Part shown: positions 1 to 64,000 of the stretch, piece by piece
Numbering within the stretch: the first letter of the stretch is position 1
How the letters are laid out: every line of letters begins with the position of its first letter
Origin: an uncultured archaeon
Lineage (GTDB): Archaea > Thermoplasmatota > Poseidoniia > MGIII > CAYLMJ01
Length of the DNA: 64,000 nucleotides
Reading direction: 5' to 3'
Assembly (NCBI GenBank): GCA_964384995.1
Contig: CAYLMJ010000001.1
Span: 100,408-164,407, forward strand
Notes under the pieces: model-generated
Databases searched by the model: none
Told to the model about the DNA's origin: nothing
Seen by the model: the letters and a program-made list of their open reading frames with translations, nothing else
Program-made: the position numbers and the translations under genes

Positions 1-1675
1 TGGGGGGGTTGTTCTGGACCTCGATGGGATCCACGCTGTCCAGCCATTCGCTGACCCCGCCTGCCGTGTCGGTGAGGCGTACCCGGAACTCGTAGTCGCC
101 CATGGTGGCGCTGATGGGGGGATCGAAATCGACCTGCCAGTGGCCACCGGAGTAGCTGGGGGTGCCCAGGTAGAGGTCCTGGTAGCGATCGAACAGGTGG
201 ACCCGCTTGTTGACGTTGCCATCCACCACGATGGCGCCCTGGTCGGCGACGGCCGTGCAGTAGATGGTGGCGCCGCTGTCGTAGCTGAACAGGGGTGTGG
301 AGGAGGCCCGGCTGAAGAGATAGAGCGAATAGTCCTCGGAACCGGCCGAGATGTAGTGGCCGTCGCTGGAGATGCGAACCCCGCGCACCGTCCCGCCGGT
401 GCTGCGGCTCCACTGGGGAGTGGCGCTGTCCCGCTTGTAGAAGTAGACGCTGTTGTCGCTGGAGCCCGCGGCAAGGTACCAGCCGTCGGCCGAGATGGAG
501 ACCGAGGTGACGTCGCCGCCGGTGGTGTCGGACCACTGGGGAGTGGCGCTGTTCTTGTTGAAGAGGTAGACGGCGTCGTCGTTGGAACCGGCCACGATGT
601 AGGTGCCGGTGCCGGAGATGGCCACTGAATTGATGTCCTCGCCGGTGGCCGATTGCCACTCCTTTGAACCTGAGGAGGTCTCTAAAAGATAGACCTCGTT
701 GTCGGTGGAACCGCCCACGACGTACTCGCCGTCGGCGGAGATGGCCACGGTCATCACGGGACCTCCGGTGGAGAAATCCCACTCGGGGGTCGAGGAACTG
801 CGGTCGAAGAGGTAGATCTTCCCATCCATGCTGCCCGCGGCCAGATACTCGCCCCGGGCCGAGAGGGCCAGGGCCCGAACATCACCGCCGGTGGTGTAGT
901 TCCACAGGGGGGTGGAGGAGCCCTGTTCAAAGAAGTAGACCTTGCCACCCTTCTCGCCCGCGGCCAGGAACTGACCATCCCGGGAGATGGCCACGCTGTA
1001 GATGAAATCGTCGGTGTCGAACTCCCAGAACGGGGAGTTGCTGTCACGATGGTAGAGGCTGACCTTATCATCGATGGCGCCCACGACGATGTAATTCCCG
1101 TTGGCCGACATGTCCATGGAGAATACCGCCCCATCCATGGCCTCGGTCCAGGTGGGCGACTGGGTGTTGGGGGGCAGGTAGGCGAACTGGGGTGTCAGGT
1201 CGTCCTCGTCATCCTGAAGATCACTGCCATCGGCGGTGATGGTCACTGTACCACCCCGGTAGACCTCGGTGGCACCGGGATCCAGACTGTCAACATCGGG
1301 CACGTCGTTGGCCTGGATGGTGAGGCTGGTGGTGTCAGGATCGCTCCACTGGCCCTGATCGTCCATGACCTCCAACGAGATGGTGTGGCTGTCCACGGTC
1401 AATCCCGTGAAATCGAAGGAGGCCCTGCCCGAGAGCAGGCCGTCCACATCGGAGGTCCAGCGGTAGGCCTCGATGGTGCCGTCATCATCACCATGGCCGG
1501 AGAAGGAAACGGTCTCGGTCTCGTAGGCCGGATCGGGGGTTATATCGTCGATGGTGGCCGTGGGAGGGTCATCGGCCGCGGTGGCCAGGCTGAGTATCAG
1601 GAGCAGGCTCAGGCACGTCAGTGCCGCCCCCACGACGACCCGCAGGCCGTTCAGGGGGTTCAACGAATTGTCCAT
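1..1675 (-). CDS. Secreted WD40/PQQ-like beta-propeller protein with N-terminal PKD-like domain (partial, runs off the left edge)
   Basis: Translated by hand (absent from the ORF track). ATG at 1675 gives MDNSLNPLNGLRVVVGAALTCLSLLLILSLATAADDPPTATIDDITPDPAYETETVSFSGHGDDDGTIEAYRWTSD (signal peptide, then PKD-like). About 6 repeats of the type V.S(V/L)AIS.DG.YL.AGS.D..VYLF....S.TP.W follow. The frame is open to the window edge and starts 4 nt after the stop of the upstream gene. Confidence 0.85.
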   Translation of the reverse strand, partial: MDNSLNPLNGLRVVVGAALTCLSLLLILSLATAADDPPTATIDDITPDPAYETETVSFSGHGDDDGTIEAYRWTSDVDGLLSGRASFDFTGLTVDSHTISLEVMDDQGQWSDPDTTSLTIQANDVPDVDSLDPGATEVYRGGTVTITADGSDLQDDEDDLTPQFAYLPPNTQSPTWTEAMDGAVFSMDMSANGNYIVVGAIDDKVSLYHRDSNSPFWEFDTDDFIYSVAISRDGQFLAAGEKGGKVYFFEQGSSTPLWNYTTGGDVRALALSARGEYLAAGSMDGKIYLFDRSSSTPEWDFSTGGPVMTVAISADGEYVVGGSTDNEVYLLETSSGSKEWQSATGEDINSVAISGTGTYIVAGSNDDAVYLFNKNSATPQWSDTTGGDVTSVSISADGWYLAAGSSDNSVYFYKRDSATPQWSRSTGGTVRGVRISSDGHYISAGSEDYSLYLFSRASSTPLFSYDSGATIYCTAVADQGAIVVDGNVNKRVHLFDRYQDLYLGTPSYSGGHWQVDFDPPISATMGDYEFRVRLTDTAGGVSEWLDSVDPIEVQNNPP

Positions 1676-1678
1676 TGG

Positions 1679-4600
1679 TCAAGACTCCAACTTGAGTTTG
1701 GTGGAACATGAGGGGCAGGAGATGAGCAGGGGCCGTTCGGCCGAGGTCACCTTGAGCTTGGTCTGGCAGGCGGGACAGGGGAGGGTCACCGGAGCCGGCA
1801 GCTGTTCTGGGGGCCCATCGGTCCCTCCCGGGTCGGGCGGGCCTTCAGGCGCCCCACCATCGGGCGGGGGCGCGCCGGGAGCCGCCGGGGATGAGGGTGA
1901 TGAGGGAGCGGCGGGATCGGGTTTCGAGCCAGGGGTCGATGGGAGCGCGCCGGGGCTGGCTCCGCCAGCATCGGCTCCGGCCGTGGGAGCGGTCTTGCGC
2001 ATGAAGAGGAAGCCGCCGACGCCCATGCCGGCGATGAGGGCCACCAGAACGCCGTAGAACCAGACCGGGATGCCGCTGTCATCATCGTTGAGCTCCACAT
2101 TGCCATGGATCTGCACCCCGGTGTACGTGCGGTCGTTGTTGGGATTGGCATACTGGCTCTCGGGGGGCTGGATCTCCTCCAGCCGGACCTCGAAGTTGTA
2201 TACGCCGTCGAAGTTCCGGGGCACGTCCCATTCCAGGTCCATCCGAGAGGTGTCCTGGGCGTTGACCTGGAAGTCGTAGGTCATGGTGGGGATGCTCCCG
2301 GGCAGGGTGTTCACCAGATAGACGTACAGCTCGACGACCCCCTGGGCGGCGGAACCGCCGCCATTGTAGATGGTCACCTCGATGGTGGTGGTCTTGCCCC
2401 CCTCCAGCTCATCTTCCACCTCCAGGTCGTCGATCTCCAGGTCTGGGGGCGGGTCCACCCTCAGGTCCTTGCTCTGCTCGGTGTACTCCAGGGTGTTGGG
2501 ATCCCACTTGTCCTTGAACTCGATGGACACCGGCTTGATCAGGTAAATGCGGGCGTCCACGATGTAATCCCCCTCCAGCTCGTTGGAGAAAATGGAGCTG
2601 ACGGGATCGAACGACACCTCCCCGGTGAGGGTCAGGGTGTCGCCCTCCTGGGTGAAGGAGCGGCCGGAAGCGCTGATGGGGGTGGCCTTCAGGGGCGAGT
2701 CACTGCGGGAGACGATGAGCTGGGTGGAGGCGGTGACCTGGATGTCACCCCGGTACTCCCAGGTCATGGTGAAGGTGGCCTCTGTGCCCTCGGACACCAC
2801 CGAGGGGTCCCAGGAGAGGTTGGTGCAGATGAAGAAGGGCAGTTTGCGCACATCGACGTCGATGGTGCTCTCCTCGGTCTGCTTGATGTCGGTCTCCTTG
2901 GCCACGAGGGTCAGCTGGTCGACCTGGGTCACGTTCCAGGTGAAGATGTGCTCGTTCTCGTCCTCCAGCTCCACCGGCAGGATGTACTCTCCCACCAGCT
3001 CGCCGCTCTTGGACCTCTCGTAAAGCCTCAGACGCACCTCGGCATCCCGATCGCCGCTGTTGGAAATGGCCACCCTGATGTCGGCGGTGTCACCCTCGAG
3101 AGCCTCCTCGGTGACCTCGAAGATGGAGATGGCGATATTGGGACTGGTGGGGGTGATGGTGATGTCGGTGTTGACCTTGAAATCGCTGGCCTGGGGGTCC
3201 AGGTCGGGTGGATCTGAACTGGATATCTGGGCGTAGACGTTGTACTCGCCGTCGGGGATGTCGTTCCACTTCACCGAATGGGTGGAGGCCTCCGAATCCA
3301 CCGGCAGGTCCTCGATGAACAGGTCGGCGATGGTGTTGGTGAGGTTGGCGTCCTGGGGCTTGCCCTTCTCGGCGGCCCAGAACTTGATGGACAGGTCCGT
3401 GGCGCCGGTACCGGTGTTGGCCACGTCCACCAGCACATCGATGTCGTGACCCTCGAGGGGTTGACCGGTGGTGCGCAGGTTGGTCAGCTTCAGGTCGGCC
3501 ACGGCGGTGTCCAGGAAGAGTGAGTGGAAGCGCACCGCGCCTTGCGAGCTGCCCCAGACGGCAATGGGGGCCACGGCGATATCCTCCTCGGTGTTGTTCA
3601 CCAGGTAGTTCAGCGTCTTCTTGATGTGGGTGTTGGTGATGAGCAGGGAGACATCGTAGGTGATGGACATCTCGTTGAGCAGGATGCGGCCCTCGCTGGA
3701 GGAGGTGGCCTCGATGGTCAGCTCCACCATCTCGATGCCCCACTTGTCGGGCTGTCTCACATTGCCTCCGCCCAGGGCGTCGTTGAGGGCCTTCTTTAAG
3801 GACTTGGTGGAATAGCCGTCCTGGGCCGACCAGGTCTTGGGGGAGTTGGTGCGGTTCATCTCGCCGGTGAGGCTCCACTCGTAGGTGCCGTCGCCGCCGA
3901 TATCGATGGCCGGGTCGTGGGGATAGGAGGTGGCCTTGGTCATGCGGGTCCAGATCTGCTGGTGGTTCGATTTGGAATCCCGATCGGACCAGGTCATCAT
4001 GGCGTTGCCATTGGCGGTCATCCCCGAGTACATGCTGTAGGCGTTGGTGTTGTCCTTGTTGTCGGAAAGCAACTGACCGTGCTCCCAGTTCAGACCGTAA
4101 TCGGGGGAGAAGGCCATGAAGACATCGTACTGGGGCTGGGGATCGCCGGTGTACCTGAACAGGTAGGTGACGTAGAGCAGGCCATCGTCGCTGATCAGGG
4201 AAGGATAATAGACATAGTAGTAGTAGTCCCCTGAGACATCCATCTCCTGGGAGAGCTTGATGGGGTCATCCCAGGTCTCTCCAAGGTCGCCCGAGCGCAT
4301 GAAGACCACGTCGTTGGAGGTGTCACTGCTGTCCTCCAGACCCACCCACACCACGTAGATATCGGAGCCATCCACGGTGAACTGGGGATAGGTCACCGTT
4401 TCTTCGGTTGGCATCTGCTCGCGCTCAGAGAAGCTGTGGCCCCCATCGGTGGAGACGATGTAATTGGCCCTGGAGGAGTAGACCCAGCCGACCACGATGT
4501 TCTGACCCGACACCGATGTGGAGATGTAGGAGGCCGAGGTTTCGGCGTCGGCTTCGCTCCTCAAGGGTTCGGGATCGGTCCAGGAGGCCCCCTGATCGGT

Positions 4601-6841
4601 GGAACGCATAAGGTAGACCTGGTACTCCAGGGACCTGGATTTGTAGAAGAAGAAATAGAGCTCGTCATCCTCAAAGACCAGGTTGGGGTACTGGAGGGCC
4701 GAATCGTTGGCGTAGATCATCTCGGCGTCGTTCCAGCTCGCACCCTTGTCGTCCGATGTGCGAAGCCAGTACTGGTAGCGGTCATCCTGGGTGTAGTTGT
4801 AGTTGTTGTATTCGTGCCAGAGGGCATAGACATTGCCGCTGTCATCGGTCACGATGGAGGGCATGTAGGTGTAGGTGTAGTAGTTGTAGGCGTGACCCAC
4901 CCGCTGGGTCAGGACCATGTGATCGGTCCAGGTCTCACCCTCATCGGTGGACCGGGCGAAGAACCAATCGCCGTTGGTGCGGGTGCTCAGGTAGTTGCCG
5001 TTGCCGGTGAGATCGCCGCCGTCCCAGTAGACCAGGTAGAAGGTGCCGTCGTCGGCCAGGTAGACCCGAGGAGTGTAGGAATCGCCCTCGAAGAACCCGT
5101 CGGAGGCCACCAGGGTGTTGTTCCAGCTGGCACCCTCGTTCAGACTCTCCCGGACCCAGATATCGGGATCGGGGCCGATGCGCTCGCTGACACCGGGCAA
5201 TCGCACATCGTAGTCGTCGGTCCAGGTGACCAGCAGATCTCCCGAAGAGGGTGATATATCCAGTCTGACCCTTTCCCGGCCGGTGGAATAGGTATCCTCA
5301 TGGATCCGCTCGGCATCGCCAAAGGTGTTGCCGGTGTTGTCCGAGATCCTCAGCCACACATCGTCCTCCTGCCTGCTGCTCCGGTCCTGGGAGGACCAGG
5401 CCACGTAGACAAAGCTGCCATAGGCGGCGATATCGGGATAGGTGGGATAGTACTCCTCGTTGGTATCGGAGAGGGTCTGCTCGGCCTGCCAGTTGGAGCC
5501 GCCATTGGTGGAGCGGCGGTACTGGATGGTGTAGTTGAAGTCGACATTGTCGTACTCGTACCAGGTCACGAAGACGTTGCTGCCGCTGGAGGCCGCCACC
5601 TTGGGCTGATAGGCCGCGAAGGCCGAGGTGGATATGACCCGGGTGTTGGACCAGCTGTTGCCTCCGTTGGAGCTGGAACGCAGGACCACGTCGTAATCGA
5701 TGGTGTTGTCGTTGTCGAAGTTGCCGTTGTCGTACCAGGCCACGAAGATGGTGGAACCCCCCAGCGATATGTCGGGATACTGGGAGTACTGGTAGTCATC
5801 GGGGTCGGCCTTGTCGGTGGGCGATATCATGTGGATGTTGCCCCAGTTCTCGCCCCAGTCCTGGGAGGCCCGGAAGAAGATATCGTAGTTGTAATCGCCG
5901 CTGTTGTTCCAGTAGGAGTGCCACGAGGCGTAGACATTGGTGCCGCTGGCCTCGAGGGTGGGATAGTAGGGGGTGTTGGCGTAGTCGTACTCGCCGGCGA
6001 TGTTCTTGTGCTCGCTCCAGGTATCCCCGTTATCCAAGGAGCGGGTGAAGTCGATGGTGTAGTACCAGCTGCCATTGTAGTAATGACGGTCCTTCCAGGC
6101 CACGTAGACGTTGTCACCGGAAACGGCTATCGCGGGGGGATAGTTGTTGCTCATGTTTGACATGGAGATGATATCGGTCCCGCGCCATTTGGAACCGTCC
6201 CAGCGATTGTAGAATATCTGGTACAGGTTGGAGCCGGTGCGGAAGAGGTCGCCGTTGTCGGTCCAGACCACGTGGATGTTGCCGCTGGCGTCCTTGGCGG
6301 TCTGGGAGTAGCGGGAGTAGGAGCCCTGATTGGTGCTCACAGAGGCGGTGACCCCGTCCTCCAGGTCATCGGTCCCAGCGGGGCGGCCCGAGATGTCCAC
6401 TGTGGCGTCGGTGATGGTGGCGCCCTTGGGGATGAGCAGGGTGGTGGAATCGGGATCGCCGCTGTCGTCGCCGAAGGCGAAGCTGTGGGTGGTGCGGCTG
6501 GAAGCGAAGCGGGTCTGCTCGCCGAAGGCTCCGTAGCCGTTGCCCTCGTAGGCCCAGTCGATCTTATCGTTGTTGCGCACATCGATCCAGACCTTGTCCG
6601 AGTACTCCCCGTCGTCGTCCTCAGGCGAGACCAGGAAGGAGACGTCCAGGACCTCGTCGGCCGGGAAATCGATGCTGGCGTTGTAATCGACATGGTAGGG
6701 AGGCAGGCCCACGGTCACCGAGCTAACCGGCGATTCATCGAAAGTGAACTTGGTGGTGGGGGTATCGGCCCGGGCCGCAAGGCTCACGGGCAACAGGAAG
6801 CAGATAGCCAGCACAAGGGCTACGATCTTTGCCGAACGCAC
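1679..6841 (-). CDS. Giant surface protein: 12 Asp-box/BNR repeats (probably two beta-propellers), CARDB/Ig-like domains, C-terminal TM anchor, Pro-rich linker, terminal Zn ribbon
   Basis: ORF 1679..6886. The likely start is GTG at 6841, because GGTGA lies at 6847-6851 and a TATA box sits directly against the 6886 ATG. Asp-boxes: SLDNGDTW, SQDWGENW, SSNGGNSW, STNGGSNW, SDNTGNTF, SLNEGASW, STDEGETW, SDDKGASW, STDQGASW, STDGGHSF, SGDLGETW, SPDYGLNW. CARDB-like PDLEIDDLEV...VTIYNGG; TM WFYGVLVALIAGMGVGGFLFMRK; tail CPACQ..CPSCS. Confidence 0.88.
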   Translation of the reverse strand: MRSAKIVALVLAICFLLPVSLAARADTPTTKFTFDESPVSSVTVGLPPYHVDYNASIDFPADEVLDVSFLVSPEDDDGEYSDKVWIDVRNNDKIDWAYEGNGYGAFGEQTRFASSRTTHSFAFGDDSGDPDSTTLLIPKGATITDATVDISGRPAGTDDLEDGVTASVSTNQGSYSRYSQTAKDASGNIHVVWTDNGDLFRTGSNLYQIFYNRWDGSKWRGTDIISMSNMSNNYPPAIAVSGDNVYVAWKDRHYYNGSWYYTIDFTRSLDNGDTWSEHKNIAGEYDYANTPYYPTLEASGTNVYASWHSYWNNSGDYNYDIFFRASQDWGENWGNIHMISPTDKADPDDYQYSQYPDISLGGSTIFVAWYDNGNFDNDNTIDYDVVLRSSSNGGNSWSNTRVISTSAFAAYQPKVAASSGSNVFVTWYEYDNVDFNYTIQYRRSTNGGSNWQAEQTLSDTNEEYYPTYPDIAAYGSFVYVAWSSQDRSSRQEDDVWLRISDNTGNTFGDAERIHEDTYSTGRERVRLDISPSSGDLLVTWTDDYDVRLPGVSERIGPDPDIWVRESLNEGASWNNTLVASDGFFEGDSYTPRVYLADDGTFYLVYWDGGDLTGNGNYLSTRTNGDWFFARSTDEGETWTDHMVLTQRVGHAYNYYTYTYMPSIVTDDSGNVYALWHEYNNYNYTQDDRYQYWLRTSDDKGASWNDAEMIYANDSALQYPNLVFEDDELYFFFYKSRSLEYQVYLMRSTDQGASWTDPEPLRSEADAETSASYISTSVSGQNIVVGWVYSSRANYIVSTDGGHSFSEREQMPTEETVTYPQFTVDGSDIYVVWVGLEDSSDTSNDVVFMRSGDLGETWDDPIKLSQEMDVSGDYYYYVYYPSLISDDGLLYVTYLFRYTGDPQPQYDVFMAFSPDYGLNWEHGQLLSDNKDNTNAYSMYSGMTANGNAMMTWSDRDSKSNHQQIWTRMTKATSYPHDPAIDIGGDGTYEWSLTGEMNRTNSPKTWSAQDGYSTKSLKKALNDALGGGNVRQPDKWGIEMVELTIEATSSSEGRILLNEMSITYDVSLLITNTHIKKTLNYLVNNTEEDIAVAPIAVWGSSQGAVRFHSLFLDTAVADLKLTNLRTTGQPLEGHDIDVLVDVANTGTGATDLSIKFWAAEKGKPQDANLTNTIADLFIEDLPVDSEASTHSVKWNDIPDGEYNVYAQISSSDPPDLDPQASDFKVNTDITITPTSPNIAISIFEVTEEALEGDTADIRVAISNSGDRDAEVRLRLYERSKSGELVGEYILPVELEDENEHIFTWNVTQVDQLTLVAKETDIKQTEESTIDVDVRKLPFFICTNLSWDPSVVSEGTEATFTMTWEYRGDIQVTASTQLIVSRSDSPLKATPISASGRSFTQEGDTLTLTGEVSFDPVSSIFSNELEGDYIVDARIYLIKPVSIEFKDKWDPNTLEYTEQSKDLRVDPPPDLEIDDLEVEDELEGGKTTTIEVTIYNGGGSAAQGVVELYVYLVNTLPGSIPTMTYDFQVNAQDTSRMDLEWDVPRNFDGVYNFEVRLEEIQPPESQYANPNNDRTYTGVQIHGNVELNDDDSGIPVWFYGVLVALIAGMGVGGFLFMRKTAPTAGADAGGASPGALPSTPGSKPDPAAPSSPSSPAAPGAPPPDGGAPEGPPDPGGTDGPPEQLPAPVTLPCPACQTKLKVTSAERPLLISCPSCSTKLKLES

Positions 6842-6886
6842 AGATATCACCGACTGTAAATCGTCACCTTTGCTATCCGGCGACAT

Positions 6887-6894
6887 TATATAAA
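6887..6894 (-). promoter_or_regulatory. Archaeal TATA box (TTTATATA) for the Asp-box surface protein operon
   Basis: Minus-strand TTTATATA about 45 nt upstream of GTG 6841, an AT-rich island in GC-rich DNA. Confidence 0.7.
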
Positions 6895-6901
6895 TTTACC
6901 T

Positions 6902-6920
6902 TGGTACCTGTAAGGTACCA
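6902..6920. promoter_or_regulatory. Perfect inverted repeat TGGTACCT-GTA-AGGTACCA, candidate operator
   Basis: 8-bp arms with a 3-nt spacer, immediately upstream of the TATA/BRE region, between divergent genes. Confidence 0.5.
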
Positions 6921-7056
6921 GTTCCGCTTATATCCTTATCCTTAATCTTGTCAACGGGTCGGGTTATCATACCAAAATCGAGGGCCTTCATGTCGATATA
7001 GCGGCCGGCCAATGGGTTTCAGCCATATAGCAACCTTCAGGAGGGAGCGGACCCGC

Positions 7057-7064
7057 TTTTATAT
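7057..7064 (+). promoter_or_regulatory. TATA box (TTTTATAT) for the COG4860 regulator operon
   Basis: Ends about 30 nt before ATG 7095, consistent with a near-leaderless archaeal transcript. Confidence 0.6.
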
Positions 7065-7094
7065 CCCTTGACGCCTATTACCCCCACGACCCCA

Positions 7095-7592
7095 ATGAAC
7101 CGCGTCAAGATCATTTCTGATGCAGCCGACCTGGTATCCCTGTTGCGGGCCGTGGACTCCCCGGCCAAACGGGAGGTCTTCACGGCCTTTCTGAAGGATT
7201 GGATAACCCGCAGTGAGATCCAGGAGCGATTCGGTGACGATGGCATCGCCGCCATCAATCTGTTCGAGAAGCTCAAGTTCGTCGAGACCAAGTGGGAACC
7301 CACCGGGGTGAAGGTCGAGAAGGCCTATCGCTCCTACTACCAATCCTTTCATCTCAACACCACCATCAGCTTCGCCGAGGCCCAGGAACTGCTGTGGGTG
7401 GCCATCATGCCCCCCGCCGAATACGACCCCATCGAGGAGAAGCTCCTGGAGCTCGTTGGCGACAAGGGCTGTTTCTCGGGTGATGTGGCCAAGAACATGG
7501 AGGTCTCATCGCTGACCCTGAAGGGTCTGGTGAAACGCTCGGCCAAGATGGAATTCAAGGGCCACAACATCGTACCCACCAACTTCAACTGA
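7095..7592 (+). CDS. Archaeal ArsR-like DNA-binding protein (COG4860 type)
   Basis: MNRVKIISDAADLVSLLRAVDSPAKREVF...LFEKLKFVETKW...EKAYRSYYQSFHLN...LKGLVKRS resembles the euryarchaeal COG4860 family. Start moved from 7068 to the ATG at 7095. Confidence 0.75.
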   Translation: MNRVKIISDAADLVSLLRAVDSPAKREVFTAFLKDWITRSEIQERFGDDGIAAINLFEKLKFVETKWEPTGVKVEKAYRSYYQSFHLNTTISFAEAQELLWVAIMPPAEYDPIEEKLLELVGDKGCFSGDVAKNMEVSSLTLKGLVKRSAKMEFKGHNIVPTNFN

Positions 7593-7594
7593 CC

Positions 7595-8221
7595 ATGTCC
7601 GTCCTACCAGATATCGACCGCAGCCTCCCCGACCAGCAGGACGAGGGTCCCACCAAGGTCACCGGCACGCCGGTATCGGCCGATGACCCCGGTCCCGATG
7701 AGGGCGCCAAGGCCTCCCAGCCCAGCGAACCCCCCAGGGTGAGGACCCGCATCACGAGCCCGGCATCCCGCCCGCCCGCACCCAGGGCCGGCGCCGACAG
7801 CCCCTCCCAGGCCGATGACGAGGAGCTGGTCCCATCGTCCTCCTCGCGCAAGGCTCCCTTCTTCTCCGAGCTCCACCCCGAGCATCTGGCGCCCCTGGCC
7901 GGACTGTTCATGGTGGCCTTCTTCTTCTTCATCTCACTTTTCGTGTGGTCCGAGACCGACGACCGCAACGCCCTGCTGAGCTACATCGTGCTGGGCTCAC
8001 TCCTGGGGGCCGGGGCCGCGTGGTTCTGGCTCAAGGCCGACCGCCTGGACCGGGTGCAGGCCAATTTCCTGGCGGCCATCCTGGGAGGCATGAGCCTGGT
8101 GGTGCTCTACCTGGGAGCCAACGAGTTCGGCGGTGATGTCTGGAGGGTCCTGGTGGCGGTGGTCCTGGCCACCCTGGCGACCGTCTGCTTCCTGCTGGCC
8201 GGTGTGGTAAAGAGACTTTAG
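7595..8221 (+). CDS. Hypothetical membrane protein (disordered Pro/Ser/Asp N-terminus, 4 TM helices)
   Basis: Typical codon usage, 2 nt after the upstream stop, four hydrophobic segments in the C-terminal half. Confidence 0.8.
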   Translation: MSVLPDIDRSLPDQQDEGPTKVTGTPVSADDPGPDEGAKASQPSEPPRVRTRITSPASRPPAPRAGADSPSQADDEELVPSSSSRKAPFFSELHPEHLAPLAGLFMVAFFFFISLFVWSETDDRNALLSYIVLGSLLGAGAAWFWLKADRLDRVQANFLAAILGGMSLVVLYLGANEFGGDVWRVLVAVVLATLATVCFLLAGVVKRL

Positions 8222-8243
8222 GGAGTAGCCCCTACGGTCGGCC

Positions 8244-11200
8244 ATGCTCCGGCGCAGAACCCACATCCTGGCAGCCTGCCTGACGATAATTGCCTTCCTT
8301 GCGGGAGGGCTGTTGCTGGCCGGCGACCACGGGGCCCAGGCCTACACCCCGACCTCCAATCCCTACGACATCGCCCCTCCGGCACCGGGCAACGCGCCAC
8401 CCCAGGGCGCCACCACCGACCCCGACCCGGCACCGCCACCAGGTGGACCACCATGGTACGGCGAGGTCCACATCCTGGTCCTGCTGATCCAGTTCCCGGA
8501 CTATCCGGCCAGCTCCAGCCATGATGTGGAGTACTTCGAGGACCTGCTCTTCGGCCACCGGGACGGCTCCATGTGGGACTTCTTCGACGAGAACTCCTAC
8601 GGCCAGTTCTCCATCAACGGCACCGTGGTACCGGTGTGGCTCAACGCCACCCACAACATGAGCTACTATGGCAGCCATGAGTTCTCAAACTCCGAGGCCC
8701 AGGGCAACGCCCAGACCCTGGTACGCGAGGCGGTCCAGCTGGCAGACGAGTATGTCGATTTCGGACCCTTCGATGAGGATGGCGACGGCTACGTGGACCA
8801 CCTGGCCATGGTCCATTCGGGACCCTGCGACGAGTCAAATGGCAATGGTGGTCCCAACGGGGAGCGAGGTCCCGATGGTGATCCAGCCATCTGGTCCCAT
8901 CGCTGGGGCATCACCGCCGAGCAGGTGGACGGGGTCAACGTCACAGGCTACTTCATGCAGGGCGAGGGCACCCCCATGGGGGTCTTCGCCCACGAGTACG
9001 GCCACAACCTGGGCCTGCCTGATCTCTACGACACCGATTACAGCTCCTCGGGCATCGGCAAGTGGGGCATCATGAGCGGGGGCAGCTGGAACAACGGCGG
9101 CCGCACCCCGGCCCAGTTCTGCGCCTGGTCCAAGATAGCCATGGGCTGGCTGGAGCCCACCATCCCCAGCGGCACCACGGCCAATCTCACCGTCCCCAGG
9201 ATCGAGGACCACGATGTGGCCTTCAAACTGCCCATCGGCGGTCGCGACTCACCCGAGTACTTCCTCTTCGAGAACCGCCAGAAGGTGCTCTACGACACCT
9301 ACCTGCCCAGCCACGGCCTGCTCATCTGGCACATCGACGAGGAGGCCTCCCAGCCCAACGACTCCCACCGGCTGGTGGACCTGGAGGAGTTCGACAACAA
9401 CGACAATCCCAACCAGGGCACCGAGCCCTGGGCCAACTCCTCTGCTGGATTCCACGACGATTCGGCTCCCAATGCCCACGCCTACTCGGGCGACCCCACC
9501 GGTTTTTCCATCTTCGCCATCTCCAACTCCAGCGACAACATGACCGTGAGGGTGACCCTGCCCCGCAACGTGGCGGTGGTGGGGGTGGGACCGGCCCTGG
9601 CCGAGCTCAACCAGGCCCTGGACCTGACCCTGGCGGTGCAGAACCGGGGCTTCATCAACGAGACCGACATCACGGCCCATCTGCGGGTCCTGGACGATGG
9701 CGGGACCGAGGTCTTCAACAGATCAACCCGGATAGACCTGCTGGAGATAGGAGAGTCCACGACCCTGACCTGGGAGTGGACGCCCGCGACCCGCAGGACC
9801 TACACCCTGGAGGGGTGGATCGACTGGAACGACAGCCTGCCCGGAGATGATCAGCGCAGTGGCGAGCTGGACGTGACCACCATCTTCATGGCCGAGGATT
9901 TCGAGGGCTCCACCGACGATTGGACTACAAGTAACGACGGCAGCGCGGGCATGCTCTGGCACCTGACCGACCGCCACAGCATCAGTGGTGAGCAGAGCTA
10001 CTGGCAGGGCCGGGAATCCCATGGCTCCTACCTGGACAACATGGACCAGTCCCTGATCACCCCCGAACTAAACCTCAGCGGTCTCAAGTGGGTCACCCTG
10101 ACCTTCCAGCATCGCTACCACATCGAGCTGAACTACGATGGCGGGGTGGTCGACATCTCCACCGACAACGGCTCGACCTGGAGCCGGCTGACCCCCGAGG
10201 AGGGCTACGACGCCGGCATCGCAGCCCTGGGCTGGCAGGCGGCCTACACCGGAGGCTCCGAGGGCTGGCGGCTGGCCAACTTCAATCTCACGGACCATGT
10301 CAACGAGACCATCCATCTGCGCTTCCGCTTCGCCTCCGATGCCGGGGTGGTGGACGAGGGCTGGTTCATCGATGACGTGATACTGCACGGCACCTACGAG
10401 CGGGAGGTGGACCTGGCGTTGTCGGTGGAGGATTTGAGCCCCCTGCCCGGCGCCACAGAGACCTTCGAGGTCCTGGTCACCAACAGCGGAGGCGAGGCAG
10501 CTCAGTTCGACCTGGCCTCCCAGGTGCCTGCCGGCTGGAGCCTGACCGACCTGACTGCCAGCGTGGAGCTGGAGCCCTCTGAGACCCGGGTACTGGAGGT
10601 GAACCTGACCCTGCCCTCCCAGGTGGAGGCCGGTTCGTACTTGGTCAATGTCACGGCCACCCATCACGAGGATGCAAATGTCTCGGCCCTGGTGAGCCTG
10701 CCGGTGGAGGTCCAGGAGGTGACGGGACTGCAGATGCTGCCCGACCCGGTGACGGACCACGATGAGCCCGGGGCGCTCCTGAGCTTTGTCCTCGACCTTT
10801 CCAACCACGGCAACGTCCATGAGACCGTGAGCCTCTCGCTGGAGGGGCTGACCGGCTGGGTGGAGAACACCACCGTGGAGCTTGCCCCCTACGCCTCCAT
10901 CGACAACGTGACTGTGTGGGTCCGGATACCGGCCTACGCCAACGCCTCCCAGGAGTTTGCCGGTTACGTGGAGGGAGTGGGCACCCACACCTCGGCCCGG
11001 GCCAACCTGACCCTGACGGCCGACCAGGTGTACGGCATCGAGATAGCCGCCGAAACGGACTCCCTGACTGTCCTGCCCGCCGATAACCTGACCCTGGACC
11101 TGAAGCTGACCAACACCGGCAACGGCCCTGCCTGGTGCAATGCCACGCTGACCCTGCCCGATGGATGGTGGACCCCCCAGTTGAACTTCAGCGCCTGGCT

Positions 11201-13916
11201 GGCCCGGGACGAGAACGCCTCGTGGCGAGTGAACCTGACCCCGGACTGGGAGCTGGTGGACACCGTCGAGGTGCTGAGGATTGACGCGGAATCGGGTTCG
11301 GCCACCGACCTGTGGGAGCGGAACCTGACCTACGATCAGCTCTTCGACCTGATGGTGGATGACCTGGCCGAGGGGGTGATGCTGAGGCCCGATGAGAACC
11401 GGACCTTCTCCATCAATCTGACCAACAACGGCAACGGACCCGAGGAGGTGGAGCTCCAGGCCTGGCTCACCAACGGCGATGACTGGAGCCTGGGATGGAT
11501 GCCCGGGGGAGGGACCTCCATGGCCTTCTCCATGGCCTCGGAGGAGACAAGGCAGATAGACGGCTGGTACCGCCCGCCGGCCGATGCCTTGGGCGGTCAT
11601 GTGGCCACCCTGTGGATAGTGGTCGATTCCAGCGACAACGCCACCCAGGGACGCAACGGCCAGCTGGAGGTGGAGAAGCTCTACGGTTTCACCGTGACGG
11701 GCAACCGGAGCTCCATCGAGACCGGCCAGGACGACAACGAGACCTGGGGCCTGGAGGTGGCCAACCTGGGCAACGTGCCCCTGGAGGTGAACCTCACCCT
11801 GGATGGTGCCGAGAGCTGGCATCACGGCTGGATCGACGACCCCCGCCTGGAGCTGGAGGTGAACGGCCGAGAGAACGTGAGCGTCTGGGTCACCGGCAAC
11901 CGGTCGGTGCTGAAGGACACCCTTGGCGAGCTGAGGGCCATCGCCACCGCCGGCGAGCTGGAGGAGAACGAAACTGTGGAACTGGTGATGGGCGCCTATC
12001 ACGGAGACAAGCTCTTTCCAATATTACATCCGCCTCAAGATGCGGTTCCCGAAATGGGGGCACAGTACAATTACACCCTGTTGAACCAGGCGAATTACCA
12101 ACGTTCCTTCAATGTGACCCCCCAACCGGATGCAAACTGGACCCTTGAGTTGATAGATGCCCAGATCCTGACCCTTGAAGCTTGGACCCAAACAACGTTC
12201 GCGATCAGGTTCACACCCAAGGCTGAAGCCTATCTGATGCCAAACGCCACGGTTGACCATTCAATTCTGTTGAACGAGATTGGACATGAACCTCACTTTA
12301 TGCTCAAGCACGAGGTCACAGTGGGCACCTACCACGGCCTGGAACTGCAGGGGCCCAGTGAGACTGTGGACCTGGTGCCGGAGAGGGGCAATGTCATCGA
12401 GCTCAACGTGACCAACCTGGGCAACGAGCCGGCCCTGCTCAACCAGACCCTGTCGGAACTGCCGGCCGGCTGGCAGGCCCAGTCGATGGACCTGGAGGTG
12501 AATGAGACGCTGGGACCGGGGGTCCAGCGGACCTTCAGCCTGGAGGTCACCCCCGACACTGCCGCCCTGGCCGGTGCCACCGCTGACCTGAACCTGACCC
12601 TTCTTGACAACTGGACCGCCGACAACCTGACCCTGAATTTCCGGGTGGCGCCCAGCTACGGTCTGGCCGTGGAGGAGAGCGAACCCGGCATCGAGGTGGC
12701 CAACGGCCAGCGCAAGAGCCTGGAGTTCATCATCCACAACACCGGCAACCTGGAACAGGCGGTGGACCTGACCCTGATACCCCTCCAAGGCTTCCACTGG
12801 CTCAAGGGGCTCCACGATGTGGAGGCCACGGTGCCCGCCTTCGGCCAGACCGCGGTGGAGGCGTGGGTCGAGGGGCCCGACGAGGCCCTGGGCGACGAGT
12901 GGTTCAAGGGCCGGCTCCAGGTCTCCAGCCAGGATGACGGTCTGCCCTCGGAGCTGAAGGCCTACCGGGACTTCATCGTGGAGGTGGCCGACAGGCCCAG
13001 CGTGGCGGGCCAGCTGAGGTTCGACAACTTCAAGGCCGGGAGGCTGAGCGAGGCCTACCTGGAGCTCACCAACGACGGAAACGTACCCCTCTACCTGAAC
13101 ATCAGCGTGACCCAGACCAGCTGGGGCGAGAACCTGACCCACGTCTACGTCCACTACCTGGACCCCGGCGACGAGAAGAACATCACCTTGCGCCTGGAGC
13201 CGCCGGAGAGCTATGCCGGCAACGCCAGCATCCTGGTGACCCTGGAGAGCCCGGCCTTCGCCAAGGACCAGACCGTGTCGGGCATGGTGAACGTCCAGGC
13301 GGCGCCCGAGGATGACGAAGCCTTCCCCTGGGTCAGGCTCCTGCTGGGGCTCATCCTGCTGGTGGTCATCGTGGCCCTGGCTCTGCCCCTGGTGCCCTGG
13401 CGGCGCAGAGAGTCGGATGATGATGACCTGGACCCCGGCGGACCGAGGGTCGATGGCGCGGGCCAGTTTGCCGGTGGTGCGGCCGGAGCCCGCCACCGCG
13501 GCAAGCCGAACCTGGTGGACCACGCGGCCTTTGCCCGTCCCAGATCAAAGGTCCCTCCATCTGATGGTGAGACCGGCCCGACCCCGCCCGATGATGCCAC
13601 CGACACCGATGAAGGTGATGACACTGGAGATGGTGGCGACGAGGCCGGAGGTGTTGGCGGATCTGGAGAAGTTGATGAAGCCTCCGACGGCTCACCATCC
13701 TCCGATGCCCCTTCAGCCCCAGAGCCCCCTGCCGAGGGGGAGGTCAAGACGGTGGCGCCCGAACTGCTGGAGCCACCCAAACCGGCGGTGCGCCTGGGTC
13801 GGACCACGTGTCCCAACTGCGAAAAGCCCATCCTCATCAACGACGAAGTGGCCGAGCTGGGCAAGGCCAGCTGTTTCTGGTGCAACACCAAGGTCTCGCT
13901 GAAAGCCAAGGAGTAG
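8244..13916 (+). CDS. M6 family (immune inhibitor A-like) metalloprotease with CARDB, MAM-like and multiple NEW3/Ig-like domains, TM anchor, acidic tail and Zn ribbon
   Basis: Signal peptide; ILVLLIQFPD; DGDGYVDHLAMVHSG; zinc motif HEYGHNLGLPDLYD; Met-turn WGIMSGGSW; EYFLFENRQ; HGLLIWHIDE; TM WVRLLLGLILLVVIVALALPLVPWRRR; C-terminal CPNC..CFWC. Confidence 0.92.
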   Translation: MLRRRTHILAACLTIIAFLAGGLLLAGDHGAQAYTPTSNPYDIAPPAPGNAPPQGATTDPDPAPPPGGPPWYGEVHILVLLIQFPDYPASSSHDVEYFEDLLFGHRDGSMWDFFDENSYGQFSINGTVVPVWLNATHNMSYYGSHEFSNSEAQGNAQTLVREAVQLADEYVDFGPFDEDGDGYVDHLAMVHSGPCDESNGNGGPNGERGPDGDPAIWSHRWGITAEQVDGVNVTGYFMQGEGTPMGVFAHEYGHNLGLPDLYDTDYSSSGIGKWGIMSGGSWNNGGRTPAQFCAWSKIAMGWLEPTIPSGTTANLTVPRIEDHDVAFKLPIGGRDSPEYFLFENRQKVLYDTYLPSHGLLIWHIDEEASQPNDSHRLVDLEEFDNNDNPNQGTEPWANSSAGFHDDSAPNAHAYSGDPTGFSIFAISNSSDNMTVRVTLPRNVAVVGVGPALAELNQALDLTLAVQNRGFINETDITAHLRVLDDGGTEVFNRSTRIDLLEIGESTTLTWEWTPATRRTYTLEGWIDWNDSLPGDDQRSGELDVTTIFMAEDFEGSTDDWTTSNDGSAGMLWHLTDRHSISGEQSYWQGRESHGSYLDNMDQSLITPELNLSGLKWVTLTFQHRYHIELNYDGGVVDISTDNGSTWSRLTPEEGYDAGIAALGWQAAYTGGSEGWRLANFNLTDHVNETIHLRFRFASDAGVVDEGWFIDDVILHGTYEREVDLALSVEDLSPLPGATETFEVLVTNSGGEAAQFDLASQVPAGWSLTDLTASVELEPSETRVLEVNLTLPSQVEAGSYLVNVTATHHEDANVSALVSLPVEVQEVTGLQMLPDPVTDHDEPGALLSFVLDLSNHGNVHETVSLSLEGLTGWVENTTVELAPYASIDNVTVWVRIPAYANASQEFAGYVEGVGTHTSARANLTLTADQVYGIEIAAETDSLTVLPADNLTLDLKLTNTGNGPAWCNATLTLPDGWWTPQLNFSAWLARDENASWRVNLTPDWELVDTVEVLRIDAESGSATDLWERNLTYDQLFDLMVDDLAEGVMLRPDENRTFSINLTNNGNGPEEVELQAWLTNGDDWSLGWMPGGGTSMAFSMASEETRQIDGWYRPPADALGGHVATLWIVVDSSDNATQGRNGQLEVEKLYGFTVTGNRSSIETGQDDNETWGLEVANLGNVPLEVNLTLDGAESWHHGWIDDPRLELEVNGRENVSVWVTGNRSVLKDTLGELRAIATAGELEENETVELVMGAYHGDKLFPILHPPQDAVPEMGAQYNYTLLNQANYQRSFNVTPQPDANWTLELIDAQILTLEAWTQTTFAIRFTPKAEAYLMPNATVDHSILLNEIGHEPHFMLKHEVTVGTYHGLELQGPSETVDLVPERGNVIELNVTNLGNEPALLNQTLSELPAGWQAQSMDLEVNETLGPGVQRTFSLEVTPDTAALAGATADLNLTLLDNWTADNLTLNFRVAPSYGLAVEESEPGIEVANGQRKSLEFIIHNTGNLEQAVDLTLIPLQGFHWLKGLHDVEATVPAFGQTAVEAWVEGPDEALGDEWFKGRLQVSSQDDGLPSELKAYRDFIVEVADRPSVAGQLRFDNFKAGRLSEAYLELTNDGNVPLYLNISVTQTSWGENLTHVYVHYLDPGDEKNITLRLEPPESYAGNASILVTLESPAFAKDQTVSGMVNVQAAPEDDEAFPWVRLLLGLILLVVIVALALPLVPWRRRESDDDDLDPGGPRVDGAGQFAGGAAGARHRGKPNLVDHAAFARPRSKVPPSDGETGPTPPDDATDTDEGDDTGDGGDEAGGVGGSGEVDEASDGSPSSDAPSAPEPPAEGEVKTVAPELLEPPKPAVRLGRTTCPNCEKPILINDEVAELGKASCFWCNTKVSLKAKE

Positions 13917-13997
13917 GCAACAAGCAGTGGGCAACAGGCAATAGGCAATCGGTAGTGGGCAATAGGCGGCAGCCAACAGGCAATGGGCAACAGGGCC
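13914..13997 (+). repeat. Degenerate 7-bp tandem repeat, 12 units, consensus (T/C)(A/G)GGCAA
   Basis: taggcaa caagcag tgggcaa caggcaa taggcaa tcggtag tgggcaa taggcgg cagccaa caggcaa tgggcaa cagggcc, beginning at the protease stop codon. Confidence 0.85.
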
Positions 13998-14297
13998 TGG
14001 ATCCTGAGCAGGCAAAGGGGTGGGCGCCCGGTCAATGGACTTACGGTTACGGGGTGGTAGTGAGACAAAGGGGTGTATGCCAGAGGTTGACTTTCTTTCC
14101 GAGCGCCACGGAACTGGTAGCGACGGTAAGGGTATAAGCTGTCTGGTTCCAGGTTTTGACACGGTAGATAAAGGTTGATGGTCCGCGGCCATTGATGGCG
14201 GGCCTCGGGGTAATGACGGAGGAGGCGATGGTAATGGGGGGTCGACCACCACACGTAAAAAGGGGTAGCCTTGCTGGCCTGGCCAACCCCTTGCGCA

Positions 14298-15206
14298 ATG
14301 GATGATGGTATCGCGCTCCCGGTCGCCAGAACCCGGGGGGGCGAAACGACAGGCAAGCTTTACATACCATCAATCACACGCAAACCCATCTTCCCCGAAA
14401 CGGTAACGCCAGCAACGATCTTCCCGGAGTGTCCGACCATCAAAGAGGAAACCTACAACCGGCTCATCCGCCACCTGCAGAACTTCAGGTCCTACTCGGT
14501 CTACGAGGGCGTGGAGGAGACCGCCGACGAGTTCCACCTGCCCTTCGACACGGTGCGGGCCATCCGCTCCCAGTTCCTGCAACGCAAGGTCATCCGCCAC
14601 TACTACGTAGTGAAGGCCAGGACCGATCGGCTGGTGGCCCAATGGAAGCGGGGCTCGACCCTGGACCAGCTGGCCCGGCGCCAGGACTTCCCCCCGGTGC
14701 TGCTGGCCACCTTCGTACTGCCCAAGCTGGGCTACACCAAGCGGCAGATAAAGGCGGCCATCGCCAACCCCCAGAAGGCCAACACTGCGCGGCTCAAGCG
14801 GGAGCTGAAGGAGGCGGTGAAGGAGGACGACCTCTACTCGCCCTCGGGTCATGAGAAGCAGGCGGCTGAAGGCAACCGGCGAGAGGACCTGCTGGCGGTG
14901 TGGCTGGACGGTCTGGACCTGGAGTACTTCACCGAGGAGGAGCTGAGAGAGGGCACCGTTGAGGGCAAGACCCCCGATTTTCTTCTGCCCAAGCCCCTTT
15001 ACTTCCAGGGAGAGAAATACAACTGGGTGGAATCCAAAGCCTCGTTCGGAGACAAGCCCATCCACCGCAAGATAGTCTCGGGCCAGGTGGGACCCTACGT
15101 GGAATACTACGGCCCCGGATTGCTGGTCTACTGGTACGGCTACCTGGACAACCTTGCCTGCCCCGGCTTCGACATCGTGGACCGACAGCAGTTGGGCCTG
15201 GCCTAG
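14298..15206 (+). CDS. CDIN1/C15orf41-like PD-(D/E)XK nuclease (TPD-motif family)
   Basis: GKTPDFLLPKPL...NWVESKASFGD...QVGPYVEYYGPGLLVYWYGY, with a helical N-terminal part (LARRQDFPPVLLA). The start is uncertain: ATG 14298 is used, but the conserved region begins near 14440. Confidence 0.8.
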   Translation: MDDGIALPVARTRGGETTGKLYIPSITRKPIFPETVTPATIFPECPTIKEETYNRLIRHLQNFRSYSVYEGVEETADEFHLPFDTVRAIRSQFLQRKVIRHYYVVKARTDRLVAQWKRGSTLDQLARRQDFPPVLLATFVLPKLGYTKRQIKAAIANPQKANTARLKRELKEAVKEDDLYSPSGHEKQAAEGNRREDLLAVWLDGLDLEYFTEEELREGTVEGKTPDFLLPKPLYFQGEKYNWVESKASFGDKPIHRKIVSGQVGPYVEYYGPGLLVYWYGYLDNLACPGFDIVDRQQLGLA

Positions 15207-15506
15207 ATCCGGGCCTCGGCCTCGCCTACCATTCCCTTCGTTGAGCCCAAGCCATCGGCATTGCCCCCGCCGCCTGAAGGCCCAGATATGCCTGGCCCGC
15301 CAAAGGGACGTGCCTCCCTTCCCTTCGCTAAGCCGATGAAAATTACGGTCCAGCAGAAGGGAGTGGGGACTCCGTACCACAAAAAGCAGTGGTTCCTGAT
15401 GAGGGGGAAAGGACTACTGGACCATCAATGTGATTGCGATTGCAATACTAATTCTTTTCGGTGGTTGGGAGCCAACCGGTTCGAACCGATTTTCCACTCG
15501 GCCTCT

Positions 15507-16874
15507 TCAGCCGCCCCAGGTGGGCAGGTAGCCCTCGTTCTCCAGAAGGAGCACCGGGATGAAGCTCAGGTACATGGCGATGAGGATGGCGGCCTCCTTG
15601 CGGTCCACGTCCCAGTGGTGGCGGAGCATGAGCAGTGAGACCACCAAGGTGGCCAGCAGGTAGATGATGGAGACGCCCAGGGTCCCCTCCACCGCCGTCT
15701 CCACCGGGCCCCACAGCTGGAGCACCATCAGGGGCAGGCCGATGGCGATGCAGATGTCGAAGGTGTTGGAGCCGATGGCGTTGGACACCGCCAGGCCTCC
15801 CAGGCCCTTGCGCGCCGCCTGCACTGAGGTGAACAGGTCGGGGATGGAGGTGCCGATGGCTATTATCAGAAGGGCGAAGACGCTCTCGCTCCAGCCCAGC
15901 TCGCCGGTTATCACCAGGGCCGACCAGACGATGTACGAGGCCAGCACCATTATCCCCACCACTCCGCCCACCACGTAGACCAGGGTGTGCTCCAGTGACA
16001 GCCCGCCGCTGGCTTTGGCCTCTATGGCCGCGTCCCTGATATCCTCGGGTCCCAACTGCTCGCAACCGGTGGAGGAGGAAGAAGAGGTGGAGGAGGAAGA
16101 GGAAGAAGAGGAGGTGGAAGAAACGGGTGGGTCCTCGTCGGTGCTTTGCGGACCCGAGGCTTCGTCCACCTTCGTGGCCTGGGCATCCCTTCCTGCGGAG
16201 GCTTCCACGCCCTTGGAGGCTTCCTTGGCTCTGGAGGCGGGCTCGGGCTCTCCCTGGGCATCGTCCTTCACCTCATCCTCCAGACAGTCCTCCATCCCCT
16301 CCTCCATCCGGTGGGCGTCGCGGTAGAGGTAGTAGACGTAGAACATGTAGAAGCCCACCAGTATGAAGGGCTCCCACCACTGGATGACGAAGCCATCGTC
16401 CACCACGATGAATAGCAGGAGGACCACCGAGACCAGGTAGAAGAGCCCGTCGCGGTAGACCACCGACCGGGTGATGCGGCAGCGCCTGATCCAGGCCGAG
16501 GCCCCGATGATGACGCACAGGTTGAAGATGGCCGAGCCCACGATGGTGCCGATGCCGATCTCGGTGTTGCCTGCCGCCACGGCGTTCACATGGGTGGCCA
16601 GCTCGGGCATGGAGGAGCCGATGGCCGCCACCGAGGCTCCCACCACCGTCTGGGGTATGCGGAACCTGGAGGAGAAGGAGTCGAGCCCGTCCACGAAGTG
16701 GTCCGAGACCCGCTCGGTCAGGATGAACGCCGCCACTATCACCGCCAGGGCGCTGGGCACCAGCAACACGCTTGGCAGCAGGCCCAGGTACTCCAGGGCT
16801 ATCACTGGCAGGGGCAGGGTCATCAGGAGGGGCAGCCGATAAGCTGTTGGCGGTACCATCTGGGAGGTCACCAT
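15507..16874 (-). CDS. Ca2+/cation antiporter (CaCA superfamily), NCKX-like, with long acidic/Ser-rich central loop
   Basis: Alpha-1 repeat IGSSMPELATH...GIGTIVGSAIFN; alpha-2 repeat IGTSIPDLFTSVQAARKGLGGLAVSNAIGSNTFDI. The track start (17048) is a hydrophilic extension; the real start is probably ATG 16874 or 16859. Confidence 0.9.
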   Translation of the reverse strand: MVTSQMVPPTAYRLPLLMTLPLPVIALEYLGLLPSVLLVPSALAVIVAAFILTERVSDHFVDGLDSFSSRFRIPQTVVGASVAAIGSSMPELATHVNAVAAGNTEIGIGTIVGSAIFNLCVIIGASAWIRRCRITRSVVYRDGLFYLVSVVLLLFIVVDDGFVIQWWEPFILVGFYMFYVYYLYRDAHRMEEGMEDCLEDEVKDDAQGEPEPASRAKEASKGVEASAGRDAQATKVDEASGPQSTDEDPPVSSTSSSSSSSSTSSSSSTGCEQLGPEDIRDAAIEAKASGGLSLEHTLVYVVGGVVGIMVLASYIVWSALVITGELGWSESVFALLIIAIGTSIPDLFTSVQAARKGLGGLAVSNAIGSNTFDICIAIGLPLMVLQLWGPVETAVEGTLGVSIIYLLATLVVSLLMLRHHWDVDRKEAAILIAMYLSFIPVLLLENEGYLPTWGG

Positions 16875-17086
16875 CGACCGGACCTTACTGTCCGCAAGTT
16901 CGACCTGACCCAGACCCGGTTGCCTAAAAAGAAATCGGTGGCCCACCCGGTGCCAGTCCAGCACTCGGCCCATGCCCGTCCAGTGCCCGACCATAGCCTG
17001 GCCATAGCCCCGCCAGCGCCTGTTATCCCTCCTGCGAGGCGGCCGCAAAACCCTATTTAACCCCAGGGCTTCGGGTGATGTATCCC

Positions 17087-17341
17087 ATGGTCCAAGACGA
17101 AGAGAACACCGCCACCCTGGTCTCCCCAGCTGATTTGGCCAGCCTGGCCCGGGACGAGAAGCGCCAACCCGATGTCTACCTGGGCTACCTGCTGGGCTGG
17201 CTGGTCCTCATCGGTCTCATCGTCCTGGTCATCTTTCCCATGCTGGAGACCACCATCGGGATCCTGCTCATCGCCATCCTGCTGGCCGCCTACGTGGGCA
17301 TGAAGTACTACTTTGGCAAGCAATCCATCTTCACCTCCTGA
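17087..17341 (+). CDS. Small hypothetical membrane protein (2 TM)
   Basis: GGTGA then ATG at 17087; TATA-like TATTTAA near 17054; two hydrophobic helices. Confidence 0.7.
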   Translation: MVQDEENTATLVSPADLASLARDEKRQPDVYLGYLLGWLVLIGLIVLVIFPMLETTIGILLIAILLAAYVGMKYYFGKQSIFTS

Positions 17342-17533
17342 AGCGGCAGACCCTAAGGCGCCCCGGCTCGTGGTGACAGGTTTCTACATCTGGCATAGTC
17401 CTTACTGTAAGGATTGAAGACCCGCCGATGTGGGCCAATGGATTGATTTCCGCTCTTTTGGCCAATGATTCCCCATAAATGGGATATATAACTTAAAAGC
17501 AAGCGGGGAGTTGGGGGGCCAGCGGGTGATATC

Positions 17534-20500
17534 ATGGCCAAACGCAGTCTTGCGCTATTCGTTCTATTCCTATTTCTCGTCACCGCCATCCTGGCGCCTC
17601 TCAATCTGATGCCCACAAGCCAGGCGGCCATCGATGGCGTCCAGCCTCCAGCCGACGGGGACTGGCTCATCGATGAGGACACCAATGTCACCGGAGAGAC
17701 CATCATCCTCAACGGCAATCTGACGGTCTACAACAACTCCAAACTGGACCTGACCGACACCACCATCAAGATGAACTGCTCCTTTGCCGGAGAGTTCGAG
17801 ATAACCGTCACCGACGGAGCCAGCCTGGTGGCCGAGAACACCACCTTCACCCGCAATGGCGACCATGACTACGGCTTCCTCTTCAACAGCGGCACCTCGG
17901 GCAGCCTGGAGGGCTCCATCGTGGAGTACGCCAACGGCACCGGCGGGGACGGCCTGACCCTCAACAGCCTCGACATCACCATCAACGATACCGTGTTCCG
18001 CGAGAGCGAGTACGGTCTGATAGCCCTTGACGAAGCCGCAATCACCAACAGCACCTTCTACAACAACACCGTGGGCCTCCTGCTGGTGGAGAGCTTCGCC
18101 GCCAACGACGTGGCCGCCGACAACACATTCGTGTGGAACACCCACAACAACAGCGCCGCCAACGTGCGTTTCATGGCCGACACCACCATCCTGGTTGAGA
18201 ACCAGTACGGCGACCCGCTGGAGGAGGCCACGGTCTATCTCAACGACACCTTCGACAACAACCGGGTGGAGAACGTCACCGACGCCAACGGCGAGTACCC
18301 GGCGGGCTGGCTGGTGGCCTGGGAGGTCCTGCCCGATGACTCCAACGTCAGCTACGAGCCCTTCGACCTGACGGCCCACAAGCTGGACCGGAGCAACCTC
18401 ACCCAGGTCTATCCCTCCGAGAGCAGTGTCCTGCTGGTGGAACTGCCCCTGAGGCCCGATCTGGTGGTGGATGAGGACGGCATCATGTGGGGCCCCTATT
18501 CCAACATCCCCAGCGTGCCGGCGGGCCGCTACAACGAGACCGAATGGTACTGGACCATCCAGGACAGCTCCGAGGACCCGCCCGACAACTGGACCCAGCT
18601 GGGTTTCAACGATTCGGCCTGGGAGCTCGCTCCGGGCCCGTTCGGGGACCAGAACCTGGGCAGTGTCAACTACAACACCCACTGGACCGAGGACAACATC
18701 GCCTACTTCAGGCACTACTTCACCCTGCCCGACAACATCATCATCTTTGGCGGCACCCTGTCATCCTCCTCCAACAACTACGGCTCCTACTACGTCAACG
18801 GCGATGAGATCTTCTCCGACTGGAGGCAGGGGGGAGGCCACGGCGCCGAATACTGGAACGACCAGGACACGGTGCGCCCAGCCCAGCTAAATGCCGGGCA
18901 GACAAACATCATGACCGCCCTGGTGGAGGAGACCGGGAACACCCAGTGGTTCGACGCCCAGCTGGATGTGTCGTACATGATGCCCGGCCGCAGTTCACTG
19001 GTGGTGGACCATCCGGTCGCCTTCCTGGTGCCGGTGGAGAACCTGGGGGTGGAGACCGCCTCCGGGGCCGACGTGAAGCTGTACAACGGCTCGAACCTCA
19101 TCGACACTCAGACCGTGGACCTGCAGGCCGGCGAGAGGAAGGAGCTCTTCTTCGAGTGGGATCCCACCGAGAGCGGCAACCAGACCCTGCGCATCGAGGT
19201 GGACGAGGGGAACACCATCGAGGAGGAGAACGAGACCAACAACAATGTCACGCTGGAGGTCTTTGTGGGCAACTACGGGGTGAATCTGACCCTCGATGGG
19301 AACCGCACCGCCACGCCCTTCAACGAATCGGTGACCTTCAACATGACCGTCGAGAACATCGGTGACATCGATGACAACGCCACCCTTTCGGTCCAGGACC
19401 TGCCCAACGGATGGTTCGCCCAGGCCGAGCCCAGCCTGCTCCCCCTGGGACCCGGTGACAGCCTCGATTCGACGCTGACCGTCCTGCCCGAGAGGGGCGC
19501 GGACGTGGGCAACTACTCCTTCCATGTGGTGGCCACCTCCCAGCACGAGATGGGCTCCTCCACCAGGCTCGAACCGGTGGTGTTCTCGGGCAGGGACAAC
19601 GGGACCGAATACCGGTACAAGAAGTACGACGACGACGATGATGTTCCAGGCAGCTGGTATCAGCCAGGATTCAACGACACCAACTGGAGTACCGGTGACG
19701 GGCCCTTTGGCAACCAGCAGAATGCCGGTGTTGATTACGGAACATACTGGCAGTCCACCAATGCCAGCGGGAACGATGGAGACAACGATTACATCGCCAC
19801 CCGCCACTATTTCGACTACAAGCCCAACGACGCCGTGATCGGGGCCTACTTCAACATCGCCTACGACAATTACTTCGCGGTCTATCTCAACGGGGATGAG
19901 GTCAGGGACTGCCTCAGCTACAGCGGCTACTGCTACGAATCGGACGTCGAGTACTGGAACCGGCAGATCGACGTGGACGAGGACCTGCTGTTGGAGGGCC
20001 GGAACGTGCTGGCCGTCATGGGCCGTGACAGCCTGTGGCAGGGCGGCAACGGCAACCAGTGGCTGGACATGGAACTGGTGGTGGAGATCAAGGTCATCCT
20101 GGGAAGCGGCCGGGAGGTCACCATCGAGGTCGAGCCGACCCACGATTTCGACCTTCAGGGTTACAGCGCGGAGCGGAACCACGCCACCAACACCTCCAAC
20201 ATCTATCCCATCCGGCTGACCAACTACGGCCATTTCAACGAGACCCTCCAGGCCGAGCTCACCGTCCTCGATTCCACCGGGGACTGGACCGCCGACCTGG
20301 TCAACTCCAGCCTCAACGTGACCGCCGGGGCCACCGACCAGTTCGGCATCGATGTCTTCGGCGAGCCCACCCTGGAGACCACCGACTACCTGAACCTCTC
20401 GGTGGACCTGTGGATGGAGGGCCTGCCGTGGATCAACTACACCTACTATCTCAACCTCACCGCCGAACCTCCCTTCCACCAATTCAGCCTGGACGAGTAC

Positions 20501-23014
20501 TACGGCGACGAGGAACAGCTCAACGGCACCACGATCACCTACTACATCGACATCAACAACGAAGGCAACGTGCTGGACACCTTCGTCCCCACCCTCAACA
20601 TCACCGGCATCAGCGGCACCTGGGACGTATCGTTCACCACCACCAGCCTGGGCATCCACGCCTACTCCGAGGCCCAACTGGGCGTCATCGTGGAGACCGA
20701 CGAGGACCTGCGCTTCTGGGACTACCTCAACCTCACGGTGAACCTCACCATCGTGGAGGCTCCCGAGCTGTACCAGGTCTTCACCCTGAACCTCACCCCC
20801 ATCTTCAACGACAACGACCCGCCCGACACCAACGTGGTGGAGATGGAGCGCTGGGCCAGGGAGTCCACCATCACCGTCGAGTGGGAGGTCACCCGCGACC
20901 GCGACGACACCGCTTACTTCTACATCTACTACAAGACCATGGACCCCAACGGCACCATCTCGGACTACCAGCTCTGGGACACCTACCCGGCCAACGTCAC
21001 CTCCGACACCTTCGACGTTCAACACGGCTGGGTCTACTACTTCTACAGCCTGGGCCAGGACGGCTCCAACAACCTGGAACTGGACCGCGGCACCTACGAT
21101 GCCTACGTCATCGTCGACCTCGAGCCGCCCACCTCGGGCTTCTGGCTCACCGAGCTGGGAGAGGGCGTGGCCAAGGGCATCACCAACGCCACCGAGCTGG
21201 GACTCAACTGGGAACCGATCAACGCCACCGAGGCCAATCCCGATTACGACTTCACCATCCAGGTCCGCAATCGCACCCTGGCCGGGACCTTCGGACCCTG
21301 GGTCACCATCGATGAGCTGGACAACGTGAGCATCCAGCAGGGTGAGTACAACCCCCTGGACGGACGTATCTACCAGTTCCGCTCCATCGCCACCGATGAA
21401 GCGGGATGGGTCGAGGACAAGATCAACTGGGACGTGCAGGTCACCATCGACGCCTCGCCTCCCCGCTCGGGACTCGAGCTGCCGCCCGCCATCACCAAGA
21501 CCGAATCCCACATCCTGAACCTGGTCTACGAGGACAAGGACGATGTGGAGCGTCTGCAGGTCCATTACGCCCACTTCCCCGATGGCGAACCACCCATCGA
21601 GTATACCTGGCTCAACGGTGGCTCGTTCCAGGGGGCCAACGTGCCCGACGAGCTCACCTTCAGTCAGCTGAAGGACGGCCAGCGCTACATCTACCGGCTC
21701 ATGACCACCGATGACAACGACAACCAGGAGGTGCGAGAGGGGGTCGTGGAGCACTACACCGGCAACGGCAGTCACGGCCAGTCCATCAAGCTGGCCAAGC
21801 TCCCCGTGCCCGCCCCCACCGTGCCCTACAGCCGGGTGACCGTTGTGGTGGAGGGGGTGCAGGAGACGACCCTGCTGGAGTACTTCGAATGGGACGATAT
21901 CCCGGCCTACAAGAACACCGCCTTTCATCTTGATTACGATACCGGGACCATCCACTTTGGCGACGCCTCCACCGGCTACGTGCCCTTCGACGGCGCGAGA
22001 CTGCGCATCACCTACGACGCCTACGATGCCTGGACCGTGGTGGATACCAGCGCCCCCAACGCCCCCAGCGTCATCCACCGCTTCGCCTTCGATGGCGAGG
22101 CCGGCACCGCCACCCTGAGCTGGCATCCCTCCAGCAGTGACGATGTGGTGGCCTACCGCCTGGAGATGGCCACCGACATCTCCGGTCCCTGGACCGAGGT
22201 GGACACCATCCCCGCACCCGCCGAGAACCGTGACATCAACGACATCGTCGTCGAGGGGCTCTCGGCCGATACAAAGTACCACTTCCATGTCATCGCCATC
22301 GACCGCGCCGACTGGGAATCGACCCCCAACAACCCCATCACCGTCAACGAGAAGCCGGTGACCAGCGACGGCGACGATGACGATGGCGGCACGGGCTCGG
22401 GGGCCCTGCTGATCCTCCTGCTGGTCCTGCTGGCCTTTGCCGGAGGCATGGCCTTCATCCTCAACAAGCGCAAGGAGGCCATCACCGCCCCGGTGGTGGA
22501 AGGACTGCCAGCGGCACCGGCCGGTGAGCTGGTTGCGGTGACCGGGGAGACTGCGGATATCACCCAGGCCACCGGCGTTGTGGTGGCCGCCGATGACGAA
22601 CCGAACTTCGAGGCCATCGAGGGTTCCGATGGAGAGTTCTCCTGCATGGCCTGTGGGAACATCTTCAAACCCGAGCCGGATGACGGGGCCATCACGTGCA
22701 CCGCCTGCGGGCAGACCGAGGAGGCCCCGGCGGCACCAGCCGAACCGGTGACCGAGGACCCGGGGAAACCTGAGGCCGGGGGCGATGAGGGGCCCAAGGA
22801 AGCCGAAGGGCCGGCGGTGACCGAAACGGAAGAGGTGAAGGCCGAACCCGTCGTGGAATCCGTGAAAGCCGAGGAAACCGCGGGGGAGGCGAAGGTGGAG
22901 GCTGAAGAACCAGCGGCGCCGGCGGAACCCGCCGAGCCTGCGGAGGAGGCCCCAACGGCCCAGCAAGAGGAAGCAGAGGCAACCCCGGCAGGCGATGAGG
23001 ATACCACGAACTGA
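17534..23014 (+). CDS. Giant surface glycoprotein paralog 1: beta-helix, two galactose-binding-like cassettes, CARDB, NEW3/Ig repeats, baseplate-like insert, FN3, TM, Zn ribbon, acidic tail
   Basis: GGTGA-N4-ATG; signal peptide MAKRSLALFVLFLFLVTAILAPL; CARDB end EVDEGNTIEEENETNN; cassette motifs W....FNDSAW....GPFG and YFRHYF; FN3 APNAPS...TATLSW...VVAYRL...YHFHVIAID; TM; CMAC..CTAC. Confidence 0.88.
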   Translation: MAKRSLALFVLFLFLVTAILAPLNLMPTSQAAIDGVQPPADGDWLIDEDTNVTGETIILNGNLTVYNNSKLDLTDTTIKMNCSFAGEFEITVTDGASLVAENTTFTRNGDHDYGFLFNSGTSGSLEGSIVEYANGTGGDGLTLNSLDITINDTVFRESEYGLIALDEAAITNSTFYNNTVGLLLVESFAANDVAADNTFVWNTHNNSAANVRFMADTTILVENQYGDPLEEATVYLNDTFDNNRVENVTDANGEYPAGWLVAWEVLPDDSNVSYEPFDLTAHKLDRSNLTQVYPSESSVLLVELPLRPDLVVDEDGIMWGPYSNIPSVPAGRYNETEWYWTIQDSSEDPPDNWTQLGFNDSAWELAPGPFGDQNLGSVNYNTHWTEDNIAYFRHYFTLPDNIIIFGGTLSSSSNNYGSYYVNGDEIFSDWRQGGGHGAEYWNDQDTVRPAQLNAGQTNIMTALVEETGNTQWFDAQLDVSYMMPGRSSLVVDHPVAFLVPVENLGVETASGADVKLYNGSNLIDTQTVDLQAGERKELFFEWDPTESGNQTLRIEVDEGNTIEEENETNNNVTLEVFVGNYGVNLTLDGNRTATPFNESVTFNMTVENIGDIDDNATLSVQDLPNGWFAQAEPSLLPLGPGDSLDSTLTVLPERGADVGNYSFHVVATSQHEMGSSTRLEPVVFSGRDNGTEYRYKKYDDDDDVPGSWYQPGFNDTNWSTGDGPFGNQQNAGVDYGTYWQSTNASGNDGDNDYIATRHYFDYKPNDAVIGAYFNIAYDNYFAVYLNGDEVRDCLSYSGYCYESDVEYWNRQIDVDEDLLLEGRNVLAVMGRDSLWQGGNGNQWLDMELVVEIKVILGSGREVTIEVEPTHDFDLQGYSAERNHATNTSNIYPIRLTNYGHFNETLQAELTVLDSTGDWTADLVNSSLNVTAGATDQFGIDVFGEPTLETTDYLNLSVDLWMEGLPWINYTYYLNLTAEPPFHQFSLDEYYGDEEQLNGTTITYYIDINNEGNVLDTFVPTLNITGISGTWDVSFTTTSLGIHAYSEAQLGVIVETDEDLRFWDYLNLTVNLTIVEAPELYQVFTLNLTPIFNDNDPPDTNVVEMERWARESTITVEWEVTRDRDDTAYFYIYYKTMDPNGTISDYQLWDTYPANVTSDTFDVQHGWVYYFYSLGQDGSNNLELDRGTYDAYVIVDLEPPTSGFWLTELGEGVAKGITNATELGLNWEPINATEANPDYDFTIQVRNRTLAGTFGPWVTIDELDNVSIQQGEYNPLDGRIYQFRSIATDEAGWVEDKINWDVQVTIDASPPRSGLELPPAITKTESHILNLVYEDKDDVERLQVHYAHFPDGEPPIEYTWLNGGSFQGANVPDELTFSQLKDGQRYIYRLMTTDDNDNQEVREGVVEHYTGNGSHGQSIKLAKLPVPAPTVPYSRVTVVVEGVQETTLLEYFEWDDIPAYKNTAFHLDYDTGTIHFGDASTGYVPFDGARLRITYDAYDAWTVVDTSAPNAPSVIHRFAFDGEAGTATLSWHPSSSDDVVAYRLEMATDISGPWTEVDTIPAPAENRDINDIVVEGLSADTKYHFHVIAIDRADWESTPNNPITVNEKPVTSDGDDDDGGTGSGALLILLLVLLAFAGGMAFILNKRKEAITAPVVEGLPAAPAGELVAVTGETADITQATGVVVAADDEPNFEAIEGSDGEFSCMACGNIFKPEPDDGAITCTACGQTEEAPAAPAEPVTEDPGKPEAGGDEGPKEAEGPAVTETEEVKAEPVVESVKAEETAGEAKVEAEEPAAPAEPAEPAEEAPTAQQEEAEATPAGDEDTTN

Positions 23015-23067
23015 AAGACCGTTGGATAAGGATTAATCCCATCCGCCCTTCCCGCCGCTCTCGTCAA

Positions 23068-23075
23068 TTATATAT
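23068..23075 (+). promoter_or_regulatory. TATA box of paralog 2 (TTATATAT), flanked by TCAAT/ATTGA inverted arms
   Basis: TCAAT-TATATAT-ATTGA at 23064-23080. Paralogs 1 and 3 have their own TATA-like tracts at about 17484-17498 and 28488-28495. Confidence 0.6.
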
Positions 23076-23110
23076 ATTGAATTGGGTTGCCAACCTTGCG
23101 GGTGAATATC

Positions 23111-26100
23111 TTGGCCAAACGCAGTCTTGCGCTTCTCGTTCTATTTATCTTTCTCGTCACCGCCATCGTGGTGCCCCTGAACTGGCTGCCCAACTCCCAG
23201 GCGGCCATTGTCGGGGTCCAGCCTCCGGCCGATGGGGACTGGGTGATCGATGAGAATACCACGGTGACCGATGAGACCGTAGTGCTCAATGGAAATCTCG
23301 TGGTCACCAACAGCTCGAAACTGAGCCTGGTAGATTCCACCATCAAGCTCAACTGCACTGCCGATGGCGATTACGGCATAATGGTCGGCGATGGAAGCAG
23401 CCTGGAGGCCAGCAATACCATCTTTACCCGCAATGGCGACCATGCCTACACCTTTTACCTCGCCGAGGGCTCGACCGGCATCCTGGAAGGCTCCACGGTG
23501 GAGTACGCCGCAGGCAGTGGCGATGACGGCCCGTTGATGTACACCTCCGATCTGGTCATCAACAACACCGTGTTCCGAGAGAGCGAGTACGGGCTGGCCA
23601 TCACCGGAAGCGCGACCATCACCAACAGCACCTTCTACAACAACACCTTGGGCCTGCTGTTCTACGGCGGGGTAGCCGCCAACGACGTGGTGGCCGACAA
23701 CCTCTTCGAGAAGGACGGCTTCAACAACAGCGCCGCCAAGGTGCGCTACGCGGTCACCCCCACCATCACGGTGGTGGACCACAACGAGGCCCCGGTGGAG
23801 GATGCCACGGTCTACCTCAACGACACCTTCGCCACCAACGTGGTGGACGATGTCACCGATGGCGATGGCAAGTCCTATCCCGACATACTGGTGACGGCCT
23901 GGGAGATCCAGAACGACGACACCAACGTCAGCTACGAGCCCTACGACCTGACGGCCCTGAAGCTGGGCAAGGAGAACACCACCCAGGTCAACCCCTCCCA
24001 GGGCAGTGACCTGGATGTCGAACTGCCCCTGAGGGCCGACCTGACGGTGGACGGGGCCGAGCTGATGTGGGGTCCCGGAGGTTCTATCCCCCTGGTGCCC
24101 GCAGGACGTGACAACGACACGCTGTTCACCTACAACCTTTACTTCAACACCGATGACATTCCCGATGGCTGGTACGAGACCGACTACAATGACAGCGATT
24201 GGCTCACAGGTGCCGCACCCTTTGGAGATCGCCAGACCCAAGGGGTCGATGAGAACACTGACTGGGACGAGAACTCAGAGAGCTGGCTGCCCACCCGCCA
24301 TTGGTTCTACCTCCCGGACGACATCACAATCGACGATATTGTACTGAACATCGCCTTCAACAACTACGCATTACCCTACATCAACGGTCATCTCATCTTT
24401 GATGAGAGGGGAGGAGACCAACATGGTGCTCAATACTGGAACAACGACGGCATGGCCACCCTCAACAATGACTGGTTGAACTTCGGCGGCTACAACCTGC
24501 TGGCCGTGAGAGGCCATGACGGAGGTGGAGGCGGTTACAACAGCCAGTGGCTGGACATGGAACTGATGGCCAACTACGTGGACGTGGGCCGCCTGGGCCT
24601 GGTGGTGGACCAAGAGGTCATCGTGGTCTTCCCGGTGGAGAACCAGGGAGTGGCGGAAGCCCAGGGCGCGGCGGTGGAGCTCTACAACGGCTCGACCCTC
24701 ATCGGCTCGACCTCCTTCGATATCGCGGCAGGAGGCACCCGGGATGTGAGCTTCGAGTGGACCCCCGACACCAGGGGCTACGAGAACCTGACGGTGAAGC
24801 TGGACCCGGACGACTCCATCGAGGAGGAGCTGGAGGACAACAACGAGGCCCTCGTGGAGGTCTTCGTGGGCGACTTCGGGGTCAACATCACCACGGATTC
24901 CAACACCTCGGCCAAACGCTTCAACGAAACGGTCTACTTCGATCTCAACCTCACCAACGTAGGTGACATCGATGACAACATCACCCTGATGGTCAATGGT
25001 CTGCCCCGTGACTGGGAGGTCATCCTGACCCCCGAACTGGCACCCCTGGGACCCGGCAACAGCACCATCGTGAACCTGACCATCCATCCCGAGGTCGGTG
25101 CCGACACCGGTTTCTATGACTTCTCGGTGGTGGCCACCTCCAAGTACGGCGGCACCCAGAGCTTCGGCGTCGTTCCCTCGGGCCTTGACAACGAGACCCA
25201 GTGGAAATGGCTCGAGGACCTGGCGGAGGAGGACGATATCCCCGAGAACTGGACCAAGTTCGATTTCGACGATTCAAGCTGGGATTGGGATCCGGCACCC
25301 TTTGGCGATAGTGACCTGGGTGGCGGCAGGGACCGCAACACCGAGTGGTCCGGGAACGAGGAGCACGCTCTCTTCAGGCATTACTTCACCATCCCAAGCG
25401 TGGACGGGGTCATTCAAGGGGCCACCATGGGTTTCTCATCCAACAACTACGGCTCCTATTACCTGAACGAGGAGCTGCTCTTTTCCGATTGGAACGATGG
25501 GCAAGGCCACGGGGCCGAGTACTGGAACGAGGAGGATGCGGTGGATCTCTCCCTCCTGCGCATGGATGAGGTCAATCTGGTGGCCTGCCTGGTGGAGGAA
25601 AGGACCAACACCCAGTGGTTCGATGCCGCCCTCTATCTCGATGTCCTGCTGGGTTCCGTCCAGCCCGCCTCGGTGGAGATCGAACCCACCCATTTCTTCG
25701 ACCTGAACCAGTACGCCGCCGCCCGCAACCACCCCACCAACACCACCCAGTACTACCCCATCCGCATGACCAACTTCGGCCATTTCGAGGATGTCATCCA
25801 GGCCGAGCTCACCATCCTCGATTCCACCGGCGATTGGACCGCCCAGCTGGTCAACACCAGCCGCACCATGGCCGCCGGGGCCGCCGACCAGTTCGACATC
25901 GAGGTCTTCGGCGAGCCCACGCTGGAGAGCACCGACTACATGAACCTCTCGGTGGACCTGTGGATGGAGGACCTGCCGTGGATCAAGTACACCTACCACC
26001 TCAACCTCACCGCCGAGCCTCCCTTCCACGAGTTCGATCTGGACGCCTACTACGCCGACGAGATGCAGCTCAACGGCACCACGATCACCTACTACATCGA

Positions 26101-28387
26101 CATCAACAACCTGGGCAACGTCCAGGACACCTTCGTTCCCACCCTCAACATCACCGGCATCAGCGGCATCTGGGACGTTTCGTTCAGCAGCGCCAACCTC
26201 TCCATCCACGCCTACAGCGAGGCGCAACTGGGCATCATCGTGGAGTCCGACGAGGACCTGCGCTTCTGGGATTACCTCAATCTCACGGTGAACCTCACCA
26301 TCGTGCGCGCCCCCGAGCTTTACCACATCTTCACATTGAACATCACCCCCTACTTCAACGACAACGACCCGCCCGACACCAACGTGGTGGAGCTGGAGCG
26401 CTGGGCCAGGGAGTCCAACATCACCATCGAGTGGGAGGTCACCCGCGATCGCGACGACACCGCCTACTTCTACGTCTACTACAGGACCATGGACCCCGAC
26501 GGGGCCACTTCCGATTACGAGCTGTGGGACATCTACCCGGCCAATGTCTCCTCCGACACCTTCGAGGTGGAGCATGGCTGGGTCTACTACTTCTACAGCC
26601 TGGGCCAGGACGGCTCAAACAACCTGGAGCTGGACCGCGGAACCTACGACACCTACGTCATCGTCGACCTCGAGCCGCCCACCTCGGGCTTCTGGCTCAC
26701 CGAGCTGGGAGAGGGCGTGGCCAAGGGCATCTCCAACAGCACCGAGCTGGGACTCAACTGGGAGCCGGTCAACGCCACCGAGGACAATCCCGACTACGAC
26801 TATACCATCCAGGTCCGCAATCGCACCTTGGCCGGGGCCTTCGGACCCTGGGCCACCATCGAGGGTCTCAACAACGTGAGCATCCAGCAGGGCGAGTACA
26901 ACCCCCTGGACGGACGCATCTACCAGTTCCGCTCCATCGCCACCGACGAGGCGGGATGGGTCGAGGACAAGATCCACTGGGACGTGCAGGTCACCATCGA
27001 CGCCTCACCACCCCGTTCGGGACTCGAGAGGCCGCCCGCCATCACCAAGACCGACACCCACACCCTGGACCTGGTCTACGACGACAAGGACGATGTGGAG
27101 CGTCTGCAGGTCCATTTCGCCCAGTTCCCCGACGGCGAGCCGCCCATCGAGTACACCTGGCTCAATGGCGGCTCCTTCCAGGGCGCCAACGTGCCCGACG
27201 AACTGACCTTCAGCCAGCTCAAGGACGGCCAGCGCTACATCTACCGGCTCATGGCCACCGATGACAATCACAACCAGGAGGTGCGGGAGGGCATCGTGGA
27301 ATACTACACCGGCAACGGCAGTCACGGCCAATCCCTTAAGCTCGCCAAGCTCCCCGTGCCCGCCCCCACCGTGCCCTACAGCCGGGTGACCGTGGTGGTC
27401 GAGGGAGTGGAGGATACCACTCTCCTGGAGTACTTCCAGTGGGACGACATCCCGGCCTACAAGAACACCGCCTTCCATCTCGATTACGACACCGGGACCA
27501 TCAACTTCGGCGACGCCTCCACCGGCTACGTGCCCTTCGATGGCGCGAAACTGCGTATCACCTACGACGCCTACGACGCCTGGACCGTGGTGGACACCAG
27601 CGCCCCCAACGCCCCCAGCGCCATCCACCGCTTCGCCTTCGATGGCGAGGCAGGCACAGCCACCCTCAGCTGGCACCCCTCCAGCAGTGACGACGTGGTG
27701 GCCTACCGCCTGGAGATGGCAACCGATATATCCGGTCCCTGGACCGAGGTGGAGACCATACCCGCCCCCGCCGAGAACCGTGACATCAACGACATCGTGG
27801 TCGATGGACTCTCGGCCGATACCAAGTACCACTTCCATGTCATCGCCATCGACCGCGCCGACTGGGAGTCGGGACCCAACAACCCCATCACCGTCAACGA
27901 GAAGCCCGTCACCAGCAACGGCGACGATGACGATGGCGGTTCGGGCTCGGGGGTCCTGCTCATGCTCCTGCTGGTGGTCCTGGCCTTCGCCGGAGCCATG
28001 GCCTTCATCCTCAACAAACGGCGGACCGACATGCTGGAATCCGACGTGGAAGGTACCCCGGTCGCCGCAACCGGCCAGCTGGTCCCGGTGACCGGCGAGG
28101 TGGCTGCCGGAGCGGGGCTGGCGGTGGTGGAGGAGGAGACCGGTTTCGAGGAGGTCCCCGACTCGGAGGGCGAGTTCGCCTGTCTGGCCTGTGGGATGTT
28201 CTTCAGACCCGATGATGCGGGACCCACCCTGACCTGTCCGGCCTGCGCCCAGGTCGAGGACCGCCCCGGGAACGAGGAAGTTTCGGTGGCGGATGAAGGT
28301 TCCAAGGCCGAGGTCGCCGACCCGGCGGATGAACCCGTCGAGGTCGCAGCGGATGAGGCCGAGACTGAAGAGGATCCAGCCCAGTAA
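23111..28387 (+). CDS. Giant surface glycoprotein paralog 2 (same architecture)
   Basis: GGTGA (23101-23105) then TTG at 23111 gives (M)AKRSLALLVLF, matching the N-terminus of paralog 1. Colinear with paralog 1 at a fixed 5550-nt offset over about 2.2 kb. Tail CLAC..CPAC. Confidence 0.88.
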   Translation: MAKRSLALLVLFIFLVTAIVVPLNWLPNSQAAIVGVQPPADGDWVIDENTTVTDETVVLNGNLVVTNSSKLSLVDSTIKLNCTADGDYGIMVGDGSSLEASNTIFTRNGDHAYTFYLAEGSTGILEGSTVEYAAGSGDDGPLMYTSDLVINNTVFRESEYGLAITGSATITNSTFYNNTLGLLFYGGVAANDVVADNLFEKDGFNNSAAKVRYAVTPTITVVDHNEAPVEDATVYLNDTFATNVVDDVTDGDGKSYPDILVTAWEIQNDDTNVSYEPYDLTALKLGKENTTQVNPSQGSDLDVELPLRADLTVDGAELMWGPGGSIPLVPAGRDNDTLFTYNLYFNTDDIPDGWYETDYNDSDWLTGAAPFGDRQTQGVDENTDWDENSESWLPTRHWFYLPDDITIDDIVLNIAFNNYALPYINGHLIFDERGGDQHGAQYWNNDGMATLNNDWLNFGGYNLLAVRGHDGGGGGYNSQWLDMELMANYVDVGRLGLVVDQEVIVVFPVENQGVAEAQGAAVELYNGSTLIGSTSFDIAAGGTRDVSFEWTPDTRGYENLTVKLDPDDSIEEELEDNNEALVEVFVGDFGVNITTDSNTSAKRFNETVYFDLNLTNVGDIDDNITLMVNGLPRDWEVILTPELAPLGPGNSTIVNLTIHPEVGADTGFYDFSVVATSKYGGTQSFGVVPSGLDNETQWKWLEDLAEEDDIPENWTKFDFDDSSWDWDPAPFGDSDLGGGRDRNTEWSGNEEHALFRHYFTIPSVDGVIQGATMGFSSNNYGSYYLNEELLFSDWNDGQGHGAEYWNEEDAVDLSLLRMDEVNLVACLVEERTNTQWFDAALYLDVLLGSVQPASVEIEPTHFFDLNQYAAARNHPTNTTQYYPIRMTNFGHFEDVIQAELTILDSTGDWTAQLVNTSRTMAAGAADQFDIEVFGEPTLESTDYMNLSVDLWMEDLPWIKYTYHLNLTAEPPFHEFDLDAYYADEMQLNGTTITYYIDINNLGNVQDTFVPTLNITGISGIWDVSFSSANLSIHAYSEAQLGIIVESDEDLRFWDYLNLTVNLTIVRAPELYHIFTLNITPYFNDNDPPDTNVVELERWARESNITIEWEVTRDRDDTAYFYVYYRTMDPDGATSDYELWDIYPANVSSDTFEVEHGWVYYFYSLGQDGSNNLELDRGTYDTYVIVDLEPPTSGFWLTELGEGVAKGISNSTELGLNWEPVNATEDNPDYDYTIQVRNRTLAGAFGPWATIEGLNNVSIQQGEYNPLDGRIYQFRSIATDEAGWVEDKIHWDVQVTIDASPPRSGLERPPAITKTDTHTLDLVYDDKDDVERLQVHFAQFPDGEPPIEYTWLNGGSFQGANVPDELTFSQLKDGQRYIYRLMATDDNHNQEVREGIVEYYTGNGSHGQSLKLAKLPVPAPTVPYSRVTVVVEGVEDTTLLEYFQWDDIPAYKNTAFHLDYDTGTINFGDASTGYVPFDGAKLRITYDAYDAWTVVDTSAPNAPSAIHRFAFDGEAGTATLSWHPSSSDDVVAYRLEMATDISGPWTEVETIPAPAENRDINDIVVDGLSADTKYHFHVIAIDRADWESGPNNPITVNEKPVTSNGDDDDGGSGSGVLLMLLLVVLAFAGAMAFILNKRRTDMLESDVEGTPVAATGQLVPVTGEVAAGAGLAVVEEETGFEEVPDSEGEFACLACGMFFRPDDAGPTLTCPACAQVEDRPGNEEVSVADEGSKAEVADPADEPVEVAADEAETEEDPAQ

Positions 28388-28529
28388 TACCCAGCTAGCT
28401 CCTTGAACCTGAAGATATCCTAGAATTACCAGGGACCTTGGGAGGTAAGGATATTATTCGGGCCCTGCCGAGGGCCTGGATGATGCCTATTTATACTATG
28501 TTCGGGTTGAATTGGCCTCGGGTGATAAC

Positions 28530-31500
28530 GTGGCCAGTCGCAGATATGCCATTTCCTTCAGCTTGCTCCTTCTGCTCTCTTCGCTGTTGCTTCCAGGCCC
28601 GTGGAACTCGCCTGCCCATGGCTCGATGACCGGGGATGAACCCCCGACCGACGGCGATTGGGTGGTGGAGCACAATTCAACGGTTCGCGACGAGAGCATT
28701 ACCCTCAACGGCAATCTGACGGTGACCAACAGCTCGGTCCTGGACCTGGCCAACGTGATCCTGCGCCTGAACTGCACCCTCCCGGACGAGTTCTCCATCA
28801 ACGTGGAGGCCGGTTCTAGCCTGATCGCCGACAACACCACCTTCACCCGCGGCGGCCAGCACAACTACAGCTTCACCTTCGCCGGCGGCTCGGCTGGGGC
28901 CCTCAACGACACGCTCATCGAGTATGCCGGGGCCTCGAGCAGGATGGGGCTGACGCTCCAGAGCGAAGCGGTGAGCCTGACCAACTCCACCATCCGCGAG
29001 AGCTACAACGGAGTGGTGGTGCAGAGCCCGGCCCGGATCGCCAGCAACACCATATACAACACCTCGGTGGGTCTGGCCCTGGCCAACAGCGACGCTGGCA
29101 ACGACGTGGAGGCCGACAACACCTTCGAGCATGAGGACCACGGCAACACCATCGCCAACATCCGGTCCTACCGGCCGGTCACCGTGGTCATCCAGGACCA
29201 GGACGGCCAGGGCCTCGAGGCGGCCCGGGTCTACCTCAACGACACCCTGGGCGGCAACTGGGTCGACTCCCTCACTCCGGCCGACGGCCGGATCGGACCC
29301 ATCTCCCAGGTCGTCTGGGAGGTCACCCCCGGCGGGGTCAACCAGAGCCTGGAGCCCTTCGACCTGATCGCCACCAAGCACGGGCGCAGCAACTCCACCC
29401 GGGTCACACCCTCCAACACCACGACCCTGACCCTGGAGCTCAAACTCCTGCCCGACCTGGCGGTGGAGGACTCCCAGATATTGTGGGGAGCCACGCCAGT
29501 TTCCTTGACAGTGGTGCCCTCGGGCCGGGACAACGACACCCAGTTCAAGTACCGGATCATGGATGACCCGTCCCAGTTTCCCTCGGGCTGGTACGAGCCC
29601 GGCTTCAACGATTCGGCCTGGAACGTCAGCGCCGCTCCGTTCGGTGACAAGGACCAGGCCGGGACCGATCTCAACACCATCTGGGATTCCGAGGGCGAGG
29701 ACCCCTACACCAAGGACCATCTCCTGCTCCGTCACCGGTTCACCCTGCCCGAGGGTGCCAGGGTCCTGGACTCGGCCCTCAACGTGGCCTTCAACAATTA
29801 CTGCACCCCCTACCTGAACGGGAACAAGATCTACGACGAAAGGGGCTCCAACACCCACAGCGCCTCCTACTGGAACGGGGACGGGGACGCCGATGTGGAC
29901 CCTGACCACTTCACGGCCGGAGAGAACGTCATGGCCATCTACGGCCGGGACTACGTGTACCAGAGCCATGGCCAGAACAGCCAGTGGCTGGACTTCCAGC
30001 TCACCGCCGAGTACTACATCCCCGGTCGCGGAGACCTGGTGGTGGACTACTCCACCCTCATCGTGACCACCGTGGAGAACCGGGGGGTCGCGGCCGCCCA
30101 GGGCGTCCAGGTCAACCTCTACAACGACTCGACCCTGATGGAGACCAAGACCGTGGACCTGGGCGTCGGCGAGCAGAAGAACGTCTTCTTCGACTGGACC
30201 CCGGGTCACAATGGCACCCAGGTCCTGACCGTGGAGGTGGACGAGAGCCAGGCCATCGAGGAGGAGAACGAGACCAACAACAATGCCTCGGCGGAGGTCT
30301 TCGTGGGCGGCTACGGCATCAACCTGACCACCGATGACAACCACACCGCCATCACCTACAACCTCTCCCACCAGTTCAACCTCACCGCCTTCAACTACGG
30401 CGACATCAACGACAACGTCACCCTGGCCCTGACCCCGATGAACGACGTTACCGGATGGCAGACCCATCTATCACCCCAGCTCCTGGAGATGGAGCCTCAG
30501 GAGAGGTTGAACACCTCCCTGTCCATCCAACCTGTACGCGGGGCGCCGGTGGGCAATTACTCTTTCATCATCGCGGCCAACTCCCAGTTCCAATCCACAG
30601 GTTACACCACCCTGGTCCCCTCCCATTCCGATTGGCGCTGGCTTGACACCGACAACCCTCCCGCAGGCTGGGAGGAATCAGATTACAACGATTCGGGATG
30701 GAGCGAGGCTCCCGCCCCCTTTGGTGCGGGTTCGAACTTCGAGGACGAGGCCACTGAATGGGGCGGCAACGGATGGAGTTCCGATGACGAGGCGGTCTTC
30801 AGGCTCAGGTTCGATCTGACCAGGCCCATCAAGGAAGCCGTGCTCAAGCTGGCTGTGGCCGACGGGGCCCGGGCCTATCTCAACGGGGTGCAGGTTGTGG
30901 ATGACCTACAGGGCGACAATAACGATGGTTCCAGAGGGGCATCCCACTGGGACTACATCACCGGTGAGAAGCCCTCGGGCCTGGCGGCGTTGGATCTCGG
31001 CCTCCTGAACATTGGTGAGAACGTGCTGGCCATCCGCGTCTTCGATACCGGCCGGGCCAACTTCTTCGACGCCGAGTTCGATGTGGCCTATCATAGCGAG
31101 AACACCCAGGAGCTGGTGGTGGAGATCCTGCCCACCCACGACTTCGATCTGGGCAGTTACACCGATGAGTTCGAGCATCCCACCAACACGACCCAGGTCT
31201 ACACCATCAATCTTCACAACTACGGTCACTTCAACGAGACCATCGAGGCCCAACTGCAGGTCAACGACCAGCAGGGCGACTGGACCCACAACCTCTCGGC
31301 CGACAACCTTACCCTGGAGCCCGGCACCGGCGGCAGTCTCACCCTGGAGGTCTTCGCCAACGAGAGCCTCACCCTGGAGGACTATCTTGATCTCACCTTC
31401 ACCTTCCAATCACAGGAGGCTCCCTGGGTCAACCACACCTACGATCTCTTCCTGTGGGCCGACCCGCCCCATTACGAGTTCGAGCTGACCGACCCATCCG

Positions 31501-34364
31501 GTGATGAGGAGCACACGGGAGGCTCCACGGTGTACTACCCCATCGAGGTCACCAACAGCGGCAACCTCAACACCACCCTCAAGGCCACCTACCAGGTCCT
31601 GGACCAAAGCGGCAACTGGACCGTCGGGCTGGCACCCGCCCAGCTCACGCTTCAGGAGGACGAGGTCGGCCAGTTCGACCTGGAGGTCACCGGGGCCAGG
31701 GACCTGCGCGACTGGGACCATCTCAACGTCTCGGTGACAGTCTACCTTGACGACCACTTCGAGCTCAACGAGACCTACCTGCTCAACCTCACGGCGGTGG
31801 AGGCCGACCGGGGGTACTCACTGCACAGCGATTTCGAGAACCACAGCCAGCTGAACAACACCGTGGAGGTCTACTCCCTGACGGTGACCAACCTGGGGAG
31901 TCTCGATGAGATCGTCCTGGCCAACGTGACCATCCTCGAGCAGAGGGGGAACTGGTCCGTCAGACTGCTGGACGACAGCGTGGACCTGGCGGAGGGTGGC
32001 ACGGCGGATGTGGAGATCGAGGTGACGGCGGCTCCCGAACTGCGTTTCTGGGATTACCTGAACCTGTCGGTGGAGGTCACCCTGGAGCAGGGGGCCTGGC
32101 TTCGGGACAGCTACGTGCTGAACGTGACGCCCATCTTCGACGACCATTACCCGCCCGAGACCCGCCTTGTGCCCATGGGCTCCTGGGTGAGGGAATCCAA
32201 CGTGACCCTGGAGTGGGAGGTCATCAAGGATGAGTTCGACACCTTCTACTTCCAGATCCATTACCAGACCGAGGATCCCGGAGGCAACACCTCCGAGTGG
32301 GGTCTGTGGCAGACCTTCAACTACACCACCACCTCGGCCACCTTCCCGGTCCAGGACGGCTGGAGCTACTACATCTACAGCCTGGGCCAGGACGCCCAGG
32401 GCAACCTGGAGCTGGACAAGAAACCCCTCTGGGACAACCATTTCACGGTGGACCTGGAACCCCCCCAGACCCGCCTGTGGCTGACGGATCCGGAACTGGC
32501 AGTGAACAAGGGAACGGTGACCCAGACCGAGCTGGGCCTGGAATGGGCCCCGGTGAACCACTCCAGCCATGCCGATACCGACTACACCTACACCATCGAG
32601 GTCCGCAACCGCTCGGCGGACGGGGCCTTCGGGCCCTGGCAGCCGATGGTGGGTCTTGCGGACACAAAGGTCCAGAACGGCGATCTGGAGGCCCTGGACG
32701 GTCACACCTACCAGTTCCGCTCCATCGCCACCGACCCGGCCGGATGGGTGGAGAACAAGAGCGGCTGGGACCTCCAGGTGGCCATCGACCAAACACCGCC
32801 GGTGACCGGCATCCTGCCCCTGCCCGCCATCCGGGCCGAGACCGAGGTCACCCTCCTGCTGGAATACGAGAACAAGACCGATGTGGCCGAGCTCGAGGTC
32901 CAGTACACCAACTTCCCGGAGGACACACCTCCCAACGAGTATGTCTGGCTCAAGGGGGGCACCTTCCAGCCGGGCCTTCAGGGCCTGCCCGACGACCTGC
33001 AGTTCACCAAGCTGAGCGACGGACAGCGCTACCTCTTCCGCCTCATCGGGACCGACGCCATGGGGAACGTCGAGCCCAGGGACGGGGTCGTGGAGTACTA
33101 CGTGGGCAACCAGACCCCCGGTCAGACCCATCAACTGGGGAAACTGCCCCTGCCATCCCCTTCGACCCCCTACAGCAAGATCAAGGTGGAGGTGGACCCC
33201 GATGGTGATGGCGATTTCGAGGACACCCTGGTGGAGTCCCTTGACAGCGAGATACCCACCAACTCCCCCAACACCTTCCATCTGGACTACACCACCGGCG
33301 TGATCCACTTCGGCCATGGCACCGCCGGCTTCGTGCCCGCCAATGGCACCCAGATCAGGATCACCTACGACGCCTACGACACCGGCACCCTCATCGATTC
33401 CGTGGCTCCCAACGCCCCCGGCGTGTTCGTCAGGTCCGAGTTCAACGAGACCGACGGATCGGCCGAGCTCATCTGGAGGATATCCTCCAGTCCCGACGTG
33501 GTGGCCTACCGCGTCGAATGGACCACCGACCTGAACGGGAACTGGACCGCGGGCCCGGTCGTGGCGGCGGTCTACAAATCGGAGGTGGTCGGCGCAACCC
33601 TGCGGGGCCTGCCCACCGACAAGACCCTCTACGTGCGGGTGGTTTCCGTGGACCGGGCGGGGCTGGAATCGCCGGCCAACGCCTTCGCCACGGTGAACGA
33701 GCAGGCCGTGGAAGGCGAGGATGACGATGACGAAGGCTTCGACCCGACGGTCATGTACGCGCTCTTCCTGCTCAGCCTGGTGGCCTTCACCGTGATCGGC
33801 TACATGCTAATGAGAAGGAAGGACGAGCCGGCCTCGCCCCCGGGATTGGAGCCTCCCCCGCCGGCGGGTGTCTCGGTCATCCCAGCCCAGGAGGCCCGGG
33901 TGGTGGCGGCCCTGGAGGCCCACACCGTATACAAGCGGCCCCAGGGAAACCCCGATGAGCTGAACTGTCCCGATTGCGGATATTACTACACCCCGACGGG
34001 GGAGGACGAGGACCCCGCCTGCCCGGCCTGCGGCTTCCAGGATTCGAAGGTGGATGCGGAGGAGAAAGGGCAGGACGATGGACCGACCGGGGACCTGGAT
34101 GAAGATAAAGAGTCTGAGAAAGAACCAGGCACCGAGCCGGAGAAAGGGACGGAGCAGGACAAGGAAGATGAGGAAGTGCCGGGAACGGACTCGGATGATG
34201 AGAAACGCGGTGAGACCGAAGACCTGGAAGGTTCGGATGATGCCTCCTCCGAGGAACCCGTCCCCGCCGATAGTGATGAGGGAGCCACGCCTCCTGCCGA
34301 AGATGCAGAGAGCAAGGCAGATAGTGAGGATGTTGAGGCACCCGACAAGGATACCGAACAGTAG
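28530..34364 (+). CDS. Giant surface glycoprotein paralog 3 (more divergent, one extra Ig/NEW3-like module)
   Basis: GGTGA-TAAC-GTG at 28530; same domain order; TM VMYALFLLSLVAFTVIGYMLMRRK; CPDC..CPAC; long D/E-rich tail. Confidence 0.88.
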   Translation: MASRRYAISFSLLLLLSSLLLPGPWNSPAHGSMTGDEPPTDGDWVVEHNSTVRDESITLNGNLTVTNSSVLDLANVILRLNCTLPDEFSINVEAGSSLIADNTTFTRGGQHNYSFTFAGGSAGALNDTLIEYAGASSRMGLTLQSEAVSLTNSTIRESYNGVVVQSPARIASNTIYNTSVGLALANSDAGNDVEADNTFEHEDHGNTIANIRSYRPVTVVIQDQDGQGLEAARVYLNDTLGGNWVDSLTPADGRIGPISQVVWEVTPGGVNQSLEPFDLIATKHGRSNSTRVTPSNTTTLTLELKLLPDLAVEDSQILWGATPVSLTVVPSGRDNDTQFKYRIMDDPSQFPSGWYEPGFNDSAWNVSAAPFGDKDQAGTDLNTIWDSEGEDPYTKDHLLLRHRFTLPEGARVLDSALNVAFNNYCTPYLNGNKIYDERGSNTHSASYWNGDGDADVDPDHFTAGENVMAIYGRDYVYQSHGQNSQWLDFQLTAEYYIPGRGDLVVDYSTLIVTTVENRGVAAAQGVQVNLYNDSTLMETKTVDLGVGEQKNVFFDWTPGHNGTQVLTVEVDESQAIEEENETNNNASAEVFVGGYGINLTTDDNHTAITYNLSHQFNLTAFNYGDINDNVTLALTPMNDVTGWQTHLSPQLLEMEPQERLNTSLSIQPVRGAPVGNYSFIIAANSQFQSTGYTTLVPSHSDWRWLDTDNPPAGWEESDYNDSGWSEAPAPFGAGSNFEDEATEWGGNGWSSDDEAVFRLRFDLTRPIKEAVLKLAVADGARAYLNGVQVVDDLQGDNNDGSRGASHWDYITGEKPSGLAALDLGLLNIGENVLAIRVFDTGRANFFDAEFDVAYHSENTQELVVEILPTHDFDLGSYTDEFEHPTNTTQVYTINLHNYGHFNETIEAQLQVNDQQGDWTHNLSADNLTLEPGTGGSLTLEVFANESLTLEDYLDLTFTFQSQEAPWVNHTYDLFLWADPPHYEFELTDPSGDEEHTGGSTVYYPIEVTNSGNLNTTLKATYQVLDQSGNWTVGLAPAQLTLQEDEVGQFDLEVTGARDLRDWDHLNVSVTVYLDDHFELNETYLLNLTAVEADRGYSLHSDFENHSQLNNTVEVYSLTVTNLGSLDEIVLANVTILEQRGNWSVRLLDDSVDLAEGGTADVEIEVTAAPELRFWDYLNLSVEVTLEQGAWLRDSYVLNVTPIFDDHYPPETRLVPMGSWVRESNVTLEWEVIKDEFDTFYFQIHYQTEDPGGNTSEWGLWQTFNYTTTSATFPVQDGWSYYIYSLGQDAQGNLELDKKPLWDNHFTVDLEPPQTRLWLTDPELAVNKGTVTQTELGLEWAPVNHSSHADTDYTYTIEVRNRSADGAFGPWQPMVGLADTKVQNGDLEALDGHTYQFRSIATDPAGWVENKSGWDLQVAIDQTPPVTGILPLPAIRAETEVTLLLEYENKTDVAELEVQYTNFPEDTPPNEYVWLKGGTFQPGLQGLPDDLQFTKLSDGQRYLFRLIGTDAMGNVEPRDGVVEYYVGNQTPGQTHQLGKLPLPSPSTPYSKIKVEVDPDGDGDFEDTLVESLDSEIPTNSPNTFHLDYTTGVIHFGHGTAGFVPANGTQIRITYDAYDTGTLIDSVAPNAPGVFVRSEFNETDGSAELIWRISSSPDVVAYRVEWTTDLNGNWTAGPVVAAVYKSEVVGATLRGLPTDKTLYVRVVSVDRAGLESPANAFATVNEQAVEGEDDDDEGFDPTVMYALFLLSLVAFTVIGYMLMRRKDEPASPPGLEPPPPAGVSVIPAQEARVVAALEAHTVYKRPQGNPDELNCPDCGYYYTPTGEDEDPACPACGFQDSKVDAEEKGQDDGPTGDLDEDKESEKEPGTEPEKGTEQDKEDEEVPGTDSDDEKRGETEDLEGSDDASSEEPVPADSDEGATPPAEDAESKADSEDVEAPDKDTEQ

Positions 34365-34517
34365 CATCCACGGCCCGCCTCCGCCATTTCCGCCTCCGCC
34401 ACTTCCATCTCCTTTTGTCCCACGGTCCCAGCCAGCCGGGACCATGGCACCCGGCCGCCCACCCCACCCAAGGCCTTTTAGCAACCTCTTTCTTGGCAGA
34501 CCCCCGGGGTCGATATC

Positions 34518-37500
34518 ATGCGACGCGCTCTGAACCTGTTCCTCTGGGCCCTGCTGTTGCTCACCGTCGGTTGGATGCTCACAGCCCAACCTGGCCAGGC
34601 CATCTCGCTGGCCACCGAGGACATCCTCATCGATACTCCCAGCCTGAACGAGACCTCGCCCCATCTGGACGGCGAATGGCTGGTCTGGCAGGATGACAAC
34701 GGCACCGGCTTCGACAGTGCCAACCAGTTCCGCCTCTGGGCCAGGGACCAGGGGGCACGGGCCGCCGGCGACAGGCTGCTGGTCGACAACACCACCACCT
34801 ACAGCCCGGTCTACCTGGAGGACCCCTGGGTGGTCTGGGAATCCAAGAACCCCACCGGCGGTGACGTCCTTTACGCCCACAACCTGGACGACAACACCAC
34901 CACGACCCCCCTGTGGCCCTACGAGCCCACCAAGTACCATCTCTCGGGAACCTTCCTCTACTACTCGGTCTACAACGGCCAGACCATGAACACCACCTTC
35001 TGGGAGCATAACCTGGCCACCGGCTCGGAGAAGGAGCTCCACACCGAGGCCGGTTCCATCTACAGCTGGGACGTGGACCGCCCCAACCTGATCTTCGCCA
35101 ACAGCACCGACCCCAACGAGACCCTGTGGCATATCACCCTGGGCAGTCGGGCGACGCCCTCCGAGCTCAAGGTGGCCGACATGTTCTCCAGCCTCATCAT
35201 CGTGGGGGACTGGATCGCCTGGACCAACGACACCTCGGTCTTCCTGATGAGCCTGGACGGGGCGCTGTTCTACGAGCTCGAGACCTACATGGGCTACGTC
35301 AACGACACCTACGAGTATCCCTACGATCTCCACCTGGACGGCGACTGGCTGGTGTGGACCGTTTTCAGCTCTCCCGATGGTGACAACCATTACGCCTACG
35401 GCTATGCCCACCATATCCCCACCGAGACGACCATTCCCATCGTGTCCAAGTCCCGGAGTGAAACCGGCCAGACCGGCCTGACGGTGGACCAGGACCGCTT
35501 CGTCTGGCAGGACAGCCGCGGCGCCACCCACGACCTCTGGTGGCGGGAGGTGGCCAATCAGCCGCCCACGGCCATCATCGACTCCATCTCCCCGAACCCC
35601 GCCGAGCAGGGTACCACGGTCTTCTTCTACGGCAACGGCGACGATGCCGACGGGACCATCGCGGCCTACGAGTGGACCTCCAATCTTGTGGGCGGGACCC
35701 TGTCCACGGCCCAGAGCTTCAGCTCCTCCTCCCTGCCGCTGGGAACCCACTCCATCTCCCTGAGGGTCCAGGACAACGAGGGGGAGTGGTCCGAGGCGGT
35801 CACCGAGACCCTGTCCATCACCGCCGCAACCTCCAACGAGGCTCCCACGGCCTACATCAGTTCCATCTCGCCCAATCCGGCCAAGCCGGGACAGATGGTG
35901 AACTTCATCGGCGGTGGCAACGACCCCGACGGCTCCATCGTCTTCTACAGCTGGTGGTCGAGCCGGGATGGCGAGATATCCTTCGAGGCCGAGTTCAGCA
36001 CCGATTCGCTGAGCGAGGGCACCCATTACATCAGTTTTACCGTGGCCGACGATGACAATGCCTACTCCGATGCCGTTGACGCCACCCTGGTTGTGGGCAA
36101 CGCCACGGGCCCGGTGAAGCACATCGACTTCTCCCACCCCGAGGAGGACGGCGAGAAGGTGGAGGGGGACACCCCGGTGTACGTCTACCTGACCATGGAG
36201 GGGGAAGAGAAGCTCTACTACTCCCATCCCCACCGCATCCGACTCCTGCTGGAATCCCCGGCCCTGGACACCAAGACCCTCTTCGACACGGCCAAGAACG
36301 GCTCGGACGAGATCCACGGCGAGAGTATCTTTGCCGTCAACATCTCGGCCATGGACCTGGAGATGCTGAAAAGCTACCTGAAGGACTACGGCTCGGCCTC
36401 CTACTTCTTCCCTCTGGAGGGGACCCTCTTCACCGATGAGCTGCCCAACGGCAGGTACACCCTGCGGACCGAGATACTTGACAGCGAGGGCGAGGTCATC
36501 ATGTCGGCCGAGCGGACCATCGTGGTGGAGAACCCCCGCATCGAGCCGGCACCCGCGGTGGCCGGCGCCGCCGTGGGCGTGGTGGCCGGAGGGGCCGCCG
36601 GAGCGGCCCTGGGAGGCGCCGGGGCGGCCGCCGGAGGCGCGGCCGGAGGAGCCGGCGGTGGAGGGGTCCAGGCCGATGGCGTGGGCTCCAAACTGCGCCG
36701 CAAGAAGAAGCTCACAGGAGGCCTCTTCGGCGAGGGCTTCGCCATCCTCCTGGCCCTCATCGGCATGGTGCTGGCCTACGCCTACGCCAGCCTGGCCCAG
36801 CCCACCCTGGACCCTCTCTCCAACCTCGGCCAGTTCAACACGGTCCTGCTCTCGGACATCGGCGGCTTCCTGGCCGACCTGGGCCACATGGTCCTCTTCC
36901 TGGGCATGGTCATGGCCATCGTCATCATCTTCAGGGCCGGCGTGGACCACCTGGCGGCCCAGGCCCAGGGGGTCAAGTCGGTCTTCAAGCTCCAGGCCCC
37001 GGGAACGGCGGCGCTGGGACTGTCGACAGCCCTGTTCGGCATGCCCTTTGGCTATCCCGCCCAGTCGGTCCACGAGAAGAAGGCGGGCAACGAGCTGAGG
37101 GAGGCCCGCATCGCCATGTCCCAGATAATGGGCACCCTGGTCCTGGTGCTGCCCTTCTGGATCATCTGGCAGTTCGTGGAGGTGGCCCGGTTCATGGCCG
37201 AGATAGGCTTAACAGTGGTGCTGATGACCGCATTCTCCATCGCCATCCCCCTGAAGCACAGCGAGGGCCGCTCCATCTACCGGTGGAGCCGGGAGCTTTC
37301 GCTGGTCATGATGGTCATCCTGGTCTTCTTCTTCTACGGCTGGCAGCTGGACTTCCTGCCCACGGCCCTGCTGCCCCTGCTGGGCCTGGCCGGCATCGCC
37401 GCCATGCCCAACCTGCTCAAACCGGCGCCCAGGGGACCCTCACCCTACGACGACCTGGAGGACGAGGGACCCGGCGACCTGCCCGAGGCGCCAAGGGGCT

Positions 37501-37937
37501 GGGAGAAGGAGCCCGAGGGCGACGAGGCCTTCCGGCCCCCGGACAAGCCGAGGACCGGCTGGGGCGACACCGAGCCCGGAGCGCCAGGCGAGGCGCCGCC
37601 GGGAGATGGCTGGGGCGAGCCCCCCTCACCTGACACCGCCGATGTCGACGGGCCGCCCTCCGAGCCGTTGCCCGAGGCGCCGCCACTGCCCGACGAGCCC
37701 CTGCCAGCCCCCGCCCCCGTCGAGCCGCCCCTGGGCCCACCCGAGGTCGAGCCCGAGGTGAAACCGGATGTGGAGCGGCCGCCCGAGGCCGAACCGGAGA
37801 TAGAGCCCGAGGTCGAGCCCGAGCCGGACGAGGAACCGGAAGAGCCCAGAGAAAGAGAGGCCGCCGCCTGCATCAGCTGTGGGAAGGCCATCGACACCAA
37901 CTGGAAGATCTGCCCCTACTGCTCGACCAAGCAGTGA
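34518..37937 (+). CDS. Surface/membrane protein: beta-propeller repeats, two PKD-like domains, Ala/Gly-rich segment, degenerate M50(S2P)-like multi-TM domain, Pro/Glu linker, double Zn ribbon
   Basis: Signal peptide; repeats such as PHLDGEWLVWQD and LTVDQDRFVWQDSRG; PKD-like NQPPTAIIDSISPNPA and NEAPTAYISSISPNPA; about 7 TM helices; C-terminal CISCG..WKICPYC. Confidence 0.82.
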   Translation: MRRALNLFLWALLLLTVGWMLTAQPGQAISLATEDILIDTPSLNETSPHLDGEWLVWQDDNGTGFDSANQFRLWARDQGARAAGDRLLVDNTTTYSPVYLEDPWVVWESKNPTGGDVLYAHNLDDNTTTTPLWPYEPTKYHLSGTFLYYSVYNGQTMNTTFWEHNLATGSEKELHTEAGSIYSWDVDRPNLIFANSTDPNETLWHITLGSRATPSELKVADMFSSLIIVGDWIAWTNDTSVFLMSLDGALFYELETYMGYVNDTYEYPYDLHLDGDWLVWTVFSSPDGDNHYAYGYAHHIPTETTIPIVSKSRSETGQTGLTVDQDRFVWQDSRGATHDLWWREVANQPPTAIIDSISPNPAEQGTTVFFYGNGDDADGTIAAYEWTSNLVGGTLSTAQSFSSSSLPLGTHSISLRVQDNEGEWSEAVTETLSITAATSNEAPTAYISSISPNPAKPGQMVNFIGGGNDPDGSIVFYSWWSSRDGEISFEAEFSTDSLSEGTHYISFTVADDDNAYSDAVDATLVVGNATGPVKHIDFSHPEEDGEKVEGDTPVYVYLTMEGEEKLYYSHPHRIRLLLESPALDTKTLFDTAKNGSDEIHGESIFAVNISAMDLEMLKSYLKDYGSASYFFPLEGTLFTDELPNGRYTLRTEILDSEGEVIMSAERTIVVENPRIEPAPAVAGAAVGVVAGGAAGAALGGAGAAAGGAAGGAGGGGVQADGVGSKLRRKKKLTGGLFGEGFAILLALIGMVLAYAYASLAQPTLDPLSNLGQFNTVLLSDIGGFLADLGHMVLFLGMVMAIVIIFRAGVDHLAAQAQGVKSVFKLQAPGTAALGLSTALFGMPFGYPAQSVHEKKAGNELREARIAMSQIMGTLVLVLPFWIIWQFVEVARFMAEIGLTVVLMTAFSIAIPLKHSEGRSIYRWSRELSLVMMVILVFFFYGWQLDFLPTALLPLLGLAGIAAMPNLLKPAPRGPSPYDDLEDEGPGDLPEAPRGWEKEPEGDEAFRPPDKPRTGWGDTEPGAPGEAPPGDGWGEPPSPDTADVDGPPSEPLPEAPPLPDEPLPAPAPVEPPLGPPEVEPEVKPDVERPPEAEPEIEPEVEPEPDEEPEEPREREAAACISCGKAIDTNWKICPYCSTKQ

Positions 37938-37955
37938 CCGTTCAGCAACACCCCG

Positions 37956-38043
37956 CTTCGGTGGTCCTTCGGTTGTTCTTCGATGGTTGTTCGGTTATCC
38001 TTCGGTACTAATTCGGTACTCTCTCGGTACTACTTCGTTGAAA
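37956..38043 (+). repeat. Degenerate 11-bp tandem repeat, 8 units, core CTTCGGT
   Basis: cttcggtggtc cttcggttgtt cttcgatggtt gttcggttatc cttcggtacta attcggtactc tctcggtacta cttcgttgaaa, between convergent genes. Confidence 0.85.
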
Positions 38044-38059
38044 CGCCTCTTCATCCAGT

Positions 38060-39028
38060 TCACTCGGTCGGGTCGTGGTCCTCCACCGGCAGGCCCACCT
38101 CGCCCTTCAGCTGGCAGTGCTTGCACATGGGTGAGGCCGCCGACATGGGCTCGCCACAGTGGGGGCAGGGGTGGACCGTGCCCCTGGGCGTCACCTCCCT
38201 CAGCAGGGGTCTCAGCTGGTCCAGGGAGCGCAGGATGGAGTGGCGGGTGCCGGGGGTGTCGGCCTCCAGCTTGAAGAGCACCTCCCGGTAGAGGTTGCGC
38301 TGGGCGCCGTGGTAGTAGGGGCACACCGCGTCGTGGTAGGGCAGCTGCTCCAGCATGGCGTAGAGGTAGACCTCCTTCTCCGGTATCGTGCGCAGGGGCA
38401 GGAGGCGGGGTATGAGACCGGGCTGGGGGGAGGCGTGGGGAGCCAGCCGGCCCAGCTTGGACACGTTGCCCCGGCAGATGTTCATCAGGATGACCTGGGC
38501 GATGTCGTCCAGGTTGTGGCCCATCACCACCCAGGTTGCCCCCAGCTCCTTGGCCGCCAGGTTCAGGGTCCGGCGGCGAAAGACCCCGCAGTAGGAGCAG
38601 GGCTGTCTCGGGCGCTTGCGACCCTCGGGCGGATCGACCACGTGGTCCAGGGGCTCGCCGACCAGGTCCTCGAACGAGTAGACCACATGCTCGACGTCCA
38701 GGTCCTTGCAGAGCTGGGCCGCGGTGTCGATGGAGGGGGGCCGGTACCCGGCGATGCCCTCGTCCACCGTGATGGCCACCAGCTCCAGGCCGATGCGCTG
38801 GGCCAGGGGGGCCGTCACCGACAGGGCCACCGAGGAGTCCTTGCCCCCCGAGGTCGCCACCGCCAGCCGGTCGCCCCGCTGGAAGCGGGCCTGCTTGCGC
38901 CATTGCCGCTGTACCCGCACGTTGACGAAATTGACGAAATGGTGACGGCAGAGATGGTCCCCGGAGTAGCGCAGGTAGGTGACCGGGGGGTTGGAACAGC
39001 GGGAGCATTGGGTGGCCGGTTTGACCAT
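38060..39028 (-). CDS. ttuA: tRNA 2-thiolation protein, TtuA/NcsA/Ctu1 (TIGR00269-like) family
   Basis: N-terminal CSRC..LCRHHF; PP-loop SGGKDS; PCSYCGVFRR; GHNLDD; CPY; C-terminal CPHC..CKHC. Confidence 0.88.
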   Translation of the reverse strand: MVKPATQCSRCSNPPVTYLRYSGDHLCRHHFVNFVNVRVQRQWRKQARFQRGDRLAVATSGGKDSSVALSVTAPLAQRIGLELVAITVDEGIAGYRPPSIDTAAQLCKDLDVEHVVYSFEDLVGEPLDHVVDPPEGRKRPRQPCSYCGVFRRRTLNLAAKELGATWVVMGHNLDDIAQVILMNICRGNVSKLGRLAPHASPQPGLIPRLLPLRTIPEKEVYLYAMLEQLPYHDAVCPYYHGAQRNLYREVLFKLEADTPGTRHSILRSLDQLRPLLREVTPRGTVHPCPHCGEPMSAASPMCKHCQLKGEVGLPVEDHDPTE

Positions 39029-39049
39029 CGAGGCTCACTGGCGGGAGGC

Positions 39050-39382
39050 CTACTTGTGGTTTTGGGGTTCGGGTTCGAGTTCGGGTTCGGGGTCATCCTC
39101 CTCGGAGGGGCCATCGGCAGAGGGAGGAGGCACCCATGGTTCACCGGAGGCGGGCCGCTCGGCCAGACCCAGGGCCAGGAAGATGAGGGCCAGGGCCAGG
39201 AAGAAGAGACTGCACGGGGTGTCGATGTCCTGGGGGATGCGGGCGCCCGAGAGCTTGTCCCCGATTACCTCCAGGTAGAGCAGGGCGGAGATTACCAGAG
39301 ATACCAGGGCCAGGGCGTACGACAGGGTCCGGCTCATCAGGCCAGCCAGGCCGGGGCCGGTACCAAGACCGGGTGCGGTCAT
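39050..39382 (-). CDS. Small hypothetical membrane protein (2 TM, acidic Pro/Glu tail)
   Basis: Two hydrophobic helices; sits inside a co-oriented operon. Start ATG 39382 or 39337 (track start 39475 overlaps the upstream gene). Confidence 0.65.
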   Translation of the reverse strand: MTAPGLGTGPGLAGLMSRTLSYALALVSLVISALLYLEVIGDKLSGARIPQDIDTPCSLFFLALALIFLALGLAERPASGEPWVPPPSADGPSEEDDPEPELEPEPQNHK

Positions 39383-39453
39383 GGCGGGGTCCCCCCATCC
39401 GCCCCCATCAGCATCGGCTCCTTCGCATGCTCCATCATGTGCTCCATCATATC

Positions 39454-40533
39454 CTACCAGTACCCCTTGACCCACTTCCTCATAAGCTCCAACCGGTAGA
39501 AGAAGGACAGCATCAGCTCGCCCCGGAGGCCTTTGAGGTTCACATCCTGGAAGTTCACCGGATCGCCATCCTCGTACCTCTTGAAGGCGTACTCGAAGGC
39601 CTTGTTGCCAAAGACCCAGAAGATGCCCCGGCGGGCGATGTCCAGCCGCTTGAACTTGCGGAACTGGGCCTTCCAGAGCCTGTCATAATCGCTCCCATCG
39701 GTCAAGGCCTGGGCCGCCAGGTAGCCGCTCTCGATGGCGTAGTTCATGCCAAAGCCCCGCCAGGGGTCCTGGAAGCCCGCCGCCTCGCCGGTGTGATAGG
39801 CCCCATCGATGACCGCCGAGCGGGGGAAATGGGCTCCTCCCACGCCGCCGAAGGTCTCCAGGGGCTTGGCACCGTCCACGATGTCGGCCAGGGCCTGGCG
39901 CTCCTCGATGGCCCTGTAGAAGAGGGGCTTGACCAGCTTGAGATGAGGCCTGCTGGCGCAGTTGACTATCTTCACCCGGTCCTTGCCGATGGGCACCAGG
40001 TAGAGGTACCAGCCCCGGGGAGAGTAGCGGTCGTCGTGCATGTAGACGAACCGGTCGCGGGGAAAGTCCGAGTTCTCGAAGTAGGCCCCGAAGGCGGCCA
40101 TGTCCGCCCGGTGATGGCCGGTGGCCACGATGTCGCCGGCCTGGGGCTTGATCCGTGAGTTGAACTCGAACCGGACACCGTCGGCCTCGGCCTGCTGGTA
40201 GAGCCCGTTCTCCAGGGCCCCGGGGTCGTCGCCACGCAGGACGAAGGGCAGGGGCTCGGTGAAGCTCAACTGCACGTCCCGGGTGTTGGTCAGGCAGAGA
40301 AAGTCGGTGAAGTTCCTGAGGGTGTAATCGGGATGGAGGTTCCAGCGGGCCAGGTAGTCGGCTGCATCGCCTCCGGTGCGCAGGAGCACCTGGTACTGGG
40401 CGTGCATGTGCTTGCCCGGAGCGGCCCGGGACTCGTGGACCGTGACCGATTCGCCCTTCAACGTGAGATTGATGGCCGCCGTCAATCCGGAGAGTCCGGC
40501 TCCCAGAACCCTGCGTCCGGTCATTGTCGCCAC
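39454..40533 (-). CDS. FAD-dependent oxidoreductase, geranylgeranyl-reductase-like
   Basis: Rossmann VLGAGLSGLTAA; GWYLYLVP; GEAAGFQDPWRGFGMNYAIESGYLAA. Confidence 0.85.
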   Translation of the reverse strand: MATMTGRRVLGAGLSGLTAAINLTLKGESVTVHESRAAPGKHMHAQYQVLLRTGGDAADYLARWNLHPDYTLRNFTDFLCLTNTRDVQLSFTEPLPFVLRGDDPGALENGLYQQAEADGVRFEFNSRIKPQAGDIVATGHHRADMAAFGAYFENSDFPRDRFVYMHDDRYSPRGWYLYLVPIGKDRVKIVNCASRPHLKLVKPLFYRAIEERQALADIVDGAKPLETFGGVGGAHFPRSAVIDGAYHTGEAAGFQDPWRGFGMNYAIESGYLAAQALTDGSDYDRLWKAQFRKFKRLDIARRGIFWVFGNKAFEYAFKRYEDGDPVNFQDVNLKGLRGELMLSFFYRLELMRKWVKGYW

Positions 40534-40542
40534 ACCGCCAGC

Positions 40543-41739
40543 CTACAGGAACTCGGCCAGCTCCTCCATGAACTCGGGGTGCTTGCGCTCCACCGCCTTG
40601 AGCACCTCCAGGACCGTCAGCTCCTCCAGTTGCTCGTCCTTGATGGATTCCACCAGCATGTCCAGCATCTCGTCGGACATGGCGGTCATCTTCTCCTTGG
40701 CGATGTAGTTGCGCAGGAACATGTCCTCGAACTGGTCCAGCCTGACCTGATCGTAGCGTTGCAGGAAATCAGCTGAACAGTCCCCTGCCGACAGGGCCTC
40801 GGCGGCCGTCTCGGCGGCCATCTTGCCGGTGACACAGGCCGGGGCCAGACCTCCGCCGTTCATGGGGTCGATAATGCGGGCCGAATCGCCCACCAGCATC
40901 AGGCCGTCGGTGACGGTCCGATCAAGGGGGGCGTTCACCGAGACACCGCCGGCGACTATCTGGACCACCTTGCCCTGAGCGTATTCAGGTCGAGACTTGA
41001 TGAAGCGGTCGAGGAAGGCCCTGACCTCGCCACCTCCCTGCCGCTTCAGGTTGGCCAGGGAGACCCCCAGACCCACGTTGGCCTCCCGGGGTCCCTTGGG
41101 GAAGGCCCAGAGGTAGCCGCCGGGAGCCATCGAACCGGCCGAGAAGGTGTTGTACTCGGGGTCGCATTCTATGCCCACCATGCGGTACTGGAGGCAGGAG
41201 GTGATGTCGCTGGGCTTGAGGGTGGTGTCGATGCCGGCCCAGCGGCCCACCTGGGACTCGAAACCGTCGGCTCCTATGGTGATGGGAGCCCGCACCTTGA
41301 TCACCTCGCCCAGGTGCTTGAGCACCACGCCCTGGACCACCCCCTCCTCGAGGATGAGACCGAGGGCCGTGGTCTTGACCCTCAGATCGGCCCCGGCCTC
41401 CACCGCCTGGCGGGCCAGGGACTTGTCGAAGAGGTCGCGCTCGATGTTGTAGCCGGTCTTGGAGCCGGCCATCTTCTCGTTGATGTACATCTCGTGACCG
41501 CAGGGGGAGATGAGCCGGGCGCCCTTGATCCTGGCGGCGATCCACTCGGGATCGGGGTCGATGCCGATGGTGCGCAGAAAGGATTTGGGCATGCCCTCGC
41601 CGCAGCGCACAGGGGTTCCGATCTCCTGGCGCTTCTCCACCACCAGGGTCGCCAGGCCCCTCTCGGCGGCGATCCGGGCGGCGGTGGTGCCGGCGGGTCC
41701 CCCACCCACCACGACCACATCGTAATTCAGGGTGGTCAT
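40543..41739 (-). CDS. Digeranylgeranylglycerophospholipid reductase (geranylgeranyl reductase family)
   Basis: YDVVVVGGGPAG; EKRQEIGTPVRCGEG; YLWAFPKG (YxWxFP); GDSARIIDPMNGGG; adjacent ferredoxin. Confidence 0.92.
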   Translation of the reverse strand: MTTLNYDVVVVGGGPAGTTAARIAAERGLATLVVEKRQEIGTPVRCGEGMPKSFLRTIGIDPDPEWIAARIKGARLISPCGHEMYINEKMAGSKTGYNIERDLFDKSLARQAVEAGADLRVKTTALGLILEEGVVQGVVLKHLGEVIKVRAPITIGADGFESQVGRWAGIDTTLKPSDITSCLQYRMVGIECDPEYNTFSAGSMAPGGYLWAFPKGPREANVGLGVSLANLKRQGGGEVRAFLDRFIKSRPEYAQGKVVQIVAGGVSVNAPLDRTVTDGLMLVGDSARIIDPMNGGGLAPACVTGKMAAETAAEALSAGDCSADFLQRYDQVRLDQFEDMFLRNYIAKEKMTAMSDEMLDMLVESIKDEQLEELTVLEVLKAVERKHPEFMEELAEFL

Positions 41740-41824
41740 GGGAGACCCCCTGTCCGGTGACATCTGGTCCGGAGTTGCCGCTCAGTTATCGTTCTCGCCT
41801 CGGCGTCCGTCGCCTCGCCCCCCG

Positions 41825-41995
41825 TCAAGTGTACCGCAAGGCCCCCACCGGGCAGACCCGGGTGCACAGCTTGCAGTCGGTGCAGGTCTCGTCGATCTGG
41901 ATCTCGACCTCGCGCAGAAGCATGCAGTTGACAGGGCAGGTGCCCACACAGGCTCCACAGAACATGCAGGTATCCCGGTCTACGTTGGGAGGCAT
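41825..41995 (-). CDS. 2x[4Fe-4S] ferredoxin (56 aa; missing from the ORF track)
   Basis: Hand translation: MPPNVDRDTCMFCGACVGTCPVNCMLLREVEIQIDETCTDCKLCTRVCPVGALRYT*, with two CxxCxxCxxxCP motifs. Confidence 0.93.
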   Translation of the reverse strand: MPPNVDRDTCMFCGACVGTCPVNCMLLREVEIQIDETCTDCKLCTRVCPVGALRYT

Positions 41996-42168
41996 AACAG
42001 CTCACTGGGGCCTTGTCAGCCAAGATTCGCTATTAAGATTTTCTACACAACCCGGGCGAACCGCCATCCTTATTTACCAGCAGTTCCAAGCAATTTGCTA
42101 TAGCTCGGCTTGCCCGAGGTGTGATCATGGTAGCTTCGATGGGTTCGGACGGACCCTTCGGTGACCCT

Positions 42169-45100
42169 GTGCCAAAGAGACTGGCAGGTTTCTCAGGCTC
42201 TGGGTCCCGGATGGCGTTAGCGCTGGCAATTTTGATGATCGCGGGGGGACTGGCCCCCCTGGCATCGGCCTGGCACCACGGTGGGTCGCCTCCCACCGAG
42301 TTCTGGTACCACGGCCGGGTCCTCGACGACGATACCGGAGGCGGACTGGCCAATGCCACCCTGACCCTCAGGGATCCCTGGGACCAGGTGCAGGCCACCT
42401 ACACCAGCGGCCCCGGAGGGAACTTCGGCGGCCTGCTGCCCATGGGCGATTACAGGGTCCGCATCGAGGTCCAGGGCTACTACGGTCTGGACAGCTGGAT
42501 GGGTGAATGGTGGTCCGACCAGCGCCACGAGGAGTACCGGCTCTTTCCCCTGCCCGCTCCCAACGCCACCCTCTCGGGCCACATCAACGATACCTCCGGC
42601 CTGCCCCTGGCCGGGGTCGAGGTGGTCCTGAACCAGAACAACCTCTGGCACCACCATGGCCAGCTCTACCACTCCCGGGTGGTGACCAACGCCACCGGCA
42701 ACTACAGCTTCTCCATGGCCGCCGGTGACTACAACCTGGAGGTGAGGCTCGCCGACCACTTCCACGAGGGCTGGGGTTTCACCGCCTTCAACGGCTCGGC
42801 CTACCACCAGAACTTCTCCCTGCAGAGCTACACCGAGACGGCCCAGGTCAAGGGATATCTGCGAGAGCCCGACAGCAGTCCGGCGCTCCCGGCCCAGATC
42901 GAGCTGCACCGGGAATGGGGCTATCACAACCAGAGCCATTCGGATTCGACAGGATACTACCAGATGATGGTGGCCCCTGGCAACTACACCGGCTACAACA
43001 CGTGGGGCGAGGGCTACCAGTGGCAGGACAACTGGTCCCTATCGCTCAATCTGACCGCAGGCTCCACCACCTGGCTCAACGTCACCCTCCAGCTGGCTCC
43101 CGACGAGATATTCGTGTCCGGGACGGTGTACGACGAGTTCAAGCAACCGGTGCCCAACGCCATCGTCAAGGTGGTCAAGCGTCAGACCTTCAATGGCCCC
43201 TCGCCCGGCCAGTACGTCAAGATGACGGCGGTGCACAACACCACCACCAGCCTCACCAACGGCAACTTCCTCTTGCACACCTACCGCTGGGGCGACCAGC
43301 ATCTGGAGGTCACGGCCCCGGGCTACTATTCCACCCAGGAGTGGTGGTACGACAGCGCCCGCAACAACTCCCTGCTGGAGCTCTTCATCGGACCGGCACC
43401 CAACGCTACCATCTCGGGCCGGGTGACCTATCCCAACGGCACCGGGGCGGCCAACCACTTCGTGGAATTTCAACAGATCCACGATGGGGGCGATCCCGAC
43501 TGGGTCTGGCTCAACAACGCCACCCACACCAACGCCACCGGCCACTACACCATGGACTACTGGGCCCTCCGCACCGAGGTCTGGGTCCACGACAACGAGA
43601 GCCATCGCTTCGGCCGGTACGAGTACTACCAGCATCCCCACACCTTCCCCACCGGCAGTTCCACCTACGACATCACTCTGGCCCACTCCAGCGAGAACAA
43701 CATCGTCAGGGGCTGGGTCAACCGCTCCAACGGCATGGGCCTGGCCAACATCTCGGTCTATGGCTCCAACTGGTGGGGCTTCGAGGAGACCACCACCAAC
43801 GCCACCGGCTACTACGAGCTGAACATGGTGTCCAGCCGGGAGAACTGGCTGGACGTCTGGTACCGCCCCCGCCCCTGGGAATACCCCAAGCTGGAGGAGG
43901 GCTACAACCAGTTCTACTTCGCCGATGGCGGTGAGACCATCGATTTCAACATCACCCTACTGCGACGCTCCGACGCGGTGGAGGACGCCACGGTCCACGG
44001 CCAGGTGCTGGCCCATCCCGGAGGCACGCCCCTGGGCAACGCCCAGGTCAGGGTCAACTCCCTCAACGAGGAGCATCGCTGGTGGTCCAACTGGACCCAT
44101 GCCAACGCCACGGGCCACTACCAGATGGACCTGCCCGGCGGCGAGTTCGAGATCTGGGCCGACAGCCCCGGCTACATGCCCAACCGGACCCGCTCCTACG
44201 TGGAATCGGGCTCCACGACCAGCGAGGACCTGACCCTGTCGCCCTACCCGCCCCTGGATGCCACCCTCAAGGGTTACGTCAAGGACGCGGTGGGCGACCC
44301 ACTGAAAGGCCTGCTCTTCTGGGGCCTGATGATGGACAAACGGCTGACCCATATGCGGGACCACGGCGGCTCCCTGGCGCCGATGTTCGACAACTTCGAG
44401 AACTACGCCTTCGAGTCGACCTTCTCCTCCAACGCCACCGGCTACTACGAGCTGGCGGTGCCGGCGGGACGCATCTACACCGGGGTCTTCGACCTGTCGG
44501 GAACGGCCGAGGGCTCCCAGACCAACTTCGTGGACATCACCGCCGGCGGGGTCATGTGGCTCAACTACACCCTGGCCAACTACACCGCCCCCTCCTACAC
44601 CATCTCCGGCCAGGTCCTGGACGAGTGGGGCGACCCCCTGGACTGGGACACCGAGGTGCTCCTGCTCAAACGGGGCGACTTCAGGGGCGACACAGGTCTT
44701 CACCTGGGCCACAACGGGACCTTCTCGTTCCCGGTCACTCCCGGCGAGTACGTGCTCCTGGTGGACCGCTTCGACCGGAACTGTCTCATTGAGAATGTCA
44801 CGATAACTACAAGTAACTACTACACCACATTCACCCTATACTACCCCAACACCACCCTGCTGGATCGGGGTGTGGACTTCCCGGACAGCGATGACTGGGA
44901 CAACGGGACCCTGTACGTCAACGTGACCACCTACGAGGACGTCATGCTGGCGCGGTTCATGGTGGACTACTACCTGGGCGACAGCGACGGGACCATCGAC
45001 CTCACCGAAGCCCTCCAGGTCCAGGACGACCTCTTCTGGGACCTCTACGGCTCCCAGCCCAGCCTGCTCCCTGGCGGCACCTCCCATAACGCCTTCAACC

Positions 45101-46383
45101 TGGATGGACGCCACTACCGTGTGGACACCGCCAGTTTCAGCCTGGCCCTGTCGGGAGGCCTGGGTCCGGTGGACTCCACCGACCCGCTGGTGGTTGCCGG
45201 GAGCCAGGACATCACATCCACGGCGCCGGTGCCAGTCAACGACCCCCATCGCTTCCGCATCTACGCCACCTACGACGAGAAGATCCTGGAGCAATCCTAC
45301 TGGGTGAGCGCGCCCAAGGGCTGGAAGTACCTGGGCGACAACGACCCGGATAACATCGCGGTATCGGGGACAGACCCGGTGCGGGTGGACCCCAAGGGCG
45401 ACCCAAAGCCCTGGGACGATATCTTCGAGGTCCTGGTGGACCTGGAGTTCGAGACCGACCTGCCCCGGCTGATGGTCGAGTGGGCGCCCATGTTCCCGGA
45501 CAACACCACCAACCTCTCGTTCAACGTGACCGCCCTGGGACTGCCGATGCAGGGAGCTCAGCTGACTGTCACTGGTTTCGCCAACGCCACGGTGATGGCC
45601 AGCCAGCTGTCCAACGCAACGGGTTCCGTGCTCACCGGCCCGATGCCGCCGGGTGACTACTGGGTGGAGGTGACCAAGGCCGATCACATCGCCGCCAAGG
45701 AGCTGTTGATGGTCCTGGAAAAGGGAGCCCAGCTGCCCCTGAACATCAGCTACCTGCCCCAGTTGCCCGACGATCGGACCGAGGTGACCATCACCCTGAG
45801 GAACGTGACCTCCCACGCCGTGGTGACGGGAGCCAAGGTGGAGGTGGTGCGCATCGTCGACTACGCCTCGATGTGGAACGGCACCACCGACGGCTTCGGA
45901 CAGGTCGCCGCGACCCTGCCGGCGGGAGAGTACCTCATCAACGCCACGGCTCTCGGCTACTCCAACACCTCCCGGGTCCTGCAGGTCCTGGAAGCCTTGA
46001 AGCGGTTGAACATCACCATCGACCCCCTCTACCCCACCATCGGCATGGGCATCAGTGTCCTGGTGGTGGATGACCTGGGCGCCCTGGTGGCCAACGCCAC
46101 GCTGATCATCACCCGGGTCAACAACGACTACGAGGTCTGGAATGGCACCACCGACGCCAACGGCACGGCCTTCCTGCCGGGGAGCCTGGGCCTGGAGGGT
46201 CAGTATCGCCTCACCGCCGAGTATCCGGGCTACGAGAACGACACCTACATGCTGACCATCCATCCCCACGACGAGCACAACCCCGAGCGGGAGGGTGACT
46301 CCTTCCTGCCGGGCCTGGGAGGCCTGATGGCCGCGCTGGCCATGATTGGGGTGGCCACGGTGATGGGCAGACGGAGACGGTAG
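42169..46383 (+). CDS. Surface glycoprotein with about 10 carboxypeptidase-regulatory-like (prealbumin-fold) repeats and PGF-CTERM-like C-terminus
   Basis: Repeats of the form G.V.D..G.PL.GA.V....TNATG.Y....L..G.Y.L.V.A.GY; C-terminus FLPGLGGLMAALAMIGVATVMGRRRR. Likely start GTG 42169 after GGTGA (track start 42121). Confidence 0.85.
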   Translation: MPKRLAGFSGSGSRMALALAILMIAGGLAPLASAWHHGGSPPTEFWYHGRVLDDDTGGGLANATLTLRDPWDQVQATYTSGPGGNFGGLLPMGDYRVRIEVQGYYGLDSWMGEWWSDQRHEEYRLFPLPAPNATLSGHINDTSGLPLAGVEVVLNQNNLWHHHGQLYHSRVVTNATGNYSFSMAAGDYNLEVRLADHFHEGWGFTAFNGSAYHQNFSLQSYTETAQVKGYLREPDSSPALPAQIELHREWGYHNQSHSDSTGYYQMMVAPGNYTGYNTWGEGYQWQDNWSLSLNLTAGSTTWLNVTLQLAPDEIFVSGTVYDEFKQPVPNAIVKVVKRQTFNGPSPGQYVKMTAVHNTTTSLTNGNFLLHTYRWGDQHLEVTAPGYYSTQEWWYDSARNNSLLELFIGPAPNATISGRVTYPNGTGAANHFVEFQQIHDGGDPDWVWLNNATHTNATGHYTMDYWALRTEVWVHDNESHRFGRYEYYQHPHTFPTGSSTYDITLAHSSENNIVRGWVNRSNGMGLANISVYGSNWWGFEETTTNATGYYELNMVSSRENWLDVWYRPRPWEYPKLEEGYNQFYFADGGETIDFNITLLRRSDAVEDATVHGQVLAHPGGTPLGNAQVRVNSLNEEHRWWSNWTHANATGHYQMDLPGGEFEIWADSPGYMPNRTRSYVESGSTTSEDLTLSPYPPLDATLKGYVKDAVGDPLKGLLFWGLMMDKRLTHMRDHGGSLAPMFDNFENYAFESTFSSNATGYYELAVPAGRIYTGVFDLSGTAEGSQTNFVDITAGGVMWLNYTLANYTAPSYTISGQVLDEWGDPLDWDTEVLLLKRGDFRGDTGLHLGHNGTFSFPVTPGEYVLLVDRFDRNCLIENVTITTSNYYTTFTLYYPNTTLLDRGVDFPDSDDWDNGTLYVNVTTYEDVMLARFMVDYYLGDSDGTIDLTEALQVQDDLFWDLYGSQPSLLPGGTSHNAFNLDGRHYRVDTASFSLALSGGLGPVDSTDPLVVAGSQDITSTAPVPVNDPHRFRIYATYDEKILEQSYWVSAPKGWKYLGDNDPDNIAVSGTDPVRVDPKGDPKPWDDIFEVLVDLEFETDLPRLMVEWAPMFPDNTTNLSFNVTALGLPMQGAQLTVTGFANATVMASQLSNATGSVLTGPMPPGDYWVEVTKADHIAAKELLMVLEKGAQLPLNISYLPQLPDDRTEVTITLRNVTSHAVVTGAKVEVVRIVDYASMWNGTTDGFGQVAATLPAGEYLINATALGYSNTSRVLQVLEALKRLNITIDPLYPTIGMGISVLVVDDLGALVANATLIITRVNNDYEVWNGTTDANGTAFLPGSLGLEGQYRLTAEYPGYENDTYMLTIHPHDEHNPEREGDSFLPGLGGLMAALAMIGVATVMGRRRR

Positions 46384-46522
46384 AGCTCGAGTCGTCGGTC
46401 AAGGAACAGAGGCTCCCGAGGGGCGATCCCCCGGGCAAAGGCCAGACCCGGTCCGCATCAGGCCCGCATCGGGTCCACACCAGCCAAATCATTAAGGTCC
46501 AAAACCCCATGTCCGCCCGCTC

Positions 46523-47767
46523 ATGGCTTTCCAACCGACCTTCAACCTTTGCCTGCTCCTGCTATTTGGCGGCGTGGTGGCCCTGGTGGCCCTCTGCACC
46601 GTCAGCTTCACCCCCGACCTGCAGCAGCAGACCTTCAGTCCCGGCGAGTGCGAGGGCTGTCACAACAGCTTCGTGCCCCTGGAGATGGAGGTGGAAGTGG
46701 AGCGGGTCAACGAGGACTGGCCGGCCTACACAGTCGCGGTGGAGGTGCGCAACCCCGACGAGCACGATGTTAGAGACCTCAGCCTCACCCTGCTAAATGA
46801 CATCGGCAAGAATGGGACGGGGCAGACCGACCTGAACGGCATCGTCCCGGTGCTGGGGACCGAGACCGAGACCGTCGAGGTGGAGACCGATGTGATCAGG
46901 CTGGACATCTGGCTCGACGGGGATGATGGCTCGACCGGGACCAACGACCTCGATATGGAGGTCACCGGCCCATCGGGTGGCTACTGGAGCTCTGCCGGCG
47001 CGGGACCGGACGAGGAGGTCCACATCCAGGCCGATGCCCTGGCGGAGGAGGGGCCCGGCACCTACACCATCGATATCGCCTGGTTCAGCGGCGACGGTCC
47101 GATACAGTACGATCTTCTGGTGGAATGGGAGTATGGCCAGGCGCCCCTTGAGAGGCAGGGGCGGAACCTCCATGAGGGACGCTCGCAGACCTTCAACTGG
47201 TACCTCAACATGACCCCCGAGCAGGTGGACAACCTCTCGTTCGAGGCCAACCTGGTGGCCCAGTACGACCACGATGACACCGGTCCTGACGAGCAGGCGT
47301 ACACCCTCCGGTACCGGGAGGGCACCCTTGTGACCCATGAACCCAGGGACTTTGGCAGGCTGGGACTGGGTCAGGCGCTGGGCATCACCATGCTGGTCCT
47401 GGTGGTTGTGAGCACGATCAGTGGGTTCTACGCCGCCTCACGCCTGCCGGTACCCGAATGGTTTGCAAATGCTCCCAGGAAACGGCGTTATCGAGGTCAC
47501 ACCATCGCCAGCCTGCTCCTGCCATTGCTGGCCCTGCCCCATGCCCTGGCATTGCAACTGGGCATCTACTCGGGCACTCCCAAGGGACTGCTCAGCGGCC
47601 TGCTCACAATGGTGGTCCTTGTCGTCCTATCGGTCATCACCCTGGACATGAAGCGGCTCTCCCGGCGCTGGGGCTTTGAGCAGTGGCAATGGGTCCACCG
47701 GGGCCTCATCGTGGTCTTCCTGCTCCTGCTGGCCAACCACATCCTGAAGATAGCCACCCATCTGTGA
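46523..47767 (+). CDS. Putative CxxCH (heme c) + PPC-like domain + ferric-reductase/cytochrome b-like TM domain fusion
   Basis: Signal/TM, then CEGCH at aa 43-47; PPC-like DLDMEVTGPSG..SSAGAGPDEEVHI...GTYTIDI; four C-terminal TMs with two H-x13-H pairs (GHTIASLLLPLLALPH, VHRGLIVVFLLLLANH). Confidence 0.7.
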   Translation: MAFQPTFNLCLLLLFGGVVALVALCTVSFTPDLQQQTFSPGECEGCHNSFVPLEMEVEVERVNEDWPAYTVAVEVRNPDEHDVRDLSLTLLNDIGKNGTGQTDLNGIVPVLGTETETVEVETDVIRLDIWLDGDDGSTGTNDLDMEVTGPSGGYWSSAGAGPDEEVHIQADALAEEGPGTYTIDIAWFSGDGPIQYDLLVEWEYGQAPLERQGRNLHEGRSQTFNWYLNMTPEQVDNLSFEANLVAQYDHDDTGPDEQAYTLRYREGTLVTHEPRDFGRLGLGQALGITMLVLVVVSTISGFYAASRLPVPEWFANAPRKRRYRGHTIASLLLPLLALPHALALQLGIYSGTPKGLLSGLLTMVVLVVLSVITLDMKRLSRRWGFEQWQWVHRGLIVVFLLLLANHILKIATHL

Positions 47768-47837
47768 GCCGCCGGGGTGGGACCTGCCGGTCAGCATCAA
47801 CGTATGGAAGGGGCAACCTTTCAGGCAAAGGCGCAGT

Positions 47838-48038
47838 TCAATCCTTCTTGCCCTTCTTGCCGTTCCCGTTCTGCATGCCCAGGGCCTTGATCAGGAACTC
47901 CTGCTCCCGGGTGCGGTGATAGCAGGTCTGGCAGTAGAAGACTTCCTCATTATTGCGGTCCTTAACCAGGTTCTTGGGGGTACCGCAGGAAACGCAAGTG
48001 TGCTGGACCAGCGTAGGCTCGGGTGTCGGTTCTGACAT
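47838..48038 (-). CDS. Small standalone Zn-finger protein
   Basis: MSEPTPEPTLVQHTCVSCG...FYCQTCYHR...; SD-like GAGGGAG upstream; basic C-terminus. Confidence 0.65.
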   Translation of the reverse strand: MSEPTPEPTLVQHTCVSCGTPKNLVKDRNNEEVFYCQTCYHRTREQEFLIKALGMQNGNGKKGKKD

Positions 48039-48182
48039 GGAAGCTCCCTCGATCGGAGGCAAAAGGCCCCCGAATCGATTAAAGGCTGTGGTGAGTTAGG
48101 TATTTACCAGTATTTACGTTCTACTGATGGTTCTTGGATATGGATGATGAACGCTGAACAAGGAGTGCAGAGGGACCCGAAC

Positions 48183-49139
48183 CTACAGGATGTCCCTGGG
48201 GTCCATCCGAATGGTGATGGTCCCCCTAACCACCTGTCCAAGATGCTCCTCCACCCGCACTCCCAGATCGTGGGCCTCCTTGATGGTGAGAGCGGGATCG
48301 ACACCGATGTGGAGGGTGACGGCCCGGGAGCTCCCGTAGTCGTGGACCCAGATGCGGTGGGGGGCATGGACTCCCTCGATCTCCAGGGCCGCTTTCACGA
48401 TCCTCGCCTCCAGCTCACTGGAGGGCTCCCGTCCCATCAGCATCCTGGCCGCCTCCGAGCCGATATCGAAACCCGAGTATATCACGAAGATCCCGACTGC
48501 CAGGGCCATCAGATCGTCGGAGACCTCGAGACCGGCCCAGACCCCGACCAGGCCCAGGGCAACGCCCAGGGAGGTGATGGCATCCAGACGATGGTGGAGA
48601 GCGTCGGCCTGGATCAGGCGTGAGTCCTCATCCCTCCCCAGCTTGAAGATGTACTGGGCCATGGCCTCCTTGAAGGCCGCGGTGATAAGCACCAGGACCA
48701 GGATACCGGGACCCACCTGGACATCACGCGTGGTGCCTTCCCACAGGCTGGAAAGGGCGGTGCGTCCCACCTCGAAGCCTATGACTATCAGGAAGACGGC
48801 CAGCACCAGGGTGCCGATGTACTCGGCCCGGCCATGACCAAAGGGGTGGTGATCGTCCGGGGCCTTGGCCGCGGCCCAGAGACCCAGGAGGACCAGCAAG
48901 GTGGTGAAACTGTCGGAGAGTGAGTGGAAGCCGTCGGCCACAACCGAGAGGGAGTTGATATGCCAACCCAGGCCCAGTTTAACGATGAAGAGGATGCCGT
49001 TGCCGGCCAGTCCGATAACCACCGCCTGGCGGGCACTGGGCGAGAGACGGGAGAGCAGACCCCTCAGGGAGGGGCGTGAAGTGCTGGACCTCGCGACCGA
49101 GGTATCATCCTGTTCGATCTGGTCTCCCGGGGGTACCAT
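48183..49139 (-). CDS. Cation diffusion facilitator (FieF/YiiP-like) transporter
   Basis: ADGFHSLSD; PDDHHPFGHGRAEY; ADALHHRLD; C-terminal dimerisation domain LHIGVD...EAHDL...IRMDP. Confidence 0.92.
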   Translation of the reverse strand: MVPPGDQIEQDDTSVARSSTSRPSLRGLLSRLSPSARQAVVIGLAGNGILFIVKLGLGWHINSLSVVADGFHSLSDSFTTLLVLLGLWAAAKAPDDHHPFGHGRAEYIGTLVLAVFLIVIGFEVGRTALSSLWEGTTRDVQVGPGILVLVLITAAFKEAMAQYIFKLGRDEDSRLIQADALHHRLDAITSLGVALGLVGVWAGLEVSDDLMALAVGIFVIYSGFDIGSEAARMLMGREPSSELEARIVKAALEIEGVHAPHRIWVHDYGSSRAVTLHIGVDPALTIKEAHDLGVRVEEHLGQVVRGTITIRMDPRDIL

Positions 49140-49269
49140 CGTCCAGACATTTCACATTCGGCTTAAGGGGTTTTGGATGTTGGATGGAACCAATTTGACC
49201 CGATCTCGGGTGAACGAACCCGATCAGGAGGTATCTTTCCGCCGGGGACCGACCGATGAGGCAGTGCTC

Positions 49270-49554
49270 CTAGTTCATGGGCCGAAGGTAGCTGATGGTG
49301 CAGGTACCGTCATCATCGCATGAGAGCTGGATGGGCCGCTGGGAGAGATTGGCGATGGTATGCTCGGTCTCCATGGGGATGGTTATCCTCGATCCGGTAT
49401 CCTCGATGATCTTGGGTAGGGGTCGGGAATCCACTCTCAGACCGATGCGCCCCTCCACCAGGTTGAGGACGTAGTTGAAGGGGTGTTGATGGTTCCAGCA
49501 CTCGCCGGGAAGCAGACGGACCTGGGGGCCGTAACCTACGAGTATCTCAGACAT
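49270..49554 (-). CDS. Small cupin-like protein
   Basis: LLPGECWNHQHPF..VLNLVEG.....GSRITIPMETEHTIAN fits the two cupin motifs; TATA-like tract near 49575-49590. Confidence 0.55.
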   Translation of the reverse strand: MSEILVGYGPQVRLLPGECWNHQHPFNYVLNLVEGRIGLRVDSRPLPKIIEDTGSRITIPMETEHTIANLSQRPIQLSCDDDGTCTISYLRPMN

Positions 49555-49840
49555 GCAGGCTAATCTCGTCCTTGATAATATTTAAAATCTTTAACCCCCG
49601 GCCGGGAACCGGCGGGCCCTTGCTCTTGCATGGGGAGGCCAGTGTGACCATGGGAAGCGATGGCTCTGGGAAGGCCAATGAAAGGAACTGGGGCCATGGC
49701 CGGGCAAGACATGGCAAGGCAAATGGAGGCTGGCGAGCGAACACCCATCGTTCCGTTCCGGTCGTTTCGATTCGTCTCCACATCCTTTATTATCCCGGCC
49801 GGGTCATTGTCACCCACGAGGAGCCAAAGGCAGGTATCCC

Positions 49841-50683
49841 ATGGAGATCATCAGAGCCGACGAAGTGACCAAGATCTACGACACCGGCGAGGTCCGGGTG
49901 GAGGCCCTGCGAGGCCTGTCGCTGTCCATTCGCAAGGGCGAGATGGTGGCGGTCATGGGCCCCTCGGGCTGTGGCAAGACCACCCTGCTCAACTGCCTTT
50001 CGGGCATCGACGATGTCACCTCGGGCACCGTGACCATCGAGGGCACCCGCCTGGAGGCCATGGACGATCGGGCCCGCACCCTCTACCGGGCCCAGCGCAT
50101 GGGCTTCGTCTTCCAGCTCTACAACCTCCTGCCGGTCCTGTCGGCGGTGGAGAACGTGGAGCTGCCCCTGCTCCTGGGCGGCATGGCCCCCTCCGAGGCC
50201 CGGGCCCAGGCCACCGACATGCTGGAGATGGTGGGTCTGGCCGGCTGGGAGGCCCACAAGCCGGCCCAGCTCTCGGGGGGTCAGCGCCAGCGGGTGACCA
50301 TCGCCAGGGCCCTGGTGAACAACCCCGCCATCGTCTGGGCCGACGAGCCCACCGGCGACCTGGACTCCAAGATGGCCCAGGAGGTCATGGACATCATGTG
50401 CCAGCTAAACCGGGAAAAGGGACAGACCTTCGTGGTGGTGACCCACGCCCGGAGCGTGGCCGCCAGGGCCCACCGGACCCTGCTCATGGCCGACGGCCGG
50501 GTGGTGGACGAGGTCATCAACGAGGGCGGATGCCAGGAGGAGGCCAACGCGATCGGGGCCGTCCAAGATAATGAGGATCCAGCAGATATTGCAGATACAG
50601 CAGAGGCCGACAAGGAAGCAGGGGCAGGCGGTGAAGGGCGACGGGAGCCTGGAACTGCCCCGGGTGAGGCAGAGGAGGTCTGA
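49841..50683 (+). CDS. ABC transporter ATP-binding protein (LolD/MacB/SalX type)
   Basis: Walker A GPSGCGKT; Q-loop GFVFQ; signature LSGGQRQR; DEPTGDLD; H-loop VVVTH; acidic C-terminal extension. Confidence 0.95.
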
Positions 50684-50686
50684 CCC

Positions 50687-53600
50687 GTGGTGAGCCCGGT
50701 GACCCTGCTGCTCCTGGTCACGTTCGTGACCGCCGGAGCCGTGGGTCTCCAGGCTCTGAGACAGCCCCGCCTCTTCTCCATGGCCTGGCGCAACATCCTG
50801 CGCCGCAAGTCCAACGCGGCTCTGGTGGTGGGCGGCCTGCTCATCGGCACGGCCATCATCTCGGGTTCCCTGGTGATGGGCGACACCCTGGAGAACATCT
50901 TCGTCTCCGAGGTCTACTGGTTCACCGGGGAGAACGACCTGCTGGTCTACGGTTTCGACCCGACCGGCGGTTTCAAGACCTTCAACGAGACCTACTTCGA
51001 TGAGCTGGCGGCCAACGGTTCGATCCAGGACCTGCGGCGAACAGGTGACATAGACGGCCTGGCCCCCATCCTGCTGAAGGAAGGGGCCATCATCCTGCTC
51101 AATGGGACCGATGAGTGGACCCAGGGCGAACCCCGCATCAATGTCATCGGCATCGACCCGGCGGCCGAGCAGACCTTCGGCGACCGGCCCCTGGCCAACA
51201 TCGATCACGGTTCCGGCGAGGGTGTGGCCCTGAACTTCATGCTGGCCGACGAGCTGGGAGCCGCAGTGGGTGACCGGCTGCTGCTCTTCCCCGGCCGGGA
51301 GGACCTGCCCGCCGATCTCAACATCTCAGTGGAGGTGACCCGGGTCTACCCCGAGGAGCACGGCGACGCCGACCTGCTGGGGGGCATGAACTGCTTCATG
51401 GAGCTGACCGCGGCCCAGGAGCTCTACAACCTCACCGGCCGCATCAACGGCATCCGCATCTCCACCGAGGGCGGCATCCGCAACGAGGCCAGGGGCACCG
51501 GGACGGTCCATCGAGCGGTCAACGACACCCTCAACGATCTGGTGACCCTGGATGACCTGGGTCTCTCCCTGGCCATGGACGACCTGACCCTGCTGATCAC
51601 CGAGACCCTGCTGGGCGAGGACTTCCTTCAGCGGCTGGAGGAGCGGGAGGAGGTGACCAGTGTCCTGCCCCTGCTGACGGTGCCGGTGGCCATAGGCGAT
51701 GACCAAGGCAATGGCAGTGATGATGGGAATGGAAGCACCAACGGCAGTTCCCATGGCTCGGGCCAGGCCCTGCCCCTGATGCTCCTGGGCGCCGACCTGG
51801 AGGAGGTCCTCCAACCCGGCATCCTGTACACCTCCAGTGAACTGGCGGTCCATTACAACCTCTCCAACGCTACCAATCTCACCAGCCTCCTCACCGGGTC
51901 CAACTTCTCCCTCACCGTGGAGACCCTAAACCTGACCGAGCTGGGACTGGCCCTGCCTCCTGACGCGGGTCTCATCGGTGTGGTCCAGGGCGATACGGCC
52001 CGCTCCGTGCTCTTTGGCCAGACCGATTTCGTGGCCTACAATGGCGTGCTCCTGACCGCCGCCCCCGGCGCCAACGGCTCCGCCATCCTGGCCCAGGAGA
52101 TAACCCTGGCCGAGATGGGTCTGGAGACCCACCGGTTCAAGGAGGAGTTCCTGGAGATAGCGGAGAACGCCGCCGAGATGATAACCCAGATCTTCCTGGT
52201 GCTGGGCCTCTTCTCCATCGCCGCCGGCATCATGCTCATCATCAACATCTTCGTGATGCTGGCCTCGGAGCGCAGGGGCGAGATGGGCATCTCCCGGGCC
52301 CTGGGCATGCAGCGGACCCATCTGCTCCAGATCTTCCTCTTCGAGGGCACCATCTACGCCGTCCTGGCGGCGGGCGCGGGAACCCTGATGGGCATCGGCG
52401 TGGGCTTCGTCATCATCCAGGCCTTCAGCTACATCTTCGCCGAGGGACAGCCCATCGGCGAGCTCTTCACCTACACCGGGCAGAGCCTGACCCTGGCCTT
52501 TGCCGCCGGGATGCTGGTGACCACCCTGACGGTGTTGGTGGCCTCATGGAAGGTCTCCAAGCTCAACATCGTCACCGCCATCCGCAACATCCCCGAGGGG
52601 CTCAAGGCCACCACCAACCTCCAGCGCCTCGGCGGTGTGGGCCTGGCGGTGGGGGTCCTGTTCACCCTGGTTGGCTTCAGCACCACCAACTACACCCTCA
52701 TCATCATGGGCCCCTGCCTGGCCGCCCTGGGAGCCATCCCCCTGGCCATCAGATGGAGCAGGTCCGCGGACCAGGCCATGTTCGTCGGCGGTCTCGTCAC
52801 CGCCCTCTGGGCCCTGGACCCCCTGCGGCTGGCCATGGATGACGACAACTTCGTGCGCTTCTTCTCCGACGGCATGCTGCTGGTGACCGGGGGACTGCTG
52901 ATGCTGCTCTCCCAGACCCATCGCATCCTGAGGTTCCTGGACTGGCTCACCGCCCGCTCCAAGTACACGGCCCTGTTCAAGACCGGCCTGGCCTATCCCC
53001 TGCACAACCGCTTTCGCACGGGCATGACCCTGGCCATGTTCGCCCTGATCATCTTCACCGTCACCACCATCTCCCTGTGGCAGTCCATCTTCGCCTCCTC
53101 CAACAGCGAGTTCATGGAACGTGAATCCGGGGGCTACCAGATAATTGCCTTCCTCAATCCCGACGTGGAGGTGGACCTGGAGGCCGAGCTGGCCGCCACC
53201 GAGAACGAACGGCTGAAAGGCCTGGCTCCTCTTGACGAGGGGGGTGCGGTGGGCCTGCTCAGGGTCCACATGGCCAACATCGAGCTGCACCAGGGGGCCA
53301 ATCAGCGGGTCTCCAACCTCTACGGCGTGGACGGTGAATGGCTAACCCATTCGGAGTACACCTTCGCCATAGACCACGATACCGAGGAGGAGGTCTACGC
53401 CAGGGGCTTTTCCTACTTGGACCGGGAGGGGGTGGAGCACACCATCGAGGAGCCCGGCGATGTCTGGAACGCTATGGCCCGCAACGACACCCTCTTCGTG
53501 GGCGATGGATCCTTCCTCTGGGTCCAGGGGGAGGAGGAGGCCGGTCCGCCCCAGGCGACCGAGATCGAGGTGGGTGACGAGGTGCAGGTGGAGGTGGGCG

Positions 53601-54250
53601 GCCTGGCCCGCAACGGCACCCTCATCGGCATCCTCCAGCAGGAGTGGTTCCTTCACGGTCTTTTCGTCAACGCCACCTTCGCCGCCCAGTTCGGCGCCGA
53701 CTCCCCCGAGGTCTACCTCTTCCGCCTGCAGGACCCCAGCCTGGACAACAGCGTGAGACTGGCCGAGGCCCTGGAGGAGGAGTACATCCTCTACGGCACC
53801 GACACGATGGTCATCGAGGAGGAGATCAACGAGGGCCTCAAGCAGTTCCAGCAGATAATGAACCTGGTGCAAGGCTTCCTGGGCCTTGGGCTCATCGTGG
53901 GCATCGCCGGCCTGGGCATCATCGCGGTGCGGGCGGTCCACGAGCGCTTCCACGAGATCGGGGTCATGCGGGCCATCGGCTACACCCGGGAGTCGGTCAT
54001 GGGCACCTTCGTGGTGGAGGTGAGCTTTGTGGCCCTGCTGGGCATCCTCCTGGGGGTGGTGCTGGGTCTGCTCTCAATGTACAACGTCTTCCTCTCCATC
54101 CCCGACGAGGAGGGCTTCAAGTTCGTTGTGGACTGGCTCAAGCTCACCATCATCATGTCCATCGCCTACATCGCATCACTCCTGGCGGCTATCGGCCCCT
54201 CGCGAGCGGCGGCCCGGGTGGCCCCGGCCGAGGCCCTGCGGTACGAATGA
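50687..54250 (+). CDS. ABC transporter permease with two FtsX-like domains (type VII/MacB-LolE family)
   Basis: SERRGEMGISRALG and HERFHEIGVMRAIG motifs; two large extracellular domains; C-terminal PSRAAARVAPAEALRYE. Confidence 0.92.
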   Translation: MVSPVTLLLLVTFVTAGAVGLQALRQPRLFSMAWRNILRRKSNAALVVGGLLIGTAIISGSLVMGDTLENIFVSEVYWFTGENDLLVYGFDPTGGFKTFNETYFDELAANGSIQDLRRTGDIDGLAPILLKEGAIILLNGTDEWTQGEPRINVIGIDPAAEQTFGDRPLANIDHGSGEGVALNFMLADELGAAVGDRLLLFPGREDLPADLNISVEVTRVYPEEHGDADLLGGMNCFMELTAAQELYNLTGRINGIRISTEGGIRNEARGTGTVHRAVNDTLNDLVTLDDLGLSLAMDDLTLLITETLLGEDFLQRLEEREEVTSVLPLLTVPVAIGDDQGNGSDDGNGSTNGSSHGSGQALPLMLLGADLEEVLQPGILYTSSELAVHYNLSNATNLTSLLTGSNFSLTVETLNLTELGLALPPDAGLIGVVQGDTARSVLFGQTDFVAYNGVLLTAAPGANGSAILAQEITLAEMGLETHRFKEEFLEIAENAAEMITQIFLVLGLFSIAAGIMLIINIFVMLASERRGEMGISRALGMQRTHLLQIFLFEGTIYAVLAAGAGTLMGIGVGFVIIQAFSYIFAEGQPIGELFTYTGQSLTLAFAAGMLVTTLTVLVASWKVSKLNIVTAIRNIPEGLKATTNLQRLGGVGLAVGVLFTLVGFSTTNYTLIIMGPCLAALGAIPLAIRWSRSADQAMFVGGLVTALWALDPLRLAMDDDNFVRFFSDGMLLVTGGLLMLLSQTHRILRFLDWLTARSKYTALFKTGLAYPLHNRFRTGMTLAMFALIIFTVTTISLWQSIFASSNSEFMERESGGYQIIAFLNPDVEVDLEAELAATENERLKGLAPLDEGGAVGLLRVHMANIELHQGANQRVSNLYGVDGEWLTHSEYTFAIDHDTEEEVYARGFSYLDREGVEHTIEEPGDVWNAMARNDTLFVGDGSFLWVQGEEEAGPPQATEIEVGDEVQVEVGGLARNGTLIGILQQEWFLHGLFVNATFAAQFGADSPEVYLFRLQDPSLDNSVRLAEALEEEYILYGTDTMVIEEEINEGLKQFQQIMNLVQGFLGLGLIVGIAGLGIIAVRAVHERFHEIGVMRAIGYTRESVMGTFVVEVSFVALLGILLGVVLGLLSMYNVFLSIPDEEGFKFVVDWLKLTIIMSIAYIASLLAAIGPSRAAARVAPAEALRYE

Positions 54251-54375
54251 GGGTGAAGCTTGGACAAGGTCCAACGGTGCAGGAGTGATCTTTTAGGGTG
54301 ATATGGGAGCCTGGATCGGGCCTTCTGTCACCCCCAATATTTATCACCTGACCATTTACCCCCCCCGGTGCCCTA

Positions 54376-56715
54376 ATGAGTGCGCGGCCGCCACCACCGA
54401 CCCTGACACAGCTTGAGCCATTTTTTCCCCACTGGGAAAAGACCAAGGATCTCATTGACCAGTGCATCGACATCATGCTCAACCAGAGCGAGTCAGGGCA
54501 CCCTGGCGGCTCCCGCTCCAAGGTCCACGGCGCCATCGTCACCCTGCTCTCGGGGATCATGCGGTGGGACATCCGCGATCCAGGGAAACCCTTCGCCGAC
54601 CGCTTCCTGCTGGCCGCTGGCCACACCTGCCCCATGATCTACGGGGCCCTGGCGGTGTTCAACGAGGCCCTGCGCATCAAGCATCAACAGACCGGCGATG
54701 AGCGATACGTGGTGCCCAAGGCCGAGGAGCGCCAGCTGACCTGGGAGGACCTGCTGACCCTGCGTCACATCGGCGGCCTGTCGGGCCACGCCGAGATGAG
54801 CGGCAAGACCCTGCTGTTCAAGTTCAACACCGGACCCTCGGGTCATGGCTTCGCCTCGGCGGTGGGTCAGGCCCTGGCCCTGAAGATGGCGGGTCTGGAC
54901 GAGGTGCGGGTCTTTGGCATCGAGGGCGAGGGCGGTCTCACGGCCGGGGCGGTCCACGAGGCCAAGAACACGGCCTGGGGCCTGGGCCTGGACAACCTGC
55001 TCTTCTACATCGACTGGAACGACTTCGGCATCGACGACCGGGCCTACTCCGAGGTGGTCAGCGGCGAGCCCCGGGACTGGTTCGACCCCTACGGTTGGTA
55101 CACCTCGGGCACCATGGAGGGCTCCAACTGGCAATCGGTCACCCGCAGCTACCTCAACCTCTTCGCCCCCGACGCGCCCAGCGCCCCCAAGGTCTTCTGG
55201 TCCCGCAACCGCAAGGGGCGGGGCTACCACATCTTCGACCAGAAGTCCCACGGCGCGCCCCACAAGCACAACTCCGAGAACTTCTGGAAGGGGCGCAAGG
55301 ACTTCGAGGACACCTACGGGGTCGAGTTCGAGGACCATGGGGCCCCGGCGGCCTCCACCTACGAGGGCCAGCTGGCCCAGACCGAATCCTACCTGCGCAC
55401 CGTCATGGAGGTCCTGGCCGAGGACCAGGAGCTGGTGGACTACCTGGCCGACACCCTGGTGGCCCTGGGCGACGCGGTGCCCAACCAGATCGAAAGCTTC
55501 AGGCTGAGCGAGGGCAACCCCCTGGACGACCCAGCCATCACCGATTATGCCAACTATCCGGCCGACCTCTTCATGCCGGTGGGCTACCGGGCTCCCAACC
55601 GGGCGGGCCTGGCCCGCTGGGGGGCGTGGGTCAACAGCTACTGCGCCAACAAGTACGACCGGCCCCTCTTCATCGCCGCCGCCGCCGATGTGGCTGATTC
55701 CACCAACATCTCCGGTTTCGCCAAGGGCTTCGGCGATTTTGACGGCTGGGACTGGTACCACCGGGACTCCAATCCCACCGGCTGTCTGCTGCCCCAGCCC
55801 ATCACCGAGTTCGCCAACGCCAGCCTCATGGCCGGCCTGGCCTGCGTCAACATGTCGCCCAGCCCCGAGGAGAGTTTCCTGGGCTACCTGGGGGCCTGTT
55901 CCACCTACAGCTCCTTCTCCTATCTCAAGTACGGACCCCTGCGCCTGCTCTCCCAGATCGCCCAGGATTCCGAGCTCAAGCTGGGCCGGGTGCTGTGGAT
56001 CGCCAGCCACTCGGGTCCCGAGACCGCCGAGGACGGCCGGACCCACTTTGGAATCTTCGCCCCGGGGGTCACCTCCCTCTTCCCCAGGGGCCACATCATC
56101 AACCTCCATCCCTGGGAGCACAACGAGGTGCCGGTGGTGCTGGCCGCGGCCCTGGCCACCGAGGTCCCCCTCATCGCCATCCACCTGTCGCGACCCCCGT
56201 TCGAGATACCCGATCGCGAGGGCCTGGGCATGGACCCCCACTGGGAAGCGGCCAAGGGCGCCTACCTCATCCGGGATTTCGATCCCAAGCGACCCCGGGA
56301 GGGGACGGTCATCATCCGGGGCGCCAGCTCCACCAACAATCTGGTGTCGCTCCTGCCCCGCCTTGAGAAGGAGGGGCCCAACCTGAAGATCGTGTCGGCC
56401 ATCTCCTTCGAGCTCTTCCAGCTCCAGACCCCGGAGTATCGCCAGCGGGTCCTCTCGGACTCAGACCTGGCCGACTCCATGGTGATCACCAGCGGCTCCC
56501 TGGACAACATGGCCAACTGGATCGGGCACCCCCTGGTGCGCCAGTACTCCCTGAGCTCCGACTGGGACGACGGCTGGCGGAGCGGCGGCAAGGGCGACGA
56601 GATGGTGGCCGAGGCCCGCCTGGACCCCGATTCCATCTGGGAGGGCATCACCCGCTTTGCGGCGGAGAGGAAGGAGCGCATGGCCCGGCTCAGGGCCGCG
56701 GTACAAGAGGAATGA
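54376..56715 (+). CDS. tkt: Single-chain transketolase-family enzyme
   Basis: SGHPGGS; GHTCP; LSGHAE; GPSGHG; TPP-binding GEGG...WND; C-half ITEF, HSGPETAEDGRTH, IHLSRP. Confidence 0.85.
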   Translation: MSARPPPPTLTQLEPFFPHWEKTKDLIDQCIDIMLNQSESGHPGGSRSKVHGAIVTLLSGIMRWDIRDPGKPFADRFLLAAGHTCPMIYGALAVFNEALRIKHQQTGDERYVVPKAEERQLTWEDLLTLRHIGGLSGHAEMSGKTLLFKFNTGPSGHGFASAVGQALALKMAGLDEVRVFGIEGEGGLTAGAVHEAKNTAWGLGLDNLLFYIDWNDFGIDDRAYSEVVSGEPRDWFDPYGWYTSGTMEGSNWQSVTRSYLNLFAPDAPSAPKVFWSRNRKGRGYHIFDQKSHGAPHKHNSENFWKGRKDFEDTYGVEFEDHGAPAASTYEGQLAQTESYLRTVMEVLAEDQELVDYLADTLVALGDAVPNQIESFRLSEGNPLDDPAITDYANYPADLFMPVGYRAPNRAGLARWGAWVNSYCANKYDRPLFIAAAADVADSTNISGFAKGFGDFDGWDWYHRDSNPTGCLLPQPITEFANASLMAGLACVNMSPSPEESFLGYLGACSTYSSFSYLKYGPLRLLSQIAQDSELKLGRVLWIASHSGPETAEDGRTHFGIFAPGVTSLFPRGHIINLHPWEHNEVPVVLAAALATEVPLIAIHLSRPPFEIPDREGLGMDPHWEAAKGAYLIRDFDPKRPREGTVIIRGASSTNNLVSLLPRLEKEGPNLKIVSAISFELFQLQTPEYRQRVLSDSDLADSMVITSGSLDNMANWIGHPLVRQYSLSSDWDDGWRSGGKGDEMVAEARLDPDSIWEGITRFAAERKERMARLRAAVQEE

Positions 56716-57920
56716 ACATGGTACATCAACTTGCCAAGCGCATGGAGAAAGCGGACACCATCTCGGCCTTCACGGTTTCGGCCGAGGCCCGGGCCTTCGC
56801 GGCCCAGGGACGCAAGGTCTACCCCTTTCATGTGGGAGACCTGAACCTGCCCACGCCTTCCACGATCACCCAGGCCACCATCAAGGCCATGGTGGAGGAG
56901 CGCCGCACCGGCTACTGCCCCTCGGCGGGCATCCCCGAGCTGCGCACCGCCATTGCCGAGGACGTCAGCGCCTCCCACCATGTGGAGTATGCCATGGAGA
57001 ACGTGGTGGTGCAGACCGGGGGCAAACCGGTCATCGGTAAGTTCCTGATCACCCTGATGAACCCCGGCGACGGGGTCATCTACCCCGACCCGGGCTACCC
57101 CCTCTACATGTCCCTGGCCGAGTTCTACGGCGGGGTCACCTATCCCTACGGTTACATCGACACCCCCGAGGGTCTGATGATGGACTTTGAGGCCATCGAG
57201 GCGGCCTTCGCCAAGGGAGCCAAGATATTCGTCTACAACAACTACCACAACCCCACCAGCGCCGCCTCGCCCCCCGAGGAGATGGAGCGGCTGGCCGACC
57301 TGGTGCGGGAGCACGACGCCTGGGTGCTGGCTGATGAGGCCTACTTCGACATGCGCTACGAGGGCGAGGGACGCTCCATCGTGGAGCTGGAGGGCATGGC
57401 CGAGCGGACGGTCATCCTCTACACCTTCTCCAAGAAATACGCCATGACCGGCTGGCGGCTGGGGGCGGCCATCGGTCCCAAGGAGGTCTGCGCCGGCATC
57501 GCCAAGATGAACGTCAACGACGAGTCGTGCACCAACCACTTTGTCCAGTGGGGGGCCATCGCCGGCCTTCAGGGACCCCAGGATGAGGTGTGGGGCCTGC
57601 TCACGACCCTGCGGGAGCGCCGTGACGCCGCCGTGGCCCAGCTGAAGGGCATCGACGGCCTGAACATGCACATCCCCTCCTCGACCTTCTACCTCTGGCC
57701 TGATGTGTCGGGTCTGATGGAGCGCAAGGGCTACGATGACGTGGAGGCCTTCCGAAAGGGTGTCATGGAGGCTACCGGGGTCTCGTTCTGCTCCCGGGTC
57801 CAGTTCGGCCGCATCCAGCCCGGCGAGACCGGCCACTACATCAGGCTGGCCTACTCGGGCATCGACGTCCCGGCCATCAAGGAGGGCCTGGGCCTCTTTG
57901 CGGAATGGGCGGCGGAGTAG
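56712..57920 (+). CDS. PLP-dependent aminotransferase class I/II (aspartate aminotransferase-like)
   Basis: PDPGYP; NNYHNPT; ADEAY; TFSKKYAMTGWRLG. ATGA overlap with the transketolase stop. Confidence 0.93.
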   Translation: MNMVHQLAKRMEKADTISAFTVSAEARAFAAQGRKVYPFHVGDLNLPTPSTITQATIKAMVEERRTGYCPSAGIPELRTAIAEDVSASHHVEYAMENVVVQTGGKPVIGKFLITLMNPGDGVIYPDPGYPLYMSLAEFYGGVTYPYGYIDTPEGLMMDFEAIEAAFAKGAKIFVYNNYHNPTSAASPPEEMERLADLVREHDAWVLADEAYFDMRYEGEGRSIVELEGMAERTVILYTFSKKYAMTGWRLGAAIGPKEVCAGIAKMNVNDESCTNHFVQWGAIAGLQGPQDEVWGLLTTLRERRDAAVAQLKGIDGLNMHIPSSTFYLWPDVSGLMERKGYDDVEAFRKGVMEATGVSFCSRVQFGRIQPGETGHYIRLAYSGIDVPAIKEGLGLFAEWAAE

Positions 57921-57940
57921 TCGATTAACCGGGGACCGTT

Positions 57941-58327
57941 TCAAGCCCTTTCGATCAATTCGAGCCAGATGCCATTGGGGTCCAGCAGGAAGGCCAGCTT
58001 GCTGTCCGAACCAGGGAGACTGTAGGGTTCCTTGGCCACCTTCACACCGGCCTTGCGGGCCTCCTCCACCAGGGCCGCCACATCCTCCACATGGAAGGCC
58101 AGATGGTCCAGCTCGTCCCCCTCGGCCCAGTCATCATCGGCCTTGTCCCACCAGTGGGTAAGCTCCAGCAGGGTGCCGGTGGTCGGGCATTTCAGGAAGG
58201 CTATCTCGGCCCGGTTGGAGGGTATCTCGTGGCGGCGGTCCAGCTCCAGACCGAGCCACCTCTGGTAGAAGGCCAGCGAGGTCTCCATGTCCTTCACGGT
58301 GATGGAGGTGTGGGCGAACGAGGGCAT
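57941..58327 (-). CDS. VOC family protein (glyoxalase I / lactoylglutathione lyase-like)
   Basis: HTSITV; LELTH; HLAFHVED; FLLDPNGIWLELIE. Confidence 0.9.
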   Translation of the reverse strand: MPSFAHTSITVKDMETSLAFYQRWLGLELDRRHEIPSNRAEIAFLKCPTTGTLLELTHWWDKADDDWAEGDELDHLAFHVEDVAALVEEARKAGVKVAKEPYSLPGSDSKLAFLLDPNGIWLELIERA

Positions 58328-58473
58328 GGGAGGGGTAGGGACAAGGAGGCTAAAAAGCTGGGCTTTGGCAAGGCAGGCAGGATCTGTCTTGATTGTGACA
58401 TTTCAGCTCCAATCTCGTCTTTTGTCGACGATGAGCACTACTATTAACTACATCTCTAAGAGGCTTGCAAGAC

Positions 58474-60123
58474 CTATTTCTTGCCCTTCTTCGTCTCGGC
58501 CGCAACATCGGCCACCGCCGCGTCTATGGCCGACCCCGACTGGTCTTTCGGTTCAGCCTGGTCAACCTTGTCAGCCTTGGTGGGGGAGGCGTCTGCTTCG
58601 GTCTTGGGCTCCGGTTCAGTGGCAATGGCCGAGGCGGCTTCCGAGAAGCCGGTGATGGCACCCCGGGCCACGGCACCCAGCATGTCCATCACACCGATGG
58701 GTTTGGACTCTTCCGGGGCCGGAGCCTCCGTTGGGAGCGTTTCCGGCGGGGAGGATGGAGGAGGGGTTGACGAGGGGGATGGTGACGGGGGTGAGGGAGC
58801 CGAGGCCGGTGATGAGGTGGCCGGCCTGCTTTCCGAGGATGGGGTGGTCTCCGATCTGGTTGGGGCCACGATGTCCACGCCATCGAAATCGGCCTTGGAA
58901 CCTGGAGAGGGGGTGAACGAGAGACCGCTGGAGGACTGAGGTGGAGAGGTGGTGGCGGGACGAGGGGTCGATGGCCGGGAGGGGGCTGGAGGCGGCGCGG
59001 TCCCGGACCTGGGCACAAGGCCTTCCACAGTTCTGGCCCTCTGGGCCTTGAGTCGTTGGAGCTCTTGCAGAGGTGACAGACGGGGGGCATCCCTGAGCGA
59101 GGGTGTGGGTTCGGATGGTGGCGGAGAGGGAGGGGCCTGAGGCATTGTCGGGCCGGGCATCGACGGAGGCTGACCACCCGGCGGCGGACCGGCGAAGGGG
59201 TAGGCGCTTTGAGTGATGGGAACTCCGGGCTGGGGCATCGGTTGAGGAGCAGTCGTCTCAGGCATCCGGGATGAGCGGGTTCGGGCATCCTTGGCCTCAT
59301 CCGGGGTGCGTCTCGACCTACGGCTGGCTCCCCGGGGTTTGAAGAGGGGGCGGCGCCTGGAGCCCTTGGAAGCGGCCCTCCCTTGACCGCCGGGAACGGC
59401 TCCGGACTGAGAGGGTTCGGGTTGCGGCCGGGGCCACGAAGGCTGGGGACCGGTCCAGACCCTGGCTGTCGGTATCGAGGGTTCGCTGGGAATCTGGACC
59501 CATCGCTCCTTGCTCGCAGGAGCTGGAGGGGGAGCTTCCGTTGTTTCGGGGCCAGGTTCCGCGGGTGGGGAGGAGGGTGTTGAAGGTCGCTCACTCCCGG
59601 GCTGGACCGCCGATGTTGGCAGGGGTGCCTGAGCCCCGGGAGCCGCTCCGCCCCCCCACTCGACTATCTCGCCGTGACGCCGGCGCAGTTCACCCAGACC
59701 CTCAAGGTCCAGGCCATCATCCGTGGCCCTGTACCTCCTGCGACCCCTGCTCGCCCTCGGGGCAGGCCGGCCATAGAGGGTCCTGGCACCCCACCAGAAG
59801 AGGAGCACCTGCAGAGCCGCCAGGAGAGCCAACAGACCCTTCTCCAGGGTTTGCAGTCTGATACCGGCCGCGGCCAGGAAGTCCAGACCCACGATCACGG
59901 TCCCCACCAGGACCAACGCCCAGAGCGTCCCGGCCACCAGACCGTAGAAGGTGGACCAGCTCTCGGGCAGCTTTCGGGCACCCTCGTGACCACCCAGGAA
60001 GGGGGCCACCACGAGGATGACCACGAAGCCCGCTATGGGGATGGGGATCAGGATCAAGCTCACCACGATGACTATGTAGCCTCTCAGGAGAGCCTTGGCA
60101 AAGTCGGTGGTGGTGACGGCCAT
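58474..60123 (-). CDS. Membrane-anchored protein: N-terminal 4-TM domain plus roughly 400-aa Pro/Ser/Ala-rich disordered region
   Basis: ATG 60123 with a TTTAAA box about 26-30 nt upstream; hydrophobic N-terminus; low-complexity remainder; only long ORF spanning the locus. Confidence 0.7.
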   Translation of the reverse strand: MAVTTTDFAKALLRGYIVIVVSLILIPIPIAGFVVILVVAPFLGGHEGARKLPESWSTFYGLVAGTLWALVLVGTVIVGLDFLAAAGIRLQTLEKGLLALLAALQVLLFWWGARTLYGRPAPRASRGRRRYRATDDGLDLEGLGELRRRHGEIVEWGGGAAPGAQAPLPTSAVQPGSERPSTPSSPPAEPGPETTEAPPPAPASKERWVQIPSEPSIPTARVWTGPQPSWPRPQPEPSQSGAVPGGQGRAASKGSRRRPLFKPRGASRRSRRTPDEAKDARTRSSRMPETTAPQPMPQPGVPITQSAYPFAGPPPGGQPPSMPGPTMPQAPPSPPPSEPTPSLRDAPRLSPLQELQRLKAQRARTVEGLVPRSGTAPPPAPSRPSTPRPATTSPPQSSSGLSFTPSPGSKADFDGVDIVAPTRSETTPSSESRPATSSPASAPSPPSPSPSSTPPPSSPPETLPTEAPAPEESKPIGVMDMLGAVARGAITGFSEAASAIATEPEPKTEADASPTKADKVDQAEPKDQSGSAIDAAVADVAAETKKGKK

Positions 60124-60378
60124 TGGATAGGGTAAACGGGTGCCAGGGTTTAAAGCCTGCCCGCTGGCGGGGGTGGTTGCGCCCATTGGGAAGGGGTTGG
60201 GACCGGTTCACCATTGATGTTCTTTGACGATAGCTAGGGGGCACAACTTATCAAGGGCCGAGAGCTATTGGGTCATGAACATGACCGACCTACGATCCTT
60301 CGTCCTCGAACCGAGCCCACAGGCCATACCAGGCTCATTCAGAGGGAGCCTCCAACCATCGGCAAAGGGAGGCCTCCA

Positions 60379-61941
60379 ATGAGCCCCACCGCGAGAGCGA
60401 GAGCCATGGACCGGGCCGAGGTGGAACGCCTGCTGGACAGCATTCCCCTGCCGGGTCTCATCACCGGCGAGCTGAGCCGCATCATCCGGGCCAACGAGGC
60501 ACTGGTGAACCTGCTGGGCTTTCCCGAGGGCGAGCTGACCCAGTACACCCTGCTCGACCTGGTCGACAACACCCAGCTCATGGACGCGGCCAAGCTCTTC
60601 ACCCTGCTGGAATCGGAGGCCCGGGTGGACCGGGAGCTATCCCTGAGGCGCAACCGGGGCGACCCCATGGACCTGCGCTGGATCGGCATCGTGCTGGGCG
60701 ACCTTCAGCTCCACCTCTTCGACACCAACGAGGCCGGCATCGAACTGCCCGTCACGGCTCCGGTGAGGGACCTGCAGGCCGAATCGGAACTGGCCCGCAC
60801 CAATCGCATGCTCAAGGATGACCTGAAGCGCCTGCGTGAGAAGGACCATTTCAACACCCACATCCAGGAATCACTGCGGGCGCTGTTGATGGTCCTGGAC
60901 CAGAACAACCGCATCATCACCCTGAACACAGCCGCCGAGCACATCCTGGGGGTGAACCTGAACGAGGTGGGCGGCACAGACTTCTTCCAGCTGGACCTGC
61001 CGGTGCAGTTCGACGGCCTGTCCGATGGTCTGCGACGGGTGCGGGAGACCCGGGAGACCATGTACGTCGAAGGGCTGGAGTACCTCAACGGCGAGGGACA
61101 GCTGGGCTACCTGGCCCTGACCTACGTGCCCCTGGAGGATGACTACGAGAAGGTGACGGGGATCATCGCCCTGGGCGAGGACATCACCCAGCGCATCCGG
61201 CTGGAGGAGCAGCTGGAGGCCAAGGCCGCCGAACTGGCCCACTCCAACAAGGAGCTGGAGAGCTTCACCTACGTCGTATCCCACGACCTGAAGGAACCCC
61301 TGCGCTCCATCTCGGCCTTCTCCACCTTCCTGCTGGAGGATTACAAGGAGCGGCTGGACGAACAGGGGGTCGAGTACCTGGCCATCCTGGTGCGTTCGGC
61401 CGAAAGGATGCGCCAGCTCATCGAGGACCTGCTGGAGCTCTCGCGGATCGGCAGGGTCAGGGAGAAGGCCACCTGGGTGGACCTCAACACCCTGTTGCCC
61501 GAGGTGGTGGAGGACCTCTCCACGGCCATCGAGGAGCGCAAGGTCCAGCTGCGCATCGAACCCGAGCTGCCCCTGGTGTACGGAGAGAAGGTGCGGGTCC
61601 GCCAGCTCTTCGCCAACCTGGTCTCCAATGCCATCAAGTTCAACACCAGTCCCCATCCCGAGGTGGAGGTGGGCTTCAGGCCCGGGACCCGTACCAACAC
61701 CCTGTATGTCAGGGACAACGGCCCGGGCATCGATCCCCGCTACCACGAGAAGATATTCCAGATCTTCCAGCGCCTGGGCCTGCGTGACGAGGTGGAGGGC
61801 ACCGGGGCCGGTCTGACCATCTGCCGCAAGATAGTGGAGGACCTGGGAGGCCAGCTGTGGGTCGAGTCCGAAGAAGGACAGGGGGCCAACTTCCTCTTCA
61901 CCATGCCCCGTGGTGGGTCGCCGGAGGAGGTGGAAGAATGA
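60379..61941 (+). CDS. PAS-domain sensor histidine kinase (Cph1-like kinase core)
   Basis: Two PAS-like regions; H-box SHDLKEPLRSI; N-box NLVSNAIKF; G1 DNGPGI; F-box FQIFQRL; G2 GTGAGL. Start ATG 60379 after GGAGG. Confidence 0.92.
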   Translation: MSPTARARAMDRAEVERLLDSIPLPGLITGELSRIIRANEALVNLLGFPEGELTQYTLLDLVDNTQLMDAAKLFTLLESEARVDRELSLRRNRGDPMDLRWIGIVLGDLQLHLFDTNEAGIELPVTAPVRDLQAESELARTNRMLKDDLKRLREKDHFNTHIQESLRALLMVLDQNNRIITLNTAAEHILGVNLNEVGGTDFFQLDLPVQFDGLSDGLRRVRETRETMYVEGLEYLNGEGQLGYLALTYVPLEDDYEKVTGIIALGEDITQRIRLEEQLEAKAAELAHSNKELESFTYVVSHDLKEPLRSISAFSTFLLEDYKERLDEQGVEYLAILVRSAERMRQLIEDLLELSRIGRVREKATWVDLNTLLPEVVEDLSTAIEERKVQLRIEPELPLVYGEKVRVRQLFANLVSNAIKFNTSPHPEVEVGFRPGTRTNTLYVRDNGPGIDPRYHEKIFQIFQRLGLRDEVEGTGAGLTICRKIVEDLGGQLWVESEEGQGANFLFTMPRGGSPEEVEE

Positions 61942-62408
61942 GCGAGCTGGGCACCCGGCGCTCCATCAGGATCCTGCTGGTTGAGGACAACCCCGACGAC
62001 GTTGCCATCACCCGACGGGCCCTGTCCAAGGGAGCCCTGGACGACAAGCTCATCGTGGCCCGGGATGGTCAGGAGGCCCTGGACATGCTTCATCGGCGAG
62101 GCGACTATGCCGGACCCTCGGCGGTACCTTTCCCCGACCTGATCCTGCTGGACCTGAACCTGCCCCGAGTGGATGGCCGGGAGGTGCTCAAGGAGGTCAA
62201 GGCCGACATGACCCTCAAACGGATACCCATCATCGTGCTCACAACCTCCCAGAGCGATGAGGACATCGTGAACACTTATGGCCTGGGGGTCAATACCTAC
62301 ATTCGCAAGCCGGTGAACTTCGACCGGTTCCAAGAGGTGGTCCGAACGTTGCACAACTACTGGGTTTCCGTGGCTTCCCTGCCCTCGCGGATGGAGGTGG
62401 ACCGATGA
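61938..62408 (+). CDS. Stand-alone response regulator receiver (Rcp1-like)
   Basis: ILLVEDNPDD; PDLILLDLNLPRVDGREVL; IPIIVLTTS; YIRKPVNF. ATGA overlap with the kinase stop. Confidence 0.93.
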   Translation: MSELGTRRSIRILLVEDNPDDVAITRRALSKGALDDKLIVARDGQEALDMLHRRGDYAGPSAVPFPDLILLDLNLPRVDGREVLKEVKADMTLKRIPIIVLTTSQSDEDIVNTYGLGVNTYIRKPVNFDRFQEVVRTLHNYWVSVASLPSRMEVDR

Positions 62409-64000
62409 CCCGGGTCCTGCTGGTGGAGGACAGCCCCACGGACACGATGATCATCAAGCGCCTGCTGGATCGCGATGACCACACCTTCGAACTGGAGACC
62501 GCGGCCACCGGCGCCGAGGCCGACCGGCTCCTGGCCAGCGGCTCGTTCGACTGTCTGGTCCTGGACCACATGCTCCCCGATACCAACTCCCTGGAGTACC
62601 TGCGCCATATCAGGGAGGGTTTCGGCGAACTGCCGGTGGTGATCATCACCGGCCAGAAACACGACTGGATCCGCCACAGCTCCCTGGAACTGGGTGCCAG
62701 CCATTTCCTGAGCAAGGATGAGGTCCTGAAAGGGGCCCTGCCCGGAGCGATCCTGTCGGCCACAGAATCCAGCCGCCAATCCCCGCAAGAGGGTGAGGAT
62801 GAGGAAACCGCTGAGGACGAAGCCAGCGGACGCCCCTCTCCCGAGGCACTCTACCGGACCCTGCTGGACACCATGCGCGGGGGGGTCCTGACCCTGGACG
62901 GCCGGGGCAACATCACATTCTCCAATCCCCAGGCCGGCGAGCTGATGGGGAAACCGGCCGCCCATCTGCTGGGCCGCTCCCTGGACACCTTCATCTCCGC
63001 CGAGGAGGGGACCCTCCATCGCGAACACCAGCAGGAGGTGAACGCGGGAGCCATCTGCACCTACGAGCTGATGGTCCAGCCGGCGGGGCGGAAGCCGATA
63101 CCGGTGCACGTCTCCCACGCGCCCCTGCGGGACCAGGAGGGCACCATCACCGGCTCCATCCTGGTACTGTCCAACATCAGCGACCTGCGGGCCGCCCAGG
63201 TTGAACTGACGCAATCCCAGGCCCGCTACCGCACCCTCATCGAGATCGCCCCCGAGGCCATAGTTCATTTCGACCTGGCGGGGACCATCCAGTACCACAA
63301 CGACCAGCTGTGCCGCCTGACCGGCTACACCGCCCTGGAACTGGAGGGCATCAAGGTGGATCATATCCTGCTGACGGACGACAAGATCGACCTGGAGGGC
63401 CTCTATCGCCAGGCGGTGGAGGATGAACAATTCGCGCGGACCTTCCAGGCTCGGATCCTGACCCGGACCGGCCATGTGCGCCATGTCGAGGTCTCCACCG
63501 CGGCCGTGGAGGAGAGCGGCTCGATGCGGGGCATCATCGCCTACGTGCGGGACGACACCCTGCGGTTCGCCGCCGAGCGGCAGATAAGGCAGGCCAAGGC
63601 CACCGCCGAGTTCGCCTCGGACCTGCTCTCCCACGATATCAACAATCTCAACCAGGGCACCAAGGGCTACCTGGAGCTCCTGCTGGAGCAGACAAGGGTG
63701 GATGATACCGCCAACCGGCTGACCAACCAGGCCCTGGAGCAGGTGGAATCCTCCTCCCGTTTGATCCACGAGGTCCGACATCTGCTGGACATCCGGGGTC
63801 AGACCCCCGCCCTGGAACCGGTGGACCAGGTGACCACCATCCAGCGTGTCTTGGAGCAGGTGCGGGCCCGGTATCCCAAACGGGAGCTCTCCATCGAGGT
63901 CGAGACCCCCGAGGAGGCCCATGCCCTGGCCACCGGCCTGCTGGGGGACCTCTACTTGAACCTGCTGGACAACGGGGTCAAGTACAATCCCAACCCCGAA
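62405..64000 (+). CDS. Hybrid receiver-PAS-PAS histidine kinase (partial, runs off the right edge)
   Basis: Hand translation: MTRVLLVEDSPTD...CLVLDHMLPD...PVVIITG...FLSK (receiver); two PAS domains; H-box SHDINNLNQ; N-box NLLDNGVKYN at the window end. Confidence 0.9.
   Translation, partial: MTRVLLVEDSPTDTMIIKRLLDRDDHTFELETAATGAEADRLLASGSFDCLVLDHMLPDTNSLEYLRHIREGFGELPVVIITGQKHDWIRHSSLELGASHFLSKDEVLKGALPGAILSATESSRQSPQEGEDEETAEDEASGRPSPEALYRTLLDTMRGGVLTLDGRGNITFSNPQAGELMGKPAAHLLGRSLDTFISAEEGTLHREHQQEVNAGAICTYELMVQPAGRKPIPVHVSHAPLRDQEGTITGSILVLSNISDLRAAQVELTQSQARYRTLIEIAPEAIVHFDLAGTIQYHNDQLCRLTGYTALELEGIKVDHILLTDDKIDLEGLYRQAVEDEQFARTFQARILTRTGHVRHVEVSTAAVEESGSMRGIIAYVRDDTLRFAAERQIRQAKATAEFASDLLSHDINNLNQGTKGYLELLLEQTRVDDTANRLTNQALEQVESSSRLIHEVRHLLDIRGQTPALEPVDQVTTIQRVLEQVRARYPKRELSIEVETPEEAHALATGLLGDLYLNLLDNGVKYNPNPE

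Follow-up and report, generated by a model that had tools for sequence, protein, structure and literature searches.

What might a single polypeptide be doing that carries a heme c attachment motif, a beta-rich ectodomain and a membrane bundle with paired His residues, and how could an uncultured marine archaeon grouping with Thermoplasmatota supply it with covalent heme? According to reviews, c-type cytochromes are almost absent from Thermoplasmata-type archaea, and archaeal cytochrome c maturation proceeds by the Ccm pathway only (PMC4429474). The gene in question lies on a stretch of 64 kb that was analysed as a whole and is called the window here. It probably encodes a transmembrane electron carrier with three hemes (two of b type and one of c type) in one chain, and its relatives in other lineages adjoin a very small, apparently undescribed gene for heme attachment. 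Its features are:

46523–47767, plus strand: whole gene, ATG start, 414 aa plus stop (from the ORF list and the sequence)
46541–46606, plus strand: N-terminal hydrophobic helix, aa 7–28 (helix in the AF2 model; membrane anchor or Sec signal)
46649–46663, plus strand: CEGCH (C43, C46, H47), aa 43–47, predicted covalent heme c site with H47 as proximal ligand
46682–46813, plus strand: first half of the Ig-like sandwich, aa 54–97 (AF2 strands 54–61, 68–76 and 82–90)
46814–47137, plus strand: PPC-like beta jelly-roll insert, about aa 98–205 (Foldseek and AF2; limits approximate and read off the model's secondary structure)
47138–47347, plus strand: second half of the Ig-like sandwich, aa 206–275, with H250 (codon 47270–47272) in the last hairpin
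47351–47761, plus strand: putative four-helix di-heme b domain, aa 277–413 (Pfam Ferric_reduct match, AF2, conserved His)
47498–47500, 47540–47542, 47696–47698 and 47738–47740, plus strand: codons of the membrane His H326, H340, H392 and H406

The chain runs from the N-terminal anchor or signal through CxxCH and the Ig-like sandwich with its PPC-like insert to the four-helix domain. The initial annotation had already placed CEGCH just behind the signal or transmembrane segment, had described a PPC-like domain inserted in an Ig-like one, and had counted four transmembrane segments with two His pairs spaced i/i+14, including a W..VH motif. The sequence confirms CEGCH at exactly these coordinates, starting 15 residues past the hydrophobic helix, as well as both pairs (H326/H340 on the second helix of the bundle and H392/H406 on the fourth, the latter within WQWVH...NH), while the inserted domain is supported by the AF2 model and Foldseek matches. 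The N-terminal helix is a predicted anchor or Sec signal, preceded by K/R in other family members (one in L025, for example), and would place CxxCH outside, which fits the requirement of c-type heme attachment. By the positive-inside rule, the K/R-rich loops at aa 306–325 and 375–390 likewise predict that H326 and H392 lie towards the cytoplasm and the ectodomain outside.

The AF2 model used here comes from a run with 56 sequences (pLDDT 86) and supersedes a four-sequence run (pLDDT 64) with a poor membrane domain. Its pLDDT is about 85–96 in the four-helix domain, where the helices span aa 277–305, 319–346, 353–383 and 385–413, and above 90 in the PPC-like region. CEGCH coincides with a short helix (aa 42–46), and N77 and H81 (codon 46763–46765) sit in the hairpin between strands 68–76 and 82–90; counting strand directions in the model, the CxxCH end of the sandwich may be the membrane-distal one. 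The ectodomain hangs on two low-confidence linkers (aa 29–40 and 268–275), which may let it swing onto the outward side of the membrane domain. A Foldseek search with the full-length model matched the C-terminal jelly-roll domain of Tk-SP (3afg_A, E 9.1e-7, 117 columns, probability 1.0) and the collagen-binding domain of ColG (1nqj_B, target TM 0.65, rmsd 2.2 Å); the matches were to beta domains only and say nothing on the membrane bundle. In the model, the PPC-like domain shares the jelly-roll fold with these two domains, and by sequence it is sub-threshold (Pfam PPC, PF04151, aa 117–183, E 0.028, 15.7 bits versus a threshold of 25.9 bits). The insert is rich in Asp (DIWLDGDDGSTGTNDLDMEV), and its role as a substrate-binding module, as the initial annotation had it, is a conjecture. 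Neither Pfam nor NCBIfam gave anything above threshold for the whole window protein, and the NCBIfam scan returned no family.

When isolated, the membrane domain aligned with positions 8–120 of the 121 in the Pfam profile Ferric_reduct (E 3e-5, 24.5 bits), and the whole window protein scored 19.4 bits, which does not reach the gathering threshold of 28 bits. The same profile matched 11 of 21 family members at E < 0.01 (best 6.5e-7), with DUF4405 matching six and Ni_hydr_CYTB three; a PDB profile search with the membrane domain returned weak matches to cytochrome b6 and spurious ones to LeuT. The FRD is defined by four canonical His on two helices (NOX2 H101/H115 and H209/H222; PMC3591440), and the window protein has four His as well, two each on two transmembrane helices one helix apart. 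It does not have the six helices of an FRD, as four contiguous helices are accompanied by one separate N-terminal helix, and the Ferric_reduct profile itself covers the four-helix core only. Judged by sequence, the domain is a distant relative of FRD and two-heme cytochromes b and is itself no curated FRD member, in line with the FRD-type heme b domain named in the initial annotation. An MsrQ-type function was rejected: the signature of MsrQ is an Arg in place of the first His (PMC3591440), while here all four His are present, and no MsrP-like gene was found in the neighbourhood of the gene or in the syntenic loci.

Conservation among relatives bears on both sets of candidate ligands. A word-index search retrieved three close homologs only, and the wider family needed an exhaustive profile search. 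Close homologs of the same length are 77, 65 and 61% identical and lie in syntenic marine contigs, whereas 82 representative clusters came up at E < 1e-3 in the exhaustive search. Some 55 of these are full-length proteins that share the architecture, with 17–31% identity to the window protein. All four named representatives are Thermoplasmatota or Thermoplasmata MAGs, and NCBI annotates two of the four as [quoted passage not shown]. GTDB species genomes searched with alignment A1 yielded no relative. The initial annotation had asked for the conservation of CxxCH and the four His, and both are retained in relatives down to 17–25% identity and in more than 50 clusters. Motif counts were taken from alignment A2 with 56 rows, and conservation percentages from a local MAFFT alignment of 58 sequences. 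Among the membrane His, H326 and H340 are kept in 56/56 rows, H392 in 52/56 and H406 in 54/56, and the pairs are always spaced i/i+14. CxxCH occurs in 42/56 rows, CxxHH in six and neither in eight; a CX4CH variant is present in L228 and L026. In the MAFFT alignment, 84% of the sequences share C43, 74% share C46 and 93% share H47, and the equivalents of C43 and C46 are often the sole Cys of the protein. N77 (84%), H81 (71%) and H250 (81%) are conserved too, and the two His disappear along with the Cys: a His near column 81 is found in 40/48 Cys-bearing members versus 1/8 Cys-less ones, and near column 250 in 43/48 versus 2/8 (A2). Since eight of 56 members do without the Cys, the c heme would be dispensable for at least some functions of the family.

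A second line of evidence comes from gene neighbourhoods. At loci L020, L025, L140, L227 and L228, which represent five other lineages, a co-directional PF01578 gene of 122–140 aa begins within 1–10 bp of the end of a family member; we call it the mini heme-handling gene (mini-HHP). Its product has four helices and no conserved transmembrane His, but an invariant WAQxxWGxxWxWDPKE (WWD) motif with two flanking invariant His (His13 and His131); its profile matches CcmF (6zmq, 1e-11), CcmC (7f02, 2e-8) and CcsBA (7s9y, 3e-7), and the HVP His of CcmC 7f02 aligns to its IHPP. At six Bathyarchaeia loci, mini-HHP stands directly 3' of an unfused protein composed of a signal, CxxCH (or CX4CH), Ig-sandwich, PT-linker and TM anchor, which aligns with the N- and C-terminal halves of the sandwich in our family. 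N77 aligns with the invariant N74 of this module, and the H250 stretch with the region of H141, its sole other invariant His; the two His coincide in one alignment and are shifted by two residues in another. Altogether, 11 of 12 distinct archaeal loci examined have a CxxCH-sandwich-type gene directly upstream of mini-HHP, and no CcsB, CcmE or CcmABD gene was noted beside mini-HHP in the loci examined. This repeated linkage to CxxCH genes makes a covalent c-type heme more likely than a Zn or disulfide site, and together with the 42 of 56 relatives that keep CxxCH it sustains the earlier reading of this motif as a c-type heme motif. In related lineages, the mini-HHP encoded directly downstream is probably the dedicated factor that attaches the covalent heme. 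Our literature searches found no description of the fused family, the domain combination or mini-HHP. We tentatively propose, at a confidence a little short of even, that mini-HHP is a minimal, unrecognised cytochrome c maturation factor of about 130 aa with two outward His, present in Thermoplasmatota and Bathyarchaeia and dedicated to new Ig-sandwich mono-heme cytochromes c. Their module would have been fused in Thermoplasmatota to an FRD-type di-heme b bundle to give a one-chain three-heme wire, with the window gene as its marine member.

In the lineage of the window itself, tblastn and a WWD-domain profile found no PF01578 or Ccm-like gene among the six-frame ORFs of the 64 kb, as the initial annotation had stated for heme c maturation genes, and none was found in the contigs of close homologs (L001–L007, up to 43 kb). 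No such gene stands beside the family members of L017 and L018 either. The profile does detect bacterial CcsA in other loci as well as CcmC and CcmF in the PDB. A GC-rich DNA pattern for WWD, run against the metagenome collection, gave L140 as a further pair of family member and mini-HHP; among the matches listed, most were bacterial contigs and none came from the samples of this organism. Because bacterial CcsA has the same spacing, the WWD-plus-His pattern is unspecific for the mini form in the genome collection, and the source metagenomes searched with the L140 gene returned only matches of 35–50 nt to unrelated CcsA-like genes. The synteny block holds no conserved redox partner, no Rieske or bc1 partners were found near the window gene or in syntenic loci, and tRNA and Rfam scans of the window gave nothing. 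Four metatranscriptomes of the same studies contained no reads of the gene, a result that is uninformative on expression.

The analysis itself establishes the architecture, the conservation of every ligand residue, the FRD kinship and the linkage to mini-HHP in relatives. The three-heme model inferred from these goes further, to the binding and spacing of the hemes and to where electrons come from and go; in it, the four C-terminal helices would form an FRD- or cytochrome-b-type bundle. There, H326 and H392 would ligate one heme b near the cytoplasm, and H340 and H406 a second one near the outer face. CEGCH on the Ig-like ectodomain would hold the covalent heme c with H47 as proximal ligand, and the distal ligand would most likely be H250, alternatively H81. 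No NAD(P)H/FAD dehydrogenase domain is fused in the window protein, and a membrane quinol or a soluble flavin reductase or ferredoxin might act as donor on the cytoplasmic side. The two b hemes would then carry electrons through the membrane to the exposed heme c, which would reduce an extracytoplasmic acceptor, either an oxidant (soluble or mineral) or a partner enzyme. The redox link to an external module suggested in the initial annotation is thus upheld as far as the cofactors go (conservation, FRD profile and WWD linkage), while for metal reduction or the upkeep of surface proteins we found no evidence.

The same cofactors could also serve an inward flow, in which heme c takes electrons from an outside donor (reduced humics, Fe(II) or a partner oxidoreductase) and the b hemes relay them to the quinone pool or to an acceptor in the cytoplasm. 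Sequence does not fix the direction, an NAD(P)H/FAD domain is not fused, and a multicopper oxidase encoded 348 bp downstream of the family member in L017 could either receive the electrons or belong to an oxidising module. Still, we regard inward flow as rather unlikely, given that characterised FRD proteins (NOX, FRE, STEAP and MsrQ) send electrons outward (PMC3591440) and that flavin reductase and nitroreductase genes lie just upstream of the family member in L020, though they are absent from the syntenic L025. More doubtful is a reading of C43, C46 and H47, together with H81 or H250, as a Zn, Cu or Fe site or a CxxC redox disulfide served by the di-heme b module. A metal site would also be compatible with conserved Cys/His clusters at the end of a beta sandwich, six members with CxxHH retain three potential metal ligands, and the window has no maturation gene. 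Linkage of a WWD gene to CxxCH genes in two archaeal phyla has no rationale for Zn or Cu, whereas no residue of the motif is as well conserved as H47 (93%), which is expected of a heme axial ligand. CX4CH, as in L026 and L228, is a known kind of variation of the heme c motif. An obligatory CxxC disulfide is ruled out by the CxxHH variants, and a CxxC disulfide switch was rejected on the same ground. A disulfide or Zn site had been named at the outset as what would overturn the heme c assignment: the CxxHH variant and the WWD linkage speak against it. As to a maturation system, likewise named there, a WWD gene is linked to family members in five other lineages, and none was found in the window and the contigs of close relatives.

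The chain might instead be a component of the maturation machinery, a CcsB-like partner of mini-HHP whose transmembrane His pairs bind heme in transit or reduce it for attachment. The heme channel of CcsBA is formed by transmembrane His residues, which mini-HHP lacks, and the adjoining family member, which has four His in the membrane as well as a large ectodomain, bears a loose likeness to CcsB. We consider this very unlikely. The paired protein of Bathyarchaeia has only a C-terminal anchor and keeps CxxCH without His-bearing helices, so that it looks like a substrate and provides no channel; by profile the membrane domain resembles FRD and cytochrome b electron-transfer bundles, and in three lineages, that of the window among them, the family gene is retained with no HHP next to it. 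Finally, the motifs could be fortuitous and the product could be a protein of the cell surface or of adhesion that is simply anchored in the membrane, given that the gene adjoins very large surface proteins and matches no curated family above threshold. There is next to no room for this explanation: a chance motif is excluded by the persistence of CxxCH and the four His to 17–25% identity across more than 50 clusters, FRD profile matches occur family-wide, and on these conservation data the surface or adhesion reading is effectively refuted.

Among known systems, the FRD superfamily (NOX/FRE, STEAP and MsrQ/YedZ; PF01794) has the same kind of membrane bundle, in which two helices that are not neighbours bear two His apiece and two stacked b hemes serve electron transfer across the membrane, and NOX and the bacterial “long forms” of FRD retain all four His, as does the window family. 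The membrane domain of NOX, STEAP and MsrQ comprises six helices, in contrast to four plus a separate N-terminal anchor here; His spacing is 14/13 in NOX2 and 14/14 in the window protein, which also lacks an FAD/NADPH domain and has a predicted extracytoplasmic c-heme module fused instead. A survey of 2013 listed few archaeal FRDs and no fusion to cytochrome c (PMC3591440). Cytochrome b561 and Ni_hydr_CYTB, DUF4405 and cytochrome b/b6 belong to the same di-heme four-helix class, with matches that are weak, partial or sub-threshold. In cytochrome b, too, the His pairs are spaced i/i+14 on alternate helices (B and D), whereas Ni_hydr_CYTB has its His distributed differently from the window protein. 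In conduits such as MtrCAB, multi-heme c-type cytochromes act alone or together with a porin, whereas the window protein has a single CxxCH; among the ORFs of 100 aa or more in the 64 kb, its own is the only credible one with this motif. A second CxxCH ORF (56657–57040) was rejected, as it runs out of frame over the end of a transketolase-like gene (54376–56715) and the start of an aminotransferase gene (56712–57920).

Cytochrome f of the b6f complex is a beta-sandwich cytochrome of c type with CxxCH near its mature N-terminus, a small domain inserted in a large one and an anchor after the sandwich. The ectodomain of our family and the unfused Bathyarchaeia proteins resemble it in sandwich, N-terminal CxxCH and anchor. 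The sixth ligand of cytochrome f is its N-terminal amino group, while here a His is the candidate (H250, or H141 in the Bathyarchaeia module). No Pfam or Foldseek match to cytochrome f was obtained from the window protein, and the resemblance is probably convergent. With CcmC, CcsA and CcmF (PF01578), mini-HHP shares the WWD motif flanked by two outward-facing His, and it differs from them in its length of 122–140 aa, its four helices only and the lack of conserved transmembrane His. If it is an attachment factor, mini-HHP would be far smaller than any known component of cytochrome c maturation, and would make a minimal model of heme trafficking and a tool for producing c-type cytochromes in heterologous hosts. 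A CxxCH module joined to an FRD-type di-heme domain would give abundant uncultured heterotrophs an unrecognised electron route at the cell surface, possibly directed at metals, humics, oxygen species or surface enzymes, and a transmembrane wire of three hemes in one gene would be of bioelectrochemical interest.

An outward beta-sandwich heme domain that is fused or tethered to a feeding redox module is likewise found in CYBDOM (DOMON-cytochrome b561) and cellobiose dehydrogenase-type domains. Sandwich domains of the DOMON/EB_dh fold bind heme b non-covalently, whereas the sandwich of the window protein is Ig-like with an N-terminal CxxCH and gives no DOMON signal in Pfam. In L020, a DOMON-DOMON-cytochrome b561 protein of 1363 aa is encoded about 5.8 kb downstream of the family member, which indicates that these archaea also have the CYBDOM-type solution.

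The ORF at 46523-47767 (+) begins with ATG and encodes a product of 414 aa. Direct reading of the sequence confirmed what the initial annotation had described here, with every coordinate exact: a CEGCH motif following a signal/TM segment and four TM helices with two pairs of His spaced i/i+14.

Parts of the gene product as read from the sequence
aa 7-28, hydrophobic helix
aa 43-47 (nt 46649-46663, + strand), CEGCH
~225 aa after CEGCH, acidic beta-rich region
C-terminal to the beta-rich region, four hydrophobic helices

H326 and H340 are located on helix 2 of the bundle and H392 and H406 on helix 4 (context WQWVH...ANH). The K/R-rich loops after helices 1 and 3 (RKRRYRG and KRLSRRWG) would put the ectodomain on the outside, with H326/H392, the first His of the pairs, at the cytoplasmic end and H340/H406, the second, at the outer end of the bundle. 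Across the 64 kb, CxxCH occurs in just one further ORF of at least 100 aa, which runs out of frame across the end of a transketolase-like gene and the start of an aminotransferase gene.

An NCBIfam scan of the protein gave no match, and the curated membership threshold was missed for each Pfam family considered (Ni_hydr_CYTB 6.9e-5, Ferric_reduct 1.2e-3, PPC 0.028, DUF4405 0.45). These sub-threshold matches alone prove nothing, but they are the families that had been named from sequence, and this recognition was sound. A word-index search returned only three homologs (77, 65, and 61% identity, equal length), all in syntenic marine contigs, while a profile of these four sequences run against 1.84 billion representatives retrieved 82 clusters at E<1e-3, 39 of them at <1e-10. 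Around 55 full-length relatives (370-520 aa) carry the parts in identical order, with 17-31% identity to the window protein outside its own clade. The four representatives with a named source are all Thermoplasmatota or Thermoplasmata MAGs, and two of them are annotated as [quoted passage not shown].

H326 and H340 are invariant in the 56-row alignment of full-length relatives, H392 is present in 52 and H406 in 54 rows, and the membrane His always form i/i+14 pairs. When membrane domains were isolated, 11 of 21 members matched Ferric_reduct (best 6.5e-7), six DUF4405 and three Ni_hydr_CYTB; the window domain itself matched Ferric_reduct at 3e-5 (profile positions 8-120 of 121), and a PDB profile search gave weak matches only, to cytochrome b6. 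[quoted passage not shown] Because the window family retains all four, two b hemes are expected in its membrane domain, and we regard this di-heme b part by itself as highly probable and more secure than the reading with three hemes. The family nevertheless differs from classical FRD proteins in having four contiguous helices instead of six, a His spacing of 14/14, and no fused dehydrogenase domain. A 2013 FRD survey reported few archaeal members and Fer2, Rieske, and DOMON as fused modules, with no mention of a cytochrome c fusion (PMC3591440).

The AF2 model built on the 56-sequence alignment had a mean pLDDT of 86; the membrane helices reached 85-96, most of the ectodomain exceeded 90, and values below 50 were confined to aa 29-40 and 268-275. 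In this model, the strands flanking an insert (54-90 and 210-265) build an Ig-like sandwich, and Foldseek matched aa ~98-205 in the PDB to PPC-type folds: the jelly roll at the C-terminus of Tk-SP (3afg, E 9e-7), the collagen-binding domain of ColG (1nqj, target TM 0.65), and the P-domain of Kex2. The suggested architecture, an Ig-like domain with a PPC-like insert, is thus correct; the insert may act in binding, spacing or Ca-dependent stability.

Conservation in homologs, on which the initial annotation's reading hinged, was found for both groups of residues, i.e. for the four membrane His (52-56 of 56 rows) and for CxxCH (42 of 56), with six further rows having CxxHH and eight neither. The motif Cys are the sole two Cys of the protein in many members, and H47 is its most conserved residue (93%, local alignment of 58 sequences). 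Near column 250, 43 of 48 Cys-bearing members have a His vs two of eight Cys-less ones; near column 81, the counts are 40 of 48 vs one of eight. Most of the eight members devoid of both Cys also lack both H81 and H250. This co-retention fits a single functional site to which both the N-terminal motif and one sandwich end contribute. An obligatory CxxC disulfide is ruled out by the CxxHH variants (P0037, P0047, P0056, P0060, P0061, P0069), in which His stands in place of the second Cys; heme could then be held by no more than one thioether bond, via the first Cys, an attachment that is probably unusual.

Further indications come from a small heme-handling gene with a WWD motif (mini-HHP). In a Thermoplasmatota MAG (GCA_048569615.1, locus L020), a 134-aa PF01578 gene begins 2 bp after the family member P0022, and its product contains IHPP, then WAQIAWGSYWSWDPKE, and a C-terminal LHG. 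A word-index search with this protein gave 154 clusters at E<=1e-3, of which the best 120 measured 100-148 aa, mostly 122-140; all were PF01578 proteins, and the few named ones among them belong to Thermoplasmatota and Bathyarchaeia. WAQxxWGxxWxWDPKE is invariant in their alignment, as are exactly two His, H13 and H131. At the eleven linked loci, the mini-HHP is a four-helix protein of 122-140 aa. Profile matches were obtained to CcmF (6zmq, 1e-11), CcmC (7f02, 2e-8), and CcsBA (7s9y, 3e-7), with the His of the CcmC HVP motif aligning with IHPP. Judged by its sequence, the mini-HHP comprises nothing but a heme-handling protein's WWD core plus two His, and the positions of its K/R-rich loops suggest that H13, H131, and the W-rich motif face outward. 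In CcsBA, by contrast, a heme channel is formed with membrane His, which the mini-HHP lacks.

Mini-HHP genes linked to window-family genes
L020, 11304-11708
L025, 4998-5387
L140, 483-875
L227, 4001-4402
L228, 3242-3634

Bathyarchaeia CxxCH-sandwich genes, each followed by its mini-HHP gene
L021, 4958-6004; 6001-6402
L023, 5018-5929; 6001-6372
L026, 927-1985; 1982-2377
L027, 3601-4980; 4974-5384
L028, 1146-2006; 2027-2425
L029, 4192-4998; 4995-5390

Among 12 distinct archaeal loci with the mini-HHP gene that were examined, 11 have it directly 3' of a gene for an Ig-sandwich protein with N-terminal CxxCH or CX4CH, the sole exception being a partial match (L030). At five of them (L020, L025, L140, L227, L228), the gene directly upstream is a window-family member, transcribed in the same direction and separated by 1-10 bp. 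L020 and L025 are syntenic with each other, the L140 member falls in a different subclade (nearest P0045 and P0078), the L227 cluster holds an additional CxxCH surface protein, and the L228 member has a PKD insert. The other six are from Bathyarchaeia (L021/22, L023/24, L026, L027, L028, L029), often with a 4-bp overlap between the genes. Their upstream proteins possess a signal peptide, NPCxxCH, an Ig-like sandwich of ~110 aa, a Pro/Thr-rich linker, and a C-terminal anchor. A four-residue spacer (CX4CH) was seen in L228 2039-3235 (CSRGDCH) and L026 927-1985 (CSGTGCH).

These Bathyarchaeia proteins, which match no Pfam family, appear to be mono-heme c-type cytochromes tethered at the surface and homologous to the sandwich of the window protein. 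The family profile aligned with them in two pieces, either side of the position of the PPC insert. Their invariant residues include C32, C35, H36, N74, and H141; N74 aligns with window N77, and the H141 region corresponds to that of H250, with the two His matching exactly in one alignment and offset by two residues in another. The mini-HHP-coupled proteins have a single feature in common, the N-terminal CxxCH on an Ig-like sandwich, and because a heme-handling gene is translationally coupled to them in two phyla, their CxxCH probably receives heme; the coupling would otherwise be hard to explain. Possibly, the mini-HHP represents a minimal form of cytochrome c maturation factor that is undescribed in archaea. 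A 2022 study on archaeal maturation dealt with a streamlined Ccm pathway only.

On the grounds of His/Cys co-loss and homology to the Bathyarchaeia module, we favour H250, located in the hairpin joining the last two strands of the model, as the distal ligand of heme c. The heme would then sit at the sandwich end formed by the start of strand A and the 77-81 and 250-254 hairpins. Whether this end faces the membrane depends on a full traverse of the sandwich by residues 205-220. It is plausible that the cytochrome domain is mobile and docks onto the bundle's outer face, since both tethers (aa 29-40 and 268-275) are modeled with low confidence. The geometry between heme c and heme b is the weakest link in the "conduit" model.

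At the family level there is good support for the cofactor interpretation of the initial annotation, and a three-heme transmembrane carrier appears to us somewhat more probable than not. Electrons donated by a quinol or a soluble reductase would enter at the cytoplasmic face, cross the membrane over the two b hemes (H326/H392, then H340/H406), reach heme c (C43/C46/H47 with either H250 or H81), and be handed to an external acceptor, although the flow may also run in reverse. Directly upstream of P0022, L020 holds a Flavin_Reduct gene (PF01613, 8813-9343, -) and a nitroreductase gene (9396-9977, +), a placement that recalls the Fre-MsrQ pairing; the syntenic L025 lacks both genes, so they are only a hint at an electron source. 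A multicopper oxidase of 440 aa (Cu-oxidase_3, Cu-oxidase, Cu-oxidase_2; L017 11812-13134), co-directional and 348 bp downstream of the family member P0053, is a possible extracytoplasmic partner, as a single example.

Searches by tblastn with the mini-HHP and by a WWD profile, which detected bacterial CcsA genes in other loci, found nothing in the window, the contigs of close homologs (L001-L007) or L017/L018, bearing out the earlier remark that the window holds no heme c maturation gene. The window lineage may carry such a gene in another part of its genome, and the L017/L018 lineages must do so if their CxxCH is used. No redox partner is suggested by the conserved gene block around the target.

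Neighbourhood of the target gene
conserved, geranylgeranyl reductase gene; syntenic relatives add a ferredoxin gene
conserved, gene for a 1400-aa CarboxypepD_reg surface protein
all six relative loci, Macro-domain gene; in three also an AAA_14 gene
conserved in closest relatives, CDF transporter gene
conserved, ABC/FtsX pair
47838-48062 (-), zinc-ribbon ORF (CxxC...CxxC), 74 aa by the ORF list, converging on the target gene
most of the first 46 kb, seven large ORFs (1139-1950 aa): 1679-6886 (-); 8244-13916, 17534-23014, 23087-28387, 28512-34364, 34518-37937, and 42121-46383 (all +)

The zinc-ribbon ORF is called with 66-68 aa in relatives and keeps its position in all syntenic ones (L001-L006, L105-L107). 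In relatives such as L001 (7937-9815) and L004 (9371-9970), the large surface protein gene is separated from the family member by a Macro-domain gene, in L001-L003 additionally by an AAA_14/DUF4143 ATPase gene; a spacer of no more than 139 bp (46384-46522) takes their place in the window, which indicates a small indel of accessory genes. Two of the large ORFs were scanned, revealing ten CarboxypepD_reg repeats (42121-46383) and PKD domains (34518-37937). The ORF directly upstream of the target ends in ...LPGLGGLMAALAMIGVATVMGRRRR, which resembles an archaeal PGF-CTERM-type sorting signal.

The window protein resembles FRD proteins (NOX, FRE, MsrQ) by function and DOMON-cytochrome b561 fusions by design, and its ectodomain recalls cytochrome f, to which no homology is detectable. 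We would place it as a distant, four-helix archaeal branch within the FRD / 2-heme cytochrome b class that carries a fused, predicted and undescribed Ig-sandwich mono-heme c module. A literature search found neither the window family nor the mini-HHP described, and the mini-HHP/cytochrome pair, a by-product of the analysis, is more novel than the window gene. The L020 genome encodes a second one-chain design of outer heme domain plus di-heme b, a 1363-aa DOMON, DOMON, cytochrome b561 protein (17067-21156) ~5.8 kb downstream of the family member. A long form (P0051, 1374 aa) has three CARDB domains ahead of the CxxCH-plus-membrane module, with CESCH at aa 983 followed by the C-terminal four-helix di-heme domain; together with its cluster members P0086 and P0087, it spans 1374-1383 aa and contains extra CxxC motifs.
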